Assembly: GCA_900234795.1 (NCBI GenBank)
Contig: LT962688.1
Span: 1,680,001 to 1,712,000 of the forward strand
Direction of reading: 5' to 3'
Length of the DNA: 32,000 nucleotides
From: Methylorubrum extorquens
Lineage (GTDB): Bacteria; Pseudomonadota; Alphaproteobacteria; Rhizobiales; Beijerinckiaceae
Shown: positions 1 to 32,000 of the stretch, piece after piece
Position numbering within the stretch: the first letter of the stretch is position 1
Layout of the letters: each line of letters opens with the position of its first letter
Translations under genes and position numbers: made by a program
Notes under the pieces: generated by a model
The model's input: the letters and a program-made list of their open reading frames with translations, nothing else
Told to the model about the DNA's origin: nothing
Databases searched by the model: none

Positions 1-405
1 GTCCTCGATCAGCGCATCCCCGGCATCGTAGGCGCGAAAGCGCATGCCGTTGGTGTGCAGCGGCAGGATGTCCTTGAAGTTGAAGACGAGGTCGCGCTCG
101 GGCTCGAAATGGACGCCCGGAATGCCGAGATCGCCGGTGCGGCGCAGTTCGTCGGCGAGCGGCGCCGTCCGATCCGGGTCGATGGTGGAGGGCGCGTGGC
201 CCATGAGCCCGAGCAGGATCGCCACGTCGGTGCCGTGGCCGCGCCCGGTCCAGGCGAGCGAGCCGTAGATCTCGGCGCTGACGCGGGCGACGCCAGCGCG
301 GGTGAGCACGGTCTCGCGGAACCGGCGCCCGGCGATCATCGGCCCGACGGTGTGGGAGCTCGACGGACCGATCCCGATCTTGAACAGATCGAAGGTGCTG
401 ATCAT
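1..405 (-). CDS. sdaA: L-serine ammonia-lyase (Fe-S L-serine dehydratase), N-terminal 135 codons; the rest lies beyond the left window edge
   Basis: My own translation of the minus strand from ATG (complement of 403-405) gives MISTFDLFKIGIGPSSSHTVGPMIAGRRFRETVLT..., the hallmark N-terminus of single-chain L-serine dehydratases. It is absent from the ORF track because it is open at the window edge. Confidence 0.85.
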   Translation of the reverse strand, partial: MISTFDLFKIGIGPSSSHTVGPMIAGRRFRETVLTRAGVARVSAEIYGSLAWTGRGHGTDVAILLGLMGHAPSTIDPDRTAPLADELRRTGDLGIPGVHFEPERDLVFNFKDILPLHTNGMRFRAYDAGDALIED

Positions 406-547
406 CGGGTCCGTTGCTCTCTCAAAAGGCGGCTCTCCCCGACATGGATGCAAGTTCGGGGGAGATGCGCGTCATGGCAGGGTGCCGGGGCCGCGCGGGA
501 GCCATAGGGACGAGATGGGCTCGCCGCCGGCGTGTATCAATCCTGCA

Positions 548-1138
548 TCAATGCGCGGCGGACCCTTCGACCCCGAAGACGGCCTCATTGAGGAAGCCGT
601 GGACGTAGGTCGAGAACGAGCGCCAGCACTCGACGCGGTAGAGCGGTGCGGCGGTGGCGCGGATCAGCACGATCTCGGCCTTGCCGAGCAGGGTGCGGGT
701 GGCGCTGCCCGGCGGGAAGGCGGCCTCGGACAGGTCGAGCGGGCAGCCGGCATTGAGCACCGCCGCGGCCTGCCGGCCCGACACGTCGATGCCGACATTG
801 CGGTGCGAGACGTCGACCAGCGAGTGGGGCAGCCCGGCGAGCGCCTCGTGGATGCGGCCCTGGAGCAGGTCGGCATCGGCCTCTGGGCCGCCGACGAGCC
901 ACTCGTCGGGCCCGAGGCGGGCGATCCAGACCTCACCGTCGGTGCCGACCGTGTTGATCGGCGCATCGAGCGCGAGCCCGGCGAGTTTCGGCGCGGTGCC
1001 GGCGGCGAGCCGCGCCCGCAGGGAGAAGCGCGCCTCGGCGCCCGCGGGCCGGACCGACACGCCCGAACCGGCGGGGGCCGAGCGGGAGAGAGCGCCGAGC
1101 GGCAGGGCGCGGGCGGCACGGTAGCGGGTCTCAAGCAT
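548..1138 (-). CDS. soxG: sarcosine oxidase gamma subunit
   Basis: 196-aa ORF that is last in the soxB-D-A-G order. Its start overlaps the soxA stop by 8 nt (ATGCTTGA). Size and sequence (..LGPDEWLV.., ..VDVSHRNVGIDVSG..) fit the gamma subunit family. Confidence 0.85.
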   Translation of the reverse strand: MLETRYRAARALPLGALSRSAPAGSGVSVRPAGAEARFSLRARLAAGTAPKLAGLALDAPINTVGTDGEVWIARLGPDEWLVGGPEADADLLQGRIHEALAGLPHSLVDVSHRNVGIDVSGRQAAAVLNAGCPLDLSEAAFPPGSATRTLLGKAEIVLIRATAAPLYRVECWRSFSTYVHGFLNEAVFGVEGSAAH

Positions 1139-4118
1139 TGATGCGCTCCCCCTGGACGTCGAAGAAGACCGGTTCGCAGACGGTGACGCGGGTGAACCCG
1201 TCCGGCGTGGTGACGAAGAGATGGCCGTTCATCCGCTCGCGTCCGCCCTCGACCAGGGCCAGCGCGATGGAGCGGCCGCAATTGGCGCTCCAGTAGCTCG
1301 ACGTGACATGGCCGAGCATGCGCATCGGGATCGGCTGATGGGTATCGGTGACGATCTGCGCGCCCTCGTCGAGGACGAGCTTGGGATCGTCGGTCATGAG
1401 GCCGACGAGCTGCTTGCGGCCGGTGGCGACCACGTCGGGGCGCGCCAGCGAGCGCTTGCCGACGAAGTCTCCCTTGGCCTTCGGGATCATGCCGGCCATG
1501 CCGACATCGCCCGGCGTCACCGTGCCGTCGGTCTCCTGGCCGACGATGATGTAGCCCTTCTCGGCGCGCAGCACGTGCATCGTCTCGGTGCCGTAGGGCG
1601 TGATGCCGTGGGCCCGGCCCGCCTCGAACACCGCCTCCCAGACCGCGCGGGCGTGGTCGGCGGGCACGTTGATCTCGAAGCCGAGTTCACCGGTGAACGA
1701 CACCCGGAACAGCCGGGTCGGCACGCCGCAGATCGTCCCTGAGCGCATCGCCATATGCGGAAAAGCGTCCGGCGACAGATCGATGCCGTCGACCAGCGGC
1801 GCGATCACGGCGCGGGCCTTCGGGCCCTGGAGCGCGATCACCGCCCATTGCTCGGTGGTCGAGGTCAGGAACACTTCAAGCTCCGGCCACTCGGTTTGGA
1901 GGTAGTCCTCCATATGGCCGAGCACCCGCGCCGCGCCGCCGGTCGTGGTGGTGACGTGGAAGCAGGTATCCGAGACGCGGGCGACGACGCCGTCGTCAAG
2001 GATGTAGCCGTCTTCCTTCAGCATTAGCCCGTAGCGGCAGCGGCCCGGCGCGAGCTTGGTCCAGGGGTTGATGTAGAGGCGGTTCATGAACTCGGCCGCA
2101 TCCCGGCCGACGATCTCGATCTTGCCGAGCGTCGAGGCGTCGAAGATGCCCACACCCTCGCGCACCGCCTTGCACTCGCGGGCGACCGCGGCGTGCAGGT
2201 CCTCGCCGGCCTTCGGGAAGTACCAGGCGCGCCGCCACAGGGCGACGTTCTCGAACAGGGCGCCGTGAGCCTCGGCCCATTCATGGATCGGCGTGGTGCG
2301 GATCGGATCGAACAGGGCGTGGCGGGCGGGGCCCACCAGCGCGCCGAAGGTCACCGGGGTATAGGGCGGCCGGAAGGTCGTGGTGCCGACGGCGGGCAGC
2401 GCCTTGTCGAGCTGCCCGGCGACGATGCCGAGCGCGTTCATGTTCGAGGTCTTGCCCTGATCGGTCGCCATGCCGGTCGTGGTGTAGCGCTTGACGTGCT
2501 CGATCGACTGGAAGCCCTCGCGCACCGCGAGCTTGATGTCCTTGGCGGTGACGTCGTTCTGGTAATCGACGAAGGCGCGGACCTTGGTCGGGTTCGCGTC
2601 GGTGGGCATGATCCGCACCGGCTGGAAACCGGTCAGCGTCTCCGTCGCCCTGAAGTCCTGCCGTGCGTCGGAACCCGCCGCGGCGGCGCCGGCGGCGAAG
2701 CCCTCCGCGAGGCAGGCGGCGAGGTCGTAGGTGCCGCGGGCCGCGCCCGCCGAGCGCTCGTCTTGCGCCGAGCGGCTCGGCACGAAGGCATCGATGCCCT
2801 CATCGTAGGCGAGCTTGCCGCGGGACTGCGAGAACAGGTGGACGGCGGGCGTCCAGCCGCCGGACATGCCGACGCAGTCGCAAGCGAGAATGCGACGGCC
2901 GCCGCACCGGCCGTCGCTCCCGACAGGCGCCACGATGAGACCCGTGACGCGCTTCCGGCCCTTCGATCCGACCACGGTGTGGCCGGTCAACACTTCGACT
3001 CCGGCGCTGCGCAGGCGCGCCAGCTCCGGTCCGCAATCCGCCTCCAGGCGCAGATCGACGAGGGTGACGTCGAGGCCCGCCGCACGCGCATCGAGCGCGG
3101 CTTGGTAGGCGGAGGCGCCGCTCGTGGCGAAGACGAGCTTGCGGCCCGGCGCCACGCCGTAACGGTTGAGGAAGACCCGCACGCTCTCGGCGAGCAGGAT
3201 GCCCGGCCGGTCGTTGTCGGCGAAGACGAGGGGGCGCTCATGGGAGCCGCCGGCGAGCACGACCTGCTCCGCCCGCACCTGCCATAGGCGCTCGCGGGGC
3301 GCTTGGCCCGCGGCGGAGGACAGGTGGTCGGTGACACGCTCGGTCATCGCCACGTGGTTGTGGTTGTAATAGCCGAAGGCGGTGGTGCGGGGCAGCAGGA
3401 TGACGTTCTCACGAGCGTCGAGCTCGGCCAGCGTTTCGGCGAGCCAGTCCGCCGCCGGGCGTCCGTCGATCTGCGAGGTCGTGTCGTGCAGGAGCGTGCC
3501 GCCGGGCTCCGCGCCCTCGTCGGCGAGGATCACCCGCTTGCCGGTGCGCGCCGCGGCGAGCGCCGCAGCAAGCCCCGCCGGGCCGGCGCCGACGATCAGC
3601 ACATCGCAATGGGCGTGGCGGTTGGCGTAGCGGTCGGGATCGGCCACCGTCGGCGCCTTGCCGAGTCCGGCGGCGGCGCGGATGAACGGCTCATAGACCC
3701 GGTCCCAGAACTTCCGGGGCCACATGAAGGTCTTGTAGTAGAAGCCCGCCACGAAGACCGGCGAGAGGAGGTCGTTGACCGCGCCGACATCGAATTCGAG
3801 CGAGGGCCAGTGGTTCTGCGAGGTCGTGCGCAGGCCCGAGCGCGCCTCGACCACGGAAGCGCGGTTGTTCGGGTCGATCCGGCCGGGCCCGCGATCGACC
3901 GAGAGCAGCGCGCTCGGCTCGTCGGGGCCATGGCTCAGGATGCCGCGGGGGCGGTGATACTTGAACGAGCGTCCGACGAGGTGGATGCCGTTGGCGAGCA
4001 GCGCCGAGGCGACGGTGTCGCCGGCGAATCCGTGGACCGGCTTGCCGTTGAACTCGAAGACGATGGGGCGGGTGCGGTCGATGCGTCCGCCGCGGGACAA
4101 TCTGAACGGCTGTGCCAT
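1131..4118 (-). CDS. soxA: sarcosine oxidase alpha subunit
   Basis: Track ORF 1131..4313 trimmed to MAQPFRLSRGGRIDRTRPIVFEFNGK (ATG = complement 4116-4118), giving 995 aa. It has a Rossmann motif (CDVLIVGAGPAGLAAALAAA) and a C-terminal GcvT-like folate-binding region. The soxD stop is 1 nt upstream. Confidence 0.93.
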   Translation of the reverse strand: MAQPFRLSRGGRIDRTRPIVFEFNGKPVHGFAGDTVASALLANGIHLVGRSFKYHRPRGILSHGPDEPSALLSVDRGPGRIDPNNRASVVEARSGLRTTSQNHWPSLEFDVGAVNDLLSPVFVAGFYYKTFMWPRKFWDRVYEPFIRAAAGLGKAPTVADPDRYANRHAHCDVLIVGAGPAGLAAALAAARTGKRVILADEGAEPGGTLLHDTTSQIDGRPAADWLAETLAELDARENVILLPRTTAFGYYNHNHVAMTERVTDHLSSAAGQAPRERLWQVRAEQVVLAGGSHERPLVFADNDRPGILLAESVRVFLNRYGVAPGRKLVFATSGASAYQAALDARAAGLDVTLVDLRLEADCGPELARLRSAGVEVLTGHTVVGSKGRKRVTGLIVAPVGSDGRCGGRRILACDCVGMSGGWTPAVHLFSQSRGKLAYDEGIDAFVPSRSAQDERSAGAARGTYDLAACLAEGFAAGAAAAGSDARQDFRATETLTGFQPVRIMPTDANPTKVRAFVDYQNDVTAKDIKLAVREGFQSIEHVKRYTTTGMATDQGKTSNMNALGIVAGQLDKALPAVGTTTFRPPYTPVTFGALVGPARHALFDPIRTTPIHEWAEAHGALFENVALWRRAWYFPKAGEDLHAAVARECKAVREGVGIFDASTLGKIEIVGRDAAEFMNRLYINPWTKLAPGRCRYGLMLKEDGYILDDGVVARVSDTCFHVTTTTGGAARVLGHMEDYLQTEWPELEVFLTSTTEQWAVIALQGPKARAVIAPLVDGIDLSPDAFPHMAMRSGTICGVPTRLFRVSFTGELGFEINVPADHARAVWEAVFEAGRAHGITPYGTETMHVLRAEKGYIIVGQETDGTVTPGDVGMAGMIPKAKGDFVGKRSLARPDVVATGRKQLVGLMTDDPKLVLDEGAQIVTDTHQPIPMRMLGHVTSSYWSANCGRSIALALVEGGRERMNGHLFVTTPDGFTRVTVCEPVFFDVQGERINA

Positions 4119-4119
4119 C

Positions 4120-4416
4120 TCACGCCCTCGTCTCGCTCTGGGTGGATTGGGTGGGCTTCGCCCCCATCGGATAAGTCTCGACGAAGCGGTCGCTGATCGT
4201 GTCGCGCAGGGCGTTGAACCAGCGCCCGCAGCCGTGGACGTGGCACCAGCGCTCGGCATGCACGCCCTTGGGGTTGGCGCGCACGAACAGGTGCTCGCTC
4301 CAGGCGCCGTCATCGACGGTCATCGGGTCGGTGGGCCGCGCGATATGGGCTTGGCCGCCGCACCGGAACTCGGTCTCGGGGCGTTTGCCGCAATGGGGGC
4401 AGGCGATCAGCAGCAT
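4120..4416 (-). CDS. soxD: sarcosine oxidase delta subunit
   Basis: 98 aa, MLLIACPHCGKRPETEF...WCHVHGCGRWF (Cys/His zinc motif). It sits between soxB and soxA, as in soxBDAG operons. Confidence 0.9.
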   Translation of the reverse strand: MLLIACPHCGKRPETEFRCGGQAHIARPTDPMTVDDGAWSEHLFVRANPKGVHAERWCHVHGCGRWFNALRDTISDRFVETYPMGAKPTQSTQSETRA

Positions 4417-4435
4417 GGGTCTGGCTCCCGACGGA

Positions 4436-5689
4436 TCAGTGCGCGACGGCCGCGGCGGCGGCCTCGTCGATGAGGCGCCCGGTGCGGAACCGGTCGAGGG
4501 TGAAGGGCGCGTTGATCGCGTGCGGCTCAGCCGTCGCGAGCGTGTGCGCGAAGACGTGGCCCGAGCCCGGCGTCGCCTTGAAGCCGCCGGTGCCCCAGCC
4601 GCAATTGACGAACAGGTTCGGCACCGGTGTCTTGCCGATGATCGGCGAACGGTCCGGTGTCACGTCGACGATGCCGCCCCAGGAGCGCAGCATCCGCATC
4701 CGGGTGAATTGCGGGAACAGCTCGCAGATCGCGTCGAGCGTGTGGGTGGTGATGTGGAGACCGCCCTGCTGGCTGTAGGAGGTGTACTGGTCGGTGCCCG
4801 CACCGATCACCAGTTCGCCCTTGTCGGATTGCGACAGGTAGGCGTGGACCGCGTTCGACATCACCACGCAGGGGAAGCACGGCTTGACCGGCTCGGAGAC
4901 CAAAGCCTGGAGCGGGTAGCTCTCCAGCGGCATCGATACGCCGGCCATCGACATCAGGGTCGAGGTGTGGCCGGCGGCGACCACGCCGATCCGGCCGGCG
5001 CCGATGAAGCCGCGGCTCGTCTCGACGCCCACCGCCGCGCCGGAGGCATCGCGGCGGATGCCGGTGACCTCACAATTCTGGATGATATCGACGCCGCGGT
5101 TGTCGGCGCCGCGGGCATAGCCCCAGGCCACCGCGTCGTGGCGGGCGGTGCCGGCCCGGCGCTGGAGCGCGCCGCCGAGGACGGGGTAGCGAAGGCTTCC
5201 GGAGATATCGAGCGGCGGGCAGAATTCCTTGCACTCTTCCTTCGAGAGCCACTCGTTGTCGATGCCATTGAGGCGGTTGGCGTAGACGTGGCGCTTGAAG
5301 CTCTGAACGTCGTGGATGTTGTGCGCGAGCATCAACACGCCGCGCTGGGAGAACATGATGTTGTAGTTCAGCTCCTGGCTGAGCCCCTCCCAGAGCTTGA
5401 GCGCGTGCTCGTACATCGCCGCGCTCTCGTCGTAGAGGTAGTTGGAGCGGATGATCGTGGTGTTGCGACCGGTATTGCCGCCGCCGATCCATCCCTTCTC
5501 CAGCACCGCCACGTTGGTGATGCCGTGCACGGTGGCAAGATAATAGGCGGTCGCGAGGCCATGGCCGCCGCCGCCGACGATGACGACGTCGTAGCGGGGC
5601 TTGGGCTCGGGGGCACGCCACTGGCGGCCCCAGCCGGTATGGCCCCGCAGGGATTCGGAGAGCAGCGACGTGAGGGAGAAGCGGCGCAT
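4436..5689 (-). CDS. soxB: sarcosine oxidase beta subunit
   Basis: Track ORF 4436..5872 trimmed to [16 protein letters not shown] (ATG = complement 5687-5689), giving 417 aa. It has an FAD dinucleotide fold ([19 protein letters not shown]). Confidence 0.93.
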
Positions 5690-6119
5690 CGGTCGACCTC
5701 GCGGTGTTGAGCGATCATGGTCCGCGCCCCGCGGCGGGGCTTGATCGACGGCGACCGCGAGTTTGGGATTCCCGACCTCGGTCGATTTCCCGGCCAGTCC
5801 CGCCGAAACGCCGCCGCGCGGCTTCGATCTGGTTGTTCGGCGGTCTGTTTCGCGCGGCCGTTCGACCGACAAACCGGATGGCCTGCCCGATCACGCGGCG
5901 GTGATCCGAGGGGCAAACAAGAATTATTCTGTTGCCTTCGCCGGCCGATCGGAGATTAAGTTCCGGTGTGGGCGTCGTCTCTGCGGAGGTGCTGCGTTCG
6001 ATCGACCGTGCCGGGTACAGCCGGAGCGACCCCGAATCGCTCCTCCGCCGGCGCAAGGATCGCCGCGGCACGCGATTTGCCCACCAAGCCGCGGCACAGG
6101 CCGACAAACGGTGGTCGGG

Positions 6120-7157
6120 ATGGAAATGACGATCGCGGCCGGGGCCACATGCCCGGCAGGTGTTACTGCGGCGAGCGAGGCCGTGACCGGGAGAGCCATC
6201 TCCGTCGGTTTCATGCTGGTCGATCGCTTCTCGATGATCGCCTTCTCCTCGGCGATCGAGCCCCTGCGGCTCGCCAACCGCGCGGTCGGCCGCGATCTCT
6301 ACCGCTTCTCGCTGTGGTCGGAGGACGGCACCAAGTGCACTGCCTCGAACGGGATCGAGGTCAAGGTCGCGGGCCGCTTCTGCGATGCGCAGGATTTCGA
6401 CATGCTGGTCGTGTGCGGCGGCATCGACATCCAGCATCCGGATCACCGCGCCCTCCATTCGGCCCTACGCCGATGCAGCGCCCGCGGGGCGGCGATCGGC
6501 GCGGTCTGCACGGGCACCTACGTGTTGGCCAAAGCCGGCCTCCTCGACGGCTACCGGGCGACGATCCACTGGGAGAACCTGCCGGGCCTCGTCTCGGAGC
6601 ATGACGGGCTGGAGATCGGCTCGGACCTGTTCGAGATCGACCGCAACCGCTTTACCTGCGCCGGCGGCACCGCGGCGGCCGACATGATGCTGTCGCTGAT
6701 CGTGCGCGACCACGGGCCGAGCGTGGCCTCGGAGGTCGCCGACCAGCTCATCCATCATCGCATCCGCGAATCCGGCGAACGCCAGCGGATGGACCTGCGC
6801 ATGCGCCTCGGGGTCTCGCACCCGAAACTGCTGCGGGTGGTGGGACTGATGGAAACCTCCCTCGCCGAGCCGCTCGGCAGTCAGGAACTCGCCGACGCGG
6901 TGCAGCTCTCGACCCGCCAACTCGAACGGCTGTTCCTGAAATATCTCGGCCGCTCACCGGCCAAGCACTATCTGCGCATCCGCCTGGAACACGCCCGCAA
7001 CCTGATCCGGCAGACGGCGATGCCGCTGCTCTCGGTGGCGTTCGAGTGTGGCTTCACCTCGGCCTCGCACTTCTCGAAGGCCTATCTCGACTGCTTCGGC
7101 CAGCCGCCGAGCGCCGAGCGGAAGCTGGTGCAGACGCAAGGCGGCGTGCGCGCCTGA
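6120..7157 (+). CDS. GATase1(DJ-1/PfpI-like)-AraC family transcriptional regulator (GlxA/GbdR/SouR-like), divergent from soxB
   Basis: The C-terminal AraC HTH (..LSTRQLERLFLKYLGRSPAKHYLRIRLEHARNLI..GFTSASHFSKAY..) is preceded by a DJ-1-like domain (..MLVVCGG..AIGAVCTGTYVLAKAGLLDGYRATIHW..). The start is taken at MEMTIAAG (6120). The upstream part of track ORF 5763.. is Arg/Pro-rich and looks non-coding. The exact start is uncertain. Confidence 0.8.
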   Translation: MEMTIAAGATCPAGVTAASEAVTGRAISVGFMLVDRFSMIAFSSAIEPLRLANRAVGRDLYRFSLWSEDGTKCTASNGIEVKVAGRFCDAQDFDMLVVCGGIDIQHPDHRALHSALRRCSARGAAIGAVCTGTYVLAKAGLLDGYRATIHWENLPGLVSEHDGLEIGSDLFEIDRNRFTCAGGTAAADMMLSLIVRDHGPSVASEVADQLIHHRIRESGERQRMDLRMRLGVSHPKLLRVVGLMETSLAEPLGSQELADAVQLSTRQLERLFLKYLGRSPAKHYLRIRLEHARNLIRQTAMPLLSVAFECGFTSASHFSKAYLDCFGQPPSAERKLVQTQGGVRA

Positions 7158-7190
7158 GCCGTCGCGGCCAATCCACCTCACCTGATCAAA

Positions 7191-7229
7191 GCACAGTGGG
7201 GCGCCGGGTCATCCGGCGCCCCACTGTGC
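7191..7229. terminator. perfect 17-bp stem / 5-nt loop hairpin between convergent genes (bidirectional terminator candidate)
   Basis: GCACAGTGGGGCGCCGG-gtcat-CCGGCGCCCCACTGTGC, read directly from the sequence. It is flanked by TCAAA on one side and CTTCATT on the other, which gives a TTT(G) tail on the minus strand. Confidence 0.6.
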
Positions 7230-7292
7230 CTTCATTGCTGCGTGCCAATGCAGATTTCGGCGGGACCGGATTGTGGTAGGGCCGGCGGGGCT

Positions 7293-7327
7293 GAAAACGA
7301 AAACGCCGGCTCCCAGGGAAGCCGGCG
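7293..7327 (-). terminator. rho-independent terminator of the porin gene
   Basis: Just after the porin stop the minus strand reads CGCCGGCT-tccctggg-AGCCGGCG followed by TTTTCGTTTTC. Confidence 0.65.
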
Positions 7328-7350
7328 CGCCGCTCGCGAAACCGCCAATT

Positions 7351-8700
7351 CTAAAAATAATAGCCGATGTTCATGATGAATCGCGACTTGAAGCGGTTCT
7401 CTCCGCCCTGGGCGAGGCCGTTGTTGAACTCTCCGACGCCGACATAGGGGTCGTTCCGGCCGATGGCGGCCTCGGTGTAGATGATCAGGTTCGGATCGGC
7501 GGTCAGGGTCCAGGCGCCGCCCAGCGTGAAGCGCTCGCTGGCCCGGAAGTTTGCCTTGTCCTTGTAGAAGGCACTGAAGCCGGCGAAGGGCACCACGGTG
7601 AACGGGCCGATCGGATCGGGCACCTTGTAGGTCACTTCCGCCGAGACGAAATTGCCGCGCGCCGCGAGGTTGTACGAGAAGTCGAAGCCGCCGACCGTGA
7701 CGAGATCGTTGCGGAAGGGGTTTCGCGGGTCGATGTCCTGGCGGACATAGATCGCCTTGAAGCCCCAGGGACCGTAGGTGCCGAGTGCGTGCAGACCTTC
7801 GAGCTGCTTGGTGCCGATCTGGCGCGTGTCGAAATTGTAGATGTCCGAGTGCCAGATCGAGGCGCCGAAGGCGAGCGAGACGTCATCGTTCTTGAGAACG
7901 AAGTACTCCGCCCGGCCGATGAACATGTTTTGTTCGGCGTTGTTGGTTCCGAACGTGACGTAGGGGTCGGCCCGGACGATCGCGGTGGAGTAGCGCGCGC
8001 TGTCCGGGCTCAGGCCGAAGGCGTTAGGGGCGGAGCCCGGATAGAACCCGACCTGATAGTTGAAGTCCGGCTCGACATGCGAGAACTTGACGCCGAGATT
8101 GTACACTTCCTCCAGGCCCATGGTGAAGCCGAGGGTTTCAAGGAAGCTCGTCCCGAAATACGGGGTCAGGCCGAAGGGGGCCTGGTTGATGCCGGCGGTG
8201 ATGCTGTCTTCCGGCGTGAACTTGTAGCCGACATAGGCCCACATCGGGTAGCTCACCTCGCCCGGATTGCCGCGATAGCCGCTGCGCGGGCCGTAGATCG
8301 AGCTGCCGCCGTAGAACCGGTACTGCGCCGAGCCGAAGATCGTATCGGAATCGTAGGTGGCCTTGAACGCGAGGGTATCGAAGTCGAAATTTTCCCGCGC
8401 CTTGCGCACGCCGCCGCGGCTGGCATCGTCGAAACGCCAATCGTAGCGGGCGCGGATGGCGCCGCCGAAGGTGAAGGTGCCCGAGTCGGTCTTGCCCTTC
8501 GGCGGCCCCAGATCGAAATTGCTGCGGGATTCGGGTGCATAGCGCGGATCGGGGACGGCAATCGGCTGCTCGCTGTTGGCTTGACTGGGCTCGGCATTGA
8601 CCTCGACCGGGCCCTGCGTCTGCGCAGCGGCTGTCGATGGGCACAGCATGACCCCCGCGGCACATGCCACAAGGGCAGCCGCCAAACCGTTCGCCGTCAT
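7351..8700 (-). CDS. outer-membrane beta-barrel porin, substrate unknown
   Basis: 449 aa with a signal peptide (MTANGLAAALVACAAGVMLCPSTAAAQ). It is aromatic- and Gly-rich with an alternating pattern, and the C-terminus ..NIGYYF ends in the terminal Phe typical of OM barrels. Confidence 0.7.
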   Translation of the reverse strand: MTANGLAAALVACAAGVMLCPSTAAAQTQGPVEVNAEPSQANSEQPIAVPDPRYAPESRSNFDLGPPKGKTDSGTFTFGGAIRARYDWRFDDASRGGVRKARENFDFDTLAFKATYDSDTIFGSAQYRFYGGSSIYGPRSGYRGNPGEVSYPMWAYVGYKFTPEDSITAGINQAPFGLTPYFGTSFLETLGFTMGLEEVYNLGVKFSHVEPDFNYQVGFYPGSAPNAFGLSPDSARYSTAIVRADPYVTFGTNNAEQNMFIGRAEYFVLKNDDVSLAFGASIWHSDIYNFDTRQIGTKQLEGLHALGTYGPWGFKAIYVRQDIDPRNPFRNDLVTVGGFDFSYNLAARGNFVSAEVTYKVPDPIGPFTVVPFAGFSAFYKDKANFRASERFTLGGAWTLTADPNLIIYTEAAIGRNDPYVGVGEFNNGLAQGGENRFKSRFIMNIGYYF

Positions 8701-8780
8701 TTGCCTTAACCCCTTGAATGAAGACCCAGGTCGCCTTCCGAGCTGTTTCCCGTCGTTTTCTTATGTCTCGGACCGGGCCG

Positions 8781-9617
8781 TCACTTCAGCCAGCCATCGA
8801 CCGTCGCGCGATTCTGCGCGATCCACTTCGCGGCGGTCGCCTCGGGCTTGGCGCCCTTTTCCTCGTTCTCCGCCATCACGGCTTCTTCGTCCTTGATGGT
8901 GAGCTTGAACTTCTGGAGGATCGCGTAGACCTCGGGCAGGTCGTCCTTGAGCCCCTTGCGGGCCAGCGTATTCACGCTCTCGGCCTCACCGAAGCTCTTC
9001 TTGGGGTCGGCCAAGTATTTCAGGTCGTAGCGCGCGAACATCCAGTGCGGCGTCCAGGCCGTGACGACCACGTCCTTCTTCTGCCGTACCGCATCCTTCA
9101 GCGCGCTGGTCATCGTGGCGTCGCTGCCGTCGAGCAGCTTGACCTTGAGGCCGTAGGCCTTGATGGCCGCCTCGGAACTCTTCATCACGCCGGCACCGGG
9201 ATCGATGCCGATCACCTTGCCGTCGACCTCGGAGGCCTTGGTCGCCAGATCCTCGATTGAGTTGAGGGACGACGTGGCGGGCACGGCCCAGCCGATCCGC
9301 GCCCCCGTGACGTTCGGGCCGATCAGGTCGATGCGGTTCTTTAGTTTTTCGTAATAGGCGCCCTGCGTGACGGGGAGCCAGGCCGCGACGCTCGCATCCG
9401 CGTCGCCGGTCGCCACCGACTGCCACATGGCCGCCGCCGCGAGCGGAATCGTCTTCACTTGGTAGCCTTTTTCCTCAAGGACGAGCTTGAGGATGTTGGT
9501 GGCGACCACGGCGTCGGCCCATTCCACATAGGCGAGCCGAACCTGCTTGCCGGCTGCCTCGGCCGGCGTCTGGGCCAGCGCGAGGCAGGCGATCACCCCA
9601 AGTATCGGTACACGCAT
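8781..9617 (-). CDS. proX: glycine betaine/proline-betaine ABC transporter substrate-binding protein (OpuAC-type)
   Basis: 278 aa with a signal peptide (MRVPILGVIACLALAQTPAEA). The mature part (..VRLAYVEWADAVVATNILK..MWQSVATGDADASVAAWLP..) is typical of the OpuAC family. It lies in an operon with the proV/proW homologues. Confidence 0.85.
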   Translation of the reverse strand: MRVPILGVIACLALAQTPAEAAGKQVRLAYVEWADAVVATNILKLVLEEKGYQVKTIPLAAAAMWQSVATGDADASVAAWLPVTQGAYYEKLKNRIDLIGPNVTGARIGWAVPATSSLNSIEDLATKASEVDGKVIGIDPGAGVMKSSEAAIKAYGLKVKLLDGSDATMTSALKDAVRQKKDVVVTAWTPHWMFARYDLKYLADPKKSFGEAESVNTLARKGLKDDLPEVYAILQKFKLTIKDEEAVMAENEEKGAKPEATAAKWIAQNRATVDGWLK

Positions 9618-9804
9618 GGATTGAGCCTTTCAGGATGGCTTGAGGAAGGTGCCGATTTTGATCTGAGAGCTGACTTCGCCTGAAGCCTCTCTCTCGCTCG
9701 GGGAGAACGAGGCTGATCAGAGAAGATCATGGTGTATGACTTATGTTATTCGAACGGCTAGGGAACGCAAGCAGAAGTTGTTTTTCCGGCCGAACATATA
9801 GCCC

Positions 9805-10657
9805 TCAAGCCACACCGTGCGGACGAGCCCGGGCGGCGAGGGCCTGCGTCACGCGGTCGAGGATGACCGCCACGATCACGATGCCGATGCCCGCTTCGAA
9901 GCCGGCGCCCGCCTCGAGCCGCTGGATCGACTGCCAGACCGCGCGGCCCAATCCGCCGGCACCGATCATCGCCGCAATGACCACCATGGAGAGGGCGAGC
10001 ATCATGGTCTGGTTGACGCCGGCCATGATGGTCGGCAGCGCAAGCGGCAACTGCACCTTGAACAGCTTCTGGGTCGCCGAGCTGCCGAAGGCGTCGGAGG
10101 CCTCGACGAGTTCGCTCGGCACGTTGCGGATGCCGAGCGCCGTCAGCCGGATCACCGGGGGCACTGAGAAGACAATCGTCGCAAAGCAGGCCGAGACGGC
10201 GCCGAGCCCGAAGAAGGGGGAGCGCCGGGATCAGGTAGACGAAGCTCGGCAGCGTCTGCATCATGTCGAGGATCGGCGAGAAGGTCCGCCAAGCCCGTCG
10301 GCTGAGCGCGAACCAGATCCCGACGGGAACGCCGATCACGAGTGCCGCAGCGGTGGCGATGGTGACGAGGACCAGGGTCTCGACCGTCGCCTGCCAGAGC
10401 CGCAGGTTCCACAGGAACAGCAGGCCGACGAGCGTCAGGAGCCCGATCTTGCGACCGCCAGCCCGGTACGCCGCGAAGGCCGCGACCGCGATGCAGAGCC
10501 ACGGCGGGATCGCGACGAGGGCGGTGGTCAGCGTTTCGATCCAGTCGGAGACGGTGCGGCTGACGGCTCGGGTCAGCCAACTGCCATGCTCGGTGAGCCA
10601 GTCGAGGCCGTTGTCACTGAGCGTGTCGAGGGGGAATTTGGGGACGTTCCACTCCAT
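9805..10657 (-). pseudogene. proW: glycine betaine ABC transporter permease, interrupted by a +1-nt frameshift in a G5/C5 run (plus 10216-10220)
   Basis: The N-terminal half (MEWNVPKFPLDTLSDNGLDWL...[15 protein letters not shown]) is in the frame of track ORF 9758..10972. The C-terminal half (..[27 protein letters not shown]..) is in the frame of ORF 9805..10164. Removing one C from GCGCTCCCCCTTCTTCGGG restores ..[31 protein letters not shown].., a canonical permease core. 853 nt = 284 codons + 1. Confidence 0.8.
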
Positions 10658-11901
10658 GTCGGGGCTCCTGACGGCTTTGAGAGGATCGGGGCACCGGCAT
10701 GCGGCTGCGCGTGCGTGCCGGGCCGCGCGGCGAGTGCCTGCACGACGTCGCGGCTGGTGATGGAGCCGATCAGGCGTCCGTTCCGGCCCACGACCGCAAC
10801 GGATTCCTCGGCGGCGACCGTCGCGAGGATGGTGTCCAGCCGGCTGTCCGCCTCGACGACGGATTGTCCGAGATCGAGCAGGCTGGAGAGGGTCTCGGCC
10901 GGCCGGGCGGAGGCGAGCCTCTCGGCGAAGATGCGGCCGACCAGCCGTCCGTCCCCGTCGGCGACGAGCCACGCCCGGCCGCTCGTGCGGTTACCTGCCC
11001 CGCCGAGCGCAGTCCGCGCCTCGGCCACCGTCTGCGTGGGGGCGAGCACGGGGGCGGAGCGATCCGCGACCTGCTCCGCCCGCAGCACGGCGGCGAGATC
11101 GATATGCTCGACGAAGCGCTCGACATAGTCGGTCGCGGGACGGGCCACGATGTCCTCGGGCTGCCCGATCTGCACCACCTCGCCGTCCTTCATCAGGACG
11201 ATGCGGCCGCCGAGTGCGATGGCCTCGTCGAGATCGTGCGAGACGAAGACGATGGTCTTCTTGAGCTTGCGTTGGAGGTCGCGCAGCTCCGCCTGCATGT
11301 CGCGGCGGATCAGCGGGTCGAGGGCGCTGAAGGCCTCGTCCATCAGTAGGATGTCGGCATCGGCGGCGAGCGCCCGCGCGAGGCCCGCCCGCTGCTGCAT
11401 GCCGCCCGACAATTCATTGGGATACTTCGTCTCCCAGCCCTTGAGGCCGACGAGTTCGATGGCCTGCATCGACCGCTCGATCCGCTCCTTGGCCGGGACC
11501 CGCTTGATCTCGAGGCCGAACCCGACATTCCCGAGGATGGTCCGGTTGGGCAGCAGCGCGAAGTGCTGGAAGACCATGCCGAAGGTCTTCTGACGGAAGG
11601 CGAGCAGGTCCTTGCGGCCGAGCCGGGTCACGTCCACCCCGTCCACGACGATCCGGCCGCAGGACGGCTCGACCAGACGGTTCATGCAGCGCAGGAGCGT
11701 CGACTTCCCGGAGCCGGACAGGCCCATCAGGACGAGGATTTCGCCCTCTTCGATGTCGAACGAGATGTCGCGCAATCCGACGACCGCACCGCAGGCGGCG
11801 GCGATGTCGCCCTTGCGCTTCCCCTGGCCGATCAGATCGAGCGCCTTGGAGGGGTTCGAGCCGAATATCTTGCTGATACCTTCAAGATTGATCCGGCCCA
11901 T
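10573..11901 (-). CDS. proV: glycine betaine/proline ABC transporter ATP-binding protein with C-terminal CBS pair
   Basis: 442 aa with Walker A (GLSGSGKST), ABC signature (LSGGMQQRAGLARAL) and Walker B (ILLMDEAFSALD). The low-complexity C-terminal tail overlaps the proW start by 85 nt, and no earlier stop exists in any frame. Confidence 0.9.
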   Translation of the reverse strand: MGRINLEGISKIFGSNPSKALDLIGQGKRKGDIAAACGAVVGLRDISFDIEEGEILVLMGLSGSGKSTLLRCMNRLVEPSCGRIVVDGVDVTRLGRKDLLAFRQKTFGMVFQHFALLPNRTILGNVGFGLEIKRVPAKERIERSMQAIELVGLKGWETKYPNELSGGMQQRAGLARALAADADILLMDEAFSALDPLIRRDMQAELRDLQRKLKKTIVFVSHDLDEAIALGGRIVLMKDGEVVQIGQPEDIVARPATDYVERFVEHIDLAAVLRAEQVADRSAPVLAPTQTVAEARTALGGAGNRTSGRAWLVADGDGRLVGRIFAERLASARPAETLSSLLDLGQSVVEADSRLDTILATVAAEESVAVVGRNGRLIGSITSRDVVQALAARPGTHAQPHAGAPILSKPSGAPTWSGTSPNSPSTRSVTTASTGSPSMAVG

Positions 11902-12371
11902 GGGGTGACACCTTTCGATATAGATCGATATTGTTCGCGGCAGAATTTTCTGACAAGCTTATATTGGACGATGTAAGAGTATTTCCGGCCCTTCGAGGGG
12001 GCTTGTCGTATTGCGACGCTTTATTGGCAGCGACCGACGTTCCGGAATTTTAACGCCTCAGCACCGGATCTATGTTGGTCCGTGCCGTGTTTCTGAGCAA
12101 GCGTGTTCAATAAAGTTGCAAGATATGTGCGGGCCTTGTGCAGAAGGCCCGTGGTTCCCGGCCGGCCGATGCGCGTCTCCGCCGGTACCGCGCGGCATGC
12201 GGGTCGGTGCCGCCGTCCGGCACTCCGCCGAACGCCCGTGCCGGTTGCGTCCGCGGATCGGGAGCCGAACACCACTCCGCCCACTTGCGCCGAATGCGAA
12301 TCCAGGCTGCAGAGCGCTTAAAACGTGGGCATGAAAGGTAAAAACTTGCGCAGCCCAAAAATGGTCTTCGC

Positions 12372-12400
12372 TTGACCAAGAAAATCGCCGGTCCTAAAAA
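12372..12400 (+). promoter_or_regulatory. sigma70-like promoter candidate for the guanidine operon leader
   Basis: TTGACC (12372-12377), a 17-nt spacer, then TAAAAA (12395-12400), about 15 nt upstream of the riboswitch aptamer. This is a motif match only. Confidence 0.3.
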
Positions 12401-12413
12401 CATCATCGAGTTG

Positions 12414-12516
12414 ATCGCTAGGGTTCCAGCATCTCTTTGATGTGTTCGGTCCGAGAGCGGTTGCCGCGGCGGGAGACATCCGCCCGGATGCACGGCGGGA
12501 TAAAAGCCCGGGAGAC
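12414..12516 (+). promoter_or_regulatory. guanidine-I riboswitch aptamer (ykkC-yxkD leader, subtype 1)
   Basis: Reads GCUAGGGUUCCAGC..UUCGGUCCGAGAGCGG..GCACGGCGGGAUAAAAGCCCGGGAGACC. The blocks CUAGGGUUCC, GGUCCGAGAG and ACGG-CGGGA-AAAAGCCCG-GGAGA match the remembered invariant cores of the ykkC consensus in order and spacing. It is oriented toward the ABC importer and carboxylase genes. Confidence 0.85.
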
Positions 12517-12526
12517 CTCACTAGCC

Positions 12527-12569
12527 AGAGATTGGCAAGGTTAGGTCTTGTACAATCTCTTTCTCTGTT
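12527..12569 (+). terminator. possible expression-platform hairpin with U-rich tail downstream of the guanidine-I aptamer
   Basis: AGAGATTG(12527-12534)/CAATCTCT(12553-12560), with an inner CAAG/CTTG pair, followed by TTCTCTGTT. The switching logic with the aptamer could not be resolved by eye. Confidence 0.35.
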
Positions 12570-12581
12570 GAGAGGGAACGT

Positions 12582-12743
12582 ATGCCCGGCATCAGCCCCC
12601 AGATCGTTTCTCTGACATCAGCTCCCGATCGTCGCCCCGGCGGATCGCACGCCTTGCGCCGCCCGAGGACGGCGCGGGCCGAGATCGCGCGCCTTCGCGG
12701 CCGCTTCGGGGGCAGCACGCGCCTCGTCCCGGTCCGGACGTAA
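12582..12743 (+). CDS. hypothetical 53-codon Arg-rich leader ORF (speculative)
   Basis: ATG at 12582 is preceded by GAGGGA (12572-12577). Product: MPGISPQIVSLTSAPDRRPGGSHALRRPRTARAEIARLRGRFGGSTRLVPVRT. GC3 is about 83%. It is below the track's length cutoff and I recognise no homology. Confidence 0.2.
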   Translation: MPGISPQIVSLTSAPDRRPGGSHALRRPRTARAEIARLRGRFGGSTRLVPVRT

Positions 12744-12784
12744 CGTCCGCGGGCCCGAGCGCCTCACCCCCTTCCAACCTCAGT

Positions 12785-12827
12785 GCCGGCATCCGACGGA
12801 CGGGCTTCTCAGCCCGTCGATGCCGGC
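12785..12827 (+). other. strong bulged hairpin in the operon leader
   Basis: GCCGGCATC-(cgacg bulge)-GACGGGCT-tctc-AGCCCGTCGATGCCGGC, i.e. 17 bp with a 5-nt bulge. It has no U-tract and lies 78 nt before the substrate-binding-protein (SBP) start. Confidence 0.4.
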
Positions 12828-12904
12828 CTGCGCGCAAAATCCGCGGTCGACCCACGGCAAGGGTCGGCCATCCGGTTCCGGCGACGATCCCGAGGAGACG
12901 AGAC

Positions 12905-13915
12905 ATGCGCATCCCGACCCTGATCACCGGCGGCCTCACGCGCCTCCGCCGAAGCCTGTCCGCGCTGACCCTCGCTGCCGGCCTCCTCGCCGCGCCGATG
13001 GCGCAGGCCGCCGAGCCGCTGCGCATCGGCTACAGCGACTGGCCGGGCTGGGTGGCGTGGCAGGTCGCCATCGAGAAGGGCTGGCTCAAGGAGGCCGGCA
13101 TCGACGCCAAGTTCGAGTGGTTCGACTACTCCGCCTCGATGGATGCGTTCTCGGCAGGCAAGCTCGACGCGGTGACCTGCACCAATGGCGACGCCCTCGT
13201 CATGAGCGGCAACGGCGCCCGGAACGTCATGATCCTGCTCACCGACTACTCGAACGGCAACGACATCATCGTCGGCAAGCCGGGGGTGAAGTCGCTGGCC
13301 GACCTCAAGGGCAAGAAGGTCGGGCTCGAAGTCGGCCTCGTCGAGCACCTGCTCCTGATCGACGGCCTGCAGAAGGCCGGGATCAAGGAGAGCGACGTGA
13401 CGCTGGTCAACGCCAAGACCAACGAGACGCCGCAGATCCTCGCCTCCGGCGACGTCGCGGCCATCGGCGCGTGGCAGCCGATCGCCGGCCAGGCGATGCG
13501 CGGCGCGGCGGGTGCCCGTCCGCTCTACAGCTCCGCCGACCGGCCGGGCCTGATCTACGACGTGGTCACGGTGACGCCCGCGAGCCTCGCCGCGCGCCGT
13601 GCCGACTGGATCAAGCTCGTCGGCCTGTGGGACCGGGTCGTCGGCTACATCACGGACCCGAAGACGCAAGGCGACGCGGTCGCCATCATGGCGGCCAAGG
13701 TCGGGGTGGAGCCCGCCGTCTTCACCCGCTTCCTCAAGGGCACCAAGCTGCTGACGCTGGCCGAGGGCCGCGCGGTGATGAAGGATGCCGACGGGTTCGG
13801 CTCGCTCTACGGTTCGAGCCGGCACGCCGATGCCTTCAACGTCAAGTTCGAGGTCTACAAGACCCCGCAGGACGTAAAGGCCGCCATCGACCCCGCCCTC
13901 ACCGACGGCAAGTGA
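12905..13915 (+). CDS. ABC transporter periplasmic substrate-binding protein, NitT/TauT (NMT1-like) family, urea-carboxylase-region type; likely guanidine uptake
   Basis: 336 aa with RBS GAGGAGA 7 nt upstream and a signal peptide (..RLRRSLSALTLAAGLLAAPMAQA). The mature part (..LRIGYSDWPGWVAWQVAIEKGWLKEAGIDAKF..) is typical of this family. It is the first large gene after the guanidine-I riboswitch. Confidence 0.88.
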   Translation: MRIPTLITGGLTRLRRSLSALTLAAGLLAAPMAQAAEPLRIGYSDWPGWVAWQVAIEKGWLKEAGIDAKFEWFDYSASMDAFSAGKLDAVTCTNGDALVMSGNGARNVMILLTDYSNGNDIIVGKPGVKSLADLKGKKVGLEVGLVEHLLLIDGLQKAGIKESDVTLVNAKTNETPQILASGDVAAIGAWQPIAGQAMRGAAGARPLYSSADRPGLIYDVVTVTPASLAARRADWIKLVGLWDRVVGYITDPKTQGDAVAIMAAKVGVEPAVFTRFLKGTKLLTLAEGRAVMKDADGFGSLYGSSRHADAFNVKFEVYKTPQDVKAAIDPALTDGK

Positions 13916-13925
13916 GGGCTTGAGG

Positions 13926-14993
13926 ATGCGCGCGCCGCTGCCTCAGCCCCCTCCCGAGAGGGACGCCGTTCCGGCGGTCGCGGTCGCGGTCGCCCCGCTC
14001 CCGCCGGTGGCGGACGCCGCCCCGGTCGCCGGGCGGGTGCGGCTCTCCTGGGTCGGCGCGCCGCGCCCGCTGACCCGGCGTCGGCGCGTGGCGCTCACCC
14101 TGCTCTCCTTCCTGCTGCCGCTCGGGCTGTGGGCGGCGGTCTCCTACCTGCCCTTCCTCTGGCACCCGCTGGTCGAGGTCACGAATCCCGGCGACGTCGC
14201 CTGGATGGAGCCCGGCATGCGGGTGCCGCGGGCGGCGTTTTCCGAGGAGGTCGCGGCGGCCCAGGGCGCGGGGACGGCTGTGCCCGAGGGACGCCCGGCC
14301 AACCCGGTCTACCTGCCCGCGCCGCACGAGGTCGCGGTGGCCTTCTGGACCTCGCTCACGGCGCCGCCACCGCAGCGCGACACGATCTGGCTGCCCGCGA
14401 GCCTCTGGCACTCGATCCAGATCATTTTTTGGGGCTTCACGATCTCGTCGCTCGTCGGCGTGCCGCTCGGCATCCTGTGCGGGGCGCAACCGACGATCGC
14501 CCGGCTGACCGAGCCCGTGATCGAGTTCGTGCGCTACCTGCCCGCCCCCGCCTTCGGCGCGCTGATGGTCGCGATCCTGGGGATCTACGACGGGCCGAAG
14601 ATCGCCATCATCGTCATCGGCACCTTCTTCCAGCAGGTGCTCGTCATCGCCAACACCACGCGAAGGGTCGATCCGCTGCTGATCGAGGCCGCACTCACCA
14701 TGGGTTCGCGCAACCTGCGCCTGATCCGGCGGGTGATCGTGCCGGCGGTGCTGCCGCAGATCTACCGCGACCAGCGCATCCTGCTCGGCTGGGCCTGGAC
14801 CTACCTCATCGTCGCCGAGCTGATCGGCACCTCGTCCGGCATCACCTTCTTCATCACGCAGCAGGCCCGCTACCAGCATTTCGACAACGTCTACGCCGCG
14901 ATCCTGGTGATCGGCCTCGTCGGCATCGCTACCGACATCGCCCTGGCCCTGCTCGGCCGCCGCCTGTTCCCCTATGCGAGGGCCGAGGCATGA
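13926..14993 (+). CDS. ABC transporter permease (NitT/TauT family)
   Basis: It carries the permease EAA-type region (..[29 protein letters not shown]..). Start is at ATG 13926 (GAGGG 7 nt upstream) or TTG 13920. The stop overlaps the next start (ATGA at 14990-14993). Confidence 0.85.
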
Positions 14994-15940
14994 GAGACGG
15001 CATGAGCGCGTCCGCTCCCATCCCGCTGACGGCCGAGCCGTGTGATTACCGCACCCAGTGCGAGCCCGTCCGCGCCCGCTTCGACCGGCTGAAGGCCCGC
15101 GACGTCGCCCTGCGGGTCGAGGGCCTCGGCAAGGTGTTTCGCAACGCGGACGGCGCCGAGACCGTGGCGCTCCGTGGCATCGATCTCGTCACCCACCGCC
15201 GCGAGTTCCTCTGCGTCGTCGGACCCTCGGGCTGCGGCAAGTCCACCTTCGTGCGCATCCTGGCCGGGCTCGAGACCAAGAGTTCGGGCAGCGTCAGCGT
15301 CGGCGGCGTGCCGGTCTCCGGCCCCGGCGCCGACCGGGGCATGGTGTTCCAGGGTTACACCCTGTTTCCCTGGCTCACGGTCAAGCGCAACGTCGCCTTC
15401 GGCCTGGAGGAGAACGGCGAATCCCGGCATGTGGCCGAGCGCGAGGCGCTGCAATGGCTGGCGCTCATCGGGCTGGAGCGCTTCGCCGACGCCTATCCGC
15501 ACCAGCTCTCCGGCGGCATGAAGCAGCGCGTGGCCATCGCCCGCGCGCTCGCCATGCGCCCGCGTATCCTCTTGATGGACGAGCCGTTCTCGGCGCTCGA
15601 CACCCAGTCGCGGGCCAGGATGCAGGCCTACCTGATCGAGATCTGGCGCAAGATCGACATCACCATCGTCTTCATCACCCACGACCTCGACGAGGCTATT
15701 TACCTCGCCGACCGCATCCTCGTCCTGAAGGCCCATCCCGGCGAGGTCGAGGAGCTGATCGAGGTGCCGGTGCCGCGGCCGCGCCATCCGAGCCAGAGCC
15801 TGACGCCGGAATTCCGCGCCACCCGCGCCCGGCTCGATGCGCTGATCCACCCCGGCGAGGCGGAGGCCGACGGCCCGGCCGATCTCGGTGGCCTCGACAT
15901 GGTGACCCGGATGGCGAGCGTGGGGGACGAGGTCGAATGA
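14990..15940 (+). CDS. ABC transporter ATP-binding protein (NitT/TauT family)
   Basis: This is the C-terminal 316 aa of track ORF 14129..15940, starting [10 protein letters not shown]. It has Walker A (GPSGCGKST), signature ([15 protein letters not shown]) and Walker B ([12 protein letters not shown]). Confidence 0.9.
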
Positions 15941-16737
15941 GCGCCCTCCCCACCCTCCCTTTGCTTTGGTCCGACCGCACCTGGGAGGAGATCCCCGGTG
16001 ACCTCGAAGCGGTCGCGGGGGCTGCGCTCCTGCCCATCGGCGCCACCGAGCAGCACGGGCCGCATCTCGGCTGCGGCATGGATTTCGTGCTGGCCGACCT
16101 CCTCTGCCGCGCGGTCTCGGCGCGCACCCGTGTGCCGATGCTGCCGGCCCTCCCCTACGGCTGCTCGCTCGGCCATTCCCGGCGCTGGCCCGGCACCATC
16201 GCCCTCGACCCTGTCGTGATGACCGAACTCGTCCGGCAGATCGGAAGCCAAGCCTACCATTCGGGCGTGCGCCGCCTGTTCCTCGTCAACGCCCACGTCA
16301 CCAACGCCGCCCCCTTACGCTGCGCGCTCGAACTGCTGCGGGCGACGCATGACGACCTGATGGTTGCGCTCGTCAACACCGCGACCGTCAGCGAGCGGGT
16401 ACGCACGGCCCATTTCATCGACGCCGAGGATTGGCACGCCAACCGGGCCGAGACCGCGCTGATGCAGGCGCAGGCCCCCGCCCTCGTGCGGGAAGACCGC
16501 ATCGTCGACGCCGATGACCCGGACCGTACCCAAAACCTCGTCTTCGCCCACCCGGTCAACCGCACCAGCCGCAACGGCGTCACCGGCTCCCCCTCGCAGT
16601 CGAATGCGGCGGAGGGCGCCGAACTGTTCGCCTGGATGGTCGAGGACCTGACCGCCCTCGTCCGCCGCGGGCTCACCGAGACCCCGCCCCTTCCCCATTC
16701 CTACGACGGCCCCGCCGTCCCCATGCCAGGAGCCTGA
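15937..16737 (+). CDS. creatininase-family metal-dependent amidohydrolase
   Basis: 266 aa starting [18 protein letters not shown]. The ATG overlaps the ATPase stop (ATGA at 15937-15940). Motifs ..[14 protein letters not shown].., ..FLVNAHVTN.. and ..[10 protein letters not shown].. match the creatininase (PF02633-type) fold as I remember it. Confidence 0.8.
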
Positions 16738-16738
16738 A

Positions 16739-18112
16739 ATGGGCCACGCGAACGACATCGATCCGCAGGTGCGCGCCGTGCAGGAGGATCTGCGCGCGAA
16801 GGGCGTGAAATACGTCATCGGCGCCTATGTCGACATCCACGGCGCGCAGAAGGCCAAGGTGGTGCCGATCGACCACCTGCCGCAGATGGCGGCGGGCTCC
16901 GAGCGCTATACCGGCTACGCCCTCGACGGCCTGGGCCAGGCGCCGAACGAGGACGAGCTCGCCTCGGTCCCGGATTTCTCGCAGGTCATCCAGCTCCCCT
17001 TGGAGAGCAAGCTCGCCTGGGCGCCGGCCGACCTCACCTTCCAGGGCAAGCCCTACCCGCTCTCGACCCGCGTCGCCCTCAAGAACGTCCTGGCTCAGGC
17101 CGAGGCGATGGGCTTCGGCTTCAATCTCGGCATCGAGTGCGAAATCTTCCTGCTGCGCCAAGCCGCCGACGGTTCGCTGCACACGCCGGTGGCGGACGAT
17201 AAGCTGGTGAAGCCCTGCTACGACGTGCGCGGCTTCATCGACAACTTCTCCTGGCTCGACAAGGTCGCGACCACGATCAACGATCTCGGCTGGGATCTGT
17301 ACTCGTTCGACCATGAGGATGCGAACGCGCAGTTCGAGTTCGACTTCCAGTACGCCGATGCGCTGACCATGTGCGATCGGCTGACCTTCTTCCGCATGAT
17401 GACCAAGCATTACGCGAAGGAGGAAGGGCTCATCGCCACGATGATGCCCAAGCCCTTTGCCGACCGCACCGGCAACGGTGCCCACTTCAACATGTCGCTC
17501 TCCGACCGCGAGACCGGCCGCAACCTGTTTGCCTGCGCGCCCGGCGAGGATCCCCGCGGCCTCGGCCTCACCGAGACCGGCTACCACTTCATCGGCGGCG
17601 TGCTGCGCCACGGCCGGGCGCTCTGCGCGGCCTTCGCGCCGACCGTGAACAGCTACAAGCGCCTCGTGCGCCAGGGCGCGATGGCGGGCTTCTCCTGGGC
17701 GCCGGTGTTCAACTCCTACGGCTCGAACAACCGCACCAATTCGGTGCGCGTGCCGGCCGGCGGCGGGCGCTGCGAGAGCCGCAACGCGGACGGCGCGGTC
17801 AATCCCTACCTCGCCGCCGCCCTGGTGCTCGCGGCCGGGCTGGAGGGCGTGCGCGAGCGGATCGACCCCGGCCAGCCCAATGAGGACAACCTCTACGCGC
17901 TGAGCGACGGCGAGCGCCGGGCGCGCGGCATCGCGTTCCTGCCCCAGACCCTGCAGGAGGCGGTCGATGCCTTCGCCGCCGATCCCCTGGTCGAGGCGAC
18001 GCTGGGCTCAGGCCTGCGCGAAGAGTTCATCCGGACCAAGCGCGAGGAGTGGAACGCCTACCATCTCACGGTGAGCCCGTGGGAAATCGAGCGCTACAGC
18101 CACCTGTTCTAG
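16739..18112 (+). CDS. glutamine synthetase family (GlnT/type III-like, gamma-glutamyl-amine ligase-like) protein
   Basis: 457 aa, starting 1 nt after the creatininase stop. GS catalytic-domain motifs are present: ..GIECEIFLL.., ..NGAHFNMSL.., ..[28 protein letters not shown]... Confidence 0.85.
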
Positions 18113-18124
18113 GCGGAGGCTCCC

Positions 18125-18496
18125 ATGAAGACCGTCATCGCCTTCGCGAACAGCACCGCCGAGCCCTCGACCTACCGGCCGGCGCCCGAGCGCATCCTGG
18201 CCGGAGACCCGGTCCAGACCGCGACGCTTCACTTCACCAGCGCCGACGGACGGTTCTCCGCCGGCACTTGGGCGGCGGAGCGCGGGACGTGGCGGGTCGT
18301 CTTCACCGAGAGCGAGTTCTGCCACCTGCTCGAAGGGGTGATCGTCGTCACCGACGAGGCCGGGACGCAGACCACCTTCCGGGCCGGCGACGCCTTCGTC
18401 TCGCCGGCCGGCTTCACCGGCACCTGGGAGATCGTCGAGCCCGCCCGCAAGCTCTTCGCCTTCTACGAGGTGCCATCCGCGCCCGACCACCCGTGA
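18125..18496 (+). CDS. cupin domain protein (DUF861/cupin_3-like)
   Basis: 123 aa with RBS GGAGG upstream. ..GTWRVVFTESEFCHLLEGVIVVTDEAGTQTTFRAGDAFVSPAGFTGTWEIVEPARK.. is a single-barrel cupin pattern. Confidence 0.7.
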   Translation: MKTVIAFANSTAEPSTYRPAPERILAGDPVQTATLHFTSADGRFSAGTWAAERGTWRVVFTESEFCHLLEGVIVVTDEAGTQTTFRAGDAFVSPAGFTGTWEIVEPARKLFAFYEVPSAPDHP

Positions 18497-18508
18497 CCCT
18501 TCCATCCT

Positions 18509-18622
18509 CGCCCTCATCCTGAGGTGCCCGCGTCAGCGGGCCTCGAAGGAGGGCTCCAGCCAGCCGCGCGATGTCTGGAGCCCTCCTTCGAGGCCGTTTC
18601 GCGGCACCTCAGCATGAGGGCG
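18509..18622. repeat. 114-bp nested palindrome (REP/MITE-like) inside the operon
   Basis: The outer arms 18509-18528 / 18603-18622 pair at 19 of 20 positions. The inner arms GGCCTCGAAGGAGGGCTCCAG (18539-18559) / CTGGAGCCCTCCTTCGAGGCC (18575-18595) pair at 21 of 21, with a 15-nt loop. I verified this base by base. Confidence 0.85.
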
Positions 18623-18657
18623 AGCGGGGGACAGAACTTTCAAACCTCTTCTGGCCT

Positions 18658-18717
18658 GCCGGGACGGCCCGGCCGCGACAGGGCTTTTGGACCGGGACGA
18701 CCCGGCCCCATCGGAGA
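18658..18717 (+). promoter_or_regulatory. candidate guanidine-II (mini-ykkC) riboswitch: two ACGR-tetraloop hairpins followed by the SD
   Basis: GCCGGG-ACGG-CCCGGC (18658-18673), an 18-nt linker, CCGGG-ACGA-CCCGG (18692-18705), then GGAGA (18713-18717) and ATG at 18726 of the first DUF1989 gene. Confidence 0.7.
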
Positions 18718-18725
18718 CATGCGCA

Positions 18726-19538
18726 ATGTCGGACGAAGCGAGCCAGATTGCGGAAAACCGCCGCCGCTACGAGGAGCTGAAGCAGGCGGGCCAGGGCCAC
18801 GCCCCGCGCGCCCTGCCCGGCCCGAGCCCGCGCGGGCCCGCGCCGCTCGACGAAGGCGCGATCCTCCACCGCGAGATCATCCCCGGCGGCTGGTACTGGA
18901 CCACCGCCCTGAAGGCCGGGGAGGCGATCCGCATCGGCCTCGACCATGGCCCGTCGAGCGTCGCCCTCGTCGCCTGGTCGGCCGCCGACACCAGCGAGCG
19001 GCTGAATTACGCCGACACCGTCAAGGTGCAGTGGACGGCCGCCCTCGCCAAGGGCCGGGTGCTGTTCTCCGATATGGGCCGGGTGATGCTCTCGCTGGTC
19101 GAGGATTCCTGCGGGGCGCACGACGCGCTCGTCGGCGGCTCCAATGCGGCCTCGAACGCCGCGCGCTATGCCGGCGGGCCGCATCGCAATACCCGCGACA
19201 ATCTCGTTCTGGCCGCCCTCAAGAGCGGGCTGGAGCGGCGCGACATCCCTCCTTGCGTCTCGTTCTTCGCCCCCGTCGTCGTCGGGCCTGAGGGTCGCTT
19301 TGCCTGGAATGCCGCCGGCCGGACCACGGGCGACTTCGTGGATCTGCGCGCCGAGATGGACCTGATCGTCACCCTCTCGAACTGCCCCCATCCCCTCGAT
19401 CCAGCGCCCGATTACGCGCCGAACCCGGTGGCGGTGACCCGTTTCCGCGCCCCGCCCCCGGCAATGGACGACCTCTGCCGCACCGCCACGATCGAGGCCG
19501 TGCGCGGCTTCGAGAACAACGCCGCCGCCGGCTTCTGA
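18726..19538 (+). CDS. urea-carboxylase-associated family protein (DUF1989), carboxyguanidine deiminase subunit-like
   Basis: Track ORF 18687.. trimmed to MSDEASQIAENRRRYEEL (GGAGA 8 nt upstream), 270 aa. It pairs with a second DUF1989 paralogue and lies directly upstream of the carboxylase. Confidence 0.85.
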   Translation: MSDEASQIAENRRRYEELKQAGQGHAPRALPGPSPRGPAPLDEGAILHREIIPGGWYWTTALKAGEAIRIGLDHGPSSVALVAWSAADTSERLNYADTVKVQWTAALAKGRVLFSDMGRVMLSLVEDSCGAHDALVGGSNAASNAARYAGGPHRNTRDNLVLAALKSGLERRDIPPCVSFFAPVVVGPEGRFAWNAAGRTTGDFVDLRAEMDLIVTLSNCPHPLDPAPDYAPNPVAVTRFRAPPPAMDDLCRTATIEAVRGFENNAAAGF

Positions 19539-19552
19539 GGGGAGCGATACCG

Positions 19553-20173
19553 ATGACCGACACCGTGACCACGCTCTTCGACGCCATCGTGCCCGCGCAG
19601 GCGCCGTTCTCCACCCTCGTGCGGGCCGGCCAGACCATCCGCATCAAGGACAGCCAGGGCTGCCAGGCCGTCGACACCCTGTTCTACCGGGCCGACGACC
19701 TGGGCGAGCGCTACTCGTCCCAGGATACGGTGCGCGCACAGGGCGCGGCCTACGTCACCACCGGCACGCGGGTGATGTCGAACGAGGGCCGGGTGATGCT
19801 CACCGTCACCGCCGATTCCTGCGGGCGCCACGACACCTCGGCCGGGGCCTGCTCCTGCGAGAGCAACACCGTCCGCTTCGGCCACGCCACCAAGTATCTC
19901 CATGCCTGCCGCGAGAACTTTGCGCTGGAAGTCGCAAAGTACGGCCTGTCGAAGCGCGACATCGTGCCGAACATCAACTTCTTCATGAACGTGCCGATCG
20001 AGCAGGATGGCGGGCTGGCCATCGTCGACGGCGTCTCCTCGCCCGGCGACTATGTCGAGCTGCGGGCCGAGATGGACGTGATCTGCGTGATCTCGAACTG
20101 CCCGCAGATCAACAACCCCTGCAACGGCTTCAACCCCACGCCGATCCGCGTGACCGTCCGCGGCGAGGCTTGA
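19553..20173 (+). CDS. urea-carboxylase-associated family protein (DUF1989), second carboxyguanidine deiminase subunit-like
   Basis: 206 aa. It is a paralogue of the previous gene (shared ..GDYVELRAEMDVICVISNCP.. / ..GDFVDLRAEMDLIVTLSNCP..), with 14-nt and 4-nt intergenic gaps. Confidence 0.85.
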   Translation: MTDTVTTLFDAIVPAQAPFSTLVRAGQTIRIKDSQGCQAVDTLFYRADDLGERYSSQDTVRAQGAAYVTTGTRVMSNEGRVMLTVTADSCGRHDTSAGACSCESNTVRFGHATKYLHACRENFALEVAKYGLSKRDIVPNINFFMNVPIEQDGGLAIVDGVSSPGDYVELRAEMDVICVISNCPQINNPCNGFNPTPIRVTVRGEA

Positions 20174-20177
20174 GCGC

Positions 20178-23100
20178 ATGTTCGCCAAGGTTCTGGTCGC
20201 CAATCGCGGCGAGATCGCCGCCCGCGTCGTGCGCACATTGCGGCGCATGGGCATCGCCTCGGTCGCCGTCTACTCCGACGCTGACCGCTTCACGCCGGGC
20301 GTACTCGCCGCCGACGAGGCCGTGCGCCTCGGCCCCGCGCCGGCCGCGCAGAGCTATCTCGACGTCGAGGCCGTCGTCGCCGCCTGTAAGGCGACCGGCG
20401 CAGAGGCCGTCCATCCCGGCTACGGCTTCCTGTCCGAGAATGTCGGCTTCGCCGAGCGGCTGGCGGCGGAAGGGATCGTTTTCATCGGTCCGCGCCCGGA
20501 GCACCTGCGCGCCTTCGGCCTCAAACACACGGCCCGCGAGCTGGCCAAAGCCAGCGGCGTCCCGCTCCTGCCCGGCACCGACCTCTTGCCCGATCTTGAG
20601 ACGGCGCTGAGCGCAGCCGAGGCGATCGGCTATCCGGTGATGCTCAAGAGCACGGCGGGCGGCGGCGGCATCGGGATGCAGCTCTGCCATTCGGGCCAGG
20701 AGCTGGCCGAGCGCTTCGCTGCGGTCGAGCGCACCGCGCGGGCCAGCTTCGGCGACGCCCGCGTCTATCTCGAGCGCTTCGTGGCGCAGGCCCGCCATGT
20801 CGAGGTGCAGATCTTCGGCGACGGGCGCGGCCGCGTCGTGGCGCTCGGCGAACGCGACTGTTCGCTCCAGCGCCGGAACCAGAAGGTGATCGAGGAGACG
20901 CCCGCCCCCGGCCTCTCCGACGCCGTGCGCGCCCGGCTCCACGCCGCGGCGGTGGCTTTGGGGGAGAGCGTCGCCTACGCCTCGGCCGGCACCGTCGAGT
21001 TCATCTACGATCCCACGCGCGAGGATTTCTCGTTCCTCGAAGTGAACACCCGGCTCCAAGTGGAGCACCCGGTGACGGAGGCGGTGTTCGGCATCGACCT
21101 CGTGGAATGGATGGTGCGCCAGGCCGCGGGCGAAGACCCGATCACGGCGGCCGGGCCGCTCGTGCCGAGGGGCGCGGCGATCGAGGCCCGGCTCTACGCC
21201 GAGATCCCGCACGCGAATTTCTCGCCGAGCGCCGGCCTGCTGACCGAGGTGCGCTTCCCCGAGACCGCCCGCATCGACGGCTGGATCGCCACCGGCACCG
21301 AGGTCACCCCGTTCTACGACCCGATGCTCGCCAAGATCATCGTCACCGGCACCGACCGTCCGGCGGCTTTGGCCGAACTCCGGGCAGCGCTGGCCGACAC
21401 CGCCATCTCCGGTATCGAGACCAACCTCGACTACCTCCGCACCATTGCCGCCTCCGACCTGCTGGCGAGCGGGCGCGTCGCGACCACGGCCCTGCGCGAC
21501 CTCGCCTATGCTCCCAAAAGCATCGAAGTGCTGCTGCCGGGCGCCCAGTCCAGCCTTCAGGAGCTGCCCGGCCGGCTCGGCCTGTGGGAGGTCGGCGTGC
21601 CGCCGAGCGGGCCGATGGATGCCCGCTCCTTCGCCCAGGCCAACGCCCTCGTCGGCAACGGGCAGGACACCTGCGCCCTCGAACTCACCGTCTCGGGCCC
21701 GACGCTGCGCTTCCACACGGATGCGCGGGTGGCCCTCGCGGGCGCTGCGATGCGGCTCACCCTCGACGGTGAGGCGCGCCCGCACGGGCAGGCTTTCTCG
21801 GTGAAGGCGGGCCAGACGCTCGCCATCGGCGCGATCGAGGGGCCGGGCCAACGCGCCTATCTCGCCCTGCGCGGCGGCCTCGCGGCGCCCGTGGTGCTCG
21901 GCTCGCGCGCGACCTTCGCGCTGGGCGCCTTCGGTGGCCACGCCACCGGCGTCCTGAAGGCCGGCGACGTGCTCCATCTCGGCGATGCGCTGGAGGTCAC
22001 CGCCGCCCCGCCCGAGCCCGCGCCGCTGACGCAGGATTGGGAGATCGGCGTCGTCTACGGCCCGCACGGCGCGCCGGACTTCTTCCAGGAGGCCGATATC
22101 GCCGATCTGTTCTCGGCGTCCTACGAGGTGCATTTCAACTCGGCCCGCACGGGCGTGCGCCTGATCGGCCCGACGCCGCGCTGGGCGCGGACCGACGGCG
22201 GCGAGGCGGGCTTGCACCCCTCGAACCTGCACGACAACGCCTACGCCCTCGGCGCCATCGACTTCACCGGCGACATGCCGATCCTGCTCGGCCCCGACGG
22301 GCCGAGTCTCGGCGGCTTTGTCTGCCCCGCGGTGATCGCCCGCGACGAGCTGTGGAAGATGGGCCAGCTCCGGCCCGGCGACACGGTGCGCTTCCGTCCC
22401 CTGGCCCGGCCGGAGGACGCGCTCGCCGCCCCGGCCCTGATCGGTGGCGCGGGCAGCCTGCCCGGCTCGCCCATCCTCGCCCGCGACGAGACCGGCCTGG
22501 TCCCCGTCGCCTATCGCCGCCAGGGCGACGACAACCTCCTCGTCGAGTACGGCCCGATGGCCCTCGATATCGGCTTGCGGCTGCGGGTCCACCTGCTCGC
22601 CGAGGCGGTGCGCGCCGCGCGGCTGCCCGGTCTGACCGACCTGACGCCCGGCATCCGCTCGCTTCAGATCCACTACGACGGGACGGCGCTGCCGCGCTCG
22701 CGCCTGCTCGGCAGCCTGCGCGAGATCGAGGCCGGATTGCCGCCGGCGGAGGCCGTCAGCGTCCCGAGTCGTACCGTTCACCTGCCGCTCTCGTGGAACG
22801 ACCCGCAGGCGGAACTGGCCATGCGCAAGTACCAGGAGTTGGTGCGCCCCAACGCACCCTGGTGCCCCTCGAACATCGAGTTCATCCGCCGCATCAACGG
22901 CCTGCCCGACGAGGCGGCGGTGCGCAGCATCATCTTCGATGCGAGCTACCTCGTGATGGGGCTCGGCGATGTCTATCTCGGCGCGCCGGTCGCCACCCCG
23001 GTCGATCCGCGCCACCGCCTTGTGACCACCAAGTACAACCCGGCCCGCACCTGGACGCCGGAGAACGCGGTCGGGATCGGCGGTGCCTATCTATGCATCT

Positions 23101-23708
23101 ACGGCATGGAGGGGCCGGGCGGGTACCAGCTGTTCGGACGCACGATCCAGGTCTGGAACACGTGGCGGACCACCCGCGAATTCGTGCCCGGCCATCCCTG
23201 GCTGCTGCGGCCCTTCGACCGCATCCGCTTCTTCCCCGTCAGCCATGACGAGCTCACCGAGGCCCGCGCCGCCTTTCCGCACGGCGCCTATCCGATCCGG
23301 ATCGAGGACGGCACGTTCTCCTACGCCGAGCACCGAATGATGCTCGCGGGCAACGCCGCCGAGATCGAGCAGGCGGGGGCGCGCCAGAGGGCGGCCTTCG
23401 CGGCCGAGCGCGAGCGCTGGAAGGCGGAAGGCCTCGACAGCTTCGTCGCCGACGAGGCGGTGGCGGCGGAGGCCGCCGAGATCCCGCCGGGCTGCGAGGG
23501 CGTGCCGACCACCGTGCCTGGCAATGTCTGGAAGGTTCTGGTCGGCGAGGGCGAGACCGTAGCCGCCGGCCAGACGGTGGCGATCCTCGAATCGATGAAG
23601 ATGGAGGTGGCGGTCACCGCCCCCGTCGGCGGCCGGGTCCGCGAGATCCGGGCCCAGCCCGGCCGCACCCTGCGCGGCGGCGACCTCGTCGCCATCCTCG
23701 AGACCTGA
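20178..23708 (+). CDS. biotin-dependent urea/guanidine carboxylase (biotin carboxylase + allophanate-hydrolase-subunit-like CT domains + BCCP)
   Basis: 1176 aa. It has an N-terminal ATP-grasp biotin carboxylase (MFAKVLVANRGEIAARVV...), central KipA/KipI-like domains, and a C-terminal biotinyl domain with ..ILESMKMEVAV... The riboswitches and DUF1989 pair argue that guanidine is the substrate. Confidence 0.92.
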   Translation: MFAKVLVANRGEIAARVVRTLRRMGIASVAVYSDADRFTPGVLAADEAVRLGPAPAAQSYLDVEAVVAACKATGAEAVHPGYGFLSENVGFAERLAAEGIVFIGPRPEHLRAFGLKHTARELAKASGVPLLPGTDLLPDLETALSAAEAIGYPVMLKSTAGGGGIGMQLCHSGQELAERFAAVERTARASFGDARVYLERFVAQARHVEVQIFGDGRGRVVALGERDCSLQRRNQKVIEETPAPGLSDAVRARLHAAAVALGESVAYASAGTVEFIYDPTREDFSFLEVNTRLQVEHPVTEAVFGIDLVEWMVRQAAGEDPITAAGPLVPRGAAIEARLYAEIPHANFSPSAGLLTEVRFPETARIDGWIATGTEVTPFYDPMLAKIIVTGTDRPAALAELRAALADTAISGIETNLDYLRTIAASDLLASGRVATTALRDLAYAPKSIEVLLPGAQSSLQELPGRLGLWEVGVPPSGPMDARSFAQANALVGNGQDTCALELTVSGPTLRFHTDARVALAGAAMRLTLDGEARPHGQAFSVKAGQTLAIGAIEGPGQRAYLALRGGLAAPVVLGSRATFALGAFGGHATGVLKAGDVLHLGDALEVTAAPPEPAPLTQDWEIGVVYGPHGAPDFFQEADIADLFSASYEVHFNSARTGVRLIGPTPRWARTDGGEAGLHPSNLHDNAYALGAIDFTGDMPILLGPDGPSLGGFVCPAVIARDELWKMGQLRPGDTVRFRPLARPEDALAAPALIGGAGSLPGSPILARDETGLVPVAYRRQGDDNLLVEYGPMALDIGLRLRVHLLAEAVRAARLPGLTDLTPGIRSLQIHYDGTALPRSRLLGSLREIEAGLPPAEAVSVPSRTVHLPLSWNDPQAELAMRKYQELVRPNAPWCPSNIEFIRRINGLPDEAAVRSIIFDASYLVMGLGDVYLGAPVATPVDPRHRLVTTKYNPARTWTPENAVGIGGAYLCIYGMEGPGGYQLFGRTIQVWNTWRTTREFVPGHPWLLRPFDRIRFFPVSHDELTEARAAFPHGAYPIRIEDGTFSYAEHRMMLAGNAAEIEQAGARQRAAFAAERERWKAEGLDSFVADEAVAAEAAEIPPGCEGVPTTVPGNVWKVLVGEGETVAAGQTVAILESMKMEVAVTAPVGGRVREIRAQPGRTLRGGDLVAILET

Positions 23709-23792
23709 GGGCGGGACGGATCTTGCAAGGCCCGAGCGGCCGGACGGCGGAGCCCGCCCGGCGCGCTCCTCGCACAGGCACGGAGACGGCCG

Positions 23793-23912
23793 ATGATGCA
23801 GCAGATCCACCGCACCCTCACCGCGATCCTCGGTCTGGTCGTGCTCGGCCTCCAGGCCAAGGCTGCCGGACGGCTGCCGCAGGGTGAGCGGGGCCGGGAG
23901 ACGCCGCGATAG
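23793..23912 (+). CDS. hypothetical 39-aa single-pass membrane micro-protein (speculative)
   Basis: GGAGA lies 6 nt upstream of ATG. Product: MMQQIHRTLTAILGLVVLGLQAKAAGRLPQGERGRETPR. GC3 is about 87%. It sits in the otherwise empty 305-nt gap between the carboxylase and the allophanate hydrolase. Confidence 0.25.
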   Translation: MMQQIHRTLTAILGLVVLGLQAKAAGRLPQGERGRETPR

Positions 23913-24012
23913 GCCTTCCGGCCGCCGGGCCATCAGGCTCGGGCCGCCGGAGCCATCCCCCCTTCGAATTTCGGGCCGCGTGCTGCCGCCCCTTCACGGA
24001 CGTGAGAGATCG

Positions 24013-25848
24013 ATGCCGGTTCCCGCCTTCCCGAGCCTCAGCGCGCTCCACGCCGCCTATGCCGAGGGGCTCTCGCTCGAGGTGGTTCTGGCCGAGATCG
24101 ACCGCCGCATCGCTGTTGCCGACGATCCCGGCATCTTCCTCGCGCGGGTGCCGGCGGCGGAGATGCAGGCCGCCGCCCGCGCGCTGGGCCCCTTCGACCC
24201 CGCCAACAAACCGCTCTGGGGCGTGCCTTTCGCGGTAAAGGACAATGTCGACGTGGCGGGCCTGCCCACCACCGCCGCCTGCCCGGATTTCGCCTACACG
24301 CCGCAGGCGACCGCCCCGGCGGTCGAGCGCCTGCTCGCGGCCGGCGCGATCCTCGTCGGCAAGACCAATCTCGACCAGTTCGCCACCGGGCTGGTCGGTG
24401 TGCGCACGCCCTATCCGGTGCCGAAGAACGCCATCGATCCCACGATCGTGCCGGGCGGCTCCTCGTCCGGCTCGGCGGTGGCGGTGGCGCGCGGCCTCGT
24501 CACCTTCGCGCTCGGCACCGACACGGCGGGTTCGGGCCGGGTGCCGGCCGGCCTCAACAACATCGTCGGGCTCAAGCCCTCCCTCGGCAGCGTCTCGGGC
24601 CGCGGCGTGGTCCCGGCCTGCCGCACGCTGGACACCCTCTCCGTCTTCGCCGGCACCGTGACGGAGGCCGATGTGGTCTTTCGGATCATGGCCGGATACG
24701 ATCCGCAGGATCCGTATTCGCGCGCCCTGCCCGTTCCACCCCGCCCCGGTGCCCTGCCCCCCGGCCTGAGGGTCGGCGTGCCGGATGCGGCGAGCCTGAT
24801 CTTTGCCGGCGACGCGCTCTCGGCGAATGCCTTCGACGGGGCACTCGCCGACCTGGACACGGTGATCGGCGGCGCGGCGGTGACGGTCGATCTCGCGCCC
24901 TTCTTCGCGGTGGCGGGGCTTCTCTATGCCGGCCCCTGGGTGGCCGAGCGCTATCAGGCGATCCGCGGTTTCATCGAGGAGCGCCCGGAGGCCCTGCACC
25001 CGACCACGCGGGCGATCATCGGCGCGGCCACCGGTCACTCGGCGGCGGATGCCTTCGCCGGCCTCTACCGCCTCGCCGAACTGCGCCGGGCGACGGAAGT
25101 CGTCTGGCGCGGAATCGACGTGCTCGTGGTGCCGACCTATCCGCGTCCGCGCCGCGTCGCCGACCTCGCCGCCGACCCGGTCGGCCCCAACAGCGAGCTC
25201 GGCACCTACACCAACTTCGTCAACCTGCTCGATCTCTGCGCCCTCGCGGTGCCGGGGCGCTTCCGGGCCGACGGCCGCCCGTCCGGCGTCACGCTGATCG
25301 CGCCGCGCGGGGCCGACGGCCTCATCGCCGAACTCGGCGCCCGCCTCCACGCGGCGGCCGGCGGCACCCTCGGAGCGAGCGGCGTGCCGATCCCGGCGGA
25401 GGCCGCATCGCCGGGGGATCGCGCGCAAAGGGGAGATCGCGCGCAAGGGGACGAGATCGAGATCGCGGTGGTCGGCGCGCACCTGTCCGGCCTGCCGCTC
25501 AACGGCGAGCTGACCGCCCGTGGCGCCCGCTTCCTGCGCGCCGTCCGCACGACGCCGGATTACCGCCTGCACGCGCTGCCCGGCGGGCCGCCGGCCCGGC
25601 CCGGCCTGATCCGCGTCGCGCCCGGGTCGGGCCATGCGATCGAGACCGAGGTTTGGGCGCTGACACCGGACGCCTTCGGCTCCTTCGTGGCGGGGATTCC
25701 CGCGCCGCTCGCGATCGGCACGCTGTCGCTGGCCGACGGCACGGCGCCGAAGGGATTTTTGGCGGAAGCGGCCGGGCTGACGGGGGCGCGCAACATCAGC
25801 GACCACGGCGGCTGGCGCGCCTATCTCGCCTCCGTAACAGCGACGTAG
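24013..25848 (+). CDS. atzF: allophanate hydrolase
   Basis: Track ORF 23884.. trimmed to MPVPAFPSLSALHAAYAEG, 611 aa. It has the amidase signature (..GGSSSGSAVAVARG..GTDTAGSGRVPA..) and the C-terminal AtzF-type domain. Confidence 0.9.
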   Translation: MPVPAFPSLSALHAAYAEGLSLEVVLAEIDRRIAVADDPGIFLARVPAAEMQAAARALGPFDPANKPLWGVPFAVKDNVDVAGLPTTAACPDFAYTPQATAPAVERLLAAGAILVGKTNLDQFATGLVGVRTPYPVPKNAIDPTIVPGGSSSGSAVAVARGLVTFALGTDTAGSGRVPAGLNNIVGLKPSLGSVSGRGVVPACRTLDTLSVFAGTVTEADVVFRIMAGYDPQDPYSRALPVPPRPGALPPGLRVGVPDAASLIFAGDALSANAFDGALADLDTVIGGAAVTVDLAPFFAVAGLLYAGPWVAERYQAIRGFIEERPEALHPTTRAIIGAATGHSAADAFAGLYRLAELRRATEVVWRGIDVLVVPTYPRPRRVADLAADPVGPNSELGTYTNFVNLLDLCALAVPGRFRADGRPSGVTLIAPRGADGLIAELGARLHAAAGGTLGASGVPIPAEAASPGDRAQRGDRAQGDEIEIAVVGAHLSGLPLNGELTARGARFLRAVRTTPDYRLHALPGGPPARPGLIRVAPGSGHAIETEVWALTPDAFGSFVAGIPAPLAIGTLSLADGTAPKGFLAEAAGLTGARNISDHGGWRAYLASVTAT

Positions 25849-25945
25849 AGCCGTGCCCGGCCCGATCTCATCGGTCTAGAGGCCCTTTGGAGAAACCTCT
25901 CGGGGGGATGAACCCTTTCCTTGTCGGAAGCCAAGGAGGTTCACG

Positions 25946-26161
25946 ATGGCAGACGCGAAGACGGAGCGGGAGGCGGTCGGGACACAGCCGCCCGGTCGCC
26001 CGCTCGGTGAGCGCAGCAAGCCCGAAGCGGAGCCGGATCTCGGACCGACGGGCCCGGCCTCGGCCGAGGGCGAAAAACCCGGCCCTCAATCCGGCGGCTA
26101 CGATCGGCAATCGCCGGATCGTTCGACGGACAATGCAAAGGGCGGCTACGGCGCCGGCTGA
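25946..26161 (+). CDS. small hydrophilic, disordered Gly/Pro/Glu-rich protein (hypothetical)
   Basis: 71 aa with a strong RBS (AAGGAGG 6 nt upstream of ATG). A perfect 15-bp hairpin follows immediately. Confidence 0.5.
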   Translation: MADAKTEREAVGTQPPGRPLGERSKPEAEPDLGPTGPASAEGEKPGPQSGGYDRQSPDRSTDNAKGGYGAG

Positions 26162-26167
26162 GCCGGC

Positions 26168-26206
26168 CTGCGGGGCAGGCGGAGCGTGTCGCCGCCTGCC
26201 CCGCAG
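26168..26206. terminator. perfect 15-bp GC hairpin (terminator candidate without U-tract)
   Basis: CTGCGGGGCAGGCGG-agcgtgtcg-CCGCCTGCCCCGCAG, directly after the 25946..26161 stop. Confidence 0.5.
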
Positions 26207-26384
26207 AGCCAGGGTCAGAGGGCCGAGCAGGCCATCTCATCCCCAGGGCGCGGCCTGTTCAAAAATGGGGTGTAAGTCTCTGAGAGGCCGTGGGTCGCAT
26301 TGCCCTTTTCCACCGTCTGTCCCCATATAGGAACGAAAGGCGAACAACCGTCTTATCGGAGTTGGAACGAGGGGCTTGGCGCAG

Positions 26385-26606
26385 ATGGCACGCTACCGCT
26401 TTCACGCGACGAACGGCTACGCATGCGTGTTCGACGCGCAGGGCAAGGACATCCGGGTCCCCGCGCGCCTCGTCCGGCGTGCCGACGAGGTGGCCCAGGC
26501 GGTGATGAGCAGCCTCGATGACCAAGAGGATTGGTCGCAGTGGCATGTCAGCGTGCATGACCTCAGCGGTCGACGCGTGCTGGTGAAACCGTTCGTGTCG
26601 GGTTGA
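26385..26606 (+). CDS. small DUF6894-like protein (hypothetical)
   Basis: MARYRFHATNGYACVFDAQGKDIRVPARLVRRADEVAQAVM...VSVHDLSGRRVLVKPF resembles the MPRYFFH..DG....D..G..L......A......A....+....W...V.D..GR..L.V.F pattern of DUF6894 as I remember it. ATG 26385 is preferred over TTG 26376. Confidence 0.6.
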   Translation: MARYRFHATNGYACVFDAQGKDIRVPARLVRRADEVAQAVMSSLDDQEDWSQWHVSVHDLSGRRVLVKPFVSG

Positions 26607-26651
26607 TCGATCGTCCGGCAGAACGTGGTCACGGCGTTGGCCGAGGCCGCT

Positions 26652-27179
26652 CTACCAGCACACCCGCGGCAAGCGCCGCTTCCACCGCTCACCCAGGCGC
26701 AGCGTCTCGCTGCCTGCCCTGTCCGGGCGGCGGCGGCCGACGATGGGGGTTGCCTCCGTCACGGGCTGAGGCGGCTCCGGGACCGCCTGTTCGACGACCT
26801 CCTCGACGGCATTCGGGATCGGCACCTTCCGCGGCCTACCCCGGCGACGCGGGGCGTCCTCTGGTGCGGTGCTGGGCGGCGCAACCCGGCGAACGCGAGG
26901 AAGCACCTCGGGCTCGATCCCGGGTTCCACTTCGGGCTCCTGAACCTCCGCGACGAGGAGGCTCGGCAGGATGCGGCGATGCTCGGACGGCGCCTCGTCA
27001 GCCGACGTCGGAACGCTCGGCGCGGCGGCCTCGAGCGAGGGCCACAGGGCCGCGGCCTTGGCGTGTCCCGCCTGCTTTTGCGTCTCCCGCGGCAGCTTCG
27101 AGGGGATGGAGACGAAGCGAGCTTGGCCGTTCGACTTGGCTTCGACGGTGAACGGTCGCCGAACGCGGTTGCGCAACAT
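26652..27179 (-). CDS. hypothetical Pro/Glu-rich protein with AT-hook-like RRRGRPRKVP motif
   Basis: Trimmed to MLRNRVRRPFTVEAKSNGQ.. (175 aa). The antisense + ORF 26625..27458 is Arg/Leu-rich and judged a shadow ORF. The strand call is not certain. Confidence 0.45.
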   Translation of the reverse strand: MLRNRVRRPFTVEAKSNGQARFVSIPSKLPRETQKQAGHAKAAALWPSLEAAAPSVPTSADEAPSEHRRILPSLLVAEVQEPEVEPGIEPEVLPRVRRVAPPSTAPEDAPRRRGRPRKVPIPNAVEEVVEQAVPEPPQPVTEATPIVGRRRPDRAGSETLRLGERWKRRLPRVCW

Positions 27180-27460
27180 ACCGATCCTGATGCTGGGAGC
27201 TTGGGTTTCTGTTCGAAACACCTTGCGCCCGCACATGCCGTGCCACGAAGTGTTTGTCGAGGCCGAGGAACATCAAGCCTTCATGAGGAGGTGCCTCGGC
27301 GAGGGACCGGATGGTCTCAACGTTCCGATCGGGCAGGCTTCGATCTGGCGGAAGGGGCGAGACATTCCGAGCCCCTCATCAAAATCATATCCATCGATGA
27401 TTTGATCTGGCCTGATGGCTCGGACTGGAGCGCTTCACTGTCGCGTGTGGCTTGCTGAGC

Positions 27461-27485
27461 GGGAGGGCATAGTGAGCGCCCTCCC
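27461..27485 (-). terminator. 8-bp GC hairpin 18 nt downstream of the His-rich peptide gene
   Basis: GGGAGGGC-atagtgagc-GCCCTCCC, with no clear U-tract. Confidence 0.3.
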
Positions 27486-27503
27486 CTTCATCACATGCGC
27501 CGG

Positions 27504-27719
27504 TTACATCCGGTGACGCATCGACCGGTGATGGTGCCGATGCATCATCCGCTTGCGCATCATGTGCCGGTGCATCATCCGCCGCTCGTGGTGGGACATG
27601 CGAGCCTGCGTGACGCTGCTGTCGGCTTGGATGCCAGCGGGTGCAATCGGCGCCGCCGATGCGGTGCCGGCCGTAAAGCCTCCGAGCAGGATTGCCAGCG
27701 CGAGCGTGGTCTTCTTCAT
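27504..27719 (-). CDS. secreted His/Met/Arg-rich peptide (hypothetical, possible periplasmic metal binder)
   Basis: AAGGAG lies 6 nt upstream of the second ATG. Product: MKKTTLALAILLGGFTAGTASA (signal peptide), then ..MSHHERRMMHRHMMRKRMMHRHHHRSMRHRM. In the last 31 residues I counted 9 H, 9 M and 9 R. Confidence 0.6.
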   Translation of the reverse strand: MKKTTLALAILLGGFTAGTASAAPIAPAGIQADSSVTQARMSHHERRMMHRHMMRKRMMHRHHHRSMRHRM

Positions 27720-27962
27720 CACCATCTCCTTGGGAGCTTAGGGCCGTCCCAGGCAGGGTGGATAGGTGATTATCCTAGGCCAGGGTTCCCACCCGAGGGA
27801 ATTTTCCTCCAACGACAGGAGCCAAGGAGCGCCCCCGCCGGGATTACGCTCGCTGGCCCCTAAAGCCGTCTCCGACCCCATTGCATCAGACCGGCGTCTC
27901 TCAGTCTTTGTTTTGATCCGCTTTCTTTCGCCGAACCGGCGTCCACTTCGTCGGAAAGCGCT

Positions 27963-28202
27963 CTAACGCTTCTTGCCCAGCTCCGCCGCGATGTCCTTGG
28001 TCATGCGGCCGACCTTTCGGTGGGCTGCGGTGAGCTGGTCCTGGGTGACGCCCCAGCGCTTCATCCAGAACTCGACCGCTTTGCGCTCGCTGAGGTCGAG
28101 ACGGTCCTTGTCGATGAAACCGCGCTTGTCCTTGAGGCCAGCCATGAATGATCCCGTGAGGTCGTCGGAGGGCGTCGGATTGGATGAGGTGGGCAACGCC
28201 AT
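27963..28202 (-). CDS. DUF3606-like small protein
   Basis: ..DKDRLDLSERKAVEFWMKRWGVTQDQLTAAHRKVGRMTKDIAAEL.. fits the remembered DUF3606 pattern (D..RI....E.E..YW..K.GV....L..AV..VG.....V...L). An alternative start is at 28145. Confidence 0.65.
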   Translation of the reverse strand: MALPTSSNPTPSDDLTGSFMAGLKDKRGFIDKDRLDLSERKAVEFWMKRWGVTQDQLTAAHRKVGRMTKDIAAELGKKR

Positions 28203-28404
28203 CCGTATCTCAAGGCGCCTGCGGAGTTATACCCGAAGGCAATCCCCTTCTGCCCGCTGCGGCCGCCTGGGATTGCCTCACGCAGCTCGGGAAACGTCCA
28301 AGCGCGGCACGAGCAGGGGCCCGTTGGGCGGCGAGCGCGGCGGGTTTCGAGGCCCATCGGAGAGGGGCACCTGTCGCATAGGTGCCTGCCAACCCTCTGT
28401 CAGC

Positions 28405-28638
28405 TAACGCGTCTTGCCGGATCAGGTACTTGAACGCCGTCTGGCGGAAGAGGTGGGACATTCCGAGCTGCCGTTGAAACTCGTTTCTTGTCAATTACTT
28501 AGTGGTTGCGAAGGCGCGCTTCTGTAGCGTGAAACTGTAGCACCGGCTTGCGCCTGTCAGGCAGGCGGGAAGGGTGGCTTCCTGCCTCGCGAGGGTCAAC
28601 CTGAGGGTAACGCCAAGCCCGACTCCGTTTGAAGGCGC
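28405..28638 (-). pseudogene. decayed C-terminal fragment of a tyrosine recombinase/integrase (tentative)
   Basis: My own minus-strand translation gives ..LTGASRCYSFTLQKRAFATTK*LTRNEFQRQLGMSHLFRQTAFKYLIRQD... Compare the integrase box II pattern H.LRHTFAT.L...G.....IQ..LGHSS...T..YTH. There is an in-frame TAA (28495-28497), the LGH His is replaced by Met, and there is no N-terminal part. Confidence 0.3.
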
Positions 28639-28651
28639 CTATTCGGCATTG

Positions 28652-29620
28652 TTACGATAAGAGCCAGATTCCAGCATGAATTGCGAATTGTTTGCCGAAC
28701 TCTGTCGACTTATACACGTCAACGCTATGAATGGTTCCGCCGCTGTGTTCCTGGGTTCTCTCAACATCCAGCAAATTGTAGGCCGCATACTCTCCTAGTA
28801 GGTTTATGACGGAGTTCCTGTGATTGTCCTTGATACCAAGTGAAACGTTGACGGCCTTCATCGCAGTCCATAATTTACAGCCCGTCGAAAATGATCTATT
28901 TATTTCATGGAAAAGCAGCAGCATGCTGACCTCATCGTCAATTTCGATGTTGTCTGGAAAAAAAGATGCTGCCATTGTTTCGGATAGAATTTTGATCCTG
29001 TGCTCAATGTCTGCCGAAAGTTTCGGTTCAGAGACCTGCTGCCGGAGATCTTCAACGGCCTTTTGAAGGTTCCTCTTCTCCTCCGAAAGCTTTGCAATTT
29101 CGTTTAATGCCGCTGGAGTTGCAGCTGTATCAGCTCTAACCCAGCCCGTCCTTGGTCGGTGGCGTGTTAATTCGACTAACGAAGATATCACTTTCGATCC
29201 AAGATCGTCGGAGTTTTTCCAAAATTTGACCAATTTTTGTGAGCAAATATCTCTAAATTTATTTAGCGTATCTTTCTTTTCAAACTCGATCTTGCTTTGG
29301 GGCCATGAAGCCCTTGCTGCCTCGTGAAGAAGAAAGGCTATGGTGGGCACGCCACGGGCAACTGCATATTCGTATTCCATTTGCGTAAAACTTTTTCCGT
29401 CTTGCTCGGCGCCGTAGCGCTCAGCAACAATGACGACGTAATAGTCGCACTCATCAATTCTCTGCTTAATGTAATTCCATTGAGAATCGTCGCTTGCCTG
29501 AAATAGTTCCATGCCGACTGGAATGTGTCCAAGGTTAAGAACTTGCTCGATGGCAACTCTGCGCTCAAGTTCAAGATCTTGAAATGTTGAACTTACAAAA
29601 ATTTGGTACTTCTTTTCCAT
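28652..29620 (-). CDS. DUF4062-like (TIR/nucleoside-deoxyribosyltransferase-like fold) protein with coiled-coil and unknown C-terminal domain; low-GC foreign gene
   Basis: 322 aa. The N-terminus is MEKKYQIFVSSTFQDLELERRVAIEQVL..GHIPVGMELF..YIKQRIDECDYYVVIVAERYG..SFTQMEYEYAVARGVPTIAFLL (remembered DUF4062 signature: IF[IV]SSTF.DL..ER). It has a coiled-coil (..LSEEKRNLQKAVEDLRQQ..). GC is by eye about 40-45% against about 70% in the flanks. TATAAT (complement of 29640-29645) lies upstream. Confidence 0.75.
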   Translation of the reverse strand: MEKKYQIFVSSTFQDLELERRVAIEQVLNLGHIPVGMELFQASDDSQWNYIKQRIDECDYYVVIVAERYGAEQDGKSFTQMEYEYAVARGVPTIAFLLHEAARASWPQSKIEFEKKDTLNKFRDICSQKLVKFWKNSDDLGSKVISSLVELTRHRPRTGWVRADTAATPAALNEIAKLSEEKRNLQKAVEDLRQQVSEPKLSADIEHRIKILSETMAASFFPDNIEIDDEVSMLLLFHEINRSFSTGCKLWTAMKAVNVSLGIKDNHRNSVINLLGEYAAYNLLDVERTQEHSGGTIHSVDVYKSTEFGKQFAIHAGIWLLS

Positions 29621-30042
29621 ATTGATAGCTCTATTGTAAATTATATTTCTGGCAGTTCGTCTAGATGTGACCTATACATTTACCGGTGCGATGAGGAGGC
29701 CCAGGCGTAGAACCACGAGGTGCAACGACGAAGAGCTTCTTCTAGCAAGCGCATCCAACCTGAACCCTAAACAGCTACGCTCTGCATAGCAGGCAGAACG
29801 GCAAGGACCTGAAATATTTTCGGCAAAAATCTGAGGGGGCATCGATCTAGCGGCACGCGCGCAATTCCCCCCGCGCCCCCTGGGGTGCCCACCTCCGCCC
29901 GCCCAGGCACGCGCCCGCCCGCGGCATTGAGCACGCCCGCACAGGCGCGTTCAGCGGCGCGTGAGCGCGCGCGGTGACGGCACCTTCAGAAAGCGGTTCG
30001 GGAGGTAGAGGCCGCCGTCTCCAGCAGCCCCCGGTCCTCAGC

Positions 30043-30327
30043 TCAACGGCCTCCGCTCGACCCGGACGAAGAGCCTCCGCCCTCGCCCTTGAAGCCGGCC
30101 GCGTTGGGCGAGCCCTGCATGCGCCCGTCCTGCTTCTTCATCTCTTGGCCCGGTGCGGTGCTCGATGCGCCCGGTCCCGTCGTCCCGGTGGTATCCTTCT
30201 TGTCGAACCCGGCAGCGTTCGGTGAGCCCTGCATACGGCCTTCACCCTTTCCCGAGCTGTCGCCTGCCCACGCGGCGGTGCTCATCGCCAGCATGCCGGC
30301 TGCAATGACCAAGGCGGTGTTTCGCAT
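30043..30327 (-). CDS. small secreted Gly-rich protein with duplicated GRMQGSPNAAGF motif
   Basis: AGGAG lies 6 nt upstream of the ATG (complement of 30325-30327). The signal peptide is MRNTALVIAAGMLAMSTAAWA. The two 36-nt repeat copies (30091-30126, 30205-30240) differ at 6 nt, all synonymous, which supports translation. Confidence 0.7.
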   Translation of the reverse strand: MRNTALVIAAGMLAMSTAAWAGDSSGKGEGRMQGSPNAAGFDKKDTTGTTGPGASSTAPGQEMKKQDGRMQGSPNAAGFKGEGGGSSSGSSGGR

Positions 30328-30513
30328 AGCCATCTCCTGATGCGTTTCCTCGCCGCCATCTTCCGAGCGGCTTCGAGTAACCTCGGGCGGATGGCTGGCG
30401 TTCATCGCGGAGCCGGCGTTCCATTAGGGCAAGCTCCTGCGGAACGTTCCACGATGTCACCGGAGCGGTTCCAAAAGAATGGTATTGCATTTCGGAACGG
30501 CTGATGGTTCTAT

Positions 30514-30537
30514 TGATCTGCCCCCACCGGGTGGTCC
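30514..30537. repeat. IS3-family element left terminal inverted repeat
   Basis: See the mobile_element entry; aligned by eye to the reverse complement of 31771-31795. Confidence 0.7.
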
Positions 30538-30547
30538 AGGCATAGAG

Positions 30548-31732
30548 TTAGTGCACGGTTGGCCTTTGCTCCACGGGTCGCTTGGCCGGCGGAGCCGGTG
30601 GGGTGAGCGCAGCCGGCCAAGCGGTGAACGCGGGTAAGAAGACCTCTGGCGCGGGCGGCCGATAGCCGAGTGCGCCATGCGGGCGGACGGTGTTGTAGTG
30701 CCGCTGCCAGCTCTCGATCAGGATCTGCGCCTCCCGCAAGCTATAGAAGATCTCTCCGTCCAGCAGTTCGTCGCGTAGCCGTGCGTTGAAGCTTTCGACG
30801 AAGCCATTTTCCCAGGGCGATCCTGGCGCGATGTAGGCCGTCTTCGCGCCCACCCCCATGATCCAAGCCTGCACGCTCTTGGCCACGAACTCAGGGCCAT
30901 TGTCCGAGCGAACATGCTCGGGCACGCCGCGCAGTATGAACAGGTCGGACAAGACGTCGATCACGTCGACTGCCTTGAGCTTGCGTGCGACCCGGATCGC
31001 CAAGCACTCGCGGGTGAACTCGTCAATCACGTTGAGCATGCGCACCTTCCGGCCATCGTGGGTGCGCGCTTCGACGAAGTCGTAGGACCAGACGTGGTCG
31101 CGCCGCTCAGGCCGCAGCCGCAAGCAGGAGCCGTCGTTGTCCCAGAGGCGCCCGCGCTTGGGTTGGCGGGTCGGCACCTTCAGCCCTTCACGCCGCCAAA
31201 TCCGCTCGACGCGCTTGTCGTTGACGAACCAGCCGGCGGCCTTCAGCAGCGCGCAGATCTTGCGGTAACCGTAGCGGCCATACCGCTCGGCCAACGCGAC
31301 GAGGTCGGCGGTGAGCGCGGCCTCATCCTCCCGGCCCCGCGGCACCTTGCGCTGCGTCGAGCGATGCTGACCGAGCGCCCGGCAGGTGCGCCGCTCGGAG
31401 ACGTTCATCGTCAGCATGATGTGCTCGACACAGGCGCGTCGGCGCGCGGGGCTCAGAAGTTTCCCCCGTGCCGCCTCCTGCAGGATGAGCTTGTCGAGCG
31501 TCAGGTCTGCAATCGCCTTCCTGAGCCGCTGGTTCTCCGTCTCCAGGTCCTTCATGCGCCGGACCTGATCGGTCTTCAGCCCGCCGAACTCACGACGCCA
31601 GCGGTAGTAGGTAACCTCGCTCACGCCGATCGCCCGGATTGCCTCCGCCACGCTCGTACCTTGACCGATCAGCACGTCGGCTTGGCGCAGCTTCGCGACA
31701 ATCTCCTCAGGCTTGGGTCGCTTCCTCGACAT
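30548..31732 (-). CDS. IS3-family transposase (fused OrfAB form, HTH + DDE/rve integrase core)
   Basis: Trimmed to MSRKRPKPEEIVAKLRQADVL.. (AGGAGGA RBS), 394 aa. It has an N-terminal HTH/leucine zipper (..ETENQRLRKAIADLTLDKLILQEA..) and an rve core (..VWSYDFV..SDNGPEF..SPWENGFVESFNARLRDE..). No frameshift is needed. Confidence 0.9.
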   Translation of the reverse strand: MSRKRPKPEEIVAKLRQADVLIGQGTSVAEAIRAIGVSEVTYYRWRREFGGLKTDQVRRMKDLETENQRLRKAIADLTLDKLILQEAARGKLLSPARRRACVEHIMLTMNVSERRTCRALGQHRSTQRKVPRGREDEAALTADLVALAERYGRYGYRKICALLKAAGWFVNDKRVERIWRREGLKVPTRQPKRGRLWDNDGSCLRLRPERRDHVWSYDFVEARTHDGRKVRMLNVIDEFTRECLAIRVARKLKAVDVIDVLSDLFILRGVPEHVRSDNGPEFVAKSVQAWIMGVGAKTAYIAPGSPWENGFVESFNARLRDELLDGEIFYSLREAQILIESWQRHYNTVRPHGALGYRPPAPEVFLPAFTAWPAALTPPAPPAKRPVEQRPTVH

Positions 31733-31770
31733 CGATCCGTCCTCCTGGCTCGAAAGCCATACTAAAGGGC

Positions 31771-31795
31771 GGACCACTCCGCTGGGGGCGGATCA
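31771..31795. repeat. IS3-family element right terminal inverted repeat
   Basis: See the mobile_element entry. Confidence 0.7.
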
Positions 31796-32000
31796 ATGCG
31801 CCGGAGCGGCGGGCTGCGCGGCTACGACAGCGGCGGGATCGTTGGCCGCGACGCCTTCACGAGGCCAAGCGCGGCTGCGATGCGTCCGGCCAACGGCAAT
31901 GGGGTGCCGAGCATCAACTTCATCGACCAGCGTCCGGCCGGATCACCTGAGATGGAGCCGGCTGTAAAGCGCCGCTCGGATGGCAGCCTTGATGTGATCG

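Follow-up and report, generated by a model that had tools for sequence, protein, structure and literature searches.

Free guanidine has only recently been recognized as a widespread metabolite and nitrogen source, and to our knowledge two chemistries for its degradation have been described, biotin-dependent carboxylation and a nickel hydrolase. The locus considered here raises the question of whether there may be a third. It lies in a window (the whole stretch of DNA analysed) of 32 000 nt from Methylorubrum extorquens (assembly GCA_900234795.1, contig LT962688.1, positions 1,680,001–1,712,000; feature coordinates below are window positions), in which genes for a creatininase-family hydrolase (CRN), a glutamine-synthetase-like ligase (GS) and a cupin stand between a riboswitch-preceded ABC importer and the genes of the carboxylase route. 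A preliminary description of this DNA placed the trio outside that route, and indeed none of the three proteins matches the carboxylase, DUF1989 or allophanate hydrolase families. It named no functional description of the genes, and we likewise found none of the pair, or of the route proposed below, in the searchable literature.

Organization of the locus

The first feature is a guanidine-I riboswitch aptamer (12407–12516, forward strand, as are all genes and riboswitches below; RF00442), a full-length match to the Rfam model at 74.8 bits against a cut-off of 63, to which a covariance model built for this analysis, R1, gives 92.3 bits. A GC-rich leader of roughly 390 nt separates the aptamer from the first gene, which encodes an NMT1/SsuA-type binding protein (12905–13915; PF09084 and PF13379) and is followed by genes for an ABC permease (13920–14993; PF00528, 79 bits; true start codon uncertain) and an ABC ATPase (14990–15940; PF00005, 104 bits). 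Then come CRN, a metallo-amidohydrolase (15937–16737; PF02633, 211 bits), GS, a ligase of the GmaS clade (16739–18112; PF00120, 293 bits; TIGR03105), and a Cupin_3 (EutQ-like) protein of 123 aa (18125–18496; PF05899, 84.7 bits against a gathering score of 23.5), three assignments on which the preliminary description and the domain models agree. Its reading of the junctions was likewise accurate: the permease/ATPase and ATPase/CRN genes share ATGA overlaps at 14990–14993 and 15937–15940, a single base separates the CRN stop TGA (16735–16737) from the GS start ATG at 16739, and a spacer of 12 nt, GCGGAGGCTCCC, lies between the GS stop TAG (18110–18112) and the cupin start ATG at 18125. Because stops and starts overlap, this arrangement suggests that the importer, CRN, GS and cupin genes are carried on one transcript.

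The near absence of spacing that had been claimed for the whole locus holds from the importer through the cupin, whereas 229 nt separate the cupin stop (18496) from the first DUF1989 start (18726). The region 18494–18730 folds at -144 kcal/mol (z = -8.7) and contains a long palindromic, REP/MITE-like hairpin (about 18507–18625, no strand assigned), the arms of which were confirmed in the sequence. The palindromic element matches five places in Methylobacterium bullatum NZ_LR743510.1 and is missing from the corresponding spot in the M. rhodesianum locus (L001); it is a repeated element inserted between the two units and may serve as a terminator or RNA stabilizer. Behind it lies a guanidine-II (mini-ykkC) riboswitch (18656–18705; RF01068, 41 bits against a cut-off of 32). 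The preliminary description had missed both the hairpin and this riboswitch.

All four components of the characterized carboxylase route follow at 18726–25848, as had been described: DUF1989 proteins of the UAAP1 type (carboxyguanidine deiminase subunit, 18726–19538; PF09347, 175 bits; TIGR03425, 280 against a cut-off of 206) and the UAAP2 type (second deiminase subunit, 19553–20173; PF09347, 233 bits; TIGR03424, 329 against a cut-off of 285), a biotin-dependent urea/guanidine carboxylase (20178–23708; TIGR02712, 1778 bits) and an allophanate hydrolase (23884–25848; TIGR02713, 781 bits; PF01425 and PF21986). A guanidine-II element also precedes DUF1989 or carboxylase genes in five related loci (L002, L004, L011, L019 and L048). 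The catabolic genes are predicted to be controlled separately by their own guanidine-II riboswitch, behind a repeated palindrome, and not to be wired with the trio into a single operon as had been supposed. The first unit would comprise the guanidine-I riboswitch, a GimABC-type importer, CRN, GS and the lineage-specific cupin, and the second the guanidine-II riboswitch with the two DUF1989 genes, the carboxylase and the allophanate hydrolase of the known route. Domain annotation of the window found no creatinase gene, in line with the preliminary description. The genes soxBDAG lie about 10 kb upstream, grouped with betaine genes.

Judged by their sequences, the importer and the guanidine importer GimABC are members of one transporter family; GimA, the binding protein of the latter, binds guanidine with a KD of 97 nM (PMC12704784). 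The family-invariant Trp and Asp residues are present in the window binding protein, and the permease has a median identity of 67 % across related loci. With 143 bits against a cut-off of 334 for the 'urea-carboxylase-associated' model TIGR03427, the binding protein represents a subfamily distinct from that type. A second, different ABC system adjoins the DUF1989 genes in some loci (e.g. L014).

Conservation of the hydrolase–ligase pair

Across genomes the conserved unit is the CRN–GS pair and not the trio. The two genes are neighbours in 66 of the 67 species genomes that were informative (CRN at least 54 % identical; the raw count, before adjustment to informative genomes, was 65/70), a recurrence far outside what chance would give. 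Pairing is still seen at 40 % identity for CRN and 44 % for GS, with a median gap of 58 nt in related loci and synteny that is consistent over at least four phyla, the taxa being Alpha-, Beta- and Gammaproteobacteria, Verrucomicrobiota, Planctomycetota and Binatia; the two genes are near-obligate partners and diverge together. The cupin, in contrast, follows the ligase in three of 80 genome loci (L001, L002 and L048), all from Methylobacterium/Methylorubrum. A distant Cupin_3 gene lies upstream of the pair in one metagenome locus (L089), homologues of 63–70 % identity sit in unrelated contexts, and the best solved structure, 3bcw, is an uncharacterized protein. The cupin shows no conserved association with the pair and is probably an optional, lineage-specific accessory.

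The preliminary description had tied these genes to guanidine and had suggested a comparison of gene neighbourhoods, and their surroundings bear the tie out for the pair. The importer is found in 43 of 52 loci, and 28 of 42 well-flanked loci have DUF1989 or carboxylase genes no more than 10 kb away, the other 14 lacking them at that distance. The pair is linked less tightly to the catabolic genes than to the importer. A guanidine-I riboswitch precedes the importer–CRN–GS module in about 12 species or contigs, and RF00442 lies upstream on the same strand in about 15 loci besides the window when divergent loci are counted. Only a minority of modules have the riboswitch directly upstream, and in seven loci tested no Rfam riboswitch was found.

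The strongest evidence for the guanidine link of the pair comes from a divergent metagenome clade in which the pair alone follows RF00442 (L088, 63.9 bits; L091, 70.1 bits; L094, 83.9 bits). In L088 and L094 neither importer nor carboxylase genes lie beside the pair within the short contigs. The riboswitch operon of L094 runs GS, CRN and then a Peptidase_C26/PuuD-like γ-glutamyl hydrolase gene, which overlaps the CRN stop by GTGA, i.e. is translationally coupled to it, and a urease gene lies divergently upstream. A PuuD-type hydrolase was found only in L094; the GS-like ligase is present at all loci.

Features of the two proteins

CRN shares the fold of creatininase (1q3k; TM 0.74, 26 % identity) and keeps equivalents of four of its five metal ligands (Glu34, His36, Asp45 and His120) together with His178. 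The fifth ligand, Glu122, is replaced by Thr in the window, and none of the 78 relatives has Glu there, the residue being Thr, Ser or Gly. Trp154 and Trp174, which carry the mutations of PDB entries 3a6e–3a6h and which we take to sandwich creatinine, are both Ala in the window CRN and Ala or Gly among relatives. CRN has invariant motifs of its own, namely His at the Gly80 position, DDPDRT and NGVTG-P. With these replacements and a TIGR04448 score of 112.4 bits against a cut-off of 235, identity as a creatininase (EC 3.5.2.10) was rejected.

At 641 bits against 469.6, GS passes the cut-off of the model for the 'type III glutamate-ammonia ligase', TIGR03105, and its best solved structures are those of GmaS, 9qur with 378 bits and 7cql with 329 bits, true glutamine synthetases scoring about 232 bits. 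GS retains every Glu-binding, Mg-binding and catalytic residue of RhGmaS, among them the catalytic Asp177, Glu186 and Arg312; of the ATP contacts, Tyr174, Tyr191, Ser239, Arg312 and Arg317 are kept and Gln175, Trp189 and His237 replaced. The methylamine pocket of GmaS is formed by Tyr147, Gln175, Asp177, Glu179, Glu186, Asn188 and Lys30' (PMC7948447), and five of these seven residues are kept in GS, the other two becoming smaller (Q175S) and more acidic (N188D). Relative to RhGmaS, all 65 of 65 orthologues share the replacements Q175S, N188D, W189F, A48'T and H237N. The argument from the pocket is weak, however, because Ser175 and Asp188 also occur in canonical glutamine synthetases and in RhGmaS the two positions contact ATP as well. 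Canonical glutamine synthetases carry Asp and Glu where all 65 orthologues have Thr48' and Trp300. An ordinary NH3-dependent glutamine synthetase was rejected, as GS lacks the ammonium-binding and -deprotonating Asp50' and the Glu-flap glutamate. Identity as GmaS was rejected on the replacement of Gln175 and Asn188 and the lack of N-methylglutamate gene linkage, N-methylglutamate synthase/dehydrogenase genes being absent next to GS in the window and in related loci. GS is probably an ATP-dependent γ-glutamyl ligase.

A proposed γ-glutamylation route

A GS-like ligase together with a hydrolase is the signature of γ-glutamylation pathways (PuuA/PuuD, IpuC/IpuF), creatinine, the substrate hydrolysed by the archetype of the CRN family, is itself a cyclic acylguanidine, and the carboxylase route activates guanidine by N-acylation. 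We infer, as a real possibility though one short of an even chance, that guanidine is activated by ATP-dependent γ-glutamylation and the resulting acylguanidine then cleaved by the hydrolase. CRN and GS would act together as a conserved pair of enzymes devoted to free guanidine, in which GS would acylate guanidine with ATP and glutamate to give γ-glutamylguanidine. Like the carboxylation of the known route, this would lower the guanidinium pKa and render the carbon electrophilic, and CRN would hydrolyse the activated guanidino group. The products would be either NH3 and γ-glutamylurea (then glutamate and urea), or glutamine and urea, with the final steps falling to a γ-glutamyl hydrolase, urease or allophanate hydrolase. 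GS would thus correspond to the carboxylase and CRN to the DUF1989 deiminase, the substrates of both being predicted. The preliminary description had offered a glutamylation-type route as one option, and the comparative evidence (the GmaS-like residues, the loci with RF00442 and the pair alone, and the PuuD-like gene of L094) favours it. More tentatively still, we suggest a third guanidine route via γ-glutamylguanidine that would need neither nickel nor biotin and would span at least four phyla, its control lying with guanidine-I riboswitches or with a protein derived from NikR that has lost the nickel site and possibly senses guanidine.

Several points count against the mechanism. With a pKa of about 13.6, guanidinium makes a poor nucleophile, and if CRN attacked the acyl carbon in the manner of creatininase, it would undo the ligase step in a futile cycle. 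The PuuD-like hydrolase occurs in one locus, and the riboswitch lies directly upstream in a minority of modules. Moreover, because most genomes carry the pair beside a complete carboxylase route, the pair looks redundant there.

Alternative functions of the pair

It is unlikely, but deserves weight, that the pair serves in pre-processing, the importer taking up a creatinine-like, acyl- or alkyl-guanidine, CRN opening or cleaving it, GS handling the released amine or acid, and free guanidine passing to the carboxylase route. CRN does lie within the creatininase family, the binding protein is unlike the TIGR03427 type and a second ABC system stands near the DUF1989 genes in L014, and oxygenases that recur near the pair (Rieske, 2OG-Fe(II) and FA_desaturase-like types) could trim substituted guanidines. 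Yet the minimal and commonest context of the pair has no oxygenase, the importer family includes the proven nanomolar guanidine binder (PMC12704784), and L088 and L094 carry the pair with neither importer nor carboxylase genes on their short contigs. Creatinine-type pre-processing in particular, as put forward in the preliminary description, is disfavoured by the loss of Glu122, Trp154 and Trp174, by the TIGR04448 score and by control through an aptamer for free guanidine.

A role in protection or repair seems to us just as improbable. Guanidine becomes toxic above millimolar concentrations, and cells hold its import, export and degradation in balance (PMC12704784); the pair could buffer guanidine by reversible γ-glutamyl trapping, a ligase and an acylguanidine hydrolase making up the cycle, or could clear by-products such as aminoimidazolone adducts and mis-made acylguanidines; its tie to the importer, closer than that to the catabolic genes, would fit. 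Such a futile, ATP-burning cycle would nevertheless be costly, no exporter is consistently linked to the pair, and the PuuD-like hydrolase and urease neighbour in L094 point to throughput rather than storage.

Less probable again is nitrogen capture, in which GS would trap NH3, or methylamine derived from methylguanidine, as glutamine or γ-glutamylmethylamide, with CRN in a separate minor role. The TIGR03105 score and the nearness of GS to GmaS structures would suit this, as would the many methylotrophs among the hosts and the acceptance of several amines by RhGmaS (PMC7948447). The ammonium residues are replaced, however (Thr48' and Trp300), which tells against the NH3 capture mentioned in the preliminary description; the GmaS pocket is altered in every orthologue, no N-methylglutamate pathway genes are adjacent, and the near-obligate CRN adjacency, the co-divergence and the riboswitch control of the pair alone would be left unexplained. 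Least credible is a function unrelated to guanidine, the pair merely having settled near nitrogen-scavenging genes, as the 14 loci without catabolic genes and the seven without an Rfam riboswitch might suggest, since in three divergent loci RF00442 stands directly before the pair alone, and in about 12 more it precedes the importer–pair module, with consistent synteny over four or more phyla.

If the γ-glutamylation reading is true, a guanidine-switched pair outside both known routes would add a third chemistry, account for a body of annotations as 'creatininase' and 'type III glutamine synthetase' that hundreds of genomes probably carry in error, and alter how guanidine use is deduced from the genomes of methylotrophs, sulfur oxidizers and soil Verrucomicrobiota. 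The NikR-like gene found in place of the riboswitch, if confirmed, would be a protein guanidine sensor, useful beside riboswitch genetic tools. The system is directly testable, with two soluble enzymes, cheap substrates and the genetically tractable Methylorubrum extorquens.

Comparison with known systems

Like PuuA of the PuuA/PuuD system for putrescine, IpuC of IpuC/IpuF for isopropylamine, GmaS for methylamine and the GS-like ligases of aniline and naphthylamine degradation, GS is an ATP-dependent ligase of the GS fold by prediction, with Glu, Mg and ATP sites and without the ammonium residues. The Puu- and Ipu-type pathways likewise place the ligase in an operon with a hydrolase, and L094 adds a member of the PuuD family itself; their hydrolase is a class-I amidotransferase-type cysteine enzyme, whereas here it is a creatininase-family metalloenzyme. 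The regulator here is a guanidine riboswitch, the minimal module needs no oxidation step, and guanidine, the amine proposed here, is not known to be used by any of those systems. With GmaS (7cql, 9qur), GS shares a non-acidic residue 48' (Ala or Thr) in place of Asp50', the Trp300 flap, Asp177, Glu186 and Arg312, but differs in all 65 orthologues at Gln175 (Ser), Asn188 (Asp), Trp/Tyr189 (Phe) and His237 (Asn), and adjoins CRN instead of N-methylglutamate pathway genes. Creatininase of P. putida (1j2t, 1q3k, 3a6d), which acts on a cyclic acylguanidine and binds 1-methylguanidine, resembles CRN in fold and in the Glu34, His36, Asp45, His120 and His178 equivalents; at 26 % identity, CRN falls under the TIGR04448 cut-off, has Glu122 and both Trp residues replaced and carries its own motifs.

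The carboxylase route (carboxylase, CgdAB and allophanate hydrolase) is also under guanidine-riboswitch control and adjacent to the pair in most genomes, and the chemistry proposed here would be formally parallel, an ATP-driven N-acylation followed by hydrolysis. The enzymes are not homologous, however, the acyl donor would be glutamate rather than bicarbonate/biotin, and the pair is also found without carboxylase genes nearby. The cyanobacterial GimABC/GdmH system has in common with the window a NitT/TauT-family ABC importer under a guanidine-I riboswitch (PMC12704784), but where that system employs GdmH, a Ni-dependent guanidine hydrolase of the arginase family with maturases, the genes downstream of the importer here are those for CRN and GS.

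Results

The conserved unit in this cluster is a pair of genes, encoding a creatininase-family metallo-amidohydrolase (CRN) and a GmaS-clade glutamine-synthetase-like ligase (GS), together with an ABC importer. An alignment of CRN scanned against one genome per species found relatives in 579 of the 600 matches listed (hence in at least 579), and the best 80 loci of these were compared in a synteny table built by tblastn, counts being restricted to loci with CRN of at least 54% identity. Within these limits GS was adjacent to CRN on the same strand in 66 of 67 informative loci, with L020 as the sole real exception; the raw script count of 65/70 was amended by adding L053, in which the two genes overlap by 12 nt, and by dropping L063, L066 and L069 for want of sufficient downstream sequence. 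The importer, consisting of an NMT1/SsuA-type binding protein, a permease and an ATPase, was present in 43/52 loci of the same set, and genes for DUF1989 proteins or the carboxylase lay no more than 10 kb from CRN in 28/42. Median gaps were 27 nt between ATPase and CRN and 58 nt between CRN and GS. Median identities in the related loci were higher for GS (72%) and CRN (63%) than for the carboxylase (55%) and allophanate hydrolase (48%), and those of the two DUF1989 queries (35% and 39%) include cross-hits between these paralogues. Hosts of the pair include Alphaproteobacteria (Methylorubrum, Hyphomicrobium, Rhodopseudomonas), Betaproteobacteria (Methylobacillus, Methylotenera, Thiobacillus, Aquabacterium), Gammaproteobacteria (Thiomicrorhabdus, Hydrogenovibrio, Methylophaga, Thalassolituus, Psychromonas), Verrucomicrobiota, Planctomycetota and Binatia. 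No CRN-GS fusion was found among long GS-like representatives, P0313 being a GATase-GS fusion from another family.

Other genes also recur beside the pair. An FA_desaturase-family membrane protein and a xylose-isomerase-like TIM-barrel protein are found at L028 (12140-14049), L047 (5120-8675) and L096 (2931-4744), in L028 right after a match to the guanidine-II motif (by regular expression only), and are accompanied in Thiomicrorhabdus-type loci by an MBL-fold protein and an EamA transporter. Verrucomicrobiota carry a Rieske oxygenase alpha subunit, an FGE-sulfatase-like protein and this TIM-barrel protein between or beside the importer and CRN-GS (L049, 6247-9956; L137, 10281-13059; L095, 14212-16665; approximately 13-20 loci).

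In the window, which has a G+C content of about 68%, a guanidine-I riboswitch (RF00442, 74.8 bits; 12407-12516) precedes the genes for the binding protein (12905-13915), permease (13920-14993), ATPase (14990-15940), CRN (15937-16737; its product matches a Methylorubrum extorquens protein at 100% identity), GS (16739-18112) and a Cupin_3 protein (18125-18496), all on the forward strand. After a spacer of 229 nt (18497-18725) the same strand encodes two DUF1989 proteins (18726-19538 and 19553-20173), a urea/guanidine-type carboxylase (20178-23708) and allophanate hydrolase (23884-25848). Every gene junction in the preliminary description was exact. The same description saw one hard-wired operon; the spacer in fact holds two elements that it lacked, a long palindromic hairpin (approx. 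18507-18625) after the cupin stop codon and a guanidine-II (mini-ykkC) riboswitch (18656-18705, 41 bits) that directly precedes the Shine-Dalgarno motif (GGAGA) and start codon (ATG at 18726) of the first DUF1989 gene. The position of this riboswitch indicates that the catabolic genes are controlled separately from importer, CRN, GS and cupin, giving two guanidine-controlled units. The region 18494-18730 folds with -144 kcal/mol (z = -8.7); the hairpin is a repeated element with five matching places in Methylobacterium bullatum NZ_LR743510.1, and none lies at the same position in the Methylorubrum rhodesianum locus (L001). The leader that separates the first start codon from the guanidine-I aptamer (12517-12904) is GC-rich and unusually long, at approximately 390 nt, with equal spacing in L001, and no terminator-like site was called within it. 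Upstream lies a betaine/sarcosine module (548-11901, reverse strand, and 5763-7157, forward strand) comprising a soxBDAG-type heterotetrameric sarcosine oxidase, a GbdR-like AraC/DJ-1 regulator and a glycine-betaine ABC system; it is separate, with no link to the guanidine genes found, and the window contains no creatinase, as previously noted. Downstream of the guanidine cluster, on the reverse strand, are genes for a DUF4062 protein (28652-29620) and an IS3-family transposase (rve, HTH_21, HTH_Tnp_1; 30548-31777).

The cupin had earlier been counted with CRN and GS as a trio. Among the best 80 loci of at least 579 it follows GS in only three, all from Methylobacterium/Methylorubrum, and its homologues in Acidisoma, Hyphomicrobium and a Steroidobacteraceae genome (63-70% identity) stand in unrelated contexts, so that the trio is not a unit. 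Its only structural match is the uncharacterised 3bcw. A second, independent cupin stands beside the pair in the metagenome locus L089 (44-3537), where a Cupin_3 protein 28% identical to that of the window, a MOSC-domain protein, CRN and GS occur in that order. Among MOSC proteins are reductases that act on N-hydroxylated amidines and guanidines.

Riboswitches were sought with a covariance model built from 14 aptamers and with Rfam checks, replacing a regular expression that caught only part of them. A guanidine-I riboswitch stands directly before importer-CRN-GS in the window and in L001, L018, L024, L025, L028, L039, L044, L072, L077, L105 and L119, and further upstream of this module in L021; the DUF1989 and carboxylase genes of other loci are under guanidine-I or guanidine-II. 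No known riboswitch was present in seven loci checked with Rfam. Unbiased clustering of all open reading frames revealed that many riboswitch-free loci instead have a NikR-family gene of about 150 codons (RHH and NikR_C domains), which immediately follows GS or is divergently oriented to the module in 36 of the best 80 loci of at least 579 (for example L011, 12473-12937, and, on the reverse strand, L009, 9359-9943; L002, 4070-4588; L048, 6007-6543). Never in these 80 loci, nor in the metagenome loci, did it occur together with a guanidine-I riboswitch before the module. In 36/36 members the canonical nickel ligand Cys95 has given way to another residue, and His76, His87 and His89 are variable.

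In a divergent clade of the pair, in which CRN proteins are approximately 40-59% identical to each other and approximately 40% identical to that of the window, Rfam places RF00442 directly upstream of the pair, without importer or carboxylase genes on these short metagenome contigs. L088 carries the riboswitch (2658-2753), CRN (2900-3652), GS (3639-5021) and a TetR gene. L094 (1374-4659) has the riboswitch (1374-1491), then GS, then CRN and finally a gene for a PuuD-like Peptidase_C26 hydrolase whose GTG start overlaps the CRN stop, with a divergent urease beta-subunit gene upstream (476-1384, reverse strand). When the PuuD-like hydrolase, MOSC and urease were sought in other loci, there was one sighting of each. 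L091 (1929-3943) has the riboswitch (1929-2031), a 2OG-Fe(II) oxygenase of DIOX_N type, CRN and GS. Homologues of this oxygenase (51-54% identity) lie near the module in L019 (5619-6656, reverse strand), L072 (3827-4723) and L128 (12569-13576, reverse strand), and in its Pfam domain architecture it agrees with the ethylene-forming enzyme, which releases guanidine.

The predicted model of CRN (medium confidence, pLDDT 75.5) has the creatininase fold, with a TM score of 0.74 at 26% identity, and a structure search with it matched only the expected creatininases. CRN retains four of five metal ligands and His178, but Glu122 of creatininase is replaced by Thr, Ser or Gly and both tryptophans targeted in the mutant structures of creatininase by Ala or Gly; it carries invariant motifs of its own and falls below the cut-off of the creatininase equivalog. 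CRN belongs, as a divergent member, to a family whose archetypal enzyme acts by cleaving a cyclic acylguanidine.

Among solved structures GS comes nearest to two methylamine ligases, 9qur with 378 bits and 7cql with 329 bits; its scores against true glutamine synthetases are approximately 232 bits. Mapped onto the methylamine ligase RhGmaS (PMC7948447), GS has kept, in 65/65 orthologues, every residue for glutamate, Mg and catalysis and most of those that bind ATP. Unlike glutamine synthetase, it lacks the ammonium residues and has Thr48' and Trp300; it differs from GmaS in Gln175 to Ser and Asn188 to Asp in the pocket, Trp189 to Phe and His237 to Asn, a signature that persists in the divergent clade. 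Ser175/Asp188 as a unique guanidinium signature is weakened, since position 175 is Ser or Ala and position 188 is Asp in canonical glutamine synthetases too, and each of the two also contacts ATP. To judge from its residues, GS is competent as a ligase of the gamma-glutamyl-amine type that depends on glutamate and ATP. The pocket residues show that it is not a standard GmaS but do not amount to proof of guanidine binding.

Discussion

CRN and GS form a conserved hydrolase-ligase unit predicted to be switched by guanidine, and the divergent loci L088, L094, L091 and L089 jointly connect the pair itself with free guanidine. We are confident in the broader claim that the pair is an uncharacterised module dedicated to guanidine. 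The NikR-family gene may encode a protein regulator acting in place of the riboswitch and is a candidate sensor; if truly a guanidine sensor, it would be useful beside the riboswitches that already serve as genetic tools.

No description of the pair was found in the searchable full-text literature, although creatininase may already stand, without comment, in a list of ykkC-associated genes, and 'glutamylguanidine' in several spellings returned 0 papers. A recent guanidine review has creatininase only as a word in a reference title. The likely AM1 orthologue of CRN (MEXAM1_RS19285/META1p4099, 801 bp) was upregulated (log2FC 4.89) in methanol-tolerant evolved strains in a 2025 transcriptome and modelled as 'creatinine degradation' (PMC12797532); the supplement includes this orthologue and not its neighbours. 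The label is probably wrong, being contradicted by the residues of CRN.

Our working hypothesis, which we hold tentatively, is gamma-glutamylation of guanidine followed by hydrolysis. GS would gamma-glutamylate guanidine with ATP and glutamate, and the acylguanidine would then be hydrolysed at the activated guanidino carbon, giving NH3 and gamma-glutamylurea or, directly, glutamine and urea. Gamma-glutamylurea could be split to glutamate and urea, in L094 by the C26 enzyme, and urea could pass to urease or to carboxylase and allophanate hydrolase. The divergent loci also provide the classic partner of a gamma-glutamyl ligase, the PuuD-like hydrolase, in L094 only. Against this reading, the adjacent carboxylase route makes the pair look redundant, guanidinium is poorly nucleophilic and the C26 hydrolase is a single sighting. 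A further argument for urea as product, a urea carboxylase without DUF1989 in Thiomicrorhabdus/Hydrogenovibrio, was discarded, as these loci end within the carboxylase gene and DUF1989 could sit just outside. Should gamma-glutamylation nevertheless be the chemistry, which we regard as possible though somewhat short of probable, the pair would represent a gamma-glutamylation-type pathway in which both the substrate class and the partner hydrolase are new. Such a pathway would resemble the known guanidine route, in which acylation by CO2 comes before deimination.

Follow-up and report, generated by a model that had tools for sequence, protein, structure and literature searches.

Why would a single guanidine-assimilation locus carry riboswitches of two classes for one ligand, one at its entry and the other at an internal junction? 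This question is raised by a locus of Methylorubrum extorquens that we have followed up in the window (the whole 32,000-nt stretch of DNA that was analysed, to which all coordinates refer). Judged from its sequence, the segment 18656-18705 on the + strand is almost certainly a guanidine-II (mini-ykkC) riboswitch. We also consider it likely that the explanation as a whole is right, namely that this element would be a translational ON switch at cgdA and an internal second sensor on one long transcript starting at a guanidine-I riboswitch. There is little new here in principle: standard covariance models rightly flag the second guanidine sensor of this methylotroph locus. The locus offers a useful natural comparison for work on the reasons for combining two riboswitch classes that sense one ligand, and the features likeliest to reward experiments are the accessory genes and the riboswitches that lie inside upstream coding regions.

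Identity of the internal element

Scanning the whole window with Rfam (cmscan, gathering thresholds) gave exactly two matches, RF01068 and RF00442. The match to RF01068 (Guanidine-II) covers 18656-18705 (+) with 41.0 bits against a gathering threshold of 32 (E 4.8e-5 for the 32-kb window) and positions 1-48 of the 48 in the model. The parts of the element, and the ribosome-binding site behind it, are as follows.

18656-18675 (+): Guanidine-II hairpin P1, core stem 18658-18663 / 18668-18673, loop ACGG 18664-18667
18676-18691 (+): P1-P2 linker, 16 nt in the Rfam alignment, 18 nt between the core stems
18692-18705 (+): Guanidine-II hairpin P2, CCGGG-ACGA-CCCGG, loop ACGA 18697-18700
18713-18728 (+): cgdA ribosome-binding site, SD GGAGA 18713-18717 and ATG 18726-18728; putative target of regulation

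The core of P1 is GCCGGG-ACGG-CCCGGC (18658-18673), which Rfam lengthens to 18656-18675 with one U/C mismatch; the SD lies 7 nt past P2, and the ATG 8 nt beyond the SD. The traits of the family, two ACGR loops closed by G-C (GGG-ACGR-CCC), a short variable linker and an SD after P2, are thus present, and the same defining features are found in the RF01068 members of E. coli (sugE), P. aeruginosa and G. violaceus. Those representatives occupy the 5' UTR of a single exporter gene, whereas the window element sits at an internal operon junction. The hairpins, their ACGR loops, the 18-nt spacer, the GGAGA and the ATG at 18726 read in the sequence just as the first-pass annotation had described them. 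The same annotation had named background frequency in a G+C-rich genome as a concern, and this applies to single hairpins only. ACGR hairpins (at least 4 bp, G-C closing pair, both strands) number 8 in the window versus 5.3 +/- 2.2 expected from first-order Markov shuffles of it (67.7% G+C, n=300), so that single ones are at background, whereas tandem pairs within 40 nt occur once versus 0.02 expected (6/300 shuffles).

The element recurs in relatives. Guanidine-II precedes the cgdA homologue by 15-110 nt in 42 of 80 related species-level genomes, belonging to Methylobacterium, Xanthobacter, Rhizobium, Agrobacterium, Afipia, Kaistia and other genera, and Rfam also matches both riboswitch classes in loci of Methylobacterium, Xanthobacter, Agrobacterium, Afipia and Rhodoblastus. 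A covariance model made from the window element and searched over 1.47 Mb of related loci gave no match at E <= 1e-4 except upstream of cgdA; the sole match below 1e-3 away from that site and the + strand is the reverse complement of the element itself in one relative (L013, E 2.7e-4). When 43 sequences (39 distinct) were aligned, in a fit to the model that favours the structure, 91% of cells were paired, 6 of the 14 pairs showed changes in both partners (5 in P1), and none of 500 shuffles reached the observed covariation score. It is the outer pairs of P1 that covary over the 39 distinct sequences (one pair is G-C in 24, A-U in 8, G-U in 3 and C-G in 1), while the P2 stem is nearly invariant. 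The linker measures 12-28 nt, with a sequence conserved only among close relatives; a linker "GGG" was considered as a motif and set aside, since many sequences have it but others do not. The SD of 32 relatives follows P2 by 7-20 nt and precedes the start codon by 3-11 nt. Two lines of evidence that the first-pass annotation had proposed for its guanidine-II assignment, comparison with RF01068 and examination of orthologous loci, bear it out: the full-model score exceeds the gathering threshold, and both hairpins are kept, with covariation, in the 42 genomes.

A repeat lies close to the element.

18507-18628 (no strand assigned): REP/MITE-like palindrome, 122 nt, between the two halves of the locus and outside the riboswitch, recognised by folding and blastn

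One could argue that the two hairpins are chance G+C-rich structure, a part of this neighbouring repeat, or a terminator or stabiliser of the upstream operon, with no ligand sensing involved. The genome is indeed 68% G+C, lone ACGR hairpins are at background (8 versus 5.3), and the palindrome ends 27 nt upstream of P1. We nevertheless hold this to be highly improbable, because a tandem pair is expected only 0.02 times per window, the RF01068 score is above gathering, the same site is kept in 42 genomes with or without the palindrome and with compensatory changes in P1, and the sequence reads without a U-tract after either P1 or P2.

The guanidine-I element and the genes of the locus

The second Rfam match is the sensor at the locus entry, which the first-pass annotation had placed at 12414-12516, some 6 kb from the internal one. 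The Rfam boundaries are slightly wider, and the element lies ~6.1 kb upstream of guanidine-II, on the same strand and in the same cluster.

12407-12516 (+): guanidine-I (ykkC subtype 1) aptamer, Rfam RF00442, 74.8 bits versus gathering 63, E 9.3e-12, full model
12517-12600 (+): candidate expression platform after guanidine-I, alternative hairpins, SD-like GAGAGGGAA then ATG 12583

A separately built guanidine-I model (R2) gave 112.7 bits on the window aptamer, which is nearly invariant in L001-L004 and L055. The adjoining segment 12517-12600, in whose predicted fold UCUCUUUC pairs with GAGAGGGA, is likewise nearly invariant in six Methylobacterium/Methylorubrum sequences, while the rest of the leader (~300 nt) is divergent and contains indels. 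This segment is a candidate expression platform of guanidine-I; the 390 nt that separate guanidine-I from the first gene point to a transcriptional mechanism or to action through a leader ORF, for which the conserved uORF start at 12583 is a candidate.

Every gene between 12905 and 25848 is encoded on the + strand.

12905-13915 (+): ABC transporter substrate-binding protein, NitT/TauT-type (TIGR03427 143 bits, below cutoff; SsuA_fam)
13920-14993 (+): ABC transporter permease (Pfam BPD_transp_1, 3.6e-22)
15002-15940 (+): ABC transporter ATPase (NCBIfam ntrCD/SaoA-type ATPase, 1e-67; start 14990 or 15002)
15937-16737 (+): creatininase-family protein (Pfam Creatininase 1.5e-61; its ATG overlaps the ATPase stop, ATGA)
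16739-18112 (+): GS-like ligase, type III glutamate-ammonia / glutamate-methylamine ligase family (TIGR03105 641 bits, cutoff 470)
18125-18496 (+): Cupin_3 (EutQ-like) small protein, closing the upstream half (Pfam 3.6e-24; PDB 3bcw, uncharacterized)
18726-19538 (+): cgdA-like, DUF1989, "urea amidolyase associated protein UAAP1" (Pfam DUF1989 1.5e-51; TIGR03425 280 bits, cutoff 206)
19553-20173 (+): cgdB-like, DUF1989, UAAP2 (Pfam DUF1989 1.4e-69; TIGR03424 329 bits, cutoff 285)
20178-23708 (+): biotin-dependent urea/guanidine carboxylase (TIGR02712 urea carboxylase, 1778 bits)
23884-25848 (+): allophanate hydrolase (NCBIfam 844 bits from residue 50; Pfam Amidase + AH_C)

The carboxylase carries the Pfam domains biotin carboxylase, CT_A_B, CT_C_D and biotin_lipoyl, and the true start of the allophanate hydrolase may lie downstream of 23884. 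Gaps are short in this half, 14 nt between cgdA and cgdB and 4 nt between cgdB and the carboxylase gene. Domain matches and positions agree with the earlier statement that the internal element is followed by the SD and start codon of the DUF1989-carboxylase half. In the upstream half, the substrate-binding protein weakly matches "putative urea ABC transporter SBP" and its gene is syntenic in relatives; the best PDB matches of the GS-like ligase are 9qur, "Glutamate--methylamine ligase" (5e-112), and 7cql. For the creatininase-family product, the scores against the NCBIfam models for creatininase and MftE fall short of the cutoffs, and the best PDB match, creatininase 1q3k, reaches only 2e-20.

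A creatinine/creatine catabolic locus was also considered, given the creatininase-family gene, the urea-carboxylase-type enzymes and a nearby sarcosine oxidase. It was rejected: none of the ORFs tested has a creatinase-type domain, the creatininase match falls below the NCBIfam cutoffs, and the sarcosine oxidase genes form a divergent betaine-type cluster on the opposite strand.

One transcript or two

We favour, as the probable arrangement, a single transcript on which the two riboswitches would act serially. The alternative, to which we give a clearly smaller chance, is that both riboswitches are real but work in parallel: the palindrome at 18507-18628 would end or process the guanidine-I transcript, and cgdA, cgdB, the carboxylase and the hydrolase would have their own promoter and answer to guanidine-II only. 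The palindrome is very stable (-105 kcal/mol, z = -11, for the fold of 18497-18640, which contains it) and sits exactly between the two halves, after the cupin gene and before P1. In this particular genome the transcript could be terminated or processed there. The palindrome has no U-tract, however, and it is a mobile insertion: L001, L002, L003 and L055 carry it at this site, L006 and L007 have copies at other sites, and M. rhodesianum (L004) lacks it, so that its cupin stop lies just ~20 nt from P1. A whole-window repeat search did not list it.

A promoter/terminator scan of 11500-26000 gave none near either riboswitch or in 18497-18655, and no sigma-70-like promoter between 12000 and 26000; the promoter consensus being E. 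coli-like, this is weak evidence. The 27 nt between palindrome and P1 also speak against a separate promoter, and in relatives the upstream gene is as close to P1 (12-27 nt in L005-L008, L012 and L022) or its ORF overlaps the element (~20 loci). Such short or negative gaps leave an intergenic promoter no room and argue for an intra-operon position; where the upstream ATPase ORF traverses the riboswitch, as in those ~20 relatives (Xanthobacter autotrophicus is an example), the RNAs must be co-transcribed. On the other side, a transcription start has been mapped 7 nt ahead of the guanidine-II element of M. gryphiswaldense (PMC9549626), in a different context, and guanidine-II can evidently act alone. 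Of the 42 guanidine-II genomes, 28 have guanidine-I upstream on the same strand, but nine relatives with enough upstream sequence, including the other Methylobacterium L005-L009 and L012, have guanidine-II and no guanidine-I within 10 kb, so that the two sensors need not occur together.

Proposed mechanism

On the serial arrangement, the guanidine-I element at 12407-12516 would be the first sensor, controlling expression of the importer and accessory genes on one long transcript that most likely starts there, and guanidine-II would then decide whether the ATP-consuming degradation enzymes are translated. Judging by characterised homologues, each ACGR loop would bind one guanidinium ion, after which P1 and P2 would kiss through their loops, and this dimerisation would open a weak structure at the ribosome-binding site, onto which the 30S subunit could load. 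Guanidine-II would in this way be a translational ON switch for cgdA (ATG 18726), with ligand response and polarity presumed from the family, and the close spacing (14-nt and 4-nt gaps) would probably bring cgdB and the carboxylase under its control as well. Cooperative guanidinium binding and ligand-induced loop-loop contact are known for other members (PMC5558903, PMC9094411, PMC12508155), and the mutational study of the P. aeruginosa gdm-II, with its P0 OFF helix, provides a precedent for the mechanism (PMC10351892).

Folding predictions count against this mechanism. For the window RNA, the predicted ensemble gives the local P1 and P2 hairpins a probability of 0.06, and they lose to an extended duplex between the P1 and P2 strands, which are near-identical. 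Partition functions for 32 sequences, with P1/P2 enforced or not, left the predicted pairing of SD and AUG unchanged (SD pairing forced versus free, 0.50 versus 0.50 in the window and a mean of 0.60 versus 0.62 over the 32). [quoted passage not shown] An OFF-state helix was thus not identified, and a P0-type helix such as that of the P. aeruginosa member (PMC10351892) is, unlike there, not demonstrable by prediction for the window element. A weak local hairpin, GACAU (18716-18720) with AUGUC (18726-18730), is predicted to span the AUG.

Comparison with published dual-riboswitch operons

Guanidine-I at the entry combined with an internal guanidine-II is an already described layout, and in this respect the locus is largely ordinary; the novelty that the first-pass annotation had implied for the two-class arrangement was overstated (PMC12186494, PMC12508155). 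Operons of the Enterobacterales Raoultella, Klebsiella and Erwinia have guanidine-I at the entry and guanidine-II internally (PMC12186494). In Vreelandella boliviensis, a Gd-I in the 5' UTR and an internal Gd-II both bind guanidine by in-line probing, and the whole operon is induced (PMC12508155). The V. boliviensis operon and the window share a one-strand cluster with guanidine-I entry, ABC importer, cgdA/B, carboxylase, allophanate hydrolase, internal class II element and inserted accessory genes (PMC12508155). According to the summary of Sinn et al. 2021 in PMC12186494, the operons of Raoultella terrigena, Klebsiella michiganensis and Erwinia rhapontici likewise have the importer under guanidine-I and degradation genes next under guanidine-II.

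In V. boliviensis, Gd-II lies between cgdB and gca, with cgdAB in the first half, whereas the window element precedes cgdA (PMC12508155). The same summary of Sinn et al. 2021 (PMC12186494) places cgdAB of the three other operons in the guanidine-I part and guanidine-II before the carboxylase and allophanate hydrolase. At that published position, the cgdB-carboxylase junction, the window has no guanidine-II, its two genes being 4 nt apart. Among metagenome loci, guanidine-II directly upstream of the carboxylase is found in eight (L091, L092, L095, L097, L109, L120, L121 and L145), which have the same pathway genes and riboswitch class, several with the ABC, creatininase-like and GS-like module; the position before cgdA is found among metagenome loci only in L085, and is a variant common to the 42 loci of Hyphomicrobiales genomes. 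With guanidine-II before cgdA, the whole enzymatic pathway stands behind it, and the variant would thus place the entire ATP-dependent degradation pathway, beyond the carboxylase alone, behind a second checkpoint. The window further differs from V. boliviensis in the REP-like palindrome that splits its halves, in its accessory genes (creatininase-family, GS-like and cupin instead of mgdH/mgdL; PMC12508155), and in that its RNAs are identified by covariance models, whereas those of V. boliviensis were probed in-line (PMC12508155). The hosts of the Raoultella, Klebsiella and Erwinia operons are Gammaproteobacteria and the window host is an alphaproteobacterium; with 28 species-level genomes of Hyphomicrobiales, the dual-class layout reaches well past Gammaproteobacteria, its internal switch being one junction upstream.

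Accessory genes and ligand range

Another possible reason for keeping both classes, though we think it rather unlikely, would be a difference in ligand range, guanidine-I responding to guanidine only and guanidine-II also to methylguanidine. Substituted guanidines, or a local product, would then license the degradation enzymes through the internal switch, and supplying the pathway with such compounds would be the role of the creatininase-family, GS-like and cupin genes. There is precedent in V. boliviensis, whose Gd-I binds guanidine (KD 44 uM) and not methylguanidine, while its Gd-II binds both (93 and 83 uM, respectively), and whose accessory genes mgdH and mgdL, which broaden the substrate range, lie inside the dual-riboswitch operon as the accessory genes do here (PMC12508155). 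Of 45 metagenome loci measuring 6 kb or more, 29 have a creatininase-like/GS-like pair adjoining the cgdAB-carboxylase genes, and guanidine-I stands ahead of the accessory module in L081, L106, L108 and L114. Against this, the GS-like enzyme may merely re-assimilate released ammonia, and the literature searched for guanidine riboswitch or guanidine carboxylase together with creatininase-family or GS-like genes returned nothing relevant that would tie the accessory genes to guanidine.

A more speculative proposal, which we put forward with little confidence, is the following: the pair of creatininase-family and glutamate-methylamine-ligase-like genes, with a dedicated ABC importer and under guanidine-I control, may be an uncharacterised guanidine-compound branch, in which the two riboswitch classes, differing in ligand range, would split uptake and conversion from core degradation and the Hyphomicrobiales placement before cgdA would be an adapted form of this circuit. 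In such a branch, for example, a substituted or cyclic guanidine would be converted and the released amine captured.

As a separate observation, many genomes have the creatininase-family/GS-like pair beside their cgdAB-carboxylase cluster.

Guanidine-II element upstream of cgdA

The short region before the cgdA-like gene carries two ACGR-loop hairpins, P1 and P2, and its sequence (18656-18728) proved to be as described in the first-pass annotation, with both hairpins, the Shine-Dalgarno sequence (SD) and the start codon in place:

18658-18673, +, P1 hairpin, GCCGGG-ACGG-CCCGGC
18692-18705, +, P2 hairpin, CCGGG-ACGA-CCCGG
18713-18717, +, SD, GGAGA
18726, +, start codon of the cgdA-like gene, ATG

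Scanning the whole window with Rfam 15 at gathering thresholds returned two matches only, both on the + strand: RF01068 (Guanidine-II), which covers 18656-18705 over the full model and scores 41.0 bits (gathering threshold 32), and RF00442 (Guanidine-I), which covers 12407-12516 and scores 74.8 bits (threshold 63). Both the guanidine-II assignment proposed in that annotation and its claim of two riboswitch classes within one gene cluster are borne out by these matches. Single ACGR hairpins occur at background level in this DNA of 67.7% G+C (8 in the window vs 5.3 +/- 2.2 in shuffles). The whole window has just one tandem pair, with a chance expectation of 0.02 per window.

The predicted conservation of the hairpins also held in related genomes. 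Eighty loci were collected via the CgdA-like protein, one genome per species, the nearest relatives being Methylobacterium and Methylorubrum (at most 94% amino-acid identity). In 42 of these loci, tandem hairpins lie 15-110 nt 5' of the CgdA match, a result on which a regular-expression screen, Rfam scans (14 representative loci) and our guanidine-II covariance model, R1, all agree; among the genera are Methylobacterium, Methylorubrum, Xanthobacter, Rhizobium, Agrobacterium, Ciceribacter, Afipia, Kaistia, Rhodoblastus and Methylovirgula, together with several MAGs. Away from this site, R1 gave no match at E <= 1e-4 across 1.47 Mb. Among the 39 distinct sequences aligned, pairing holds in 91% of cells and both-sided changes affect 6 of 14 pairs, five of them in outer P1 (one outer pair is G-C in 24 sequences, A-U in 8, G-U in 3 and C-G in 1). 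The covariation score exceeds that of every shuffle and slid register, with the caveat that this alignment had itself been fitted to the model. Sequence, structure, score, position and covariation establish membership of the guanidine-II family.

Because family membership is established, we infer the mechanism by homology: guanidinium would be bound in each ACGR loop, P1 and P2 would then dimerise loop to loop, and the RNA surrounding the ribosome-binding site would open as a result, so that the element would act as an ON switch for translation (PMC5558903; PMC10351892). Pairing predictions and complementarity tests found no OFF-state helix: forcing P1 and P2 left the predicted SD pairing unchanged, and complementarity of the linker or 5' tail to the SD region was not above shuffled controls. 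Thermodynamic modelling of the window RNA prefers an extended duplex of the near-identical P1 and P2 strands, and a weak predicted hairpin (GACAU/AUGUC) covers the start codon; we regard both as OFF-state candidates rather than findings.

Gene context and guanidine-I leader

All genes from 12905 to 25848 lie on the + strand, and those behind guanidine-I, from the importer to the cupin, are closely packed, with one ATGA overlap and spacings of 1-12 nt. A divergent betaine/sarcosine-type cluster (1131-11901, -, and 5763-7157, +) lies upstream of guanidine-I.

Genes of the locus and its flanks
1131-4313, -, sarcosine oxidase alpha subunit (betaine/sarcosine-type cluster)
4436-5872, -, sarcosine oxidase beta-like subunit (same cluster)
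5763-7157, +, GbdR-like AraC/DJ-1 regulator (same cluster)
8781-9617, -, OpuAC-type binding protein (same cluster)
10573-11901, -, ABC ATPase with CBS domain (same cluster)
12905-13915, +, NitT/TauT-type ABC importer, substrate-binding protein
13920-14993, +, same importer type, permease
15002-15940, +, same importer type, ATPase
15937-16737, +, creatininase-family protein
16739-18112, +, GS-like ligase (NCBIfam type III glutamate-ammonia ligase, 641 bits; closest solved structures, glutamate-methylamine ligases 9qur and 7cql)
18125-18496, +, small cupin
18726-19538, +, cgdA-like UAAP1
19553-20173, +, cgdB-like UAAP2
20178-23708, +, urea/guanidine-type biotin carboxylase (TIGR02712, 1778 bits)
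23884-25848, +, allophanate hydrolase
28652-29620, -, DUF4062 protein, downstream of the locus
30548-31777, -, IS3-family transposase (rve, HTH_Tnp_1), downstream of the locus

The cgdA, cgdB, carboxylase and allophanate hydrolase set constitutes the guanidine carboxylase pathway (PMC12186494). Our guanidine-I model, R2, found the aptamer in 32 loci. Of the 42 guanidine-II loci, 28 carry it upstream on the same strand, at about 3 kb where a three-gene ABC transporter alone intervenes and at about 6.3 kb in the window's nearest relatives (L001-L004, L055), which have the three extra genes (creatininase-family, GS-like and cupin). Four loci have guanidine-I without guanidine-II. Conversely, nine guanidine-II loci with sufficient upstream sequence (Methylobacterium L005-L009 and L012; L022, L053, L054) lack guanidine-I within 10 kb upstream, and these 10 kb contain no other Rfam match in L005. 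The same nine loci keep the module of ABC transporter, creatininase-like and GS-like genes along with guanidine-II.

About 390 nt (12517-12905) separate guanidine-I from the first gene. In six species the aptamer and roughly 95 nt beyond it, including an SD-like GAGAGGGAA and ATG 12583, are almost invariant, and the remaining leader, the body of a 53-codon ORF included, diverges with indels. This distance, and conservation limited to the aptamer and its immediate 3' flank, suggest control that is transcriptional or exerted via the leader ORF or a Rho-type platform; a classical terminator or direct masking of the transporter SD would seem less fitting.

Relation to published dual-class operons

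The pairing of an entry guanidine-I with a guanidine-II inside the operon has already been published. In Vreelandella boliviensis, Gd-I recognises guanidine only (KD 44 µM), the values for Gd-II are 93 µM for guanidine and 83 µM for methylguanidine, the entire operon is induced, and the authors name dual control as a topic for future study (PMC12508155). In the published dual-class operons, guanidine-II sits at the junction of cgdB and the carboxylase gene, as it does in eight metagenome loci, whereas it precedes cgdA in the window, the 42 genome loci and one metagenome locus (L085). The pre-cgdA placement varies the position within an architecture already known and does not define a new kind of system; this class of riboswitch and the logic of dual-class operons have been described before, and a standard Rfam scan detects both elements.

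Junction between the two halves

The junctions of several relatives favour a single transcript across both halves. The gap between upstream gene and P1 is 12-27 nt in L005-L008, L012 and L022, and in M. rhodesianum (L004) the cupin gene stops about 20 nt short of P1. The upstream ABC ATPase ORF spans the riboswitch in about 20 loci (L013, 9135-9959; L058, 9153-9980; L014, L015, L017, L019, L021, L023-L026, L028, L030, L032, L038, L040, L042, L045, L046, L048), the window not among them. These ORFs have no stop before guanidine-II, run on through both hairpins (tail ...PGRDDPA...GPGRDDPA) and end at or beside the cgdA start, with an ATGA overlap in L058, L019, L028, L030/L032 and L038. Where a riboswitch is thus placed within coding sequence, one may ask how it and ribosomes arriving from upstream affect each other, although the read-through may be a by-product, since stop-free runs are fairly likely by chance at high G+C.

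The 229-nt cupin-cgdA intergenic region of the window comprises a 122-nt near-perfect palindrome (18507-18628), a 27-nt spacer and guanidine-II; 18497-18640, palindrome included, folds at about -105 kcal/mol (z = -11). The palindrome is a mobile REP/MITE-like repeat. It occupies the orthologous site in L001 (about 9817-9900), L002, L003 and L055, is missing from M. rhodesianum, and has copies at other sites in L006 and L007 (e.g. L007 2966-3011); L009 carries a different palindrome at the same junction (-91 kcal/mol). In Methylobacterium bullatum and relatives (L007, about 13700-13840; L006, 13746-13827; L008), the guanidine carboxylase gene itself contains a copy of the window's palindrome, which adds about 40 aa in frame between subdomains A/B and C/D of the carboxyltransferase. 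Because this mobile REP-like element intervenes, an effect on read-through between the window's two halves is possible.

Accessory creatininase-like and GS-like pair

In a search of metagenome contigs that used aligned creatininase-family proteins as query, the creatininase-like and GS-like genes proved to be neighbours in all loci with enough downstream sequence, mostly with an ABC transporter of the same type ahead of them. Of 45 metagenome loci of 6 kb or more, 29 have the pair next to the cgdAB-carboxylase-hydrolase genes, on the same strand or divergently; guanidine-I lies ahead of the module in L081, L106, L108 and L114. Within the literature searched, no paper was found that connects the pair with guanidine metabolism. 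The two genes may do no more than re-assimilate ammonia or, by analogy with mgdH/mgdL, may extend the substrate range.

Follow-up and report, generated by a model that had tools for sequence, protein, structure and literature searches.

The window, which is the whole 32,000-nucleotide stretch of DNA analyzed, contains near its right-hand end an abrupt change in base composition. GC content between 28640 and 29830 is 45%, against 68.3% for the genome (mean 0.683, sd 0.038; z about −6.1 in 1.2-kb windows), and just 18 of 28,572 genome windows fall as low. The patch holds a single ORF (28652–29620, minus strand) of 322 aa, whose GC at codon positions 1/2/3 is 0.52/0.35/0.47, compared with third-position values of 0.82–0.94 in adjoining host genes. 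Pfam, profile alignments, and an AF2 model identify it as an intact, Swarozyc-type DUF4062 (NIR) gene, the sole DUF4062 gene in the genome. The low-GC region upstream of the gene (29621–29830, minus strand) may serve as its promoter: a TATAAT box is read on the minus strand at 29640–29645, 19 nt upstream of the ATG, and a consensus scan upstream of the gene found no complete −35/−10 promoter. The GC drop, the lone DUF4062 gene, and its TATAAT box had all been proposed in an initial annotation and are borne out here.

Two further features lie between this gene and the right-hand edge of the window. The first is a minus-strand gene (30043–30405) for a secreted-looking 120-aa protein with an internal GRMQGSPNAAGF repeat; the protein has no match in Pfam, PHROG, or PADLOC, and in other runs its gene and the DUF4062 gene are found together on 2.6-kb contigs. 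The second is the IS3 element previously placed nearby, which Pfam (rve/HTH_Tnp_1) and plasmid annotation define as an ISMex5-like, IS3-family element of 1282 bp (30514–31795, minus strand) with a 409-aa transposase frame at 30548–31777. It is present in at least 10 genome copies at 99.7–99.8% identity. No target-site duplication is visible at its ends (ctat / atgc); most other copies likewise have none, and its absence is therefore uninformative on IS-mediated deletion. Joining the IS flanks restored no convincing ORF.

Prophage context and insertion history

The left edge of the low-GC segment coincides with the attL of a larger element. A 17-bp attL core, TGGCGGAAGAGGTGGGA, at 28442–28458 repeats the 3′ end of a tRNA-Ser(TGA) gene directly in 16 of 17 bp, and the intact tRNA, found by ARAGORN, lies beyond the window on the minus strand at window-equivalent positions 53087–53176. 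One relative has an empty site, in which window position 28458 is joined to 53087 with a 17-bp overlap, and in another relative the same tRNA-Ser site is filled by a different insert of ~66 kb. With the attL copy, the empty site, and an alternative insert all available, the history of the insertion can be read base by base.

The DUF4062 gene lies 194 bp inside the end of this element, an integrase-less prophage remnant of ~24.6 kb; between attL and its stop codon runs a 193-bp noncoding spacer (28459–28651) with stops in six frames. The gene probably entered beside the attL of a temperate phage integrated at tRNA-Ser. The initial annotation had instead described a free-standing low-GC insert next to an integrase-like remnant, and neither description holds. 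The gene is terminal cargo of the prophage remnant, and no repeats that would mark the low-GC segment as a separate insertion were seen. The supposed integrase stretch (28405–28638) has stops in every frame and contains attL, that is, the copy of the tRNA-Ser 3′ end; a six-frame genome search gave no PF00589 match there. Its box-II-like motif spans the attL junction, the downstream half being host DNA kept at the relative's empty site.

On the other side of the IS element, which splits the DUF4062 end from the rest of the prophage, a phage tail/lysis module begins on the plus strand (31796–32000) and continues past the window to about 43.2 kb. It encodes a virion structural protein, a DUF1833 minor tail protein, an NlpC/P60-like protein, a 1701-aa GpJ-like tail protein, and a PG-binding/CHAP endolysin. 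What remains of the prophage no longer includes integrase, head, portal, or terminase genes; it carries the IS and a split AraC gene.

The 322-aa protein itself matches PHROG families of phage proteins, and tblastn against phage records returned two weak Acinetobacter phage matches only; phage carriage is better supported by the PHROG families and the prophage contexts than by tblastn. Across the genus the family is patchy, occurring in 11 of 100 genomes, and homologue GC lies below that of the flanks in 41 of 43 loci. One homologue likewise sits at a prophage end, and some are solo genes amid housekeeping genes with no prophage. Six sampled loci share no conserved neighbor gene and, in agreement with the earlier claim that partner genes are lacking, none adjoins the gene here. 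Among 10 neighbors, PADLOC found no known defense gene, only a generic HTH match. The location is a mobile element—a prophage remnant in tRNA-Ser—and not a classical defense island.

Architecture of the 322-aa protein

DUF4062 (NIR) is the TIR-like NADase of the single-gene abortive-infection systems Swarozyc, Evangelion, and Vulcan (10.64898/2026.05.01.722283, 10.64898/2026.06.25.731849, 10.64898/2026.09.04.749371). Residues 6–86 of the 322-aa protein match the full Pfam profile (PF13271, columns 1–82 of 82; E = 1.7e-28, 99 bits, cut-off 24.7), and the closest solved structure is the Swarozyc protein KpSwz of Klebsiella pneumoniae (PDB 10wc/11cq/11cv; Osinski et al. 2026, bioRxiv 10.64898/2026.05.01.722283), which aligns in entry 10wc with residues 2–206 at 36% identity over 203 aa (E = 1.8e-37). 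A family profile aligns with full KpSwz over 299 columns (E = 2.6e-45 in hhalign, E = 3.1e-60 in hmmsearch). The AF2 model (pLDDT 87) consists of an alpha/beta core, a stalk helix, and a winged helix.

The TIR-like DUF4062 core, a predicted NADase, spans residues 1–165 (29126–29620, minus strand), as supported by Pfam, KpSwz and Eva01 alignments, and Foldseek. Its E82 is the aligned partner of KpSwz E97 and of E87 in the Evangelion protein Eva01, and the KpSwz PDB chain carries E97A at this column. F11, E87-Y88, and W162 of Eva01 align with F8, E82-Y83, and W160. Defense is abolished by mutating KpSwz E97 (10.64898/2026.05.01.722283) or any of Eva01 E87, F11, and W162 (10.64898/2026.06.25.731849). 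Across 30 homologues neither F8 nor W160 varies, and at least 90% keep E82; Q47-W48 is likewise conserved. Both motifs quoted in the initial annotation, IFVSSTFQDL and TQMEYEYA, are present in the translation, and the latter does hold the putative catalytic glutamate; the role falls, however, specifically to E82, its first Glu (codon 29375–29377, minus strand; ttc on the plus strand, read as GAA), and not to any acidic residue of the motif. The reading frame is complete, with start and end matching those of homologues and all invariant residues present.

The predicted TIR/nucleoside 2′-deoxyribosyltransferase-like fold is recovered in the model. Foldseek matches include TIR domains, SPARTA TIR-APAZ, TIR-STING, and nucleoside 2′-deoxyribosyltransferase, with probability 1.0 and TM to target of 0.5–0.6 against canonical TIR structures. 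The protein misses the Pfam TIR_2 threshold (15.1 bits vs. a cut-off of 28), and Pfam detects no STAND NTPase or HEAT repeats in it. PADLOC 2023 and NCBIfam profiles, both from libraries older than the 2026 papers, return nothing meaningful.

Beyond the core, the coiled coil and C-terminal domain anticipated from the sequence correspond in the AF2 model to a long helix (169–196) and a confident domain (201–322). The helix belongs to a stalk, residues 166–200 (29021–29125, minus strand), which joins core to sensor; it follows the invariant W160 and aligns with the KpSwz stalk, which follows KpSwz W176. The predicted AUX sensor domain, residues 201–322 (28655–29020, minus strand), is modeled with pLDDT 91–98 and had been called uncharacterised. 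AF2, PadR matches, and hhalign now place it as a PadR-like winged helix, acidic, with a long beta-hairpin wing (284–305) and a conserved Y-x-L-T-x-Y-G-K motif, and as the probable counterpart of the Swarozyc AUX sensor.

The relation of this domain to that of KpSwz is distant. Searched against PDB sequences, an AUX-only HMM scores PadR-family transcription factors best (E = 3.9e-5) and does not retrieve KpSwz; compared directly with the KpSwz AUX alone, hhalign gives a probability of 77% and E = 2e-5 at ~14% identity. Net charges are −6 here and −8 in KpSwz AUX, and 23 of 25 homologues have an acidic AUX (mean −6.1). The KpSwz AUX senses phage portal, its W238-Y239 hairpin binding the Bas14 portal (10.64898/2026.05.01.722283). 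This Trp238-Tyr239 anchor has no counterpart here, the aligned stretch reading ..FFPDNIEIDDE.. and forming a loop in the AF2 model. The AUX is thus strongly diverged from that of KpSwz, and the missing anchor bears on trigger specificity, not on effector mechanism.

Proposed function and competing readings

We consider it likely that the gene at 28652–29620 encodes a single-protein, Swarozyc-type abortive-infection enzyme with an NAD+ glycohydrolase domain, carried as terminal prophage cargo. By analogy with characterized relatives, the DUF4062 domain would act as a TIR-like NAD+ glycohydrolase with Glu82 as its catalytic residue. In an uninfected cell, head-to-head oligomerization via the core and helical stalk (~166–200) would probably keep the protein inactive, with the acidic winged-helix AUX (201–322) as presumptive sensor; an infected cell would most likely be killed by NAD+ destruction. 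The gene would have stayed intact while its carrier prophage lost integrase, head, and packaging genes. The earlier proposal of a horizontally acquired, single-gene, NAD-targeting defense effector fits this picture, in that characterized relatives act in this way and their essential residues and TIR-like fold are kept.

Several observations were counted against a defense reading: the weak AUX relation to KpSwz, the absent portal anchor, the decayed prophage, the want of a complete consensus promoter or of a defense gene nearby, and the precedent of Eva02, which gave no protection in published tests, such that family members are not all protective.

One competing reading takes the gene as relic cargo, once functional and now silent in a dead prophage, too recent to have decayed. 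The gutted state of the remnant, with its IS and split AraC gene, and the consensus scan are compatible with this, and because every other copy of the gene found is 100% identical, no selection signal can be read from them. Set against it are a full-length frame with homologue-like start and end, every invariant residue intact, and the TATAAT box upstream of the ATG. Phage morons, the terminal cargo genes of prophages, moreover typically have their own promoters and are expressed in lysogens; we regard silent relic status as unlikely. Equally distinct from the defense enzyme is a PadR-type DNA-binding prophage regulator in which the TIR-like domain is incidental. PadR-family transcription factors are indeed the best AUX-only matches, yet the prevailing acidity of the domain makes it ill suited to DNA binding, the equivalent position in KpSwz is occupied by a protein (portal) sensor, and some homologues stand alone in housekeeping surroundings where there is no prophage to control, which leaves a regulator very improbable.

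A different question is whether the same fold performs other chemistry, producing a signaling nucleotide, as does the Thoeris ThsB TIR, or acting on nucleosides or nucleotides (the named models being 2′-deoxyribosyltransferase and CMP hydrolase) instead of depleting NAD+. Foldseek matches nucleoside 2′-deoxyribosyltransferases and a viral "deoxyribosyltransferase" as well as TIR domains, and DUF4062-Avs effectors were initially annotated as CMP hydrolases (10.64898/2026.09.04.749371). However, NAD+ loss was found in 4 of 4 tested bacterial DUF4062 systems and in human TEP1; the products are ADPR and nicotinamide, for TEP1 with no other ADPR derivatives detected (10.64898/2026.05.01.722283, 10.64898/2026.09.04.749371). 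Signaling would further depend on a partner acting as receptor or effector, and no such partner is conserved alongside the gene. Such alternative chemistry seems to us quite improbable, and NAD+ hydrolysis remains the favored activity.

As to what the favored enzyme might sense, we tentatively suggest, with some doubt, that the Rhizobiales/Methylobacterium clade of this protein has its own AUX subtype, PadR-like and acidic with the long wing hairpin and no Trp-Tyr anchor, which may sense a non-portal phage component; the clade would then form a separate Swarozyc specificity class kept by the host after prophage death. A fixed effector and stalk combined with a diverged sensor would in any event make a fair test case for retargeting one NADase by AUX swap.

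Comparison with known systems

The closest likeness is to Swarozyc KpSwz. Both are one gene of ~320–340 aa in which a DUF4062 TIR-like core with its Glu and a GW(V/I)RAD junction is followed by a stalk helix and then, at the C-terminus, an acidic winged helix, the putative AUX in the protein here. Unlike KpSwz, the protein here has a long wing hairpin (284–305), an AUX only about 14% identical, and no Trp238-Tyr239 anchor; its host is alphaproteobacterial and its carrier a prophage remnant, whereas KpSwz belongs to an enterobacterial defense island. Some 1,900 clusters at 50% identity score as close to the 322-aa protein as KpSwz does, or closer, and no member of its alphaproteobacterial clade is among the experimentally tested proteins.

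Evangelion Eva01 (S. aureus pMW2/pSAS) is likewise a single-gene DUF4062 core plus AUX on a mobile element, with 34–36% identity over the core. Its AUX is unrelated, hhalign reaching only Eva01 residues 4–185 of 324. That AUX is needed for defense, and the plasmid-borne Eva01 has been tied to functions in the recombination and replication of phages (Ibarra-Chavez et al. 2026, bioRxiv 10.64898/2026.06.25.731849). PsAvs2, Vulcan, and Vesta combine an NIR domain and catalytic Glu with NAD+ depletion and abortive infection (Le Mouellic et al. 2026, bioRxiv 10.64898/2026.09.04.749371); their effector domain is of the same kind, with an equivalent Glu. The architectures differ: the 322-aa protein has no central STAND NTPase, TPR, or C-terminal repeats as in NIR-Avs2; its C-terminus is a winged helix in the AF2 model with no HEAT repeats by Pfam, unlike Vulcan; and no alkaline phosphatase (VstB) gene adjoins it, unlike Vesta. 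With the canonical TIR NADases (SARM1, Thoeris ThsB, SPARTA TIR-APAZ) it has in common the flavodoxin-like alpha/beta fold and the Glu, whereas DUF4062 is a family of its own and the dimer interface differs in the KpSwz structure.

DUF4062/NIR NADases were recognized as immune effectors only in 2026, and that PADLOC 2023 and NCBIfam still overlook this defense family is a caution for annotators. The locus is a fresh example of an already known system type, not a new system; to the tested examples from enterobacteria, Pseudomonas, and staphylococci it adds a clean alphaproteobacterial one.

A foreign gene in a low-GC trough

GC content falls to 45.0% at window positions 28640–29830, compared with 68.3% genome-wide (5.72-Mb single-contig genome), bearing out the abrupt drop described in the initial annotation. 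Scored in 1.2-kb windows (28,572 across the genome; mean 0.683, SD 0.038), the trough lies at z = −6.06, and equally low GC occurs in only 18 of the 28,572. Its sole ORF, on the minus strand at 28652–29620, encodes 322 aa with the AT-rich codons noted earlier (GC3 0.47 vs. 0.82–0.94 for adjacent host genes). The gene is of foreign origin and is the only DUF4062 copy in the genome. A Pfam match over the full 82-position DUF4062 profile (PF13271; residues 6–86, E=1.7e-28) confirms the domain first recognized by eye; profiles of PADLOC-DB 2023 and NCBIfam gave no meaningful match to the protein. The proposed promoter stood in part: TATAAT is present on the minus strand at 29640–29645, and a consensus scan of the upstream DNA found no complete promoter.

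Elsewhere, the genome holds 17 clusters of 1.2-kb windows at GC ≤ 0.50. Several adjoin tyrosine-integrase genes (e.g., ~974–976 kb, 2.959–2.965 Mb, and 4.490–4.502 Mb) and may hold further foreign cargo.

Insertion site and carrier prophage

Housekeeping genes for urea carboxylase (20178–23708) and allophanate hydrolase (23884–25848) lie upstream of the insertion. Synteny with the closest relative, G007, stops at 28458 and restarts at window-equivalent 53087 (window numbering continued along the contig), with a 17-bp overlap that forms a 16/17-bp direct repeat, TGGCGGAAG(A/G)GGTGGGA. The repeat is the 3′ end of a minus-strand tRNA-Ser(TGA) gene at window-equivalent 53087–53176 (G000:C1:1733087–1733176, in the window's own genome); its other copy, attL, occupies 28442–28458. 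The empty site in G007 together with this repeat therefore defines ~24.6 kb as an integrated element. Because the site is empty in G007, holds the 24.6-kb remnant here, and carries ~66 kb of unrelated DNA between the same flanks in a second relative (G034:C1:3905267–3971243), tRNA-Ser(TGA) is an integration hotspot.

Within the element, the DUF4062 stop codon lies 194 bp from attL, and the gene is accompanied by a secreted-looking repeat protein of 120 aa (30043–30405, minus strand) and an IS3-family element (30514–31795). Beyond the window follow a tail module (phrog_384 virion protein, DUF1833/phrog_396 minor tail protein, NlpC/P60-like protein, and 1701-aa GpJ-like tail protein), a PG-binding/CHAP endolysin, a split AraC gene, a GNAT/FemAB gene, a Cro/C1-type HTH gene, and a tRNA-Tyr. 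No integrase, head, portal, or terminase genes were found in the ~24.6 kb, which is a decayed prophage. PADLOC on ten neighbors of the DUF4062 gene returned generic HTH only; the setting is thus that of prophage cargo rather than a defence island.

An integrase-like remnant had been placed at 28405–28638; we reject it, as stops occur in all frames and a PF00589 signal is absent. Its box-II-like peptide would be encoded across a junction between the tRNA-derived attL core and host DNA present at the empty site.

The IS3 element noted 0.9 kb further along proved to be ISMex5-like: 1282 bp, with at least 10 genome copies at 99.7–99.8% identity and therefore recently active. Its transposase is a single 409-aa frame rather than the usual orfA/orfB frameshift pair, target-site duplications are not visible here or at most other copies, and its best plasmid matches are in Methylorubrum and Methylobacterium. 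The 120-aa protein has a signal-peptide-like N terminus and a duplicated GRMQGSPNAAGF motif, and matches nothing in Pfam, PHROGs, or PADLOC. The AraC-family regulator occupies two adjacent ORFs (L035:4375–5368, window-equivalent 47374–48367, minus strand), one holding the arabinose-binding N-terminal part and the other the remainder plus HTH_18, and is probably a frameshifted pseudogene. A stand-alone PilZ-domain gene (L032:5991–6362, window-equivalent 33990–34361, minus strand; Pfam E=7e-5) sits in a low-GC patch, antisense inside the tail operon, and the tRNA-Tyr(GTA) (L035:9296–9379, window-equivalent 52295–52378) lies ~700 bp from attR, the element's opposite end. Host DNA immediately left of the element encodes a secreted 73-aa peptide with a His/Met/Arg-rich C terminus (27504–27725, minus strand). 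Between this flank and a DUF3606 gene, a ~110-bp dispersed repeat (27858–27969) that looks like a REP/MITE-type element has at least 40 genome copies at 79–93% identity, and more in genus relatives; it is a break point of short-read assemblies.

Fold and homologues

An AlphaFold2 model built from a 30-homologue alignment (mean pLDDT 87.1) comprises a five-strand α/β core (residues 1 to ~155), a low-confidence linker (162–167), a long helix (169–196), and a very confident C-terminal domain (201–322; pLDDT 91–98) of helices, a long β-hairpin (284–293/296–305), and a terminal helix. The suspected TIR/deoxyribosyltransferase-like fold was recovered by Foldseek against a PDB library older than the KpSwz release: matches were plant and bacterial TIR domains, SPARTA TIR-APAZ, TIR-STING, and nucleoside 2′-deoxyribosyltransferase (TM to target 0.5–0.6). 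A viral structure library returned deoxyribosyltransferase-like, TIR, and small winged-helix proteins.

An exhaustive search with a cut-off of E≤1e-3 yielded 10,054 representative clusters (1,931 at E≤1e-30), most matching residues ~1–200 only. Rhizobium, Neorhizobium, Mesorhizobium, Methylosinus, and Pleomorphomonas account for most full-length relatives (44–52% identity), and among PHROGs the protein matches phrog_15411 (E=1.6e-70) and phrog_9489 (E=1.1e-45). Homologue GC was below flank GC in 41/43 loci, by 11 points on average. Contexts include a terminal position in a Rhizobium leguminosarum prophage, close to NinB and RusA; an islet with an integrase/resolvase; a locus with an IS and with nSTAND2 and TIR_2 genes alongside; and two solo copies amid housekeeping genes. 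Sampled loci share no recurring neighbor, so this is a one-gene system, in line with the lack of partner genes noted at first.

Of 100 other species genomes of the genus, 11 contain DUF4062. Some of these carry it in longer open frames (418–793 aa; e.g., L123, G067:C199:31986–32231), which suggests that a single genus has this effector in further architectures. The identical protein also appears on 22 short contigs from other sequencing runs; the 10 aligned are 99.96–100% identical to 27936–30543, attL included, and end in the IS on one side and the ~110-bp repeat on the other. The 120-aa protein is co-carried with the DUF4062 gene on these 2.6-kb contigs.

Active site, sensor domain, and comparison with known systems

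The nearest solved structure is KpSwz, the Swarozyc of Klebsiella pneumoniae (PDB 10wc/11cq/11cv; E=1.8e-37, residues 2–206; 36% identity by BLASTP). Because the deposited chain is an E97A mutant, the alignment offset was anchored on D16, R18, D71, and W176. KpSwz E97 corresponds to E82, within FTQM-E-YEYA (minus-strand codon GAA, which reads ttc at plus-strand positions 29375–29377). Independent hhalign to Eva01, the Evangelion of S. aureus pSAS, maps F11 to F8, E87-Y88 to E82-Y83, and W162 to W160. All 30 full-length homologues aligned share F8, Q47, W48, and W160, and conservation of E82-Y83 among them is ≥90%. The 30-homologue profile gives one end-to-end match to KpSwz (positions 2–316 on chain 3–323, E=3.1e-60 by hmmsearch; 299 columns, E=2.6e-45 by hhalign) and covers Eva01 at residues 4–185 only; architecture therefore groups the protein with Swarozyc, not Eva01.

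We consider a functional Swarozyc-type defence role probable. By analogy with KpSwz, Eva01, and NIR, the protein would rest as an autoinhibited oligomer, be activated through its C-terminal sensor domain (AUX), and convert NAD+ to ADPR and nicotinamide, with abortive infection as the likely outcome. A PadR-type regulator is suggested by the AUX-only profile, whose best matches are PadR-family winged-helix proteins (3l7w, E=3.9e-5; 5dym, E=8e-5), but the domain is acidic (net charge −6; clade mean −6.1; KpSwz AUX −8), which argues for protein sensing and against DNA binding and makes this reading very improbable. That the gene is a silent relic is unlikely, and a core devoted to other nucleotide chemistry or to signalling is a little less likely still.

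The Swarozyc-type reading follows systems described in three 2026 preprints. DUF4062 is a TIR-like NADase (Osinski et al., 10.64898/2026.05.01.722283). KpSwz is a single-gene system that forms an autoinhibited head-to-head oligomer, is switched on by binding of its C-terminal HTH/winged-helix AUX to the phage portal, and then converts NAD+ to ADPR and nicotinamide, leading to abortive infection; both E97 and AUX are needed (10.64898/2026.05.01.722283). Evangelion shares this core, joined to an AUX that has diversified, and its defence is lost with F11A, E87A, W162A, or a truncated AUX (Ibarra-Chavez et al., 10.64898/2026.06.25.731849). Le Mouellic et al. renamed the domain NIR and added Avs2-NIR, Vulcan (NIR+HEAT), and Vesta (NIR + alkaline phosphatase) (10.64898/2026.09.04.749371). 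The AUX studied here matches the KpSwz AUX core weakly (77% probability, E=2e-5, 14% identity) and, unlike KpSwz, has no counterpart of the Trp238-Tyr239 hairpin that anchors on portal; the KpSwz trigger is therefore not transferable to it. The protein belongs to a known, very recently described kind, for which AUX diversification and prophage carriage have already been stated as family properties.
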